The translations under genes were made by a program, and so were the position numbers. Below are positions 1-64,000 of a stretch of 64,000 nucleotides of DNA, piece after piece. Each line of letters starts with the position of its first letter. The first letter of the stretch is position 1. This stretch comes from Macrostomum lignano (taxonomy: Eukaryota). The notes under the pieces are model-generated. The model saw nothing but the letters and a program-made list of their open reading frames with translations, was not told where the DNA came from and made no database searches. Where the stretch lies: positions 1 to 64,000 of the forward strand of contig NIVC01002797.1 of assembly GCA_002269645.1 (NCBI GenBank), in the 5' to 3' direction.

Positions 1-169
1 TTTGCTTTCCAGAAATCGCCCTGTATTTAAACGTAAAACTCATTCTTTAATATTTAGAAATCGTCTTTAAAAAAATTATTAAAAAATAATATTATAAAAA
101 GAATCCTAAAATAGACCTAATTTATTATACTAAAAATTCATTCTAAAGTCGGCTTTCGAATTTTCTAAA

Positions 170-440
170 TCAGACTTCAAAAAGCATTTCAAAATCGGCC
201 TTCAAAAAGCATTTCAAATCGGCCTTTATAAAGCATATCAAATCAACCTTTAAAAAGTATATCAAAATCGGCCTTCAAAAAGCATATCAAATCAGCCTTC
301 AAAAAGCATATCAAATCGGCCTTCAGAAAGCATTATCAAACTCGGCCTTCAAAAAGCATATCAAATCAGCCTTCAAAAAGCATATCAAATCGGCCTTCAG
401 AAAGCATTATAAAACTCGGCCTTCAAAAAGCATGTCAAAA
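170..440. repeat. Intronic minisatellite, ~23-25 bp unit (AAAAGCATATCAAATCGGCCTTC)
   Basis: About 10 diverged tandem copies visible directly upstream of the first BIG3 exon. Confidence 0.85.
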
Positions 441-468
441 TCGGCCCGCTGTTCATCCCATTGCTCAG

Positions 469-617
469 GCGTGACCCACATCGCGGCACTGGAGCGCCAG
501 CTGGTCAGCAGCGGCCAATTCCAGTCTATGGGCGGCCTATTGGCCACGTCAACATCAGATTCCGTAGCGGACAGTCAGCTAGCCGGCTCGGACATTCCCG
601 CCCTTGTCGCTCGCTGG
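469..617 (+). CDS. ARFGEF3: ARFGEF3/BIG3-like, first visible exon (gene begins upstream of the window)
   Basis: Acceptor ttgctcAG at 467-468; open frame GVTHIAALERQL...IPALVARW; joins the next exon in phase 0 through a GC-AG intron at 618-654. Little recognisable homology in this exon itself. Confidence 0.6.
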
Positions 618-654
618 GCAAGTCGGCGGGCACAGCCTACTAACGCCCGCCCAG

Positions 655-1260
655 ACAACTAAAGTTGTAGCCGCTCTGGTCTCGGCAGCTGATCGCCTAT
701 TTGATGACGCGGCCCAGCTTCCTCTGGTATCTTTATTAGCTTTTGTTCGCGCCCTGTGCGACGTGTCGACCGATCTGGTGAGCTGCGGCGACAGCGGGCT
801 GGTCAGCCGGCTCTGCCAGCTGGTGCTTAGCGTGACCCAGTCTGAGCGGCTGCTCGCTCACGTGCTGTGCGTCTGGTCCATCGCTGGCGGCCATTTCACC
901 AAGGCCTGCTCGGAGCAGCGCACGGCTAAGACGGCCGTCAGCAGTTTGCACGAATGCACTGTGGCTCTGCTGCGCTGGCGACCGGAGCGGCCGCATTTCA
1001 ACATGCACGAGGCCGCTTTGAAGCCAGTGGAATGGCTGCTAGGCTTGGAGCTGTGCGATGCAGACACTCAGGATCAGCTGGTCTGCTGCGTGTGCGAACT
1101 GGTTGAAGCGTTTAGCCACGAATTGGGCAGCGGCTGGCGGCCCGTGTTTGCCGCGCTTCGTCACGTGCGCGTCGATTTTGCCGGCTCCGCTGCTGGGGAG
1201 CGGCACGCGGCCGCTGTTAGCGACGTGTTTCAGGCCTTTCTTGGCACAGATTCTACCAAG
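655..1260 (+). CDS. ARFGEF3: ARFGEF3/BIG3-like exon
   Basis: TTKVVAALVSAADRLFDDA, LELCDADTQDQLVCCVCELVE and SGWRPVFAAL match BIG3 motifs as I recall them (ADRLFEDA, LELCDEDVQDQVV, QSGWRPLFSAL). The donor at 1260-1261 is one base out of phase (see findings). Confidence 0.9.
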
Positions 1261-1412
1261 TAGGCTGCTGATTGACGGGGTGAGGGGTTGTAGCTAGTGA
1301 CGGACAGGTGACACGGGTTTTATGTGGCTAATGATGGAGAGGAGGTTGGATATGGCTAATGATGAACAGGTGAGACCTGTCTTTACTACAGTAGTAGTAT
1401 TTACCAAATTAG

Positions 1413-1670
1413 AGGGTTGTAGCCTAATGGTTAGAGAGTCGGACTCACGACTGAAAGGTCGGGGGTTCGATTCTCAGCCCATTTGGAGCAATTTGTGTTT
1501 TTTGAGCAAGACACTTAACTCTGCGTTGCTTCAGTTCACCCAGCTGTAAAATGGGTGCCAGCATTAGCTGGGGTAATTGAAGGTATGTGGCGACCCCCCA
1601 GTCCTTGGACTGAACAGCCGTACGCAGCCTTCAGCTAGGCTGAGCTGTCGGTTGCACATCTGCTCATTAT
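1413..1670 (+). mobile_element. tRNA-derived SINE with a CORE/Meta/Deu-like central domain
   Basis: A-box TAGCCTAATGG (1420-1430) and B-box GGTTCGATTCT (1464-1474), followed by TTGAGCAAGACACTTAAC...CACCCAGCTGTAAAATGGGTGCC, a typical conserved SINE central domain. The 3' end is approximate. Confidence 0.75.
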
Positions 1671-1724
1671 GACAGGTGTAATCAATTATTATTATTTCAA
1701 ATGATTTCATGTAAAAAATAGGTC

Positions 1725-2305
1725 TACTAATTGACAGGTAAAGAGGGGAGGCTACTAATTGACAGGTAGCGATAGGAAGGCTACTGATTGACAAGTAGAG
1801 ATAGGAAGGCTACTGATTGACAGGTAGAGATGGGAGTAGCTACTGATTGACAGCTAGAAATGGGAGGGGCTACAGATTGACAGGTAAAGATAGGAAGGGC
1901 TACTGATTGACAGGTAAAGATAGGAATGGCTACTGATTGACAGGTAAAGATAGGAAGGGCTACTGATTGACAGGTAGAGATGGGAGGGGCTGCTGATTGA
2001 CAGGTAGAGATGGGAGGGGCCACTGATTGACAGGTAAAGATAGGAGAGGCTGCTGATTGACAGGTAAAAATAGGAAGGGCTGCTGATTTGCAGGTAAATA
2101 TAGGAGGGGCTGCTGATTGACAGGCAAATATAGGAGGGGCTGCTGATTGACAGGTAAATATAGGAGGGGCTGCTGATTGACAGGTAAATATAGGAGAGGC
2201 TGCTGATTGACAGGTAAAGATAGGAGAGGCTGCTGATTGACAGGTAAAGATAGGAGAGGCTGCTGATTGACAGGTAAAGATAGGAGGGGCTGCTGATTGA
2301 CAGGT
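1725..2305. repeat. 30-bp intronic minisatellite (TGATTGACAGGTAAAGATAGGAGGGGCTGC), ~19 copies
   Basis: Direct tandem repeat; explains spurious ORFs 1781-2368 and 1854-2330. Confidence 0.95.
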
Positions 2306-2339
2306 TAACATAGCAGATGCAATACGCCAACGCACGCAG

Positions 2340-3200
2340 GTGCTGGCCAACGCCCTAGTGGACTGCATGCTCTGCCTGCTACGCTACGTCCGCGGCCCCG
2401 TGGCCGGCGACCCGGCGGCAGATGAAGACACGGACAGCGAGTCCGATTCGGACACGGGCGAACAGTTCGACTCAAATAGGTCCACTGGCACGTCAGTTGA
2501 TCCCGTCAGCTCAGCGCCGCTCTGCCTGCCAGCCCTGCGCCACTTGGCCACGGCTGCCGGCCTCCTTGGCGACATGGCGCGCATGCCGGCGCCGCCAGCT
2601 TTCAAAGGCGCCGATCGATTCGCCGCTGCTCCGTCAGCTGAATCAGCTTCGTCGTCGAGCGCCGCCGCCGCCGCCGTTAGCGACGGCTCCCCGGGCCGCA
2701 GCCTGGCCCAGCTGGTGCGTAGGTTCCCGCAGCACGACTGGCACCTGCCTGTGCCCGTGGCCTGCCCGGCTTTGCCGTCCGACGGCCCGGAGTCGCCGGC
2801 CGGAGCCGCTTCGGCGCCAGGCTGCGGTCCAAGCTCCGACCTGCTGGCCGTGTGGTGGCTGCTTATCGACGGGCTGCTGTCGGCCGCCTGGGAATCGCCA
2901 GCCGCTGCCCAGGCGTTCACAGCCGCCTTCGACCTGCTGCGATCCGGCCTGGCCAGCCCCGGCTGCGATGCCGTGCTGTTCGCCTTCCAGCGCCTGCTGC
3001 TGCCCCAGCTGTTGAAGCGTCTGCGCTGCTGTGCCGCCTGCGAGCGACCTTCGCGGGTGACGGCACTCCGGCAGGCCTGCGGGCTGACCACCGACCTGGC
3101 CGTGCACCTGCTGCGCGAGGCTGGCCCTGAGTTCGCGTCCGGCGCCGTGCAGAGCCTGCTGCATGTGCTCATCGACTGCGTGTCCAGCTGCTCTGAGCAG
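2340..3200 (+). CDS. ARFGEF3: ARFGEF3/BIG3-like exon
   Basis: Acceptor cgcAG at 2338-2339; VLANALVDCMLCLLRYVRG resembles BIG3 VFANAATSYIMCLMKFVKG; donor CAG|GTGCTT at 3201, phase 0. Confidence 0.88.
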
Positions 3201-3218
3201 GTGCTTACAATGTGGCCT

Positions 3219-3540
3219 CCCAGATCCTCAGTTGCTGGGCCAGCCTACCAGATCCTCAGTTGCTGGGCCACTACCTACCAGATCCTCAGTTGCTGGGCCA
3301 CTACCTACCAGATCCTCAGTTGCTGGGCCACTACCTACCAGATCCTCAGTTGCTGGGCCACTACCTACCAGATCCTCAGTTGCTGGGCCACTACCTACCA
3401 GATCCTCAGTTGCTGGGCCACTACCTACCAGATCCTCAGTTGCTGGGCCACTACCTACCAGATCCTCAGTTGCTGGGCCACTACCTACCAGATCCTCAGT
3501 TGCTGGGCCACTACCTACCAGATCCTCAGTTGCGGGCCCA
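3219..3540. repeat. 30-bp intronic minisatellite (CAGATCCTCAGTTGCTGGGCCACTACCTAC), ~10 copies
   Basis: Near-perfect tandem copies; same family as 23345-23590 (opposite strand) and 17493-17535. Confidence 0.95.
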
Positions 3541-3626
3541 ACTCCCAGAGTGTCAGTTGCTGAGCCACCTGGGGCTACAGCTAGTCACTTATTAGTTATT
3601 AAGTTTTTATCCAACCCCATTGCCAG

Positions 3627-3915
3627 GTGTGCCGGCTTGGCTGTTCCTGCCTGCGGCACTTCCTCATCTCATCGACGCCCTACCTGTCGGCCGAGCTGTG
3701 GACGGCCTGCTGCCAGGCCCTGCGCTCCGGCCTGCAGCTGTCCTGGGAGCCGCTGCTCCGGCTGGGCCTGGTGTTCTCGCGCCATTCCGACCAGTTTTAT
3801 GGCGATCTGGGCCACATCCGGGTGGCGGCCAGGCGGGAGCCGCGCGGACAATCGAGACGGATGTACCAGCTGGCTAGGCAGCTGTTCCTGCTGGATGGCC
3901 AATTCGACTTCTCCG
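3627..3915 (+). CDS. ARFGEF3: ARFGEF3/BIG3-like exon
   Basis: Acceptor gccAG at 3625-3626; VCRLGCSCLRHFL...ELWTACCQAL resembles BIG3 SRVGCSCIRYVL...MWRLACCAL; donor G|GTGAGC at 3916 is phase 1 and matches the acceptor at 17583. Confidence 0.9.
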
Positions 3916-5316
3916 GTGAGCTCTTGTAGTGCAGCCTGGGACGGGGCCAATAAGCTGCCAGCTATCAATGATTAGTGAGGATTTTATAGGCTGTACATTG
4001 TCAATCAGTGACTTTCGCCAATTTTGGTGGCTTTGTACTAGCAATCTGCGCCCCCCCCCAACCCCGGTTGGGTAGGCAACAAAGAAAGGTGAGCTTTGGC
4101 ATCGAAGCCTGCCTTAAAGCCCCTAGCTGAACCCTAACTCTAACTTTGATCTACCGTTGAATCTAGCGTTCAATTACAAAAAATAACTATTCTGAATTTA
4201 TTGTACTTAATTGCATGCCCGTAATTAAGGAATCAGATGAGTTTCACGATGCCTTTTTGAGTTGCTGTCACACAAACCCATGGTTAAAGAAAAAAGACTA
4301 ACACAATGAAAGACGCTAGCAAGCCAATGGTACAAGTGTTGCATGTCTAATACGGGGAACTATTGTGAAAATATTTGTTATGTGAGGCTTTTCCGCAAAT
4401 TTATTCTAGAACCTTTGTAGTATTATATAAAGCTCGTGTGAAGATCACTGCAGATAAAAAAACTATGACGGACACACACCCGTCTTCAGGTTTCAGATCT
4501 CAACAGCAGCCGTCTTAAAAGTAACATGAAAAAATAGAACGCTTTTACAGCAACGTTTAACATTCAACAAATAGCAACTAATGGCTACCCGGCAAAAAAT
4601 ATGTAAATTTTTAGACCGCAAATTTTGACCGCATGGCCCTATCTCACAAGAGTAACAAATACGGTCAAAAAAACTTGCCAGTAGTTACGTTTGGGGTCAA
4701 ACCTCGTTTTCCTTTGACCGCAAATCTCCATTTTTTGCGTATTTATTGCAGTCAAATTTGTCCATCGTTTTGCGGTCAGAATGTGGTCCAGATGTACTGT
4801 ATATCTCTCTGTCTCTCTGTGACTGAGCTCCATTTTTCCCTAAAGGAAGAGGAATGAGGAATCCGTGGAAGAGGAATCAACTGGTTAATCAAATGAATAA
4901 ATCATGAAAAGCTAAATCATAAACCGTGATAGAAAAGAACGGTAAAAACAGCAGAACGGCAAAGAACGGCACCGATATGCTTTCACTGTATTTGCTAGAG
5001 GTAAAACAAAAACGAAAACTACAAAAGTTGAGTGAAAGCAATTAAAACTAAAACAAATATTGGCTGTCAATGTTTACAGAAAAACGAGCATAAATGCCGT
5101 TTATAAGCAGAAGCATTCAGTTTTGGTGCAGTTTTTTTCAGGAGAAAGTCAGTCTGGAGACATTTGATTGAAGCTTTGATTGAATTCTAGGCTGACTGTT
5201 GCTAGAATTTTGAGGCGCGGGAAAAAATAAACCGCTTATTAAAATTCTCAGGTTGTGCTTTAATTTTGAGACTGACTTAACTCCTGAATATACTGCCACT
5301 TTGGGCGCACGTACAA

Positions 5317-6650
5317 TTAAGCTAGGAACTGGTGCAACAGCTCCACCTCAAAGTCGTGCATGTCACGCACATAACTGTTCGACGGGCTAGCAGAGGCTGT
5401 GGCGGCGCTGCCGACATGGCCAGTATAGTTGGCGTTCGACGGGCCAGCAGAGGCTGTGGCGGCGCTGCCGACATGGCCAGTATAGTTGGCGTTCGACGGG
5501 CCAGCAGAGGCTGTAGCGGCGCTGCCGACATGGCCAGTATTGCTACCAGCGGTGGAGGTCTTAGCTTTTATTACGGGGCACGCCCAGGCGCCTGCGTGCT
5601 GTTGCCGTGCAGCGCGCTGCAGTTCCCGCGGCTCCAGTGGGCACCCGATCTTCCGCATGAATCGCTCCATGTGACCAAGTGATGCGCAGTCGGCCGGAGT
5701 GCTCGGGCTGTTGCCGACCTTCCTGCGAGGGTCCGCACGAGCGCCCACTTGGCGATTTTTTTGCGCCGGTTTAGTTTCTCCACTTCAGCCGCATTCACGG
5801 CTGTCGCACTCCTGGCGCCGACCTACTTCTACCAGGACATAGGGCATGTCCTCTGCCAGAGGGACAAGGCCGGTGGACTCGGCTGGTTTGGGATAGAGAT
5901 GAGGGTGACCAGTCAGTCAGATGAGTTAGAACGATTGCTCTGTAAGTATTTGTAGATCTCACCTGGCGTACTGTGCGGCAGCACAGCGACCCGGTTGGCA
6001 CTCCGGCCCTCTCCACTAGCAGTGGCAGCAGTGTTATCGACCAGCATAGCTTCGGCTTCAAACGATAATCGGCAATCTGCATCAGGATCGATGTCGATTC
6101 CTGGTGCAACATGATCCTGTGGGCCATCGGTCGCCTGTAAAGAGGAAGCTGCCCGCTGCATGTGAGCGACTGCCTGTGCGCATCGCTTCTCCTGTAGGGC
6201 ACGAAGGCGCTGCTCCTCGGCTAGAAGCGCTTCCAGCGCCGTCTCCGACGCAACAGGTAAGCGACCTGTTGTTGGAGTTCATTAGCACGGGCATCTGCGT
6301 CCTGCAACTGGGCCGTACGGCGCTGCAACTCGGCCCTTGTGGCAGAAAAGGTGACACAAATAAATGACCGAAACGAAACGAACATCGACGTTGCAACAAC
6401 GAAAGGTGACAGCGGGTGTTCACTTATTAATTACCTTTGGCGTCGGCCAGGTCGCGGACGCGGGACACTTCGAGCTGCAGGTTGCGGCAGGCTGGACACC
6501 TTCGGGGCAGCTCGGGCTGTGGCACCTCGCGACGGCTAAGATTTGCGATCGCTAGCGCCTCCTCCCTGGTCGTTACCCGGCCCCGGAAATATGAGGTAGC
6601 AGAAATATTGTGGCCACAGTACGCTAGTCCGATTGTTCAGAAAAAAGCTG
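5317..6650 (-). pseudogene. Second ORF (TnpA/ORF2-like) of the CACTA element, spliced and frameshifted
   Basis: GC-rich coding-like blocks downstream of the transposase stop: branch and acceptor TGCTAACTTTCACAG (AG at 6649-6648), FLNNRTSVLWPQ, coiled-coil-like AELQRRTAQLQDADARANELQQQVAYLL, and ORF 5317-5748. The reading frame cannot be reconstructed uniquely. Confidence 0.5.
5378..5545. repeat. 57-bp tandem repeat x3 within ORF2 (minus strand reads GHVGSAATASAGPSNANYT)
   Basis: Direct repeat; its length is a multiple of 3. Confidence 0.9.
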
Positions 6651-6850
6651 TGAAAGTTAGCATGTAGCACTTTAACAAATTTATTAACGGTAAAGGTAAA
6701 CGGTAAACATAACTTCTTTATAAGCGGAGAGTAAGCACAGCGAAAACAGTGCAAATTAATAATTGAACATACGGCTTGAAACTATAAAGAGGAAAACAAC
6801 GGAACAACAGAATCAAACAGGGCAGTGGCTATTGCGTAATAAGTTTACAA

Positions 6851-9560
6851 TTACGACGTGGCCAACTGGGTATGCGGTAGCATTGCAATCGACGTCGGCG
6901 ACACGTCGCACGCGCCTAAGATGTCCGTCAGATTGACATCGACTGCATTGCCGAGGGCTTCTGTAGGGCCGAAAGGGTCGCACTGCAGGCGGCAAACATG
7001 CCAGCAGCGGCAACCACGGTGCTCCGTATCCGCCGACGACACGTTGCTCAACGCCTCCAAGGGGTCGGGAAGCAGTGCAACGGGCAGGAGCTTGCACGTC
7101 AGCCAGATGCCACCCAACTGGCACAGGGTGATAGCTTCAACGCGTGCGAAGTGCAGACCCTTCTGTCCGTCACCATAGAAGCCGACGAAGCTCGAGCACG
7201 CAGTGCGTGGGATGCACTTGGTTGCATTCCAACGCTCGATAAAGAGGCCGGACTGCGTCGACGCACTGCTCCACTGGTTCGCCATGCCATGGTGCCGTCG
7301 CAAGACAAACGCCGTTGACAACACGCATCTGTGTTGCCCGAGACGAAGCCTTCTGGGCGCGGTTCGGCTGCTGCAGTCCTGCGAACCTTTGTCAGCTGCG
7401 TTGCCACGTCTCGCTCAACGACATTGAAGACCTCGAGGTCTGTGTGGCGCGACGCGTGCAGCCGCCTGCGGAGTCGGCAATGCATGGTCTCAAAAATGCC
7501 GGCTGACTGGTGGTGCAGCGGACCGACCAAGTGCGCGAAGGCCTTCATGTGCTGGCACACCTATTGGAACGTTAAATCGTGCGGCGTTGTACGTATGCTA
7601 CATCTGCATGTCCTTTTTTCCTGGTGATAGTTGCATGCTTGGATATAAACTTTCTCACCATCTTACCTGGTGTGAGTTGTAGGTCATCGCTCGTTCGCTA
7701 TACAACTGGGCCAGCTTTGCGATGAAGTACAACAGCGAATTTCTGACGAACGGCAATTCGCGTCGCAGTAGACCGGAGTCCAGCGTCAGCCAAAAGATGG
7801 CGGTCGACAGAACTAGGAAGTGCTGGTAGTAGCGGTCGGGCAGAAATTCATGCAGTACCATGGGCCAAACGCCAGCAGCCGTGCTCGTGGCCGCGGAAGT
7901 GCGGCACCTCGCTGAGACTGCGGACTCGCTGCCGCTGCACAGATCTGGGACAGGAGCAGAGTTGCACTGTCTTATCGCATATTCAGGTGCGGCTGCAGAC
8001 CGCGGTGTACATACCTGGGCAGACGCACGCGACGCAGCCGCTCATCTACCGCTTGTCGGAGATGATAAATGTGCGCACCCGGCGCGGCGTTCGGATCAGG
8101 TCTCCTGACGTGTGGCAGAAACCATTGCCACATGTGCCAGCGGACCAGGCCCAAGCAGAGCTGATGGAGGTAGCACGGCGGGGTGCCACGGACGTAGTCA
8201 AAGCCGGACAGGTAAGCCAGTGGAGACAAACCCATTATGCCAAGGATGTCGGTGTTGGGTGCTGCTCCCTCAAGGCGCCGGCGCTCCGCAAGGGCCACTG
8301 AGTCCGGCATGTTGCGCAAGTCGGTTTGCGTACACCCAAGCCTCTCCGCAGAACGCCGCATTGAGGTGGACAGGTGGACGGGATAGTGGCGGCCGCCTCC
8401 CGGTAACGCTGCCGTCTTTACGTAACAGTTGTCGCAGCCGTATCTGTGTGGAGTTTAGAGGTTGGAACGAAATAATAGTAAAATTCTGGAATTACAGATT
8501 GACCCAAAACTGTTTAGAAGCGTCAGCACGTAGTACGTTTGTCGATATACATATGGGAGACAATTACTTGGCGGAGTGACTTCTCATACAAAGGGCATCC
8601 GCCCTTGCCGGAGCGTCAAACATAGCTGTTAACGGGTGGAGTCGCAGAACCCTCTGCTGACCAGTGGCGTCCACGTAAGCGACTCCATTGTGGCGAAGGT
8701 CGTTGAGAACGTCAACAACGACTGGCAAGAAGGCAAAAAACTTCAACTCTTTGCTACTCGCCCAGACGCCAAGGGTAATAACGAAGCGAAGCCGCTGCTT
8801 GCTATGTACCTCCGTGATACTGAGGTACACGGGACACACCTTGATAGGGGTGGTTCGATGGTAGGGGAAAGCGTCCGAGGCGACGGTGTAGGAGACGTCT
8901 TCGTTGTCTGCCAGACGTATTCCCTCCACGAACTCCAGTAAAGTACACTGCTGTGGACGTCTAGTACGCCTGAGGGTCACTAGGGCGGATTAACACAACT
9001 AAATAGAATACCCGGTACACCAGCTGCGCTTATTTCGAAATGCTGCTGTCATAATTGTGACAGACGTAATACCTGGAACTGGTATGCGATCCACAATCCG
9101 TCGCATCCGTCGCAAGCAATCCGTCGCATTCGATGTGCGTCCTAATGTGTCTCTTGACGTCGAGCACCCAGAAGTTGCCGACGTTGGTACTGCCACAGTG
9201 GGAGCACACATCACCCGGTCGACACGAGCCGGTCGAATTGCTGGCACACGCACTGCAGATGGTGAAGCACTTGGACGTACCCAACACACTTGTGGACGCA
9301 TTGGTGTACGATGTCAGTTTATAGACCGTGCGAGGCCAAGCGTTGTCTGGTACAAGAAGGCGCTGGACGCCATTCTGCGACAATGCAAGGTCGCGCCTGC
9401 CCACTTGAATCTCAGAGACCGCGTCGCCCAGGGTGACAGGCAGAGAGGCGTGGAAGGGAACGTTCAGGAGCTCCTCGGCAGCGCCAGCATTGACTGGGTC
9501 AGCGGCATTCTCGGCCGCGACAGCGGCATCCTCCAGCTCCGCGGCCTGCAGTAACTCACC
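6851..9560 (-). pseudogene. EnSpm/CACTA DDE transposase, multi-exon, with frameshifts
   Basis: N-terminal TLGDAVSEI...LALSQNGVQRLL...NAWPRTVYKL, then CxxC...CxxC. Catalytic-type motifs SDAFP (D ~8874), FDAPARA (D ~8616), HSAKYGCDNC, GFDYVRGTPPCYLH, MTYNSHQ and GPLHHQSAGIFE (E ~7490). GT-AG introns at 8567-8444, 8014-7945 and 7666-7561, plus probably one near 9072-8970. Frameshifts near 7862-7882 and ~7320. Confidence 0.88.
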
Positions 9561-10801
9561 CCGACAGTTGGCCAATGCGTGCACGAAATCATCGCCCGTG
9601 CAGCGAATAAAGCGGCAGGGCGAGACGGTTAGCAGCTGTATGGCCGACGGTAGTGGTTGGCGGGCCCGACCCGAGACACTGCCGTGGAGGCGGGCTGGAG
9701 CGTCTAAGCTGGCCAGGATTACCAGTTCGCGAAGCTCCGGCTGACGGGTAGCCAGCAGGCCTTCAGCTCGGAGCTTCTCGCACTGGAGCAGCGTCAGGCT
9801 CCTCAGCCTAGGCCACGCGGCGAGAAAAGAGCGGAGGCCGCGATCAGTCAATCGGACGCACTTTTCTAGACTGCATTACGCAGCTGGCTGCCGTTACGGC
9901 CGACGGCTGCAGACATTTGCGCGGCGAGTGCATCCGAAATAGCCGTACCGCCCACTGTCAACTCTCGCAGACTGGGCAACAACAGCCAGCAGTTCTGTAA
10001 TTTGTATTTTGTTCAGTACCAGCTTAAATACTGGGTGGATGAGTGGTAAAACAAGTAAGTATTACAAAGTTAGTGGGCAAGAAAGTATCACTATGCAACA
10101 ACTAAGTAACTACGCAAGTATTGAACACCCACCAACACTAGCGCCACATAAATCGACCACGACCAGGCCGCGCAAGCAAATCCCGCAATCCGATTGTAAG
10201 GCCGCGTCAATAACTCGGCAACGCCCGTCAAACGCCAGCCGTATCGATGAGAGCTGGCAAAGGAGGCTGCGGAACATTGGCTCGCAGGTAGAGGGGTCCG
10301 CCAGTGCTCCGACGTCGTCTATCTCGACGTGGGTGAGGCCTGGACAGCCGTCCACAATGGCCCTCAGAGCCTCGGCTGTCAGCATATCTCGGCAGTCCAG
10401 GAGGCGGAGTCTACGGAGTCGGTGACAGCCGCGGCCAACGGCGACCAGTGGGTTGGGTGCAGACTCGGTTTGATCAATCGCCGTTAGAAGGAGGTCCGGA
10501 GGTTGCGACAGTCGCGCAGCATGAGCGACAGCTGCTGCAGCGTGGCGTCCCTCGGTTGATCCAGGTAGCCAAACTCCACTTCCTCCACCGTAGCCGCCAG
10601 CCAAACCCTCAGACATGATAGTGCCGATGCGGATGGGTCCCCGGCCTCGATAAGTGCCGGATCCAGCCGCAAGCGGCGCCACAGCAGGGGCTGCATTGCG
10701 ACATCCAGGAAGCGGCGATTCACGTAGGCGCATTGCATAAGGCTCTGAACGTCGAGCTCCGCGAAAATCTGCGTCAGTATCTCGCATGGCAGTGCGTCCA
10801 T
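9560..10801 (-). CDS. F-box + leucine-rich-repeat (FBXL-like) region, apparently the N-terminus of the transposase transcript
   Basis: ATG at 10801: MDALPCEILTQIFAELDVQSLMQCAYVNRRFLDVAMQPLLWRRLRL fits the F-box consensus. FBXL-type LRRs: GCHRLRRLRLLDCRDMLTAEALRAIVDGCPGLTHVEI, PSLRELTVGGTAISD, SLEKCVRLTDRGLRSFLAAWPRLRSLTLLQCEKL. Intron from ~10132/10136 to 9995. One-base frameshifts near 10497 and 9875. Confidence 0.85.
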
Positions 10802-10860
10802 GTTTAGCTGCAACAATGTTTAATGTCCGGGTCGATCTCATGCTCCTGCTCATTCTCTAG

Positions 10861-10870
10861 CTATATATAG
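10861..10870 (-). promoter_or_regulatory. Candidate TATA box of the F-box-transposase transcript
   Basis: CTATATATAG about 60 nt upstream of the F-box ATG, inside the element's 5' end. Confidence 0.4.
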
Positions 10871-13257
10871 CCTACGTGCCCATGTACTTTCCTATAGTTC
10901 TCCTACGATAAGTCTTATGTTCCAGCGAAAAGAGAAAAAGGAACTCTCAAAATATGTCGCTGTGCGCAAACGAACGCTTCTTCCGTAGTTACAGAATACA
11001 ATTCATTTATTTATTTTCATACAGACAATAAGTCTCGCAATGTGCAGGTACAAACCAAAGTAGCGCGCGCAAGGATACATCTGTTGGAAAGTGAACAAGT
11101 GACAAATGGTATTGGGGCCACATTTTGACCGCATCTGACCGCAATCCGATCTTTTTTTACCGCATTTCAACCGTATTTGACCTCATCAATTTGACCGCAA
11201 AAAACGGTCGAGGTGAACGTTTTTGGCCCGTTTCTTGACCGAATCTGACCGCAATTCGACCGTTTTTGACCGTATTTCGAACGTAATTTGACCTCATCAA
11301 TTTGACCGCAAAAAACGGTCGAGGTGAACCGTTTTTTGGCATGGTACGCGAAATCCGGTCAACTGCGGTCGAAGTGCGGTCACAAAGCCTAATTATTTTT
11401 TGCCGGGTAAGCGTCTTAAAGATTAACCAAAGCTGCATATTAGCTGATAAAAATAAATTCCCAACTGTTGTGTTGTGGCGCAAACAGACAACGATTAATT
11501 ACTTGTGAGCAGTCGAAATTTGAATGATTCTAAGTAAATAAGTAAATGATTATAAGTAAATAAACTACGAGTATTTAAGGTCTGAGAACATCTAATTCAA
11601 TGACCAGGTTCCAACAGTAATTGGAGCCCCAGAAATTATCAAAAGCAGCAATTACTTCTCCACTTGCCTCCTCCGCCAGCCTCTGACGCTTGGAGTTCTT
11701 GTCTGGATTAATTATTTTATCTTTAAGGTAACCTGTTCCAAACCTTTGACGCAGAAAGTCCCGAGCAAAGTGTTTCGGGCTGGCAAATTAACCCGATCCG
11801 TGTTCAGGCCTTCAGTGTGGTTGGCTTCATTGAAGCCGAAGCTCTAGAAGAATAGGTAGGTTGGTATGCTCTAAAAAGGCATCATTGTCGATGGTATTCC
11901 ACTAGAACAAAGGCTTACTGACTTTCTTTTCTTGGAAGCTTGAGAAAGGCCTGATTTCCCAGGCTGAGATCCAAAAGTCTTCCGGCAGGCTGCAAGTTTC
12001 GCAATCTCCTTTTGAAAGCCAAAGGCACTAACAATGTCAACTGACTGTTTTACTCGTAATGGAGCACCCTGGCACTTAGTGGCTTGATGATTTCAGCTTC
12101 ACTGCTGCTAGAGCTACTACTTGAGCTAATATTTTAACTCTACGAGCTTGTATTGCAATCAGACTCCAATTCAAGACCTTTTACTCTCACTCTCAGAATC
12201 ACAATCAACTTTAGTCTTAATGTGATGAACCAAGGGAAGAATCCCAAGCGAAACTTCTTATTTCCTTGAGCGCTGCTGTCGCAGAGTCGGCTGAGATCAG
12301 GCTGATCGAGCGTACAATACACGATGGCCTCTTGCTAGGTGTATGACGCTGAGCTGATTGGGGTGGGAATCAGCATACGACACTCCTAATCCTGGCTCAG
12401 CTCTATGCAAGCAAATCCCGAAAAGACAGACAGTAGGAGTGCTCACGATTTGCTCGCTGAACAACCGGGGGCATTGTTGTTCGCTGAAGGGCAACGGCCC
12501 GGCCCGGTCGTCGGCTCGGATTCGGTGTAATAAAGGCGTCTCCTTTATTTATAATCGCAGCCCCAGGACACGTAGGCGCAACGGGGCAGCGTTGACCGAA
12601 AAGGGTCGAGCGCGAGGAAAGCAGGAGCCGTTGAGGCCTCATATAAATGTTCTAGGCAGGCCAGGGCAGGAATAAAAAGGGGGTTCTGTCAAACAGACGG
12701 ACTCGCAGCCAATCAGAGTGAGCCAACTGGCTAAGCCAGCGCCGCGGGATACATTGCAAAAGGGTCGGGGAGGGGTTGACAGTACTAAAATACAAGACGA
12801 GAGGGGGGAACACTGCCCAATCAGGCACCGGTCGGCTTACGCAGGCGCCAGAGGGGTGGGACACAAACACAATGGGCGCAAGGACCACTAAAGTAGGAAA
12901 GGACGCAAGACTCAGAATTGGTGAAAATATCATTGGATGCCGATTTTTCAATGTTTCTCCTGTGTACACTTTTGAACGTAAGATGCTTATTCTGTCGCAG
13001 AATAGGCATTAAAATATGCTCTTTGTATTAACACATCGATAAGTTGACAAATATTTTGAACTGTTAAAGTCTACTTCATTCAAAAGTACATCTAGTATCC
13101 ATCTAGAATTATTGATTTTATTATGTCAGAACTAACAAAACAAAACATGTCATAAGAGACCAAAAAGCAAGGTACTCGTAGTATAAAAAGGGGAAGGGGT
13201 AAAATAATATTGCCCCCACAGAGCGAAATATTGCAAAAATACAAAAAATCAATGTAC

Positions 13258-15070
13258 AGTAGAAACTTTCGGAGCCTGCGCGCATTAGAAGTAGACTGAG
13301 AAACCTTCGTTTCGCACAAGTCCTTTAAAAACATTCGATAGACGTCTGCATGGATATGCGAGCGACCAGGTCGGAACTGATTTGAATGGATTTGATTTGA
13401 ATGTCAATAAATGTTTCAAAAACTGAGCAAAAACGTCCAATCACACGATTCAAACGAGTTGAGTGCAGCGAATTGAAATACGAATAGTCGTAGCACAATA
13501 GAGCGAAAAAGCAACCATTGGGGAGGATTCACCAGCTTTCCTCGAGATAAGACTCGTAAATTCACTGCATGCCTTACTATCTACAGTGTGACGAAAATCA
13601 GCAGAATCAGATTGAGGGATATCTTCCTTGCGTGCAGTGTAGCCACATATATAATAAAGTGCAGCTCCTTCTGTCTCAGAAACAGCAGCTTCATCAACTG
13701 ACAAATGGTCAATGGCTGTGAGTTCAGCATCACTTAAGTCTTCCTCGCTACAACATGCAGATTGTGGTTGCTCTGGTATTTTGGCATCAAGCTAGGCATA
13801 CAACTCCATCCGAAACAATTTTGCAGTCAGGAAAACTTGCTCAACAGAGATAAAATAGCACCCTCCATGTCCTTGCCTATAGATTGAGAACTCGCCCTCA
13901 AGGGGGTCAGATTGGAAAGCACCTGGAAGTGGAAATACTAGCTTGGTTTTTTATGTATTTGCTATTCTATTCTTACCTAGAAAGACAAAGGTGAATAGCT
14001 GCTTGGATAGCAGGCATTTCGAAAGCTCCACAAGACCTCTCCAGATTTGAATGACAGCTTTCTGTGTCTCTGTTGTGAGAGAACGCTGCCGTGCGGGACC
14101 CCGCCCTCAGCCATCTGCTCCGTCATGGAAGCAAATTGAAGAAGATAGTTTAAAGCTATGCGAGGCATCTGACACAATTGGAGCTCGTCTGGGGTGATTC
14201 AGAGTCCGGCGATCTTACATTGACGATCTTCAAAATTCAACGACAGAATGGACAAATTCGGCAGTGTCGCTATTACCATTGATGCGCAGTGTTGCAACTG
14301 TTTTTTTCGTTGAGCACATTTAATACGATATAAACTTCCTGGCGTTCAGGAGGCACAGGATTGCATGCCACCGCTGTGAGGGTGGTAGAACGAACTACCA
14401 GTTGGTGAGACTGTTGCTCAATTTGAACAATGTGCTGCCATCTGGCACGGCGTAGAGGTTGCTCAGGTGTACAGCGAAAATCAATTTCTCCATGTCATTG
14501 TGTTAGCCAATTGTTGCGAATGTTTTTAAGCAACCGCATAGCAGAAACAATGAAGTGTAAAGGCAGATGGATTAATTGCCTTCCATGGTGACGCAGGTGA
14601 TGGGTTCAACAACTGGAAGCAATTACGGTTCGTAAAGTGGTCATCACAAACCAAGCTCAGGAAAATGCCACCACATACATGGATTATTGCAATAAGTCGC
14701 ACAAGTTGCTGGTGAAAAAAACGGGATTCAAGCTGTAGATTGGTATAAGACGAGCACCCGTGAGTGGTCTAACCATAATGGCCAAAACTGTACGTGCTAG
14801 CTTAGTTGAGTCATCTTCGGCATGCCCAACTATGTGACAGCCACGAAGTCGAGTGGAAGATAGAACATAAACCTCATCAAAATTGATGGAGCAGAGCTTC
14901 TGTGATGTGGACACCACTCTAAATTGTGCTTGCACTAATCTCCGATAGTCCATATCGTTTCCAAAAGGGCCCCAACTGCCAAGATAGCACCTTAATGTAG
15001 CAGCGTGTGGTAGTGTGGTAGTCAGTAGGTCCTTCAGTGCGCGATATCCATTTCTGCGAGCTAAGTACGG
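13258..15070 (-). mobile_element. Degenerate P-element-superfamily transposase
   Basis: In the expected order: GYRALKDLLTTTLPHAATLR, CSINFDEVY...IVG...ARTVLAIMVRPL, LKNIRNNWL, FQSDPLEGEFSIYRQGHGGCYFISVEQV, ALYYICGYTARK and terminal RRLRKF. Many frameshifts; no THAP domain or TIRs found. Confidence 0.75.
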
Positions 15071-16233
15071 TCTTTCAGTCGTTAAAATGTCATTTGATGT
15101 CTATCGCTCACTATGTTAAAGTCATTTGCAACTGGCGAAGTATGAACTGTTGCCTCTATCTTCGCCTTCGGATTGTTATTAAATGAATATATCCTTTAAA
15201 GTAGATCTGTTAGATTATGGATAAATTGTTTAAATTACCAAAGAAGAGACATTAACATTTTGTTTGAAATATTCTTCTTGAGGACATTATGTTATATATA
15301 ACTACATAAGGGTCTATTAGCTAGACCGATGTGGACAAGCGTGGTACCTCGCGGGTAGGCTACTGGTTTCTATTGCTAAGGATTTTACTAGTGGATTTAC
15401 TTCCTACTGGTTTGAGACTTTTGGTAGTTCGCTGCCACCAGGTTCCTGCTGTTCCCTAATTCTAGCTTTAGGTTTAAGAACGCAGTCAGGACACCGATAA
15501 AGTTAGTTAACACAAGTTTAATAAAAGAAGTAAATTAATTGTTACGGTACAAAAGTTGGTTTGCTTTTACATTAACTCCCTATTTTAAGTTTCCCCGTTT
15601 ATTTCCCCGTTCCCCGGGCAAGACTCCCAGTTATAGATTTGTTGTTGTTGTTGTTAAAACGAGGTGCCGTCGAAACCGGCGCGGGTCAGTTCCGAAGAAC
15701 TCTGCCGCAGTTATATTTTGTATTTGATCGAAAGAATTAAAAATATTTACAAGATTTCGATTTGAATATTTATACGAATATTGAAATAAAAATATACATA
15801 TATAAAACTATTTTTCAATAGTTTGCAGTATTTTGCACGCATTTGGGGATAAAAAAGAGGGGAGGGAAATCCCACACAAAGAAGGGATCTAAAAAAACAG
15901 GACATCTAAAAAATACGTGCTAGGTATTTGAAGGCCTATTGAGAATAAAAGCAAGACATTTAAGTAAAAAATAGAGATTAAAAATGCAATAGCGCATATT
16001 TGAATTTAGCAGTAAAGGTGTAAAATATAGCGATTATGAATATTTGTAAAAAACAGTAGGATAAAAACACAGTTTGAGCAGTATAAAAAAACGAGCGCAG
16101 GGAGACTAGAGATTACCTAATCAGTCCTAGTGTCTGATCAGATCAGCCGATCTCTGTCTCAGGCAGCAAGTTTAGTTTTATTAATTGCGTTTCAGAGCGT
16201 AGTCACTTCCGGTTTGGGAGGCTGGTGGCCAGC

Positions 16234-16860
16234 CTAACGCTGGAGTGGGATTCCCCTGTTTCTTTCCCGACGCCTCATGGCATCCCAGAGGACATTGAGG
16301 ACGGGGGTTCGGCCCGGAGCCCGAGGGGCATCCGGCTCAATGTGGAAGCTGTGGAGCTTGGCTGCCCTCATCTTGAGCAGCCAAGCCACCCCCAGCTGCT
16401 TGACCCTGTCTGCGAGCATCGGCATACCTGCCAGCTTGTGCAGGTATTCGATGCTGATGTAGGATGGCACACCATAGCAGATACGGAGAGCCAGGTTTTG
16501 AATTTTTTGCAATTTGATTTGGTTAGTCGCACAAATTTGGCTCAGGATTGGCGCTCCGTAGGTGAGAGCGCTTTCTCCGTATGCCCTGTACAGCATTCTG
16601 AGGGTGGTGCTACTCAGCTTTGTCATTTTTGCAATTCTGCACAGTGACATTACAATGGCTCTGCTAGTATCTGCCATGTTGTCCACATGTTTGTTCAGGC
16701 AGAGGCTCTGGTCAAGGAGGACACCCAGGAATTTCACCTCCTGACAGTACGGAACTTCAGTGTCCCCCAGATACAGTTTGGGTCGCAAGTCCATGCGCCT
16801 AGTGGGTTTGTAGTTGAAAGCGATTGTTAAACGAGTGGTACGAATGTAGCGCACCTCGGA
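16234..16860 (-). mobile_element. 5'-truncated non-LTR retrotransposon (I/Jockey-like), C-terminal RT region
   Basis: LYLGDTEVPYCQEVKFLGVLLDQSL (thumb, K[FY]LG), LYRAYGESALTYG, KLQKIQNLALRICYG, LHKLAGMPML. Confidence 0.85.
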
Positions 16861-17492
16861 AGTTAATTGTCGGAGGACGGGAGAAGATGCTTTCCCAAGA
16901 GCCCAACTGCTCTGTAGTTCTAGAGAAACCCCAAAACTAGCGATTTACCCCCGCTCTAATTATTTTCCCGGGTTAAAACTACTGATAGTAGGCAAAAAGC
17001 ATATTTGAACCCACAATAATTCCCGTTCCTAAAATAATGCCCTACTACAGATGGCTATCGTATAATTACATTGCAGTCAAATGGCACAAAAACAGCACTA
17101 GCTACTAAATAAATAAAATCAAGGTAAATATACTGTTCTAGTATATTTCGTAAGAAATAATATAAGATCTGCACAAGTAGTAGCTATTAAAATATACTAA
17201 ATAGGTCCAACAGTGTCAAAATCGCGGAATAAGCAAAATATTGAATATATTCTTATATATTATTTTATAGAGGTTAGGCAAAACACTTCAAGGGCATGCT
17301 GAGGGAGGCGCATTCAGCACATTAACTATTGTTACCCTTGCCACGGACTTTTTGCCTCCGTGCTAATTAAAGTTGATGCAGCTTGCTTAGAAGAGGCAGG
17401 CTACTTTTCTTTAATAAAATTGAAAAACAAGGCCAAGCCAAGGGTGGCGGCCCATTCTAAGAATCTAGGATGATGGTGCCTCATTCTTGAAA

Positions 17493-17535
17493 CAACTGAG
17501 GATCTGGGAGACTGGCCCAGCAACTGAGAATCTGG
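17493..17535. repeat. Remnant (1-2 units) of the 28/30-bp AACTGAGGATCTGGG minisatellite family
   Basis: AACTGAGGATCTGGGAGACTGGCCCAGCAACTGAGAATCTGG matches the units at 23345-23590. Confidence 0.7.
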
Positions 17536-17583
17536 ATTAGCCCATAGTCAGGCATACATCGCACACTTCTCTCTCCTAATCAG

Positions 17584-17982
17584 ACTCGGTCCTGCAGGCC
17601 AAAGAAGACGAGCGACCCCTGGTGTTTCTGCTGTACCGCTCCGAGAAGGACTCCGAGCCGGAGGCGCGCATCGAACTCGGCGCCATCGTACGCGGCCTTC
17701 TGGCCCAGCAGTTGCTGCTGCAGACAGTCGGCGAGCTGTCCGGCCAGGCCAAGCCCGTGTCCGCGGCCGACTATGTGCAGGGCTCGCACGCGATGCAGCT
17801 GGCGGCTGCACTGCTGGAGTGCTACAATCTCAGCAGCCAGTTCGACCAGCGGCCCGGTCTGAAGTTTCTGCTACAGAAGGCCTGCAGAGTGCGGGTGGCC
17901 GCTAATCTCTATAAGCAGGCCGGATTAGCTGTGGGGTACCTGGCTGGCTTGCTCATCCCTTTGGCTGTGCGGCACTCGCTTG
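17584..17982 (+). CDS. ARFGEF3: ARFGEF3/BIG3-like exon
   Basis: Acceptor ctaatcAG at 17582-17583, phase 1. GLLAQQLLLQ and FDQRPGLKFLLQKACRVRVAANLYKQA resemble BIG3 SLLSHQVLLQ and FDTSPGLKCLLKKVSGIGGAANLYRQS. Donor G|GTAGGT at 17983. Confidence 0.92.
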
Positions 17983-18049
17983 GTAGGTTAAATTGCTCAT
18001 GCGTGCTCCATAAGATTACCGCCCGAAATTGCTTGTATGAGTCACCCCT

Positions 18050-18862
18050 GACCTGCTGCTGACCCCATGAGTCTGACCTGCTGCTGACCCCATGAGTCTG
18101 ACCTGCTGCTGACCCCATGAGTCTGACCTGCTGCTGACCCCATAAATCTGACCTGCTAACCCCATAAATCTGACCTGCTGCTGACCCTATGAATCTGACC
18201 TGCTGCTGACCCTATGAGTCTGACCTGCTGCTGACCCTATCAATCTGACCTGCTGCTGACCCCATGAATCTGACCTGCTGCTGACCCCATCAATCTGACC
18301 TGCTGCTGACCCCATGAATCTGACCTGCTAACCCCATAAATCTGACCTGCTGCTGACCCTATGAATCTGACCTGCTGCTGACCCTATGAGTCTGACCTGC
18401 TGCTGACCCTATCAATCTGACCTGCTGCTGACCCCATGAATCTGACCTGCTGCTGACCCCATCAATCTGACCTGCTGCTGACCCCATGAATCTGACCTGC
18501 TGCTGACCCCATGAATCTGACCTGCTAACCCCATAAATCTGACCTACTGCTGACCCCATGAATCTGACCTGCTGACCCCATCAATCTGACCTACTGCTGA
18601 CCCCATCAATCTGACCGACCTGCTGCTGACCCCATGAATCTGACCTGTTGCTGACCCCATTAATCTAACCTGCTGCTGACCCCATGAATCTGACCGACCT
18701 GCTGACCCCATGAATCTGACCTGCTGCTGACCCCATAAATCTGACCTGCTAACCCCATAAATCTGACCTACTGCTGACCCCATGAATCTGACCGACCTGC
18801 TGCTGACCCCATGAATCTGACCTGCTGCTGACCCCATCAATCTGATCTGCTGCTGACCCCAT
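18050..18862. repeat. 25-bp intronic minisatellite (CCCCATGAATCTGACCTGCTGCTGA), ~32 copies
   Basis: Direct tandem repeat filling most of the intron. Confidence 0.95.
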
Positions 18863-18882
18863 TAATCGCCCCTGACCCGCAG

Positions 18883-19427
18883 GCCGGTCGGACTTTGCCG
18901 CTCTGCCCAGCTCAGCCCTGGAGGCCAGCCCTTTCATGCGCCTGCCGCCGGGCTCTGATTGGCTGGGCAAGCCGGAGATCGCCTACCTGATTGGCCACGC
19001 CATGTCCGTGCTGACCCACACCTACCTGGACCTTCTGGCCAGCCGCGACTGCCTGCAGGCCGCCGACCGGCTGTCCGAGCGGCCGCTGCTCTTCCTGCTG
19101 GTTGCCCAGCCTGACGATGTCGCCTCGGCCATCGCCAGCGGCACGTCGGCCAGCTTGGACGGCGGCGTCGCGACGACGTCCGGGGAAGCAGCAGAATCTC
19201 CGGCCTCTTCCACTGCGGATGCACAGCAGCAGCAGCAGCAGCAGGTGTACAGCCTGGCTGGTGACAAAGCCATCGGCAAGCTCATGGCCGAGTACAAGCG
19301 GCGCAAGCTGGCGCACAGTCTGCCTCAGCAGTCGCGTCATCATATTGGCCACGCTGCGCCGTCTGCAGCTGCTGCTGGCGCCGGCGGGTCCAGCGGCTAC
19401 TCCGCCGAGAGTCAGCAGCATCAGCAG
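18883..19427 (+). CDS. ARFGEF3: ARFGEF3/BIG3-like exon
   Basis: Acceptor cgcAG at 18881-18882, phase 1. VYSLAGDKAIGKLMAEYKRRK resembles BIG3 VYTMAADKTISKLMTEYKKRK. Donor CAG|GTGGGG at 19428. Confidence 0.92.
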
Positions 19428-19810
19428 GTGGGGAGTGTGTGGTAGACAGGGACCGGGAGTGTGGTAGAAAGGGACCTGCGTGTGTGGTAGACAGGGATCT
19501 GGGAGTGTGTGGTAGACAGTGACCTGGGAGTGTGTGGTAGAAAGGGATCTGGGAGTGTGGTAAACAAGGATCTGAGTGTGTAGTAGACAGGAATCTGGGA
19601 GTGTGGTAAACAAGGATCTGAGTGTGTAGTAGACAGGAATCTGGGAGTGTGTGGTAGAAAGGGATTTGGGAGTGTGGTAGACAGGGATCTGGGAGTGTGT
19701 GGTAGACAGGGACCTGGGAGTGTGTGGTAGACAGGGATCTGGGAATGTGTGGTAGACAGGGATCTGGGAGTGTGTAGTAGACAGGGATCTGGGAGTGTGT
19801 GGTGGACAAG
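19428..19810. repeat. 25/23-bp intronic minisatellite (TGGGAGTGTGTGGTAGACAGGGATC)
   Basis: Tandem repeat beginning at the splice donor; same family as 24600-25045. Confidence 0.95.
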
Positions 19811-19868
19811 AACTGAAACTTCGAGCTTGTGAACGCGACACAACCGTGACCCTTGCTGCTCCGGCCAG

Positions 19869-20147
19869 GTGCACGCCGAGCAGGCCGTCTCCCTGCTGCG
19901 TGACTCGGACGCCCGGCTGGCCAGCCTGGCCGGCATGATCGCCCAGCTGCTGCGCCCCATCCTGGACCTGCCGGACTCGGCATTCGCCGCCTGCCTGCCG
20001 GCGGTGTCCAGCCAGCTCGGCCTGCTGGTGGCCGGCGCCGAGGACCGGCGGCTCCGCGACCTGCTTGGCCGGTTCAGCGGCCGGCTGGCCGGCTGCTTCG
20101 GCTTCCTGCCTGACTGTCTGGCGGAGGACCTGGCCGAGGATAACTAA
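19869..20147 (+). CDS. ARFGEF3: ARFGEF3/BIG3-like terminal exon
   Basis: Acceptor ccAG at 19867-19868, phase 0. ILDLPDSAFAACLPAVSSQLGLLV...DRRLRDLL resembles the BIG3 C-terminus (IQILPDQTFTALQPAVF...DIRVRQAV). TAA at 20145-20147. Confidence 0.92.
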   Translation: MHAEQAVSLLRDSDARLASLAGMIAQLLRPILDLPDSAFAACLPAVSSQLGLLVAGAEDRRLRDLLGRFSGRLAGCFGFLPDCLAEDLAEDN

Positions 20148-20682
20148 ATAACTGGCCAGAGGGGCTCAAGGATTTTTATCTACAATTTAAACTGGATTGG
20201 CAAGCCTCGCATATCTGTAATTATAACTACAGAGATTCCGCCAAGACGTTTCATGTTTCATCTAAGTCCCTCCGGCTCTCAAGGGACTAGCTCGTAAAGG
20301 GGTAAAATGAGGGTTTCATGTCAATTTAATGCTCTCGAATGGAACTAATGATAGCAATATTCACACGACGGTTGTGAGCACACTCCTTCGGTGACATGGT
20401 CCCACAGCCCATGGTCCCATGGTGTACCAGGGTGTACAACGGCCCGACTTTCTAATCGTCAGGCATGTACACTCCCTGTACCTTTAGGGTTGGCTCAACA
20501 GGTGTGAATCCCACGACAACCCACAGGCTAATTTTCGTGAATTTGAAGTCCACTGTTCCTGAAGTTATCGATATTGCAACCGATATGTATAGTAAGCCAT
20601 TAAAAGCACTTCGGAGTGAAAATTAACAAAATATTCGGCAGGATCGCGAGTCTAACTATCTGGGCCATTTAACGCATGTAAG

Positions 20683-20896
20683 CTACTTTCAGTTCAGTAG
20701 AAAGTTAAGCATTTTAAGCTTTTTCCAAGCCTCTTTCCCGGACCTGCCGTCCAATTTTTATTGCCTTCCTCGGGAGTTCCGGAATCTCAGCGGCGCTGAC
20801 TAATGTACACTAACGGCATCCATCACTCCAGCTCCAATTGGCTTTCTTTTCATGAAATAGCTTACGCATGCTTCCTTGCTACTGAACTGAAAGTAG
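20683..20896. mobile_element. Small MITE-like element, 18-bp perfect inverted repeats
   Basis: CTACTTTCAGTTCAGTAG (20683-20700) and its reverse complement (20879-20896); AG flanks both ends, or TA could be the TSD. Superfamily unresolved. Confidence 0.5.
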
Positions 20897-22892
20897 AGTA
20901 GCTGTCATGCCGAGCTTTTTTCTCAAAGCGCAGATCTCTAGTCACAAAGTAATTTTATTTTTAGTCAGCCAGGCAAAGCCAGCTTAATTGATAATTTTGA
21001 TAATTATTATGCAGCTTTTCTTTTGTCTCCTTGTGCGTCCTGTGTGCAGCATTTGTTGTGCAACAAAGACCTACTGTTGTTATAATGATTAATCTTATTA
21101 TTATCAAGTCAAATCTTGCATTATTTTCATCTCTCTCTCACTAATCTATACGCTCGTATTGGTGTTGGCTACTTTTGTTGGATATTTTGGTAATTTAATC
21201 AGACAAAATTGATTGTGTACCATCAAGCAGAGTTTAATATCAAATTCAACATAATAATCATGATATTGATTTACTATGACTGTTAGTGATTTTGTCTTGT
21301 TTATTCCAATTTAAATCCAAATGCATTTTTGGTTCCGCATGTTGTCCGCGTCCGCGTGTCCAATGGCTTCTTTCTCCGCTAGGTTAGTTGTTTTTCCTTT
21401 GTTTTCCATTTTAACTCTTAGATTTGACGAGTAAGATATTATATTCCTGTTATTGATATAAAGTGAGCCACCTTGTATTTTCATCAGCAATTATATTAAT
21501 TTATTGGTGTTTCGGTGTTTTCTGTCTTCTTTTCCGTGCAAGCAAGTTTTGAGCAGATTTCTCAGCCATAATCAAGAATATTGTGTCTCGTGTCTGTTAT
21601 AAATATAATGCATTATATACGCAGCCTCCCTCGCGCCTTGCGGGAAAGAGATGTGCATATTAGCTAATATTGAAATGTCGGCTTAATGTAGATGCTAATT
21701 GAAACCATACTTCAATGTATATATGTGATATACTATTAATAATTCATAACTTATATATATATATATATATTTGCTTTATACCCCAGGACAGCAATAGCCT
21801 ATACAAAAGCAAAAGGAAATGTGCGAAACGGGGACGCTAAGCAAGCCAGATATTAACAAATTTTAAGCGAAAAACAAATAATAACAAAAAGATGGCCTGG
21901 AAGGCAAAACGAGGCGGAGGGTCAGGCAGCGAAATAATATACAAAGCTGTTACTGTGCAGTGCAGTAGTAAACTACTCGCAGTAGTGCGCAAAGGACATG
22001 GACACGCGATGATTGGAGCATTGGAGGTGTTAATTTTACTGTTAATACGGCAGCACCGCCTAACCTGAAAGCTGGGTGAGAAAGCTCAGTTATTTTGCTA
22101 TTAAATAAGCATTCACTAGTCACATAAAAAACAGTACATGATGTATATATATTATCTAATACATTCGATTAAATCCTGTATATATTTAAAAGTACATTTG
22201 TGCAATCACTGCTTAAAATGGGTCGCTTATTCGCCAAGTGCCAGAAGCATGCAGAAGTGCAATGCTCAGAAATTTGATTGAGTTAATTTAACATTCATTC
22301 CCTCACACCGGACATAAAGTGCCACCAGCCAACAGCGGTGCAATTGTTGGGGAAATTGCATTCAAAACATTTAGCTAGAAATGTATGTTCAACTTCTAAA
22401 AAACAAGCCAAACAATTGGCGGTTTAAAAAGACAAACAAGCAACATTGCAGAAAGACGATAACTATACAGAATCCAAAAACTGCTACTAATAGTATTATT
22501 AGTAATCAAATAAAATTAACAATAACAAGCCGAAGAGAATTGCAAATCAGAAATTTCATGTTATCTTCATGTATCAGTCAGTTATGTGTGAGTGTCTAAA
22601 TAACAGCGATAATGACAGTCAAGACAAGAGACAGAAAAGTCAGTAAGAGAAAAAAAGCAGAAATTCTGGGCAGTAGCAGTAGCAGCAGCATACCAAAGAG
22701 ATTCTTTGCTGAGCTAAAATTGCATGTGTCAACTGTTAAAAAATATAATAAAAATGCGCCAAATTTAAACAAAAAGTAAAAGATATTATTTGCACATTAT
22801 ATGAAAAAACCTGCACTGTTCTTCTACTTAAAGTAGCAACGACATTTTAAATGTTTTAAAATAAAATTTATTAATTTGAATTTAAATGTTGC

Positions 22893-23253
22893 TCAATTGC
22901 TGGAACTGCCGCTAGCCGAGCTACCGCCGCAGGCTGCAGCGGCCGCGGCGGCCTCGTAGGCTTTGACCTCGACAAAGATCAGCTGCTTCCATTGGTCGAC
23001 AGTGAAGTCGCGAGTGTCAACCGAGTGATCGTAGCGCTGCGGTGGGGCGCAGTTAACTTCCGAATCGTCGTACCACATGTTGATGTAGGGGTGCATGAGC
23101 GCCTCGTCCACTGAGATGCGGCGCAGCGGGTCGACGACCAGCATGCGGCCGAGCAGGTCGCGGGCCATGCCGGCCGTCAGGCTGCGGTGCTCCGGGCTGT
23201 CTGGCGGGAAATAGTCGTTAGGGAACAGCTGCTCGAATGGCCACGGCTGGTAC
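22893..23253 (-). CDS. JNK: JNK (c-Jun N-terminal kinase) exon 5, terminal
   Basis: Acceptor tctctAG at 23255-23254; (K)YQPWPFEQLFP...ARDLLGRMLVVDPLRRISVDEALMHPYINMWYD; TGA at 22893. Confidence 0.97.
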
Positions 23254-23344
23254 CTAGAGATGGGTACAAATGAAGGTCAGATTTAACAGAAAATAATTGT
23301 TTTACATTTTTAATTGATATAGGTATTTAGGAGAGCCGAATTGG

Positions 23345-23590
23345 CCCAGTAACTGAGGATCTGGGAGGCTGGCCCAGTAACTGAGGATCTGGGAGGCTGG
23401 CCCAGTAACTGAGGATCTGGGAGGCTGGCCCAGTAACTGAGGAACTGAGAGGCTGGCCCAGTAACTGAGATCTGGGAGGTTGACCCAGCAACTGAGGATC
23501 TGGGAGGCTGGCCCAGTAACTGAAGATCTGGGAGGCTGGCCCAGCAACTGAGGATCTGGGAGGCTGGCCCAACAACTGAGGATCTGAGAA
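23345..23590. repeat. 28-bp intronic minisatellite (CCCAGTAACTGAGGATCTGGGAGGCTGG), ~9 copies
   Basis: Tandem repeat in JNK intron 4; reverse-complement relative of 3219-3540. Confidence 0.95.
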
Positions 23591-23649
23591 TATTGCTATA
23601 ATTACAGATGCGGCAGCCCAGGCAGCACACGCAGTGGGGGGGGCACTCA

Positions 23650-24006
<357 letters not shown>

Positions 24007-24253
24007 TTATGAGGTGTTTATTTATATCATATTTCTTGGTGTGAACTCGGCAACAGGGAAGCTTGGTGACCCCTTTACTCGCGCTGAGACGTGCAACAGA
24101 AGTTATGCGATTTCATACTTAAATCATACAAAGTGCCGTCACCTAATGTACCATGGGAGCTTAAGATTATTTAGCTTGTACTAATAATGTACTATGAGAG
24201 GCTAACAGGCTGTTAGGTATATATTTGTACTTCACAAGCAAGCAAAATTTCTA

Positions 24254-25239
<986 letters not shown>

Positions 25240-25269
25240 CTATAATCTGTTGCGATGCAGCGATGGCTA

Positions 25270-25530
25270 CCGATCTACTTGCCCGACACTGTCTGCCTGT
25301 CTGTCTGCATGTGTCTGCCTGTCTGTGGGCATGTATCTGCCTGTCTGTCTGCATTTAACTGCCTGTCTGTCTGCATGTGTCTGCCTGTCTGTGGGAAAGT
25401 GTCTGCCTGTCTGTTTTCGTGTGTCTGCCTGTCTGTTTGCATTTGTCTGTCTGTCTGTCTGCATGTGTCTGCATGTGTCTGCATGTCTGCCTATCTGACT
25501 GTGTCTGCATGTCTGACAGCATCTGTCTGT
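25270..25530. repeat. Compound (CTGT/CTGC/ATGT)n microsatellite in JNK intron 1
   Basis: Low-complexity tetramer repeats. Confidence 0.9.
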
Positions 25531-25614
25531 CGGTAAACTGCTTTCTTTGACAATGCAGACGGGAATAGCATAGAAAGTGCACTTATAAAACTCAGCACAG
25601 TCGGAAACCACTCA

Positions 25615-25776
<162 letters not shown>

Positions 25777-27123
25777 TTATGCTAGAACATAATCTGAGTG
25801 CTGATGTGTGATATATAGAATCACATTGATGCAGATTATAAACTACAATGCATTGCAAAAACTTCAATTCAATAGATATTAGAATGTGGACAAAATGGGA
25901 CAAACTAAATAAAAGGTAAAATTAGTTCTTAGACATTTTAGAATCAGAGTTTGATTAAGCATAGTATATTAAATAATCATTTATAAATAGACTTCAAGAA
26001 AATGTTCCTTTTCACATCCAGCCTTCTGTATTTTTTTAGATTTTCAATGGTTATATTAAATCATTGAAATTATTAATTGAATGGTTGCTTAAGACAAAAA
26101 ATTCAGTTTAATACTTTACTATGCAAAGTCTAATTACAGGATTATATTGATCAGATTTAGTATATTAATATTTCTTGTTTAAATAAAGAAACTATTATCT
26201 ATAATAAAAGATGATAGATTCCAATACTTTGTGAATTAAAATTGACACATAAATTTGGGGGGGGGGCAATCTTTGAATCCTAGGATTTGGCCTTTTTTAG
26301 TCTGGGATATATGGGTATTAACCTCAGGGATCTTTAAAGGATTAAGGAATATTATATGGTTTGCACAAAAGTTCTAGATTTTAAGATTTTAGTAAAAGAA
26401 AAGTTTGGGATTTTAATTGAAGTCCCTAAGAGAAATATGCTGTTTTATTATTCATGCCTGAAGTCAAAATTGCAATAATAACAAATAAAACTAATATTGT
26501 TTTATAATTAACTTGATATATATAGGATTCAATACTTGGTTTTGAGTGCTTAAATGTCTAGGTCACAAGTGCACAGACATTTAAGCAAGAGAAACCAAGT
26601 ATTGAGTAGTATTATAACACAATATATATTTCTTGTGCATTAAATGACTCCAGCCAATATCTATATAATCACGAGCCATATAAAGCATACTTTTAGTGTT
26701 TAACTAGCATCTTACAACCCCCTTTGGACTTGGAAGACTTCAACCAGCAGTGAAAAAACTCATTTATTTTTGTCTGCAAGTTACTTACCATTACAATTAA
26801 GACACAACTTTAAGAAATTAAATCTCACAGACCTCATCTTTTTTATAGAAAAAAAGCTTTTAAAAACCTTGAAATTCTCATAAAAGATATCTTCGCATGA
26901 TTTTTTTATAAGATAAATCCCCTCCAATTGACTTTGTACCAGTTAAAAAGATTGCTACCCTCTCCCATAAGCATTTGAACTTAAGGCAGAAGCATTGACC
27001 ATAAACAATAGGATTTGCATCTGCACACCAAATTTTTATTTGTGGCTGTTATTTATTATATTATATTATAAAATAAATGCAAAAACACACATGTACACAA
27101 TGGTCTTAGCTTTAGTATATTTA

Positions 27124-27191
27124 TTGCAATCTCTAGAGTGTTATGGACATTCAAGCAAGCATACAAACCTTAGAGATTTAGTATATTTAGA
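27124..27191 (-). mobile_element. Isolated Helitron 5'-end fragment (same family as the 31.65-kb array)
   Basis: Minus strand reads A|TCTAAATATACTAAATCTCTAAGGTTTGTATGCTTGCTTGAATGTCCATAACACTCTAGAGATTGCAAT. Confidence 0.75.
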
Positions 27192-27807
27192 TAGATTATA
27201 GTTCAAGATTACGTTATATATTATATCAGCAACACAGATAAAGCTCAAGAAAATTCAGGACAATCGAAATCAGCCATGGGCTATGGGCTATATAGCCTGT
27301 AATATATATGTCCAAGTTGCTTCTACATACTTTTTATCTGCCAATGTTCAGGAAACAAGTTGGTTCAACATACCAACTGTGCTCTTTCGCTTTCTGCACA
27401 AGGCAGCAATTTGTTTGCAACAACTGCTTTTTTCTCTCTACCTATTTCTGTCTGGGCACATTCAGAAACTTATTGCTCAGCCCTCATATAGTCAGGTGTA
27501 GGTCTATCTTTAAGTGAAGTATATAATGACTCAAAGAATGTACACCAATATATATATAGGATATATATATATATATTCAAATGTACAAGTGTACATATAC
27601 AAGTTAGTTTGCCAGACATATACAGTATGTAAAGAGTGTAGCCTACAGGCATAGGGTATAGGCTACAGTGCAGTTTAGTACTACAGTCTACAATGCTATA
27701 TAAGTGAATAAATGAATGATAAATTGGCAATCTTCCAGTTTGTTTGGCAATATTATTTTTGAGTTTGAAATGGTATGTCAATATAGTGAAGCAGCAGAAA
27801 ACAATAC

Positions 27808-28685
27808 CTATAGCCAAAAGGGATACAAAATAGAGTCTGATAAGTAACAGTAATAGTTAAGGGGCAGAAAATAGAGTTACAGAGGATAATAATGTGCTAC
27901 CCAATACAGCATAGCGCCAAATGCTGCACCAGGGTATAGGTAGTACAACAGAAATTCCTAAGATGCAGTTCAAAGAGGGCATCAGATATACTATGCATAT
28001 TGTTAGTTTCTGGGTTGTTAGGTTCAGCAGTTCTGCCATAGGCCGTATCTTGTTTGGTGGCACAATAAAACTTGGTATTGCTGGTTGACCAGCCATGTTA
28101 AAGAAATTCATGTAAATATGAGAGTAAGAATCTAAGTGAAGTCAGTGAAATCAAAATGTCTTTAACAAGGCAGTGCTTATCCCCACGGTATCGTAGGAAT
28201 AATTTCTGTCTTATTCCAATGGTACCGTGGGAATAATTTTCTGCTTATTTGCACGGCACACTGACGAGATCGCTGCCATATCTTTTACATATATATGCTC
28301 TACATGAATAGTTTATAGCTTTTTGAAAGGGAATTTGAATTGAGGATACTAAGAAGCTGTTGATCTGGATCAACACCATGACCAGCGTTTTTTGTATAAA
28401 AAAGCCATTAAATCTTTACTTCTATTAAACAAATTGTCGAGCAAAGTTATGTTGTTATACTGCACTTGAACTGTAAGTACTAAACTAAATTATTCCCATG
28501 GCATATGTAGAAGATAGGCCAGCTATCTTATCAGTGTGCTGTGCGGATAAGCAAAAAATTATTCCTATGGTACCGTGGGGATAAGCACTGCCCTTTAACA
28601 ATGCTATTTTGCATCCCTTTTGGCCATAGACTATTACTGTCACTGTTACTTGTCAGACTCTATTTTGTATCCCTTTTGGCCATAG
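27808..28685. mobile_element. Non-autonomous TIR element, ~50-bp inverted repeats, hosting a nested MITE
   Basis: CTATAGCCAAAAGGGATACAAAATAGAGTCTGATAAGTAACAG at 27808 and its reverse complement ending at 28685; TSD unclear (possibly TA). Confidence 0.6.
28169..28592. mobile_element. MULE/Mutator-like MITE with 9-bp TSD
   Basis: TIRs GGCAGTGCTTATCCCCACGGTA..TAGGAATAATTT, extending imperfectly to ~95 bp; perfect 9-bp duplication CTTTAACAA at 28160-28168 and 28593-28601. Confidence 0.85.
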
Positions 28686-29535
28686 TCCATAGACATAATT
28701 TTCTGGCATGCTATTAAGTTGTAGCACCAATCCAAACTTGAAAATAATGTCGCAAAAGAAACTGGAAGATTGCCAATAAATCAATCAGTAAAAAGAGTGA
28801 GGGCAAGAGAAAGGGAAGAGAAATAAGGTACTTCCATTTTTTAATAAGCATGCTACCCCCCCCCCCTAGTCCTTCAGTGTGATGGTACATAGGTAAGTCA
28901 CAAATCTGGACAAAACTAAGTTGTACTAGATGGTTAAAATTTTGAGGTTGGGCATATATGAGTAGCATTTTAGGTAAAAAAGTAAGTCACATAGTCAGTG
29001 TAAATCAGGGGAATTGTACATGTATATGTGCCAGTATCTATGATATTTCAGGTTATACAATAGGTATGCAAAAAATGAGGACTTATATACTTATGTTATA
29101 ATTTAGTATTCAAATTAGGCCCTAGAAAAAAACATCAAAATTAGGCCTAACCAAATTTATATGAACAATTAGACAAAAAAATATTATAAAGCAATATAAT
29201 CTAATATTATATTTATACTTATATATCATGTAATCATTATTGTGACTAAAAAATCTAATGGCCAAACTAATTAGTGGGTATAATAGGCCTAGTCACTATA
29301 GATGAAATACTTGTCTTTGGGGCAAAACATCTATGGTCAGAATGGATTTAGGATAAAACAACTAGGCCTTAGAATTCATATTTTTTAATATAGATAATTA
29401 ACATTTATATATCTAGTATAGATATAGATTAGATTCCCCCCCCCTTCAAAAATGTTCTGGATCTGAGCCAGGCCTAAAATACTAACAGACATTGTTCATA
29501 ATTCATAAAGGGCCTAGGCTAGGCTTAGGCCTATA

Positions 29536-29936
29536 GGCCTAAAGTCCTACTTTGCTGCGTTAAATTATTTTGACGATAAAAAGTTAAAATCACGCTAATT
29601 AGAGTTACAGTTACACTGGAGTAGAGTTAGGAGAGTAGTTAGAAGGACGTAGGCCCATGTCAGCAATTAATAGTAGTGAGCAACCCAGTACATGAAGTTG
29701 CCGAACGTCTTCTCTGGGAAGAGGCGGCGCCAGAGGAACTCATTCAGGTGAGTCTCGAACAGTGCATCACTCGTGCCATGCATCCTTCGGAATTTGTCCT
29801 TGACATGTGCCCACGATCCCTCAATGGTGTTGGTGTGCACGGTGGGGTCGTTAGGGTCGACAAAGTGCAGACGGTGGTTCACCGTTCAAAAAAAAAGAGG
29901 TCAAAATAATTTAACGCAGCAAAGTAGGACTTTGCC
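29536..29936 (-). mobile_element. Internally deleted Merlin (IS1016/IS1595-like) transposon retaining the transposase C-terminus
   Basis: Perfect 34-bp inverted repeat (29541-29574 and 29900-29933). ORF 29667-29882 reads VNHRLHFVDPNDPTVHTNTIEGSWAHVK...LFETHLNEFLWR, typical of Merlin/ISXO2. Possible degenerate 8-bp TSD GGCCTATA / GGCCTAAC. Confidence 0.85.
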
Positions 29937-30734
29937 GGCCTAACCTATAAGCATTGAAAACAAGCCTGCAGATCTTAATTATCCATACGAGTTATAGGCC
30001 TAGACTAGGCTACACGCTAGTCTTAGGGCCTACCGCCTAACCGAGGTAGCGAGCGATGGTGTGAGACTGAGAAATTTTAGTCAATTGCCATTGATCGTGA
30101 GCGTCTACCTACTAACGTAACGTCTTATTGAGGTCGACGACGAGCGGGTTAAGATTATGATTATGGTTTAGAGTAAAAATGGAAGTTCAGAATTAATGAT
30201 AAACAACCTATTTTTTTAAGTTAGCAAAAACGCACATTACAATTTTAATTTTTTTTAAAGTTAAATCAAAATTGTTTTATTTGTTATATTATCAAATAAA
30301 CAAGATTTTAAATCTGCTAACTTTTACTTCATTTTAGCCTCGGGAATGACCCCCAAATTTAAGTCCAGCCTTTAGCTTATTTTCTGTGGCTTAATAATGC
30401 ATTTAGACTATGCTATAAAATTACAAAATTAGAGGAGACTGCGATTGATCATTAATTTGTGTAGCTACCAAAATAAAAAAATTGCTCATATTACAAGAAT
30501 TTTTACGGATTGCCAGGATCGGATATGTAATGTAATGCAAAAACTGTCTTACATGTATCGTCGGGTCGCCTGCCAGGTTTACATGTAGCTGAATGGGTCA
30601 TGGAGGCGACGTCTCCCCGCTAATCTGAACCTAGGAAATTTATACGGGCCGCGTAGTAGCCTGCAACTACGCGGTCCTGTCAACGGTCAGAGTAGAGTAG
30701 TAGTCGATCTTCTGGCAACTAGTAGCTTGTCAAC

Positions 30735-31380
30735 GGGAGAAAAACCGAAATGATGCACATCGGCACCAGCACCGCGCCCGAGCTGAGCCTGCCGAGCGGC
30801 GAAGCGATCTCAACCTGCCAAGACTTCTGCTACCTTGGGCGCGCTCATGATCTTGAATCCAGAAGATATCATCACGGACCGGAAAGCACAAGCCTGGCGT
30901 GCTGCAGTCAAGATCAGCCCTATCTTCAGCTCGGCAGCGCCCGACGCCCTCAAGATCAAGTTGTTCCGCACCACAGTCAAACCGATCCTGCTCTACTACG
31001 GACTGGAAGCCGTACCGGTGACTACCACCCAAGAAAACGCGCTAAACGGCATCCTCCGGGCGCTTCTCCGCTACACACTCGGCATCCGATTCCCCGAGAC
31101 CATCTCGAACCGCGATCTCGACCGGCGCACCGGCCTTCCACCTCTCAGCGTTATCCTGCGGCGGCGACAAACCCTCGCCGGCCACGTTTCACCCACCGCG
31201 AGAACGGCTTCGACGCGGCCAAGGCCGGTGCTGCCACGCTGATCCAGACTCTGACTGACGACCTCAGCGACCTTGACCTGACCCCGAGTGACACTGCTGA
31301 TCTCTGCCCCTCTGAGCTGTTTCGCGAACGCGTGCGCGCTAGGATTCTGTAACCCAAATTCTATTCCTCTATTCTATAGT
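30735..31380 (+). mobile_element. 5'-truncated RTE-clade LINE fragment (RT C-terminus)
   Basis: DFCYLG, ITDRKAQAW, LKIKLFRTTVKPILLY-GLE, LRYTLGIRFPETISNRDL, LAGHV; frameshifted; TTCTA-like microsatellite tail at ~31358-31378. Confidence 0.85.
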
Positions 31381-31657
31381 AGCCTGCAGCAAAGTCAACC
31401 ATCTGTATACTTGGTATACATGCAAGTGTCTTGAACTAAATTTGTGACCGAGATAACAATTATAGGGCTTCCGTGCTACTTTCACCGATCTGAGGCACGT
31501 ACTATTTTCATAGATTCTGTATGTTTGAAAAGCTATATTTCCTACATGTATTTCATTTACTCGGAACTCGATTACTCGCCGACCAGGACTCGTACAGTAT
31601 CGTCGTTTAAAATCATTCAAAATTATTAAGTATTTTTGGATATCCTCTATCACAATA

Positions 31658-32708
31658 TCTAAATATACTAAATCTCTAAGGTTTGTATGTTTGAATGAAT
31701 GTCCATAACGCTCTAGAGACTGCAATTCTTCACCGATTTTGATCGCGTTTTCGCCAAAAGATTCAAAATTGTCTGGAAAGAAGACGGTTAAAATTTCTTT
31801 AATCTGCTTCAATGCTAAAGGGATTAAATATTCGAAAAACTGTTTTAAATGGCCTTTTTCAATGCAAATTTTATCAGCCAGAAACTTCACTGCCAATTTT
31901 AATTGATTGCGCCAGAGCCAACTGATAAGAAAACTCACTCCGCTCCACTTAAAGGGGGGCAATAAAAAAATTCTTCTGGCTGCTGGCAGCCAGCTCTAAT
32001 TAGCTAGTCTAAATATACTAAATCTCTAAGGTTTGTATGTTTGAATGAATGTCCATAACGCTCTAGAGACTGCAATTCTTCACCGATTTTGATCGCGTTT
32101 TCGCCAAAAGATTCAAAATTGTCTGGAAAGAAGACGGTTAAAATTTATCGTATCTGCTTCAATGCTAAAGGGATTAAATATTCGAAAAACTGTTTTAAAT
32201 GGCCTTTTTCAATGCAAATTTTATCAGCCAGAAACTTCACTGCCAATTTTAATTGATTGCGCCAGAGCCAACTGATAAGAAAACTCACTCCGCTCCACTT
32301 AAAGGGGGGCAATAAAAAAATTATTCTGGCTGCTGGCAGCCAGCTCTAATTAGCTAGTCTAATCTAAATATACTAAATCTCTAAGGTTTGTTTGTATGTT
32401 TGTCCATAACGCTCTAGAGACTGCAATTCTTCACCGATTTTGATCGCGTTTTCGCCAAAAGATTCAAAATTGTCTGGAAAGAAGACAGTTAAAATTTCTT
32501 GAATCTGATTCAATGCTAAAGGGATTAAATATTCGAAAAACTGTTTTAAATGGCCTTTTTCAATGCAAATTTTATCAGCCAGAAACTTCACTGCCAATTT
32601 TAATTGATTGCGCCAGAGCCAACTGATAAGAAAACTCACTCCGCTCCACTTATAGGGGGGCAATAAAAAAATTATTCTGGCTGCTGGCAGCCAGCTCTAA
32701 TTAGCTAG
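31658..32708 (+). repeat. Three tandem ~350-bp short Helitron units (a fourth at 33714-34058)
   Basis: Units 31658-32007, 32008-32357 and 32358-32708; hairpin CTGGCTGC-TG-GCAGCCAG then CTCTAATTAG-CTAG|TC. Confidence 0.9.
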
Positions 32709-35055
32709 TCTTCTAATCTAAATATACTAAATCTCTAAGGTTTGTTTGTATGCTTGAATGAATGTCCATAACGCTCTAGAGTGAGCAATTCTTCACCGAT
32801 TTTGATCGTGTTTTCGCCAAAAGATTCAAAATTGTCTGGAAAGAAGACAGTTAAAATTTCTTGTATCTGCTTCAATGCTAAAGGGATTAAATATTCGAAA
32901 AACTGTTTTAAATGGGCGACTTCAATGTATTTTTTATCAACCTGCTCGCAGCGAGAGAATTTCACAGCCAATTTTAATGATTGCGCCAGAGCCAACTGAT
33001 CAGAAAACTCAGTGAGCCCCACTGCCCAGATAATTACTTTATTTAAATTGCGCAACCATACCAGGGGTCAAAAATAAAATTACTCTGAATGCTGGGCATA
33101 TTCTAAAACTCTAATCTATGTCCATGTAAAACGCTCTACAGACTGCAATTCTTGACCAATTTTGATCGCGTTTTCGCCAAAACATTCAAAATTGTCTGAA
33201 AAGAAGACAGTTAAAATTTCTTGTAGGTGCTTTAATGTTTAAGGTATTAAATATTCGAAAAACGAGCTTTTCGAATGCTTTTAATGAAAGGCCAAGCAAG
33301 GTTGAATTCTTGACTGGCTGAATTTTCATTCTAAATGATTGCGCCACAACAGCGTTTTGCATAGTCTCGCTATAAACTGACTCTGAGCTTTTTAGGTGGA
33401 CGCAGTGTGCCAAGCATTGCGCAAGCATTTAACTGCTCAGTGGCTGTGTGTGCATTCTTCTGACCCTGGCTGAATGGCTCCGTCAGAACCAAACCTGTGC
33501 ACACTGAGCATGCCTAACACTGCTATGTATTTGACTGCAATGTCGAAGCATATATGGCTGATTTTTGCGCCCTTCCATCAGTAGGCGGAATAGCCGCAGT
33601 GTAGGCACTAGGTCTAGGTTTAGGCTAGGCGTAAGGTCCCAGGTTCGAGTCCACCTCGGTGGATAATTAAAACAAATTAATTCATTCATTTGTAGCTTGT
33701 GACTAAATATATATCTAAATATACTAAATCTCTAAGGTTTGTTTGTATGAATGTCCATAACGCTCTAGAGATCGCAATTCTCGACCGATTTTGATCGCGT
33801 TTTCGCCAAAAGATTTGTAATCAGCCTGGGATCGTATGGTTAAAATTTCTTGTATCTGCTTCAATGCTAAAGGGATTAAATATTCGAAAAACTGTTTTAA
33901 ATGGCCTTTTTCAATGCAAATTTTATCAGCCAGAAACTTCACTGCCAATTTTAATTGATTGCGCCAGAGCCAACTGATAAGAAAACTCACTCCGCTCCAC
34001 TTATAGGGGGCAATAAAAAAATTATTCTGGCTGCTGGCAGCCAGCTCTAATTAGCTAGTCTTCTAATCTAAATATACTAAATCTCTAAGGTTTGTTTGTA
34101 TGCTTGAATGAATGTCCATAACGCTCTAGAGTGAGCAATTCTTCACCGATTTTGATCGTGTTTTCGCCAAAAGATTCAAAATTGTCTGGAAAGAAGACAG
34201 TTAAAATTTCTTGTATCTGCTTCAATGCTAAAGGGATTAAATATTCGAAAAACTGTTTTAAATGGGCGACTTCAATGTATTTTTTATCAACCTGCTCGCA
34301 GCGAGAGAATTTCACAGCCAATTTTAATGATTGCGCCAGAGCCAACTGATCAGAAAACTCAGTGAGCCCCACTGCCCAGATAATTACTTTATTTAAATTG
34401 CGCAACCATACCAGGGGTCAAAAATAAAATTACTCTGAATGCTGGGCATATTCTAAAACTCTAATCTATGTCCATGTAAAACGCTCTACAGACTGCAATT
34501 CTTGACCAATTTTGATCGCGTTTTCGCCAAAACATTCAAAATTGTCTGAAAAGAAGACAGTTAAAATTTCTTGTAGGTGCTTTAATGTTTAAGGTATTAA
34601 ATATTCGAAAAACGAGCTTTTCGAATGCTTTTAATGAAAGGCCAAGCAAGGTTGAATTCTTGACTGGCTGAATTTTCATTCTAAATGATTGCGCCACAAC
34701 AGCGTTCTGCATAGTCTCGCTATAAACTGACTCTGAGCTTTTTAGGTGGACGCAGTGTGCCAAGCATTGCGCAAGCATTTAACTGCTCAGTGGCTGTGTG
34801 TGCATTCTTCTGACCCTGGCTGAATGGCTCCGTCAGAACCAAACCTGTGCACACTGAGCATGCCTAACACTGCTATGTATTTGACTGCAATGTCGAAGCA
34901 TATATGGCTGATTTTTGCGCCCTTCCATCAGTAGGCGGAATAGCCGCAGTGTAGGCACTAGGTCTAGGTTTAGGCTAGGCGTAAGGTCCCAGGTTCGAGT
35001 CCACCTCGGTGGATAATTAAAACAAATTAATTCATTCATTTGTAGCTTGTGACTC
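32709..35055 (+). repeat. Near-identical 1350-bp-period duplication (32709-33705 vs 34059-35055)
   Basis: Identical ORF calls offset by exactly 1350 (32735/34085, 33186/34536, 33483/34833). Confidence 0.9.
33584..33658 (+). other. Degenerate tRNA-like (Pol III A/B box) head, type A; copies also at ~34934, 48699, 51119, 53850
   Basis: GGCGGAA-TAGCCGCAGTG (A-box-like), D-stem GCC/GGC, B-box GGTTCGAGTCC; no valid anticodon arm or acceptor stem, so not a functional tRNA. Confidence 0.6.
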
Positions 35056-35904
35056 GACTGAATATAACATATTTTTTATTAATTTTAATTGCAACATTTT
35101 TTATTAATGCAAATTAATTTTTGCTACTTGGCACAAGCCACTTATCAAATTTGATTTTAAAAAACTGCTTCGTGTATTACTGATCCCATCAATGAGTACT
35201 GCCTAGCTCCATGAAAGTATGAAATTGCTATTAAACTGCAGACTATTCTGCTAAAATTGCTTAAAGGTATTGCTAAATTTTGAGCTTTTTAAGAATGCCG
35301 ATATGAATTGAAAATTGATTAGTGAGCCGTAAAATGCTGAGCACATTTTTATATTATTGGAGATGAGAACTGCAGATGCTGAGGGGAACTGCAGATTGTC
35401 GAAGCTATCATTCATGCACAGTGGATACTTGCAGGCTGCTAAGAGTATGACTGCAGTCTGTTTGCGGGATTAGAAGTGATAGCTAATTTCAGGTTGTTGT
35501 GGAGATAACTGCCGATTTCTGGGGGGAGGGGTTAACTTCAAACTGCTGAAGTTACTAAACCTCTTGAATAGTATAAGGCTTTTAGTAGAAGGTCGGAAGC
35601 TCGAGTCTGTAGTGAAGCAGCGAATTTATCTTTGTGACAATAATCATTGTTTCCTATGAGTATTCATGCAAATTTTTAGCATTTTCATTTTGTAGATACT
35701 TTTGCTGGGGCTACGCTAAGCTTTAAGAGCAGCGCTAATCGGGGAGAGCAGTGCTAATCTGATGTATAAAATAAAATAATAAATATGTAAGGGGATTACA
35801 AATCAACTTTAACCTGCAAGTTGACAAAGCATTTCATATGGTTTCGATTATCCAGAAACAATATGGCAATAAGCAAAGATTAGTGGCCATCTGCTCACTG
35901 ATTG

Positions 35905-36580
35905 TGCAAAACAGTGCTGGTGAATCATTGCTAAACTGCTGGTGAAGCATTGTTAAACTGCTGGTGAAGCATTGCTAAACTGCTGGTGAACCAGTGCTGA
36001 AATGCTGGTGAACCATTGCTGAAATGCTGGTGAACCATTGCTAAACTGCTGGTGAAGCATTGTTAAACTGCTGGTGAAGCATTGTTGAAATGCTGGTGAA
36101 CCATTGCTGAAATGCTGGTGAACCATTGCTAAACTGCTGGTGAAGCATTGTTAAACTGCTGGTGAAGCATTGCTGAAATGCTGGTGAACAATAGCTAATG
36201 CAAACTGCTGGTGAAGCATTGCTAAACTGCTGGTGAACCATTGTTGAAATGCTGGTAAAGCATTGCTGAATGCTGGTAAACCATTGCTGAAATGCTGGTG
36301 AAGCATTGCTAAGCTGCTGGAGAACAATTGCTGAAATGCTGGTGAACCATTGCTGAATGCTGGTGAAGCATTGCTAAACTGCTGGTAAAGCATTGCTCAA
36401 CTGCTGGTGAACCATTGCTGAAATGCTGGTGAAGCATTGCTAAACTGCTGGTGAACCATTGCTGAAATGCTGGTGAACCATTTCTGAAAGGCTGGTGAAG
36501 CTTTGCTAAACTGCTGGTGAACAATTGCTGAAATGCTGGTGAACCATTGCTGAAATGCTGGTAAACCATTGCTAAACTGC
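35905..36580. repeat. 22-bp minisatellite (TGCTGGTGAACCATTGCTGAAA), ~30 copies
   Basis: Tandem repeat inside Helitron unit 34059-38413. Confidence 0.92.
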
Positions 36581-37479
36581 AGAAAGCTATGGTAAAATAT
36601 TGTAATTTTTTTAATAAAAACTTTTAAAGAGAAGAAAACACAACGCAAGAAAAAGCGAACAAGAATCATCATATCAATCATAAATGAAGCGCCCTGTCGA
36701 ACGTAAAAGTCTCATCGGGAATTGCTTAGACTGTTAAGACTGCTAAGACTATTGCTGCGAGCATAATGCTGGTATGGGAAATTGCTGTGATATCAAGACT
36801 CACGGTAGAATTTATAAGATCTCAAGGCTCAGGGGAATTGCTATAATTATGTTATTCTGGGGAGAATTGCTTTGATTTCAAGTATCATTTGTGAAATTGC
36901 TGAAATTAATTGTTGAAATGCAAGTTCAAAGATATCAAAAGGTTAGTCACTCAATTTTCAGGCTCATGGGGAAATTGCTAACATTTCCAAAGCTCATTGG
37001 GGAATTGCTGAAATTCTACTACAAGGGTTATGGTTTTGGTTCAATTATAGAGCGATCGTCGTGACAATCGTTAATGATCCATCGAGGAGTTGCTAAGATT
37101 AAATGCTCTTGGGGGAAAACTTAAATGCTTTGGCTCTACTACGGGGAATTGCTGACAGGTCAAGGCTTTCGGTGAAATTCTGATTACAAAGCTTATTTAT
37201 GAGGAAGTTACTTTAATGCTGAGGCTCAAGGCTTATGGTGGAAATTTCCAACACGCCAAGACTCACTTATGGGTTAGGGTGACCATTAATTAAAGACTTG
37301 TTTAGATATAATCAAAGTTCATTGTGGAATCGCTCTGTTGACAAAGCTCATAAAGAAATTGCTGAGTTATCAAGGCTTATAAGGATATTGCTGAATTCTT
37401 GGGAAAAGGGAGTTGGGTTGTTGGTATGTCAAGGCTTACTGCGCTGGTAGAATTGCGTGATGTCAAGGCTCGAGTTTAA

Positions 37480-37880
37480 TTGCTGTGATGTCGAGGCTTA
37501 ATGGGATAACTGCTGAGATGTCAAGGCTTACTGGGGAATTGCTGAGATGTCAAGGCTTACCGGGGGCAATTGCTGAGATCTCAGAGCTTATGGGGGGAAT
37601 TTCTGAGATCTCAAGGCTTACTAAGGGAATTGCTGATATGTCAAGGCTTACTGGGGAAATGCTGAGATGTCAAGTCTTACTGGGAATTGCTAAGATTTCA
37701 ATGCTTACTGGGGGAAAGCTGAGATTTCAAGGCTTACTGGGGGAATTGCTGATATGTCAAGGCTTACTGGGGCAATTGCTGAGATCCCAAGGCTTACTGG
37801 GGGAATTTCTGATATGCCAAGGCTTACTGGGGGAATTGCTGAGATGTCAAGGCTTACAGGGGAATTGCTGATATGTCAAG
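37480..37880. repeat. ~30-bp minisatellite (TGTCAAGGCTTACTGGGGAATTGCTGAGA)
   Basis: Tandem repeat; dispersed single units also at 42.4-43.4 kb and 46.7-47.7 kb. Confidence 0.88.
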
Positions 37881-38897
37881 GCTCATGGACGATGGCTGAA
37901 TTTTGGGGGGGGGGGGGGTTACTAGGTTATTGGGCGATTGTCAGATAGTCAGGTAGTACGGCTCAAGTAGCTCATGTAATTCAGATAATGAAAAAGTACA
38001 CAGAAGTGATGCTGATTTCTGCTAATAGGAAATACCAGCGCATTTATTAAAGGTTTTGATCCTTTGATTTAGGCTAATAAACAGAGAGGGTCTAAGGCCG
38101 TCAGGGATTTGCATTTTGAGCTCCTGCTGCGGATCAGAATATGCCCCGGCCAGTGACGATATTCACTAAGAGTTTGTGCTTGAACGGATAAGCACTATTT
38201 GCTGATTGAGAAAGGGTTTTGGGCTGATGAAGGAAACTTTGGCTAATGAAAGTTCTGATTCATGGCAACTTATTTTTTCAAACGTGAGAAAAGGTAATTT
38301 TTGATTAATGAAAATCAACATTTTGGATAATTATAGTAAGGTTGCTGTTGTGCCAAAATAAAAACCAATTGGTGTCATTTTCAAGGCTCCCCAGAGGGGG
38401 GCTAAATGGCTAGTCCTATATACTAAAAATGGTCTGTCTGTGTCTATGTGATCGATTAGAGAAAAAATGGCTGGACCGATTTTGTTCGAACTTGCACTGT
38501 TCGATCAGAAATTTTCCCGTGACTGTACATGCATCGTGGCTAAGAAATTGCTCGATGCTAAAGGCATTAAATATTCGAAAAACATGCTTTTTTGCAAAGG
38601 TCAAGCAGCTCTTTCGACTTGAAATGCATTGTAAGAATGCTAGAGAAAAAACTGACTGGTTGAATTCTGATTCTGAAATAGATTGCATCATAACTGAATT
38701 GTACCTCCGACTTGAATTGAAAATACAGTGTGGAAGCGTAGCACCAGACTTGATTTAAATTGCGTAACCATATTGTTAACTGATACTGACTGACTGAGAA
38801 ACTGATTATGTCATAACTGCTTCGTGTGATTTACTCTATGCTTGGATTTTAAAGTGTTGAATTATATAAGTGCAAAATTTGATGTTATCAAAACGAT

Positions 38898-38957
38898 GAG
38901 AGCTAGCCTAGAGGTGAACAAACTGAACTGCCAAATGCAGCGACGATGGTTCGAATT
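38898..38957 (+). other. Degenerate tRNA-like head, type B; copies also at ~43995, 45599, 56598, 57228
   Basis: GAGAGC-TAGCCTAGAG (A-box-like) ... GGTTCGAAT (B-box); the 43995 copy has a CT-GCT-AA anticodon-loop-like motif. Confidence 0.6.
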
Positions 38958-39029
38958 TTCATAGAGTACAATTTTTTTAATTAAAGCTTTTCAACGTCAG
39001 GAAAACTAAAAGACTTTTTAAAAAGAAGC

Positions 39030-42000
39030 ATCATGTAAAAAATCATAGAAGCGTCATATAAAAATCATAGAAGCGTCATGTAAAAAAACATAGAAGTGTC
39101 ATGTAAACAATCATAGAAGCGTCATGTAAAAAATCATAGAAGCGTCATGTAAAAAATCATAGAAGCGTCATGTAAACAATCATAGAAGCGTCATGTAAAC
39201 AATCATAGAAGCGTCATTTAAAAAATCATAGAAGCGCCATGTAAAAAATCGTAGAAGCGTTATATAAAAATCATAGAAGCGTCATTTTTAAAAAAATCAT
39301 AGAAGCGTTGTGTAAACAGTCATAGAAGCGTCATGTAAACAATCATAGAAGCGTCATTTTTAAAAAATCATAGAAGCGTCATGTAAAAAATCATAGAAGC
39401 GTCATGTAAACAATCATAGAAGCGTCATGTAAACAATCATAGAAGCGTCATGTAAACAATCATAGAAGCGTCATGTAAACAATCATAGAAGCGTCATGTA
39501 AACAATCATAGAAACGTAATGTAAAACAATCATAGAAGCGTCACGAAACAATCATAGAAGCGTCATGTAAACAATCATAGAAGCGTCATGTAAAAATCAT
39601 AGAAGCGTCATGTAAAAATCATAGAAGCGTCATGTAAACAATCATAGAAGCGTCATGTAAAAATCATAAAAGCGTCATGTAAACAATCATAGAAGCGTCA
39701 TGTAAACAATCATAGAAGCGTCATGTAAACAATCATAGAAGCGTCATGTAAACAATCCTAGAAGCGTCATGTAAACAATCATAGAAGCGTCATGTAAACA
39801 ATCATAGAAGCGTCATGTAAACAATCATAGAAACGTAATGTAAACAATCATAGAAGCGTCACGAAACAATCATAGAAGCGTCATGTAAACAATCATAGAA
39901 GCGTCATGTAAACAATCATAGAAGCGTCATGAAGCAATCATAGAAGCGTCATGTAAAAATCATAAAAGCGTCATGTAAACAATCATAGAAGCGTCATGTA
40001 AACAATCATAGAAGCGTCATGTAAAAATCATAGAAGCGTCATGTAAACAATCATAGAAGCGTCATGTAAACAATCATAGAAGCGTCATGTAAACAATCAT
40101 AGAAACGTAATGTAAACAATCATAGAAGCGTCACGAAACAATCATAGAAGCGTCATGTAAACAATCATAGAAGCGTCATGTAAAAATCATAGAAGCGTCA
40201 TGAAGCAATCATAGAAGCGTCATGTAAAAATCATAAAAGCGTCATGTAAACAATCATAGAAGCGTCATGTAAACAATCATAGAAGCGTCATGTAAACAAT
40301 CATAGAAGCGTCATGTAAACAATCATAGAAGCGTCATGTAAACAATCATAGAAGCGTCATGTAAACAATCATAGAAGCGTCATGTAAACAATCATAGAAA
40401 CGTAATGTAAACAATCATAGAAGCGTCACGAAACAATCATAGAAGCGTCATGTAAACAATCATAGAAGCGTCATGTAAACAATCATAGAAGCGTCATGAA
40501 GCAATCATAGAAGCGTCATGTAAAAATCATAAAAGCGTCATGTAAACAATCATAGAAGCGTCATGTAAACAATCATAGAAGCGTCATGTAAACAATCATA
40601 GAAGCGTCATGTAAACAATCATAGAAGCGTCATGTAAACAATCATAGAAGCGTCATGTAAAAAATCGTAGAAGCGTCATTTTTAAAAAATCATAAAAGCG
40701 TCATGTAAAAAATCTTAGAAGCGTCATGTAAACAATCATAGAAGCGTCATGTAAACAATCATAGAAGCGTCATGTAAAAAATCATAGAAGCGTCATGTAA
40801 AAAATCTAGAAGCGTCATGTAAACAATCATAGAAGGTCATGTAAACAATCATAGAAGCGTCATGTAAAAAATCGTAGAAGCGTCATGTAAAAATCTAGAA
40901 GCGTCATGTAAACAATCATAGAAGCGTCATGTAAACAATCATAGAAGCGTCATGTAAAAAATCGTAGAAGCGTCATGTAAAAAATCTAGAAGCGTCATGT
41001 AAACAATCATAGAAGCGTCATGTAAACAATCATAGAAGCGTCATGTAAACAATCATAGAAGCGTCATGTAAAAATCGTAGAAGCGTCATGTAAAAAATCT
41101 TAGAAGCGTCATGTAAAAAATCATAGAAGCGTCATGTAAACAATCATAGAAGCGTCATGTAAAAATCATAGAAGCGTCATGTAAACAATCATAGAAGCGT
41201 CATGTAAACAATCATAGAAGCGTCATATAAAAATCATAGAAGCGTCATGTAAACAATCATAGAAGCGTCATGTAAACAATCATAGAAGCGTCATGTAAAC
41301 AATCATAGAAGCGTCATAAAAATCATAGAAGCGTCATGTAAACAATCATAGAAGCGTCATGTAAACAATCATAGAAGCGTCATGTAAACAATCATAGAAG
41401 CGTCATTAAAAAATCATAGAAGCGCATGTAAAAAATCGTAGAAGCGTTATATAAAAATCATAGAAGCGTCATTTTTAAAAAATCTTAGAAGCGTTGTGTA
41501 AACAGTCATAGAAGCGTCATGTAAAAAATCATAGAAGCGTCATGTAAAAAATCATAGAAGCGTCATGTAAAAAATCATAGAAGCGTCATGTAAAAATCGT
41601 AGAAGCGTCATGTAAAAAATCTTAGAAGCGTCATGTAAAAAATCTTAGAAGCGTCATGTAAAAAGTCATAAAAGCGTCATGTAAACAATCATAGAAGCGT
41701 CATGTAAAAAATCTTAGAAGCGTCATGTAAACAATCATAGAAGCGTCATGTAAACAATCATAGAAGCGTCATGTAAACAATCATAGAAGCGTCATGTAAA
41801 CAATCATAGAAGCGTCATGCAAACAATCATAGAAGCGTCATGTAAAAAATCATAGAAGCGTCATGTAAAAATCATAGAAGCGTCATGTAAACAATCATAG
41901 AAGCGTCATGTAAAAATCATAGAAGCGTCATGTAAAAAATCATAGAAGCGTACTGTAAACAATCATAGAAGCGTCATGTAAACAATCATAGAAGCGTCAT

Positions 42001-42280
42001 GTAAACAATCATAGAAACGTCATATAAAAATCATAGAAGCGTCATGTAAACAATCATAGAAGCGTCATGTAAAAAATCATAGAAGCGTCATGTAAAAATC
42101 ATAGAAGCGTCAAGAAAAAATCATAGAAGCGTACTGTAAACAATCATAGAAGCGTCATGTAAACAATCATAGAAGCGTCATGTAAACAATCATAGAAACG
42201 TCATATAAAAATCATAGAAGCGTCATGTAAACAATCATAGAAGCGTCAAGAAAAAATCATAGAAGCCTCATTTAAAAACT
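39030..42280. repeat. 23-bp satellite A (AATCATAGAAGCGTCATGTAAAC), ~140 copies
   Basis: Long homogeneous tandem array inside Helitron unit 38414-43457. Confidence 0.97.
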
Positions 42281-43174
42281 AATGAAAGTGTCATTTAAAA
42301 AATTAGGAAGCGTCACGGTAGAATAAAAGAAACGTCATGTCAGACATGAAGGGTTCATGTAAAAATTAAATGCAACTATAATGCTGTGCTGGGGAGAAAA
42401 ACTGAGACGTCAAGGCTCTCAGAGAATAACTGAGATTACGGGGGGGGGGGTTTCTGAGATGTCAAAGCAAAAGTCAGAAGCTACTTCAAAGTTCATGCAC
42501 TTTACTCCATTTTTTTATTGCATTCTTTGTTGGCTCGTCACGGGGGGGGGCGCTGATAGAAGAAAAGTCATGTAAAAAATAAAAGTAGCACTATGTATAC
42601 ATAAAAGAAAAGTCATGTCGAAGTTAAAAGATTCATTTGGGAATTGCTACGATGTCAAAGCTTGGTGGAAATCGTTATAGTGCTGTGATTCTTAAAGAAA
42701 GAATCACTAAAATGTTAAGGCTTAGGGGAGAAGAATTGCTGAGATTTCATGGCTTTAGGTTGGGTTAAAGTTAGGTTTAGGTCAGGTGTGGGTTGAGGGT
42801 TATATTTTATCGGGTTTCAAGGTTAACAGGGGATTTTTTAGATTTCAAGGTTTATGGGGGCCATTGCTGACATGTCAAGGCTTACGGGGGGAATAGCTGA
42901 GATGTCAAGGCTCACGGGGGTATAAATGAGATTTCAAGGCTAAAGTCAGAAGCTACATGTAGTTTATTGAAAACTTTTTATTACATTATTTGATGCCTCC
43001 TCAGGGGAGGGATCGCTGATAAAAAAGCGTAATGTAAAAAATAAAAGAAGCTTCATGTCGAAGTTAAGAGATTCATTTGGGAATCCCTACGATGTTGAGG
43101 CTTGCAAGGAATCGCAATAATGCTGTAGTAGTGCTATAATGACTCTTAGGGAGAATTACTGAAATTTCAATGCT

Positions 43175-43236
43175 TTAGGGTTAGGTTAGGGTTAGGGTTA
43201 GGGTTAGGGTTAGGGTTAGGCTAGGGTTAGGGTTAG
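43175..43236 (+). repeat. Interstitial telomeric repeat (TTAGGG)n
   Basis: About 10 units, including the variants TTAGG and CTAGGG. Confidence 0.95.
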
Positions 43237-44124
43237 AAGGTTGACAGATATTTTTAGATTTCCAAGGCTTATTGGGGGCATTGCTGAGATGTCAAGGGGG
43301 GAAGTTGATATGTTAAAGCTTGTGGGGGGATAACTGACATGTCAAGGCTTACAAGGTTTGACAGGAGATTTTTTAAGATTTCAAGGATACATGTAGCTTA
43401 TTAAAAAAACGTGTATTGCATTTCTTTGGCTCCCCAACGGGGGGCGTAGATTGCTAGTCTAATATACTAAAAATGAAATGCTTGGTTGCTTGCTTGTAAT
43501 TGATTTTCTCCCGAACGGCTCAACCGATTTTCTTCAAACTTGCACCATTCGATCAGAAATTTTCCCGGGACGGTACATGCATATTGGCTAAGAAATTGCT
43601 CAATGTTAAAGGGATTAAATATTCGAAAAACATGATTTTTTGCAAAGGTCAAGCAGCTCTTTCGACCTGAAATGCATTGTAAGAATGCTAGAGAAAAATC
43701 TGACTGGTTGAATTCTGATTCTGAAATAGATTGCATCACAATACACTTTATTTATCGTCTGTGTACTGGCTGAATTTGACACTCAATTGAATTGCGTCAC
43801 AGCTTTGAGGGTGAAAGTATAGTGCAGTACTGAATTTATATTACGTAACCATATTGTTAACTTTCATAGACACTGGTACTGACTTGCCTAAGAAATTGAT
43901 TATGTCATAACTGCTTCGCGTGACTTTTTACTCTACCTGACTTGGTGTGAGTGTTGAATTATATAAGTGGTACAAATTCACTGATAACTTCGATGAGAGC
44001 TAGCCTAGAGCTGAGCAGACCAGACTGCTAATGCAGCGACCTGGGTTCGAATCTAAGTAGTTTAAAAGTAGTAGTGTAAAATTTTTTATTAAAAGCTTTT
44101 ATTAAAGGACTAAATAAAAACACT

Positions 44125-45320
44125 TAGATTACTGCACTCGATAAGCTAAGGATTATTGCTCTTGGCAAACCAAGGAATACTGCACTCGATAAGCCAAGGA
44201 TTATTGCTCTTGGCAAACCAAGGATTACTGCACTCGATAAGCCATGGATTATTGCTATTAATAAACCAAGGATTACTGCACTCGATAAGCCAAGGATTAT
44301 TGCTATTAATAAACCATGAATTACTGCACTCGATAAGCCAAGGATTATTGCTATTAATAAACCAAGGATTACTGCACTCATAAGCCATGGATTATTGCTA
44401 TTAATAAACCAAGGATTACTGCACTCGATAAGCCAAGGATTATTGCTATTAATAAACCAAGGATTACTGCACTCGATAAACCAAGGATTATTGCTATTAA
44501 TAAACCAAGGATTACTGCACTCGATAAGCCAAGGACTATTGCTATTAATAAACCAAGGATTACTGCACTCAATAAACCAAGGACTATTGCTCTTGGCAAA
44601 CCAAGGATTACTGCACTCGATAAGCCAAGGACTATTGCTCTTGGCAAACCAAGGATTACTGCACTCGATAAGCCATGGATTATTGCTATTAATAAACCAA
44701 GGATTACTGCACTCGATAAGCCAAGGATTATTGCTATTAATAAACTAAGGATTACTGCACTCGATAAACCAAGGATTATTGCTATTAATAAACCAAGGAT
44801 TATGCACTTGGCAAACCAAGGATTACTGCAATCGATAAGCCAAGGATTATTGCTATTAATAAACCAAGCATTACTGCACTCAATAAACCAAGGACTATTG
44901 CTCTTGGCAAACCAAGGATTACTGCACTTGATTTATCAAGGATTATTGCTATTAATAAACCAAGGATTACTGCACTCGATAAGCCAAGGATTATTGCTAT
45001 TAATAAACCATGAATTACTGCACTCAATAAACCAAGGACTATTGCTCTTGGCAAACCAAGGATTACTGCACTTGATTTATCAAGGATTATTGCTATAAAT
45101 AAACCAAGGATTACTGCACTCGATAAGCCAAGGATTATTGCTATTAATAAACCAAGGATTACTGCACTCGATAAGCCATGGATTATTGCTATTAATAAAC
45201 CAAGGATTACTTACTGCACTTGGCAAACCAAGAATTACTGCACTCGATAAGCCATGGATTATTGCTATTAATAAACCAAGGATTACTGCACTCGATAGCC
45301 AAGGATTACTGCGCTTGATA
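44125..45320. repeat. 24-bp satellite with a 48-bp dimeric higher-order unit
   Basis: Alternating CCAAGGATTATTGCTATTAATAAA and CCAAGGATTACTGCACTCGATAAG. Confidence 0.95.
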
Positions 45321-45329
45321 AGCTTGGCT

Positions 45330-45560
45330 ACATGTATAGGATTATTTCTATCCAGGGATGCTTGCTATTTAGGGATTCTTGCTATGTGCAGGATGCTTGC
45401 TATCTGGAAGGATGCTTCTACATTATTTGGGGTATGCTTGCTATCTGCAAGATGCTTGCTACCTGCAAGATGCTTGCTATCTGCAGATGCTTGCTATCTG
45501 GGTGGATGCTTGCTAGGAGTATTAGGGGATGCTTGCTACTGGGGGATGCTTGCTGTCTTG
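45330..45560. repeat. Diverged 16-17-bp repeat (GATGCTTGCTATCTGG)
   Basis: Same family as 60140-60350. Confidence 0.8.
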
Positions 45561-45714
45561 GGAATATTTTCTATTTAGGGGTAATGACTAAAATTCATGA
45601 GAGCTAGCCTAGAGGTAAACAGACTAAACTGCTAAATGCAGGGACGATGGTTCGAATTTTTAGAGAGTAGAGTTTTTTTAATTAAAGCTTTTTAACGCCA
45701 AGACAAAAAAAATT

Positions 45715-46600
45715 ATGGAAGCGTCATGTAAACAATCATACAAGCGTCATGTAAACAATCATAGAAGCGTCATGTAAACAATCATAGAAGCGTCATGTAA
45801 AAATCATAGAAGCGTAATGTAAACAATCATAGAAGCGTCATGTTAAAATCATAAAAGCGTCATGTAAACAATCATACAAGCGTCATGTAAACAATCATAG
45901 AAGCGTCATGTAAAAAAATCATAGAAGCGTCATGTTAAAATCATAAAAGCGTCATAAAAAAATCATAGAAGCGTCATGCAAGCAATCATAGAAGCGTAAT
46001 GTAAACAATCATAGAAGCGTCATGTTAAAATCATACAAGCGTCATGTAAACAATCATACAAGCGTCATGTAAACAATCATAGAAGCGTCATGTAAAAAAA
46101 TCATAGAAGCGTCATGTTAAAATCATAAAAGCGTCATAAAAAATCATAGAAGCGTCATGTAAACAATCATACAAGCGTCATGTAAACAATCATAGAAGCG
46201 TCATGTAAAATCATAAAAGCGTCATGTAAACAATCATAAAAGCGTCATGTAAACAATCATAGAAGCGTCATGTAAACAATCATAGAAGCGTCATGTAAAC
46301 AATCATAGAAGCGTCATGTAAAAAATCATAGAAGCGTCATGTAAAAATCATAGAAGCGTCATGTAAAAATCATAGAAGCGTCATGAAAAAATCATAGAAG
46401 CGTCATGTTAAAATCATAGAAGCGTCATGTAAAAATCATAGAAGCGTCATGTAAAAAATCATAGAAGCGTCATGTAAACAATCATACAAGCGTCATGTAA
46501 ACAATCATAGAAGCGTCATGTAAACAATCCTAAAAGCGTCATGTAAACAAGCATAGAAGCGTCATGTTAACATAGAAGCGTCATGAAAAAAATTATAGAA
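45715..46600. repeat. 23-bp satellite A, second array (~38 copies)
   Basis: Same unit as 39030-42280; followed by a ~1.1-kb paralogue of 42280-43400. Confidence 0.95.
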
Positions 46601-47554
46601 GCCTCATATAAAAACTAATGAAAGTTTGTCATTTAAAAAATTAAGAAGCGTCATGGAAGAATAAAAGAAGCGTAACGTAAAAATCAAAAGAAACGTCATG
46701 TCAGACATGAAAGAAGTGTCATGTAAAAATTAAATGAAGCTATTGTGCTGTGCTGGGGAGAATCACTGAGACGTCAAGGCTCACAGAGAATAACTGAGAT
46801 TACAGGGGGGTTTCTTAGATGTTAAAGCAAAAGTCAGAAGCTACTTCAAAGTACATGTACTTTACTTAAGTTTTTTTATTGCATTCTTTGTTGGCTTGCC
46901 ACGGTGGGGGGGGCGCTGATAGAAGAAGAGTCATGTAAAAATAAAAGGAGCACTATGTATACATAAAATAAAAGTCATGTCAAGTTAAAAGATTCATTTG
47001 GGAATTGCTACGATGTCAAAGCTTGGAGGGAATCGTTATAGTGCTGTGATTCTTAAAGAAGGAATCACTTAAATGCCAAGGCTTAGGGAAGAAGAATTGC
47101 TGTGATTTCAAGGCTTTAGGTTGGGTGAAAGTTAGGTTTACGTCAGGTTTGGGTTGAGGGTTAGATTTTAGCGCGTTTCAAGGTTAACAGGGGATTTTTT
47201 AGATTTCAAGGTTTATGGGGGGCATCGCTGACATGTCAAGGCTTACAAGGGGAATCTATCTATCTATCTATCTATAGCTGAGATGTCAAGGCTCACGCGG
47301 GAATAAATGAGATGTCAAGGCTAATGTCAGAAGCTACATGTAGTTTATTGGAAAAAAGTTATTACATTATTTGTTGGCTCCTCACGGGAGGGATCGCTGA
47401 TAGAAAAAGCGTAATGTAAAAAAAAAAAGAAGCTTCATGTCAAAGTTAAGAGATTCATTTGGGAATCCCTACGATGTCGAGGCTTGCAGGGAATCGCTAT
47501 AATGCTGTAGTAGTGCTATAGACTCTTAGAGAGAATTACTGAAATTTCAATGCT

Positions 47555-47594
47555 TTAGGGTTAGGGTTAGGGTTAGGGTTAGGGTTAGGGTTAG
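47555..47594 (+). repeat. Interstitial telomeric repeat (TTAGGG)6 + TTAG
   Basis: Perfect units at the position homologous to 43175. Confidence 0.95.
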
Positions 47595-49889
47595 AAAGTA
47601 GACAGATTTTTTAAGATTTCAAGGCTTATGGGAGCATTGCTGAGATGTCAAGGGGGGAGTTGATATGTTAAGGCTTGTGGGGGGGATTGCTGACATGTCA
47701 AGGCTTACAAGGGTACTGGTAGCGTACTGAAGCATACTGGTAGAAGTAGCTCTGAAAGAAGGCAAGTATGGTTGAATTTCAATGTCTGTTTTAAAATTCT
47801 GCACAAACATGTTTTATTGGTACATAAGCCTGGAATTAAAATGAGAATTCGATTCCTAGCCCCCCTCCCTAAGAATTTTTTTTTCATTTTAAAGGATTCG
47901 TCCCTTGCTTATTGGCCACCCCGAAGGCCATTTTTTTATCAAAAATGATAAAAATAATTTTTATCAAACACGTTGACATATACAGGGCTCTAAACTAAAA
48001 ACTGTAAAAAGTTGATAGTTTTGTTTTACCTAAAATGCGTTATTAACGATCTCCAAAAATTCCTATTTTAAGCTTAAGCTTAAGAAAAACACTTAAAGTA
48101 CTCCTGCTAAAAGGTATATTATATTAGACGAATATTAATTATTTCTGCTCCCCGAAGGGGGGCAAAACTTTAGCTAGTACTAAATCTCTAAGATCTGTCT
48201 GTCTGTCTGACCGGTATTCCAGTCCACAGCCTGAATGCCTGAACCGATTTTTTTCAAACTTGCTTCACTCAATTGCAAATTCTTGTGAGATTGTGTGGGT
48301 GTAATTGCATTTAAAAAATTCGAATGGGAAGATGGTTAAATAATCGAAAAACGAGTTTTCCCTATGCTTTCGATGGGAGGCTAGAAAAGGTCAAAATCTC
48401 ACTAACTGAATTTCAATTCCAATTAAGATTGCGCCACAACTTTTCTCTGTTCACTGTGTACGCCTTCAATACTGGCTGCAATAAGGGAAAGGAAAATAAT
48501 GCTCAGTGGCTGCGTGTGTACATTCTGACCCTGGCTGACTGGCGGACTGCATAGACAATTGCTATTAATAGATTTCACTCAACTGTGCATTGGCTCTGCC
48601 TGCATACAACCTGTGCATACTGAGCAGCCTATCACTGCTATGTATTTGACTGTAGTGCCGAAGCATATATGGCTGATTTTTGCGCCCTCCGATCAGTAGG
48701 CGGAATAGCCGCAGTGTAGGCACTAGGACTAGGTTTAGGCTAGGCATAAGGTCCAAGGTTCGAGTCCGCCTCCCCCAGCATTATTAAAATTAAATAAATT
48801 CATTCATTAGTAGCTTCTGCCTCGACTATTTTGAACATTTTTTGATTAATTGTAATTAATTTTTTTATTAATTACAATAATTTATTTTTGCTACTCGCAC
48901 AAGCCACTAAGCAAATTTGATTTGATTTGTAAAATCCTAAGATCCCATTAATTGTTATTATCTAGGTCTATAGAAGTAGATATTACTAAACTGCAGGGGA
49001 TTAAATTACTAAACTGCAGGGGATTAAATTACTAAACTGCAGATGATGCTGCTAAACTGCTGAGGTATTGCTAAATGCTGAGTGGTGCAAAAGATTGCCG
49101 ATATGTATCGAAAATCGATTAGTGCGCCGTCGTAAATGCTGAGCAAATTTTTAAATCATTGAAAAGATCATTGCAGTTTGCTGAGAATACTGAGGGGCCA
49201 GTTGAGAGAACTGCAGACTGCTGAGGGGATAAATGAGAATTATTAAGGAAACACTTGCTGACTGCAAATGAATTGACTGCAGACTACTGAGGGGAACTGC
49301 AGATTGTTGAAGGGATCATTGCAGACTGCAAAGGGGACAAACTACAAACTGCTGACGTTGGTTAGTTTCTCGAGACTTATGAGCGTATAAGCTGCAAACT
49401 GCCAAGGGGATAGCTGCAGACTGCTAGGATAATAATGGCAGACTTCTGAGGAGGATATCTAACTGTGAAGAATTGTAGCTTGCAGAAGGGACAATTCTGG
49501 GTCCCTGAGGGATAAATGAATAATAATAATAAAAGTTGTAGAGTGCAAATGAGTTGTATGACTGCAGTCTGTTTTGCGGAATTAGAAGGGATAATTTCAG
49601 GTTGTTGTGGGGATAACAGCCAATTTCTGGGGAGGGTTAACCTTTAAACTTCTGAGGCGATAATAGTAGTCACCTTTTAGCAGTTTGGGAGTGGTGCTAA
49701 TCTGGGGAGCGGTGCTAATCTAAGGGAGTGGGGCTAATATATAGGAGTGGGGGGGGCTAATCTGGGGGATTGGGGCTAATCTGGAGGAAGTAGCGGTGCG
49801 AATTTTTGCGGAGTGGTGCAAATCTGGAGAAGTAGTGCTAATCTGGAAAGGTGAAACTATCTGGGAAGCGGCGGTAATCTGTGGAGCGG

Positions 49890-50105
49890 TGCTAATCTAG
49901 GCTGAGTGCTAATCTAGGCTGAGTGCTAATCTGGGCTGAGTGCTAATCTAGGCTGAGTGCTAATCTGGGCTGAGTGCTAATCTAGGCTGAGTGCTAATCT
50001 GGGCTGAGTGCTAATCTAGGCTGAGTGCTAATCTAGGCTGAGTGCTAATCTGGGCTAAGTGATAATCTGGGCTGAGTGCTAATCTAGGCTGAGTGCTAAT
50101 CTGGG
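49890..50105. repeat. 17-bp minisatellite (CTGGGCTGAGTGCTAAT), ~12 copies
   Basis: Inside Helitron unit 48178-50583. Confidence 0.92.
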
Positions 50106-52449
50106 CGCAGTGCTAATCTGGACGTAGTGCTAATCTGGGGGAAGTGGGGCTAATCTGGGGGTGTGCGGCTAATATGGGGGGAGTAGTGCTAATCTTGCAC
50201 GTAGTGCTAATCTGGGGGAAGTGGGGCTAATCTGGGGGTGTGCGGCTAATATGGGGGGGGGGGTAGTGCTAATCTGGGGGAAGTGGGGCTAATCTGGGGG
50301 TGTAGGGCTAATGTGGGAGAATAGTGCTAATCTGGTGAGGATTTAAAAATAACGAATAATCATAAAAGAACTATAAATGAATTGAAATTGCAGTTTCAAA
50401 CATTAGGAAATGTAACTTTTTAGAACTTTTTAGTCTCAGTAAAATTGGTGTGAAACTGCTGAGAAATTTGCTACTGCAGAACTGCTCGGAGATTAGTGAG
50501 ACTTGCTCAGCGACTGTGCAAAACTGCTTATAGACAAGCGCTAAACTGCTAAGAAGCCACCCGGAGGGGGGCTAAATGGCTAGTCACAATATACTAAATC
50601 TCTAAGATCTGTCTGTCTGTCTGACCGGTATTCCAGTCTACAGCCTGAATGCCTGAACCGATTTTTTTCAAACTTGCTTCATTCAATTGCAAATTCTTGT
50701 GAGATTGTGTGGGTGTAATTGCATTTAAAAAAATCGAATGGGAAGATGGTTAAATATTCGAAAAACGAGTTTTCCCTATGCTTTCAATGGGAGGCTAGAA
50801 AAGGTCAAAATATCACCGACTGAATTTCAATTCCAATTAAGATTGCGCCACAACTTTTCTCTGTTCACTGTGTACGCCTCAATACTGGCTGCAATACAAT
50901 AAGGGAGAGGAAAATAATGCTCAGTGGCTGCGTGTGTACATTCTAACCCTGGCTGACTGGCGGACTGCATAGACAATTGCTATTTATAGATTTCACTCAA
51001 TTGTGCATTGGCTCTGCCTGCACATAACTGCTTAATGAACTGAGCAGCCTATCACTGCTATGTATTTGACTGCAGTGCCGAAGAATATATGGCTGATTTT
51101 TGCGCCCTCCGATCAGTAGGCGGAATAGCCGCAGTGTAGGCACTAGGACTAGGTTTAGGCTAGGCATAAGGTCCAAGGTTCGAGTCCGCCTCCCCAGCGG
51201 ATAATTAAAATTAAATAAATTCATTCATTAGTAGCTTCTGCCTCGACTATTTTAAACATTTTTTGATTAATTGTAATTAAATTTTTTTTATTAATTACAA
51301 TAATTTATTTTTGCTACTCGCACAAGCAACTAAGCAAATTTGATTTGATTTGTAAAATCCTAAGATCCCATTCATTGTTATTATCTAGGTCTATAGAAGT
51401 AGATTTTTAGTATACAGGACTAAACTGCAGGGGATTAAATTACTAAACTGCAGACGATGCTGCTAAACTGCTGAGGTATTGCTAAATGCTGAGTGGTGCA
51501 AAAGATTGCCGATATGTATCGAAAATCGATTAGTGAGCCATAAAATGCTGAGCTTATTTCAACATTGTTGAAAGCATCATTGCAGTAGACGATGCTGCTA
51601 AACTGCTGAGGTATTGCTAAATGCTGAGTTGCGCAAGACTGCCAATATGTATCGAAAATTGATTAGTGCGCCGTCGTAAATGCTGAGAAAATTTTTAAAT
51701 CATTGAAAAGATCATTGCAGTTTGCTGAGAATACTAAGGGGCCAGCTGAGAGAACTGCAGACTGCTGCAAAGGGATAAATGAGAATTATTAAGGAAACAC
51801 TTGCTGACTGCAAATGAATTGACTGCAGACTACTGAGGGGAACTGCAGATTGTTGAAGGGATCATTGCAGACTGCAAAGGGGACAAACTGCAAACTGCTG
51901 ACGTTAGTTAGTTTCTCGAGACTTATGAGCGTATAAGCTGCAAACTGCCGAGGGGATAGCTGCAGACTGCTAGGATAATAATGGCAGACTTCTGAGGAGG
52001 ATATCTAACTGTGAATAATTGTAGCTTGCAGAAGGGACAATTCTGGGTCCCTGAGGGATAAATGAATAATATTAATAAAAGTTGTAGAGTGCAAATGAGT
52101 TGTATGACTGCATGTCTGTTTTGCGGAATTAGAAGGGATAATTTCAGGTTGTTGTGGGGATAACAGCCAATTTCTGGGGAGGGTTTAACTTTAAACTTCT
52201 GAGGCGATAATAGTAGTCGCCTTTTAGCAGTTTGGGAGTGGTGCTAATCTGGGGAGCGGTGCTAATCTAAGGGAGTGGGGCTAATATAAAGGAGTGGGGG
52301 GGGCTAATCTGGAGGAAGTAGCGGTGCGAATTTTTGCGGAGTGGTGCTAATCTGGAGGAAGTAGCGGTGCGAATTTTTGCGGAGTGGTGCTAATCTGGGA
52401 AGGTGAAACTATCTGGGAAGCGGCGGTAATCTGTGGAGCGGTGCTTATC

Positions 52450-53010
52450 TAGGCTGAGTGCTAATCTGGGCTGAGTACTAATCTAGGCTGAGTGCTAATC
52501 TGGGCTGAGTACTAATCTAGGCTGAGTGCTAATCTGGGCTGAGTACTAATCTAGGCTGAGTGCTAATCTGGGCTGAGTGCTAATCTGGGCTGAGTGCTAA
52601 TCTGGGCTGAGTGCTAATCTGGGCTGAGTGCTAATCTGGGCTGAGTGCTAATCTGGGCTGAGTGCTAATCTGGGCTGAGTGCTAATCTGGGCTGAGTGCT
52701 AATCTGGGCTGAGTACTAATCTAGGCTGAGTGCTAATCTGGGCTGAGTACTAATCTAGGCTGAGTGCTAATCTGGGCTGAGTGCTAATCTGGGCTGAGTG
52801 CTAATCTGGGCTGAGTGCTAATCTGGGCTGAGTGCTAATCTGGGCTGAGTGCTAATCTGGGCTGAGTGCTAATCTGGGCTGAGTGCTAATCTGGGCTGAG
52901 TGCTAATCTGGGCTGAGTGCTAATCTGGGCTGAGTGCTAATCTGGGCTGAGTGCTAATCTGGGCTGAGTGCTAATCTGGGCTGAGTGCTAATCTGGGCTG
53001 AGTGCTAATC
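52450..53010. repeat. 17-bp minisatellite (CTGGGCTGAGTGCTAAT), ~33 copies
   Basis: Inside unit 50584-53321; only about one copy at the same site in unit 53322-56075 (~55730). Confidence 0.95.
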
Positions 53011-56000
53011 TGGGGGAAGTGGGGCTAATCTGGGGGTGTAGGGCTAATGTGGGAGAATAGTGGTAATCTGATGAGGATTTGAAAATAACGAATAATCATA
53101 AAAGAACTAAAAATGAATTGACATTGCAAAGTTTCAAACATTAAGAAATGTAACTTTTTAGAACTTTTTGGTCTCAGTAAAATTGGTGTACAACTGCTTA
53201 GAGATTTGCTACTGCAGAACTGCGCGGAGATTAGTGAGATATGCTCAGCGACTGTGCAAAACTGCTTATAGACAAGCGCTAAACTGCTAAGAAGCCACCC
53301 GGAGGGGGGCTAAATGGCTAGTCACAATATACTAAATCTCTAAGGTTTGTCTGTCTGTCTGACCGGTATTCCAGTATACAGCCTGAATGCCTGAACCGAT
53401 TTTTTTCAAACTTGCTTTATTCAATTGCAAATTCTTGTGAGATTGTGTAGGTGTAATTGCATTTAAAAAATTCGAATTGGAAGATGGTTAAATATTCGAA
53501 AAACGAGTTTTCCCTATGCTTTCAATGGGAGGCTAGAAAAGGTCAAAATCTCACTAACTGAATTTCAATTCCAATTAAGATTGCGCCACAACTTTTCTCT
53601 GTTCACTGTGTACGCCTCAATACTGGCTGCAATAAGGGAGAGGAAAATAATGCTCAGTGGCTGCGTGTGTACATTCTGACCCTGGCTGACTGGCGGACTG
53701 CATAGACAATTGCTATTTATAGATTTCACTCAACTGTGCATTGGCTCTGCCTGCACACAACCTGTGCACACTGAGCAGCCTATCACTGCTATGTATTTGA
53801 CTGCAGTGCCGAAGCATATATGGCTGATTTTTGCGCCCTCCGATCAGTAGGCGGAATAGCCGCAGTTTAGGCACTAGGTCTAGGTTTAGGCTAGGCATAA
53901 GGTCCAAGGTTCGAGTTCGCCTCCCCAGCGGATAATTAAAATTAAATAAATTCATTCATTAGTAGCTTGTGCCTCGACTATTTTGAGAATTGCTTGATTA
54001 ATTATCTATTGCCTGAGCAATTAAAATTCTTTTATTAATTACAATAATTTATTTTTGCTACTCTCACAAGCCTTTAAGCAAATTTGATTTGATTTGTAAA
54101 ATCCTGAGATCCCATTAATTGTTATTATCTAGGTTTATAGATGTATTAATTAAATTACTTAACTGCAGACAATGCTGCTAAACTGCTGAGGTATTGCTAA
54201 ATGTTTGAGTGGTGCAAAAGATTGCCGATATGTATCGAAAATCGATTAGTAAGCCATACAATGCTGAGCTAATTTCTACATTGTTGAAAGGATCATTGCA
54301 GTTTGCTGAGGATACTGATGCTGATACTGATTGCTGAGGTAGTTCCTCCAGACTTATGAGTGTATAGCTGCACACTGCTGAGGGGATAACTATCTAGATC
54401 TAGAGAGTTTTAAGTGGATAATAACGGTGAAGTATTAAGTGCACGTTGTTGAGGCGATAACTGCGGACTGCTGAGTGAATTATTGTAGTTTGCTGATGTT
54501 AATGAAAGTTGTAGACGGCAAAGTGGATAACTGCAGGCTGCTAAGAGTATTACTGCAGTCTGTTTTGCGGGATTAAAATGGATAGCTAATTTCAGGTTGT
54601 TGTGGGGATAACTGCCGATTTCTGGGGGGAGTCTGAGAAAGGTTAACTTCGAACTGCTGAAGTTACTAAACTTGTTGAATAGTATAAGGATTTTTTGACC
54701 ATCTGTCAATAGGCAAAATAGCCAGGCAATAACAGGCATAGACTAAGCAGAAGGTCGGCAGTTCGAGTCTGCGTTGAAGCAGCAAATTTATCTTTGTGAC
54801 CTGTGAGAATAATCATTGTCATGCAGGCATCAAACATTTAAATTTAAAGGAAGGTACTTTTGCTGGCTGCGTTAAGCTTCTAGAGCAGTGCTAATCAGTG
54901 AGCCGTACAATGCAGTCATACATAGGCTGCTAAGTTGCAGACGATGCTGCTAAGCAGCTAAACTCCTGAAGGTATTGCTAAATGCTGAGTTGCGCAAGAC
55001 TGCCAATAAGTACCGAAAATTGATTAGTGAGCCATAGTAAATGCTGAGCAAATTTATCATTGGAGTTTACTGAGAATACTGAGGGGCCAGCTGAGAGAAC
55101 TGCAGACTGCTGAGAGGATAAATGAGAGTTATTAAGGAAACACTTGCTGACTGCAAATGAATTAACTGCAGACTACTGAGGGGAACTGCAGATTGTTGAA
55201 GGGATCATTGCAGACTGCAAAGGGGACAAACTGCAAACTGCTGACGTTAGTTAGTTTCTCGAGACTTATGAGCGTATAAGCTGCAAATTGCCTAGGGGAT
55301 AGCTGCAGACTGCTAGAAGAATAATGGCAGACTTCTGAGGAGGATATCTAACTGTGAATAATTGTAGCTTGCTGAGGGGACAATTCTGGGTCTCTGAGAG
55401 ATGATTGAATAATAATAATAAAAGTTGTAGAGTGCAAATGAGTTGTACGACTGCAGTCTGTTTTGCGGAATTAGAGGGGATAATTTCAGGTTGTTGTGGG
55501 GATAACAGCCGATTTCTGGGGAGGGTTAACTTGAAACTTCTGAGGCGATAATAGTAGTCCCCTTTTAGCAGTTTGGGAGTAGTGCTAATCTGGGAGGGGT
55601 GCTAATCTAGGGGAGTGGGGCTAATCTAAGGGAGTGGAGCTAATATAACGGAGTGGGGGGCTAATCTGGAGGATAGGGGCTAATCTGGAAGAAGTAGCGG
55701 TGCGAATTTTTGCGGGGTGGTGCTAATCTGGGCTGAGTGCTATAATCTGGGCGCAGTGCTAATCTGGGGGAAGTGGGGCTAATCTGGGGGTGTAGGGCTA
55801 ATGTAGGAGAATAGTGCTAATCTGGTGAGGATTTGAAAATAACGAATAATCATAAAAGAACTATAAATTAATTGACATTGAAAAGTTTCAAAAATTAAGA
55901 AATGTAACTTTTTAGAACTTTTTAGTCTCAGTAAAATTGGTGTACAACTGCTTAGAGATTTGCTACTGCAGAACTGCTCGGAGATTAATGAGATTTGCTC

Positions 56001-57349
56001 AGCGACTGTGAAAAACTTCTTATAGACAAGCGCTAAACTGCTAAGAAGCCACCCGGAGGGGGGCTAAATGGCTAGTCCTATATACTAAAAATGAAATGTG
56101 TGTCTCTGTGAGATAGATTTCAGAAAAAACGGCTTAACCGATTTTCTTCAAACTTGCACCATTCGATCAGAAATTTTCCTGGGACGGTACATGCATCTTG
56201 GCTAAGAAATCACTCAATGTTAAAGGGATTAAATATTCGAAAAACATGCTTTTTTGCAAAGGTCAAGCAACTCTTTAGACCTGAAATTCATTGTAAGAAT
56301 GCTAGAGAAAAAACTGACTGGCTGAATTCTGATTGTGATAAAAATTACATCACAACAACAAGTTGAAAAAGTCTCAAAAAATGCGCACAAGACTTGATTG
56401 AGATTGCGTAACCATATTGTATTCATTTATTGTCCGTGTGCTGGCTGAACTTTACTGAGTTTTACTGGCTGAAACTGATACTGACTGTTTGAGCAACTGA
56501 TTATGTCATATCTGCTTCGTGTGATTTAGTCTAAGGCGGGAGTGTTGAAGGTGTTGCATTGCATGTATAAGAGCTAAAATTAATATTATCAAAACGATGA
56601 GAGCTAGCCTAGAGTTGAACAGACTGAACTGATGCACGATGTGGGTTCGAATTTTCAGAAACTTTTTAACGCAGGAAAACTAAAGAAAACTTTAAAAGAA
56701 TCAAAACAGTGTGGAAGCATAGCACCAAACTTGATTGAGATTGCTTTAAAATCCTATATACAAAAAAAATTTTGTTGTCTGTGGGTAGGTAGGTATGCGA
56801 TAGATTTCAGAAAAAATGGCTCAACCGATTTTCTTCAAACTTGCACCATTCGATCAGAAATTTTCCTGGGACGGTACATGCATCTTGGCTAAGAAATTGC
56901 TCAATATTAAAGGGATTAAATATTCGAAAAACATGCTTTTTGCAAAGGTCAAGCAAAATTTTCGACTTAAAACCCATTGTAAGAATGCTAGAGAAAAAAC
57001 TGACTGGCTGAATTCTGATTCTGATAAAGATTGCATCACAACAAGTTGAAAACAGTGCCAAAGAAATGCACACACGATTTGATTTAAATTGCGTAACCAT
57101 ATTGCTAACTTAAAATGAGACTGGTACTGGCTGACTGATAAATTGATTATGTCATAACTTTTTACTCTAATTGACTTGCTGTAAGAATTGAATTATAAGG
57201 GCCACAATTCATGTTCTCCAATTGAAAAGAGATAGCCTATATACGAACAGACTGGACTACCAACGTAGCGACCTGGGTTCGAATCTTAGTAGTGAAAAAT
57301 AATTTTTTTATTAAAACACCTTGAAAACACGAAACTGCTAAACATAAAA

Positions 57350-60010
57350 AAGCACAATGTCAAACATAAAAGAGGCACCATGTCAAACATTACATGGGTA
57401 CCATGTAAAACATATACGTGACTCTTTGTCAAACAAGCCACCATGTCGAACATTAAAGAGCCACCATTTCGAACATAAAAGAGCCACCATTTCGAATATT
57501 AAAGAGCCACCATTTCGAACATTAAAGAGCTACCATTTTGAACATTAAAGAGCCACCATTTTAAACATTAAAGAGCCACCATGTCAAACATTTAGGAGCC
57601 ACAATGTCAAACATTTAAGAGCCACCATGTCGAAAATAAAGAGCCACCATTTCGAACATTAAAGAGCCACCATGTCAAACATTTAGGAGCCACCATGTCA
57701 AACATTAAAGAGCCACTTTGTCGAACATTAAAGAGCCACCATTTTGAACATTAAAGAGCCACCATTTTAAACATTAAAGAGCCACCATGTCAAACATTTA
57801 GAAGCCACCATGTCAAACATTTAAGAGCCACCATGTCGAAAATAAAGAGCCACCATTTCGAACATTAAAGAGCCACCATGTCAAACATTTAGGAGCCACC
57901 ATGTCAAACATTAAAGAGCCACTTTGTCGAACATTAAAGAGCCACCATTTCGAACATTAAAGAGCCACCATTTCGAACATTAAAGAGCTACCATTTTGAA
58001 CATTAAAGAGCCACCATGTCAAACATTTAGGAGCAACCATGTCAAACATTTAAGAGCCACCATGTCAAACATATATGTGACTTTATGTCAAACATTAAAG
58101 AGCCACCAAGTCTAACATAAAAGAGCCACCATGTCGAACATTAAAGAGCCACCATTTCGAACATTAAAGAGCCACCGTGTCAAAAAATTAAGATCCACCA
58201 TGTCAAACATTAAAGAGCCACTTTGTCGAACATTAAAGAGCGCCATGTCAAACATAAAAGAGCCAACATGTCAGACATTAAAAAGCGACCGTATCAAACA
58301 TAAAGAGTTACCGTGTAGAACAAAAAAGAGCCACCATATCGAACAAAAAAGAGCCACCATGTCAAACATTTAGAAGCCACCATGTCAAAGATTTAGAAGC
58401 CACCATGTCAAACATTTAAGAGCCACCATGCAACCATTTAAGAGCCACCATGTCAAACATAGAAGAGCCACCATGTCAAAACACAAAAGTGCCATCATGT
58501 CAAACCTAAAAGAGCCACCATGTCTAACATAAAAAGCCACCATATCGAACATTAAAGAGCCACCATGTCAAAAGTTAAAGAGCCATTATGTCAAACCTAA
58601 AAGAGCCACCATGTCGAACATTAAAGGGCCACCATGTAGAACATTAAAGAGCCACCATGTCAAACATTAAAGAACCACCATGTCGAACATTAAAGAACCA
58701 CCATGTTAAACATTAAAGAGCCACAATGTCAAAAATAGAAGAGCCACCATGTCAAACATAAAAAAGCCACCATGTCTAACATTAAAGAGCCACCATGTCA
58801 AACATTAAAGAGCCACCATGTCGAACATTAAAGAGCCTCCATGTCTAACATTAAAGAGCCACCATGTCAAACCTAAAAGAGCCACCATGTCAAACATAAA
58901 TCTGGCATGATGTCAAACATTAAAGTGCTACCATATCGAACATTAAAGAGCCACCATGTCTAAAAGTAAAGAGCCACCATGTCGAACTATAAAGGGCCAC
59001 CATGTAGAACATTAAAGAGCCGTACCATGTCAGACATTAAAAAGCCACCGTATCAAACATAAAAGAGTTACCATGTAGAACAAAAAAGAGCCACCATGTA
59101 AAACATTTAGGAGCCACCATGTCAAACATAAAGAGCCACCGTGTAAAACATTTAGGAGCCACCATGTCAGACATATATGTGACTTTAAGACAAACATTAA
59201 AGAGCCACAATTTAAAACATTAAAGAGCCACCATGTCTAACATAAAAGAGCTATACCATGAAGAAAATTAAAGAGCCACCATGTCGAACATTATAGAGCC
59301 ACCATTTCGAACATTAAAGAGCCACCATGTCAAAGATTTAAGAGCCACTATTTTGAACATAAAAAGAGCCACCATGTCAAACATTCAAAAGCCGCATTGT
59401 CAAACATTAAAGAGCCATTAGATCGTACATTAAAGAGCCACCATTTCGAATAATAAAGAGCCACCATGTCAAACATAAAAGAGCCACTATTTTGAACATA
59501 AAAAGAGCCACCATTTCGAACATAAAAGAGTCACCATGTCGAACATAAAAGAGCCACTATTTTGAACATAAAAAGAGCCACCATTTCGAACATAAAAGAG
59601 CCACCATGTCAAACATAAAAGAGCCACTATGTCAAACAGTAAAGAGCCACCATGTCGAACATTAAAGCGCCACCATGTCGAACGTTAAAGAGCCACCATG
59701 TCAAACATTAAAGAGCCACATTGTCAAACAGTAAAGAGCCACCATGTCGAACATTAAAGAGCCACCATGTCGAACATTAAAGAGCCACCATGTCGAACGT
59801 TAAAGAGCCACCATGTCGAACATTAACGAGCCACGATGTCAAACATAAAAGAGCTACCAAGTTAGACATAGAAGAGCCACCATGTGAAACATATATGTGA
59901 CTCCATGTCAAACATTAAAGAGCCACCGTTTCTAACATTAAGGAGCCACCATGACAAACATAAAACTGGCACAAACATAAATTGTCAAACATTAAAGAGC
60001 CACCATGTAG
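57350..60010. repeat. 23-bp satellite B (GAGCCACCATGTCAAACATTAAA), ~115 diverged copies
   Basis: Tandem array inside Helitron unit 56752-60513. Confidence 0.95.
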
Positions 60011-60139
60011 AACATAAAATAGCCACCATTTCAAACACAGGAGAGACATTTTCAAACGTAATAAGAAGCGTCATGCCAATCATAAAGGAGCCCTCAGAAA
60101 GCTAAAAGGAAATGTTGCACCATATTCTTTTTGTCTGGT

Positions 60140-60350
60140 GGATGCTTGCTATTTAAGGATAGATACTTGCTATCAATTGGATGCTTGCTATCTGGGGGTG
60201 CTTGCTATCTGGGGGTGCTTGCTATCTGGGGGTGCTTGCTATCTGGGGTGCTTGCTATCTGGGGGTGCTTGCTATCTGGGGGTGCTTGCTATCTGGGGGT
60301 GCTTGCTATCTGGGGGTGCTTGCTATCTGGGGGTGCTTGCTATCTGGGAG
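60140..60350. repeat. 16-17-bp minisatellite (GGGTGCTTGCTATCTGG)
   Basis: Tandem repeat; explains spurious ORFs at 60131-60578. Confidence 0.9.
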
Positions 60351-62039
60351 GAGGGGGGGTGTTTGCTGTCTTGGGATGTTTTCTTTTTGCATTGCGCTTC
60401 ATTTGAGCAGTTTTTCTGTTGTCTTTGTGAAGACTCTATTTGGCGGGTTTTTTTACTTGTAGAGAACAGAAGTTCTATCCAGATGTCCCCCATCGGGGGG
60501 CGAAGATTGCTAGTAGAAATTCTGATACTGTACCCATGTAAAAGGCAATTGCAGAATGCTTCATATACGATAGCTTGAGGAAATATCACATTGAAAAGTT
60601 TTAAAATGTTACTTGAGAGAGTACATAATTAATGTATAAAAACGTATTAAGAGTTCTTCGCCAAGTCGAACAGCTCTTTGAGTCTTTATAGTTTACGAAG
60701 GCGTCCACGAGTAAATGTACGTTCAAGGACCACTCGGACGATACGTACGTTACGAGTAAACTCCTAGTAAAAGCTGCGTTAGGGTCTTTTATAAATTTCA
60801 ATTTTATCAACTGAACACAAAATCTTTGTCCATCTTTTGTCGCCTGTTGCTAGCCTCGCTACGATTCTGCAGATTCGCGATCAGCTGACCAGTCTGGCTA
60901 CCGACCTTGTTGCCATAGTTACCAGCCTCCGTGCTGGGCACTGTGACTGCCAACCTGTCAGAGGTGTCCAGTAGACTTCGTTCAGTTCCCCCTTCGGAGC
61001 CATGCTTAGCTGCTGTCTTTGGTTGGCCCTGAAATTGAGGCAAACTTCTAAAACTGTACCCGATACAAGCATGTACATGCGCCGAAATACATATGCCATG
61101 TACGCGCTGTAGAGCTAACACTTACGCGTTGATCGTAGTTGGCTAGAAATCCCCACTGCTCATCTCTACAAAAAGGAATGCATGAATTTTCATCATTGAT
61201 TAATTTATGCATGCTAGTACATATGGCGTGCGCACAGCTAGCAGGCCCCAAAGCCCCCAAAGGGTAACCAAGCTCGACAAATGACAGGAGCTCAACTTTT
61301 GGGCCTCTTGGACGCGGCATCTACCGGCCGAAGGCAAGGGTAGGGAGGCACTCACCAAGAGTCATAGGCGCCCACCATGATACCAAATGTTCGCGTCCCT
61401 AAAGCATGCTAAACTAAAGTATGCTAAAATTTTCGAATCGAACTCGCCTCTGCCGATCAAGACGCGCCTCGCGTATCAAATTTTGGCGCCAAATTTCGTC
61501 GCGCAATGCCGGATCAATCGCCATGGAAACTGCGACGCGAGATGACCAACTCGCAACTTGAGTCTTTAGAAGATTGAGTCTAGACAATGCTCCACGGTAG
61601 TTACTGCAGTGGGAGGGCAACATGCAGCTGCTTACTAGTTTTACAGTGCAGTCTGGTCGAACTAGAGGAGTGCAGCAACCAAACAGCTCTCTCTTAGCTA
61701 CCGACTCCGCATCCAGTCGCATTGAAGCCACAACTGCTGTACAGGTACCCCATCTGGGGGGGGGGAGGATCAGGCGAATCCCAACAACAGCTCTTAAAGC
61801 TATAACGCTTCTTCCCCTCTGCCCAAAAGCAGATGTATTTAGCAGCGGAGAAGTCGCGCAGACAGCCTATTGTTCTCAAACGGAATGGATCGATATAGTC
61901 GCCTGCTCTCATCTCTAACCGCTGTCTGTCTGCATCTCTCTTACCCTCTCGTCTATCTCTCATCCCCCGAAAATGGTTTTTTTTCCCATGCGACACTTAA
62001 TTAAATTGGAAATGGCATTTTTCCTTTGGAATTTTTTTC

Positions 62040-62071
62040 ATTACCCCACGGTTGGTGCGGGACTAGCTAGT
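62040..62071 (+). mobile_element. Additional candidate Helitron 3' end
   Basis: CCCCAC-GGTTG-GTGCGGG imperfect hairpin, then ACTAG-CTAG|T (CTAG at 62067-62070). Confidence 0.45.
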
Positions 62072-62239
62072 AGACTGATGGAGTAAGGAGTGGTGCAGTA
62101 CCGCTGTATGGGGCCAACTATGCAATTGGGAATTATACTGCCTAATCATGGGGATTTCAGTAATTTTTTTATTATATGTTTAGCCAAAAAACATCTTCAT
62201 TAGACTTCCATACGGAACCTTCTCATGGATAACTATAAT

Positions 62240-62830
62240 CGACTTGGCAACCTTCCAGTCTACAATCATCCAATCGGAAACTCTCCTGTCTACAATCATC
62301 CACTCGGCAACCTTCCAGTCTATAGTCATCCAATCGGCAACCTTCCAGTCTATAGTCATCCAATCGGCAACCTTCCAGTCTATAGTCATCCAATCGGCAA
62401 CCTTCCAGTCTCCAGTCCTCCACTCGGCAACCTTCCAGTCTATAGTCATCCAATCGGCAACTTTCCTGTCTACAATCATCCACTCGGCAACCTTCCAGTC
62501 TATAGTCATCCAATCGGCAACCTTCCAGTCTCCAGTCCTCCACTCGGCAACCTTCCAGTCTATAGTCATCCAATCGGCAACTTTCCTGTCTACAATCATC
62601 CACTCGGCAACCTTCCAGTCTATAGTCATCCAATCGGCAACCTTCCAGTCTCCAGTCCTCCACTCGGCAACCTTCCAGTCTACAATCCTCAACTCGGCAA
62701 CCTTCCAGTCTATAGTCATCCAATCGGCAACCTTCCAGTCTCCAGTCCTCCACTCGGCAACCTTCCAGTCTATAGTCATCCAATCGGCAACTTTCCTGTC
62801 TACAATCATCCACTCGGCAACCTTCCAGTA
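62240..62830. repeat. 30-bp minisatellite (CGGCAACCTTCCAGTCTATAGTCATCCAAT), ~20 copies
   Basis: Tandem repeat with variant units; explains four overlapping ORFs. Confidence 0.95.
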
Positions 62831-63293
62831 GACGAAAATCTTCATCCAGAAACCAATCCAATTTCTAGCATGTACCGTCCCCATCAAAAAGAGCTCAGCC
62901 CCTGCCTGAGCAATATTCGACATAGTACAAGCATTCCGTCAGTTCAAAGCAGGATGGAATCTAAAAAAAACGAAAAGTTGAACTCCCGCGGACAAGAATT
63001 TCTAGATAAGCAATGATGTACACTCCTACCATCATTGGTTTAGCAATACTCTCTATCTAGGAATGTTAAATTGCCTGCAGGAAAAATTGAAAGTCTCAGA
63101 GCCAACTACTGCTGACTTTGTACGCTTTTTGTTTTAAAAATAAAATTCTTATCAATTCAAATTTGTGGTTGCTCAAGCTTGCAACACACTTGAGAACATT
63201 TATTATCTTTAGTAGCTGCAGATATTTGAGACCATTGGTCTGCCTGAAAATATCATACTGCACCTGTCAGTTTGAAGTCTTCTGCTATTTCTG

Positions 63294-63464
63294 ATGAAGC
63301 TCATGAATTGTGAATTGATTTGGATTATTCTATCAGCGCTGCTGTGCTGCGGTCAGCTGGGATCATCCGGCATTGAATTGGGATCGGACGGCCGATTCAG
63401 CGGTATTCGAGTGTCCATCGATTCTGGCGTACCTGTCAACAGGACTGCGTTAGGGAAGCTGAAG
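63294..63464 (+). CDS. CLCA: CLCA-like (calcium-activated chloride channel regulator family) first coding exon
   Basis: Hydrophobic signal peptide, then GIELGSDGRFSGIRVSIDSGVPVNRTALGKLK, resembling CLCA1 [31 protein letters not shown]. Phase-0 donor AAG|GTGAGT at 63465. The rest lies beyond the window. Confidence 0.75.
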
Positions 63465-63659
63465 GTGAGTGAGGAATGCGATTCTATGCAAATGACTGAT
63501 GTAGATAATTAGGTAAATAGTATACGAAGATTAATTAGTCTGTTTAGGTTTTGTTACGAGTTGAGGTGGCTACGTGAGGTAGGCTATGTGAGGTAGGCTA
63601 GGTGGGGTAGTGTATGTGCGATGGACTAATGGTGGAGGTGGGGTGGCCTGAAGGTAGGT

Positions 63660-64000
63660 GGGCTGAAGATGAGGTGAGCTGAAATTGCAGTGAGCTGAAG
63701 GTGGGTGGTCTGAAAGTGCAGTGAGCTGAAGGTGCGGTGAGCTGAAGGTGGGTGGTCTGAAAGTGCAGTAAGCTGAAGGTGCGGTGAGCTGAAGGTGCGG
63801 TGAGCTGAAGGTGCGGTGAGCTGAAGGTGCGGTGAGGTGAAGGTGCGGTGAGCTGAAGGTGCGGTGAGGTGAAGGTGCGGTGAGCTGAAGGTGCGGTGAG
63901 CTGAAGGTGCGGTGAGCTGAAGGTGCGGTGAGCTGAAGGTGCGGTGAGCTGAAGGTGCGGTGAGGTGAAGGTGCGGTGAGCTGAAGGTGCTGTGAGCTGA
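63660..64000. repeat. 16-bp intronic minisatellite (GAGCTGAAGGTGCGGT)
   Basis: Tandem repeat running off the end of the window. Confidence 0.95.

Follow-up and report, generated by a model that had tools for sequence, protein, structure and literature searches.

Animal TRC elements, of which SmTRC1 from Schistosoma was the first to be described, are known from Schistosoma mansoni, Tribolium and Aedes, encode a Transposase_21-type transposase and are characterized by CCC ends and 2-bp duplications, the latter flanking 7 of 14 SmTRC1 copies (PMC1636069). Plant En/Spm (CACTA) elements carry two genes, short subterminal repeat arrays and a DDE core with C-x2-C and H-x3-H motifs, and have CACTA termini and 3-bp duplications. 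Pack-CACTA and Pack-MULE elements hold gene fragments, introns included, between transposon ends and can form chimeric ORFs; they are non-autonomous and lack a transposase (PMC6379663).

The co-occurrence of F-boxes with transposable element (TE) domains is already documented (PMC12062965; PMC13534243). F-box genes with captured TE domains include F-box::Mariner-HTH in Caenorhabditis and F-box::CxC7/KDZ in zebrafish, and two predicted proteins, A0A8T2DEV0 of Arabidopsis suecica and B0E0H5 of a fungus (Agaricomycetes), combine an F-box with an En/Spm-like domain (PMC12062965). A Drosophila telomeric retrotransposon contains fragments of a homologue of the F-box gene CG12520 (PMC13534243), and fungal TEs carry TET/JBP anti-silencing genes (PMC12730594). 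The Drosophila fragments are not reported to be fused to the enzyme of the element. Several pathogens turn F-box proteins of their own on host ubiquitination, among them polerovirus P0, Agrobacterium VirF and the Ralstonia GALA proteins, which pair the F-box with CC-type leucine-rich repeats (LRRs).

Here we describe a transposon in a 64,000-nt stretch of Macrostomum lignano DNA (contig NIVC01002797.1; hereafter, the window) that is probably a defective CACTA-type copy with a captured FBXL fragment. With SmTRC1 and other animal TRCs, it shares a Transposase_21-type transposase encoded by an intron-containing gene, CCC inverted ends and flatworm relatives, although SmTRC1 has a 54-bp terminal inverted repeat (TIR) and no F-box/LRR. 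It resembles En/Spm in its two genes, subterminal repeats and DDE core, but its ends are CCCGG, flanked by TA. As in Pack elements, a gene fragment with its intron lies between transposon ends in a chimeric ORF; here, however, the element still has its transposase gene, and the fragment is fused to it. As in F-box::TE host genes, an F-box and a transposase-derived domain occupy one polypeptide; those genes are immobile and keep only a DNA-binding piece, whereas this locus has the whole transposase, a second gene, both ends and a broken ORF. The Drosophila element likewise holds part of an F-box gene, but is a retrotransposon. If the F-box module were functional, the pathogen effectors would offer an analogy, and only that, of a selfish agent bringing its own SCF substrate adaptor.

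Results

The element spans positions 4586-11409 (6.8 kb; Table 1) and lies antisense within an intron of a BIG/Sec7-type ARF-GEF gene. Its ends form a 15-nt perfect inverted repeat that includes the flanking TA: the window contains just two occurrences of TACCCGGCAAAAAAT, inverted relative to each other, at 4586-4600 and 11395-11409 (chance expectation about 0.2 at ≤2 mismatches), and the inverted repeat reaches 35 nt at 80%. The TTGACCGCA repeats are confined to the two element ends. A sequence-only reading had described a CACTA/EnSpm transposon with intact TIRs and a TA duplication. The superfamily (Transposase_21/CACTA-related) holds by homology and the inverted ends are indeed perfect over 15 nt, but CACTA/CACTG (or CA..TG) termini were rejected, as the element ends in CCCGGC...GCCGGG and the related elements L001 and L002 also begin CCCG. 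The TA duplication is a single, unconfirmed observation: TA flanks both ends of this one copy, and L001 and L002 show no duplication. Since TA is self-complementary, a target duplication would look just like an inverted repeat that is 2 nt longer. Minisatellites are extremely abundant in the window.

Table 1. Features of the element, by position in the window
Feature	Position	Strand	Details
Left end	4586-4620	+	TA (4586-4587, possible 2-bp target duplication), then TIR beginning CCCGGCAAAAAAT
Left subterminal repeats	4619-4790	.	TTGACCGCA / TGCGGTCA motifs in both orientations
Second gene (ORF2)	5320-6640	-	Split over several frames; 57-nt x3 tandem repeat at 5377-5547
Last transposase exon	6851-7560	-	Stop codon 6851-6853; frameshift between 7351 and 7381
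Transposase exon	7667-7944	-	H-x3-H-E catalytic motif (HFRGHE); frameshift 7865-7871 directly after motif
Transposase exon	8015-8443	-	C-x2-C motif (YGCDNCY) and CYLHQ
Transposase exon	8568-8969	-	First and second catalytic D (SDAF, FDAPAR)
Acidic linker and transposase N-terminal region	9073-9557	-	Linker 9557 to ~9477; invariant CxxC...CxxC
F-box/LRR exon 2 part	9558-9994	-	LRR 7 to 11; 1-nt frameshift 9876/9877
GT-AG intron in LRR region	9995-10136	-	142 nt, 37% GC
F-box/LRR exon 1	10137-10801	-	ATG 10801, F-box, LRR 1 to 6; 1-nt frameshift 10496/10497
Right subterminal repeats	11109-11374	.	Includes 111-nt tandem duplication (11125-11336) rich in TGACCGCA
Right TIR	11375-11409	-	Ends ...ATTTTTTGCCGGG, then TA (11408-11409)

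The transposase is kept whole, from its conserved N-terminal region to the stop codon, as is ORF2. The acidic linker, EnSpm N-terminus, Zn finger and DDE core that the sequence-only reading had picked out are all present, and CxxC...CxxC and D, D, RGHE are invariant in six family members (D190, D276, C295/C298, H454 and E455 in alignment A1, the last two within HFRGHE). ORF2, which had also been predicted, lies at ~6640-5320 and is collinear with ORF2 of L001, to which it is weakly similar (6510-6442 is the best-matching piece, E 8e-4).

Against PF02992 (Transposase_21), the window transposase scores 12.7 bits, below the 28.6-bit threshold. It matches a Bemisia protein bearing PF02992 and PF13960 (E 1e-8) and has 41% identity, over 99% of the query, to the Tara Oceans protein P0001, which has 4254 relatives, many of which pass the Transposase_21 gathering score. 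The clade of the window transposase is divergent, and its close members have no Pfam match; its closest named homologues come from Macrostomum lignano, and its closest relatives from that species and from marine metagenomes. The D, D, C-x2-C, H-x3-H-E signature fits the definition of CMC(T) transposases (PMC12730594) and is accompanied by Transposase_21 homology, subterminal short repeats and a second gene. TIRs starting with CCC, a mark of TRCs, are found in the element, L001 and L002. From its sequence, the element fits the CCC-ended animal "TRC" branch of the CACTA/Transposase_21 superfamily.

On the minus strand, the ATG at 10801 is followed by an F-box, as had been claimed (PF12937, 48.8 bits against a cut-off of 24.3, E 5.9e-13; PF00646, 26.2 bits). 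The claim of FBXL-type LRRs also holds: in a phmmer search of PDB, the frameshift-corrected protein aligned with FBXL2 (6o60_C, E 8.4e-13), FBXL17 (E 1.3e-5) and, more weakly, SKP2. The FBXL2 and FBXL17 alignments cover the F-box and CC-type repeats, that with FBXL2 extends over ~300 residues of the LRR array, and the PDB alignments cross both corrected frameshifts. By eye we count ~11 LRRs; Pfam LRR models gave no match to the corrected protein, and a single-sequence AlphaFold model had a pLDDT of 36. The architecture is thus that of an FBXL protein, with an N-terminal F-box and a following CC-type LRR array, in a coding sequence that is not intact. The TATA reported upstream is TATATATA at 10862-10869 (minus strand), 61 nt 5′ of the ATG and a candidate promoter element only.

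Since the GT-AG intron is kept, the F-box/LRR fragment is genomic rather than a retrocopy. Its exon 2 part ends at a donor-like GGTGAGT and an acceptor-like CTGCAG (9570-9556), and the LRR homology stops exactly at the consensus donor CGG/GTGAGT. The array seems to break off where another repeat begins (CRGELLQ), beside this donor-like site; by eye, this resembles a truncated gene fragment and not a domain that was built to end there.

The last LRRs and the transposase N-terminus do share one frame, which is open from 9875 to 9033 (281 codons, 843 nt) and lacks an ATG. The linker and N-terminal region lie in the same exon as these LRRs, and the transposase match in a tblastn search with P0001 begins at 9476. 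No repeat or composition break marks the LRR/transposase junction. GC3 is practically the same in the F-box/LRR part (0.69) and the transposase (0.70), which gives no pointer to a recent foreign addition of the F-box/LRR, but host exons have similar values.

A continuous frame from the F-box ATG, also proposed from the sequence, was not found. Apart from the intron, it is interrupted by single-base frameshifts at 10496/10497 and 9876/9877 that lead to stops at 10486-10484 and 9868-9866. With two more in the transposase, the copy contains four frameshifts and is therefore unable to make the fusion protein. After four single-site corrections, ~1120 scored codons contain no nonsense codon, which suggests that the progenitor ORF may have been intact very recently. 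Exons of a host JNK gene, also in the window, can be read without interruption, so there is no obvious sign of an assembly full of indel errors.

None of the relatives that we examined, which are 33-44% identical, carries the F-box. A phmmer search with the F-box/LRR against all 162 fetched transposase relatives gave no match, 19 relatives chosen for long N- or C-terminal extensions had no F-box or LRR Pfam match, and tblastn of the F-box/LRR against loci L001-L003 was negative at the DNA level. The relatives P0001, P0003-P0006 and P0153 each possess a Met or an N-terminal sequence of 100-230 residues of their own, free of F-box/LRR, and the five closest full-length relatives all begin with their own Met. 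A second copy of the same family was looked for and none was retrieved, and a collection of 5.8 billion proteins yielded no homologous fusion protein, donor FBXL gene or close F-box/LRR homologue. Nothing in these sequences shows the F-box to be a feature of a transposon family.

Discussion

As no relative with the F-box piece was found, it looks like a captured fragment of a host gene, and we consider it probable that the element is a defective CACTA-type copy that took up the 5′ part of a host FBXL gene, in frame and at the DNA level. The copy would be a young, already defective member of the CCC-ended DNA transposons of the CACTA/EnSpm-Mirage-Chapaev (Transposase_21) group. At some point in its lineage, genomic DNA from the 5′ part of an FBXL-type gene, comprising a start codon, F-box, ~11 LRRs and one intron, may have taken the place of the first 100-230 transposase codons, a segment that would have held the transposase's own Met and a basic patch, with an in-frame chimeric ORF as the outcome. 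The most likely route would be DNA capture of the Pack-CACTA kind, through aberrant excision or repair between nearby insertions. The broken copy would have depended on transposase from other copies, or may have decayed after insertion. Since the donor FBXL gene was not found, we infer, rather than observe, that the fragment is host-derived.

Several further observations count against capture. An in-frame fusion to a transposase without its own ATG is exactly what a functional fusion predicts, and we estimate that a random junction would give one only ~14% of the time (1/3 for frame x ~0.4 for a stretch of 27 codons free of stops, given the base composition). The corrected codons contain no nonsense codon, and GC3 does not set the F-box/LRR part apart from the transposase. 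Further, the transposase and ORF2 are kept, whereas Pack-type elements normally lose the transposase. For this reason, we did not classify the element as a Pack-type non-autonomous element, which would lack the transposase. We also rejected a domesticated host-transposase fusion gene, given the presence of both TIRs, the subterminal repeats and ORF2 and the broken ORF.

If the fusion were functional, the progenitor family would encode an F-box-LRR-transposase of ~1,150 residues from the F-box ATG, and the window copy would have decayed recently. The F-box would dock onto SKP1/CUL1 and the LRRs or the transposase would bring substrate to the SCF, the candidates being a host factor for silencing or repair and the transposase itself (self-limiting turnover). 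In keeping with this are the single open frame through an exon without an ATG, an F-box score well over the Pfam threshold, the long FBXL2 alignment, the lack of nonsense codons after correction and a TATA-like motif that lies inside the element. Viruses and bacteria use F-box proteins in this way, and TEs carry anti-silencing genes. However, we know one copy, with four frameshifts, the module is absent from all relatives examined, the 5.8-billion-protein collection yielded no homologous fusion protein, and the LRR array is seemingly cut at CRGELLQ. We therefore think a functional fusion unlikely. That it hijacks the SCF against host silencing, or controls transposase turnover, as the sequence-only reading proposed, is speculation. 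An animal CACTA-type family whose F-box-LRR-transposase uses the host SCF against a transposition-restraining factor, or for its own stability, with a freshly decayed member in the window, strikes us as distinctly unlikely.

It is also conceivable, if rather improbable, that the F-box/LRR part is a separate accessory product, expressed alone through alternative splicing of a single 5′ transcript, as in En/Spm and SmTRC1, or that its RNA gives rise to small RNAs directed at the donor F-box gene. CACTA-type elements, including SmTRC1, yield several spliced products per transcript (PMC1636069), a consensus donor lies exactly where LRR homology ends, and Drosophila telomeric TEs bear fragments of piRNA-pathway genes and an F-box gene (PMC13534243); yet no stop codon or polyadenylation signal that could delimit an F-box/LRR-only product was identified. 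Finally, the F-box/LRR could have joined a resident copy after insertion or through misassembly, such that the chimera was never mobile as a unit. Only one copy has been seen, the minisatellite-rich window is prone to misassembly, and the 5′ part of the transposase is missing, as after a deletion. Such a local origin is nevertheless very improbable, since the F-box segment sits between the transposase and an intact end with subterminal repeats, both 15-nt ends are perfect and TA-flanked, and the junction falls within a clean 843-nt open frame with no break in repeats or composition. Capture remains our preferred reading, and, pending further copies, we treat the F-box module as a passenger.

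If the fusion did prove functional, it would represent the first case of an SCF adaptor that is carried by a transposon and fused to the element's own enzyme, would link F-box subversion by pathogens with the anti-silencing genes of TEs and would provide a testable mechanism of counter-defence or self-regulation for a DNA transposon. For the present, the locus documents an autonomous-type animal CACTA-related element whose transposase frame is joined to the 5′ half of an F-box/LRR gene, and such capture is raw material for host-transposase fusion genes. In addition, the animal branch of the superfamily, so far poorly described, gains a CCCG-ended clade that occurs in Macrostomum and marine metagenomes.

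Ends and class of the element

Across the 64-kb window there are exactly two occurrences of the 15-mer TACCCGGCAAAAAAT, one inverted relative to the other, and the inverted repeat extends to 35 nt at 80%. Arrays of a short subterminal motif, TTGACCGCA, and its complement lie inside both ends and nowhere else in the window, with a 111-nt tandem duplication among the right-hand arrays, and the minus strand holds all of the coding capacity. The element is a bounded DNA transposon, with the inverted ends that the sequence-only reading had described. Since plus-strand Sec7-like HDS and BIG2_C exons flank it, it most likely inserted, in antisense orientation, within an intron of a gene for a BIG/Sec7-type ARF-GEF. 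The surrounding DNA, which is that of an animal, is extraordinarily dense in minisatellite arrays (16–30 nt units, up to 144 copies), several of which translate into long spurious ORFs. Two other ORFs look by eye like reverse-transcriptase or retroelement remnants, and neither gave a Pfam match at E 0.001.

Features of the window, with strand and supporting observation
Feature	Position	Strand	Observation
Sec7-like HDS exon	604-1263	+	Sec7-like_HDS, E 2e-7
Transposon	4586-11409	-	Genes for F-box/LRR, transposase and ORF2
Terminal 15-mers	4586-4600; 11395-11409		Inverted pair
F-box start codon	10801	-	ATG
F-box/LRR frameshift	10496-10498	-	CGGGAC reads CGGAC
Stop in F-box frame	10486-10484	-	
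F-box/LRR intron	10136-9995	-	142 nt, AT-rich, GT-AG
F-box/LRR frameshift	9876/9877	-	1-nt loss
Junction frame	9875-9033	-	281 codons, no ATG
Splice donor/acceptor pair	9556-9570	-	14 nt apart
Transposase introns	9072-8970; 8567-8444; 8014-7945; 7666-7561	-	GT-AG
Transposase frameshift	7865-7871	-	Right behind catalytic HFRGHE motif
Transposase frameshift	between 7351 and 7381	-	
BIG2_C exon	17622-18062	+	Weak match
JNK/MAPK8-like kinase gene	25713-22965	-	Five exons, 55-88% identity to human JNK1 probe
Minisatellite in JNK-like intron	24600-25046		25-nt unit, fills the intron
Minisatellites with a common 23-nt unit	39024-42315; 45707-46727		
Other minisatellites (examples)	57340-59965; 18048-18867; 1724-2313; 62246-62829		
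350-nt satellite	31657-33011		3.8 copies, 93% identity; overlaps next ORF
ORF	31369-31962	-	No Pfam match
Possible retroelement remnant	16234-16854	-	By eye
Possible retroelement remnant	30750-31352	+	By eye

The element had been assigned to CACTA/EnSpm. Its homology to Transposase_21 upholds this in part, but comparison of the termini (CCCGGCAAAAAATATG here, CCCGCTGAAAAAATCG in the Tara relative L001 and CCCCGCTGGAAAATGG in the Macrostomum lignano relative L002) ruled out literal CACTA membership. Animal CACTA-related “TRC” elements have CCC termini and a Transposase_21 domain, and they produce multiple transcripts by splicing (DeMarco et al., PMC1636069). Ends starting with CCC and a Transposase_21-type transposase are common to SmTRC1-like TRC elements and the window element, which is best filed with this group. 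The TA at both flanks is compatible with the 2-bp duplication that had been claimed, which is unproven because there is one copy, TA is palindromic, and neither L001 nor L002 has a duplication; among TRC elements, the 2-bp duplication was found in just half of the copies (PMC1636069).

The L002 locus (NIVC01003000.1) contains two co-oriented copies of a related element (10001–15461 and 21856–26617, 11.16 kb apart), of which the second is 5′-truncated; the annotated “gene” P0153 covers both. In L001, the 3.8 kb from the left end to the intronless transposase ORF (97–3923) holds no recognizable gene and has subterminal repeats spaced ~153 nt apart. An extended 5′ region seems to be usual in this clade.

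Transposase and second gene

As proposed from the sequence alone, one Met-less frame contains both the last LRRs and, beyond an acidic linker, the transposase N-terminal region. Four GT-AG introns join the remaining transposase exons, and the position of the last matches an intron in a Macrostomum lignano relative. An alternative acceptor for intron 3 at 7935, which needs no frameshift, was rejected in favor of 7945 plus a frameshift by homology (SVQR...HFRGHE) to P0001, the closest protein (41% identical, with 99% of the query aligned), which is an 863-residue intronless ORF from a Tara Oceans contig. An apparent N-terminal loss of ~30 residues relative to P0001 was also rejected, as the gap in tblastn is 6 residues only.

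An exhaustive search with P0001 returned 4254 relatives, the nearest named ones from Macrostomum lignano; more distant ones exceed the Pfam thresholds for Transposase_21, DUF1258 or DUF4218, and the window transposase matches a Bemisia Transposase_21 protein directly (E 1e-8). The predicted N-terminal cysteine pairs and DDE core are both confirmed by an alignment of six family members, in which CxxC...CxxC, D, D, CxxC and HxxxHE are invariant; a signature of the D, D, CxxC, HxxxHE type is that given for the EnSpm/Mirage/Chapaev/Transib group (PMC12730594). The anticipated ORF2 is likewise present, as a second gene downstream of the transposase that is collinear with, and weakly similar to, ORF2 of the Tara element. 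Seven Macrostomum lignano UniRef models (P0006 and P0157–P0162) place transposase and ORF2 product, the latter labeled C2H2-type by the source, in single proteins of 1200–1800 residues. Either read-through in the annotation or genuine alternative products could lie behind these joined models.

F-box/LRR module

The F-box opens at the expected ATG (PF12937, 48.8 bits, E 5.9e-13; PF00646, 26.2 bits), 61 nt downstream of the candidate promoter element TATATATA, but the frame soon reaches a stop and the LRR sequence goes on one base out of frame. Correction of the two frameshifts in this module yields a protein of 372 residues that matches human FBXL2 (6o60_C, E 8.4e-13) and FBXL17, in alignments that span the F-box and cysteine-containing LRRs and run uninterrupted over both corrected sites; FBXL-type repeats, ~11 when counted by eye, do follow the F-box. 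A Pfam run on the single ORF pieces gave nothing beyond the F-box matches, and AlphaFold2 on the corrected module, run without an alignment, gave no usable model (pLDDT 36). The LRR homology ends at ...FVHALANCRG. Exactly between this end and the start of the acidic linker is CGG GGTGAGT TACTGCAG GCC, a consensus splice donor with a consensus acceptor. One possibility is that this pair is a relic of a captured gene's next intron; alternatively, it may be a usable alternative splice site.

The frameshifts in the element are probably real rather than sequencing errors, since the exons of the JNK-like gene read cleanly over ~1.1 kb. Composition proved uninformative as a test of host-derived versus transposon-resident sequence because all compared regions are alike: GC3 is 0.69 in the F-box/LRR, 0.70 in the transposase and 0.70–0.81 in host exons, and CpG observed/expected is ~1.0 in transposon and host exons. 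This CpG ratio in coding regions suggests that the organism has little or no germline CpG methylation.

Origin of the F-box/LRR fragment

How did the F-box/LRR come to precede the transposase? The five closest full-length relatives have N-termini of their own, which are acidic, of low complexity and 100–230 residues long and often include a basic stretch; Met is the first residue in four of these proteins. There was no F-box or LRR Pfam match in 19 relatives chosen for long N- or C-terminal extensions, no phmmer match of the module to any of the 162 fetched proteins, and no tblastn match in three related loci, including 2.6–3.8 kb upstream of their transposase genes. All evidence within reach thus indicates that the F-box is not a property of the wider transposase clade. 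A homology search with the F-box/LRR and junction (466 aa) found no match, which, given its word prefilter, excludes only close relatives. Four ORFs of the window had no exact record in public assemblies, and two metagenome scans with the junction ORF and with the six-member transposase alignment gave no confirmed relative. In the accessible collections searched, we found no same-family copy, donor FBXL gene or junction-bearing protein. The F-box-transposase layout is real as one frame in this copy, but is absent from the relatives examined, and these collections gave no second example.

We consider it fairly probable that a 5′ fragment of a host FBXL gene was captured in frame with the transposase gene and that this copy is now dead. 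Retrocopying was rejected as the origin because the fragment retains an intron. It is also conceivable, if unlikely, that the element belongs to a once-functional family with an F-box/LRR-transposase fusion. Such a fusion would account for the common frame and for a transposase without its own start, a combination that we estimate a chance junction would give, with the frame kept and no stop, ~14% of the time, and for the lack of nonsense codons in the 366 scored codons of the F-box/LRR and 755 of the transposase after four single-site corrections. However, there is a single copy with four frameshifts, no relative has the module, and the LRR array is apparently cut at a splice-donor-like site, as expected of a captured genomic fragment. 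A separate or RNA-level role of the fragment is more doubtful, and an artefact or in-situ rearrangement is the least probable explanation.

In the open-access literature, we found no description of a DNA transposon bounded by terminal inverted repeats with an F-box/LRR fused to a full transposase. Its components have precedents: gene capture by CACTA elements (PMC6379663), F-box host genes with captured transposase domains, together with two tabulated, unvalidated predicted proteins with F-box and En/Spm-like domains (PMC12062965), and F-box gene fragments carried by a Drosophila telomeric retrotransposon (PMC13534243). If the fragment was captured from a host gene, the donor would be an FBXL gene whose first intron is the one retained here and whose second intron starts GTGAGTTAC immediately behind ...ALANCRG.
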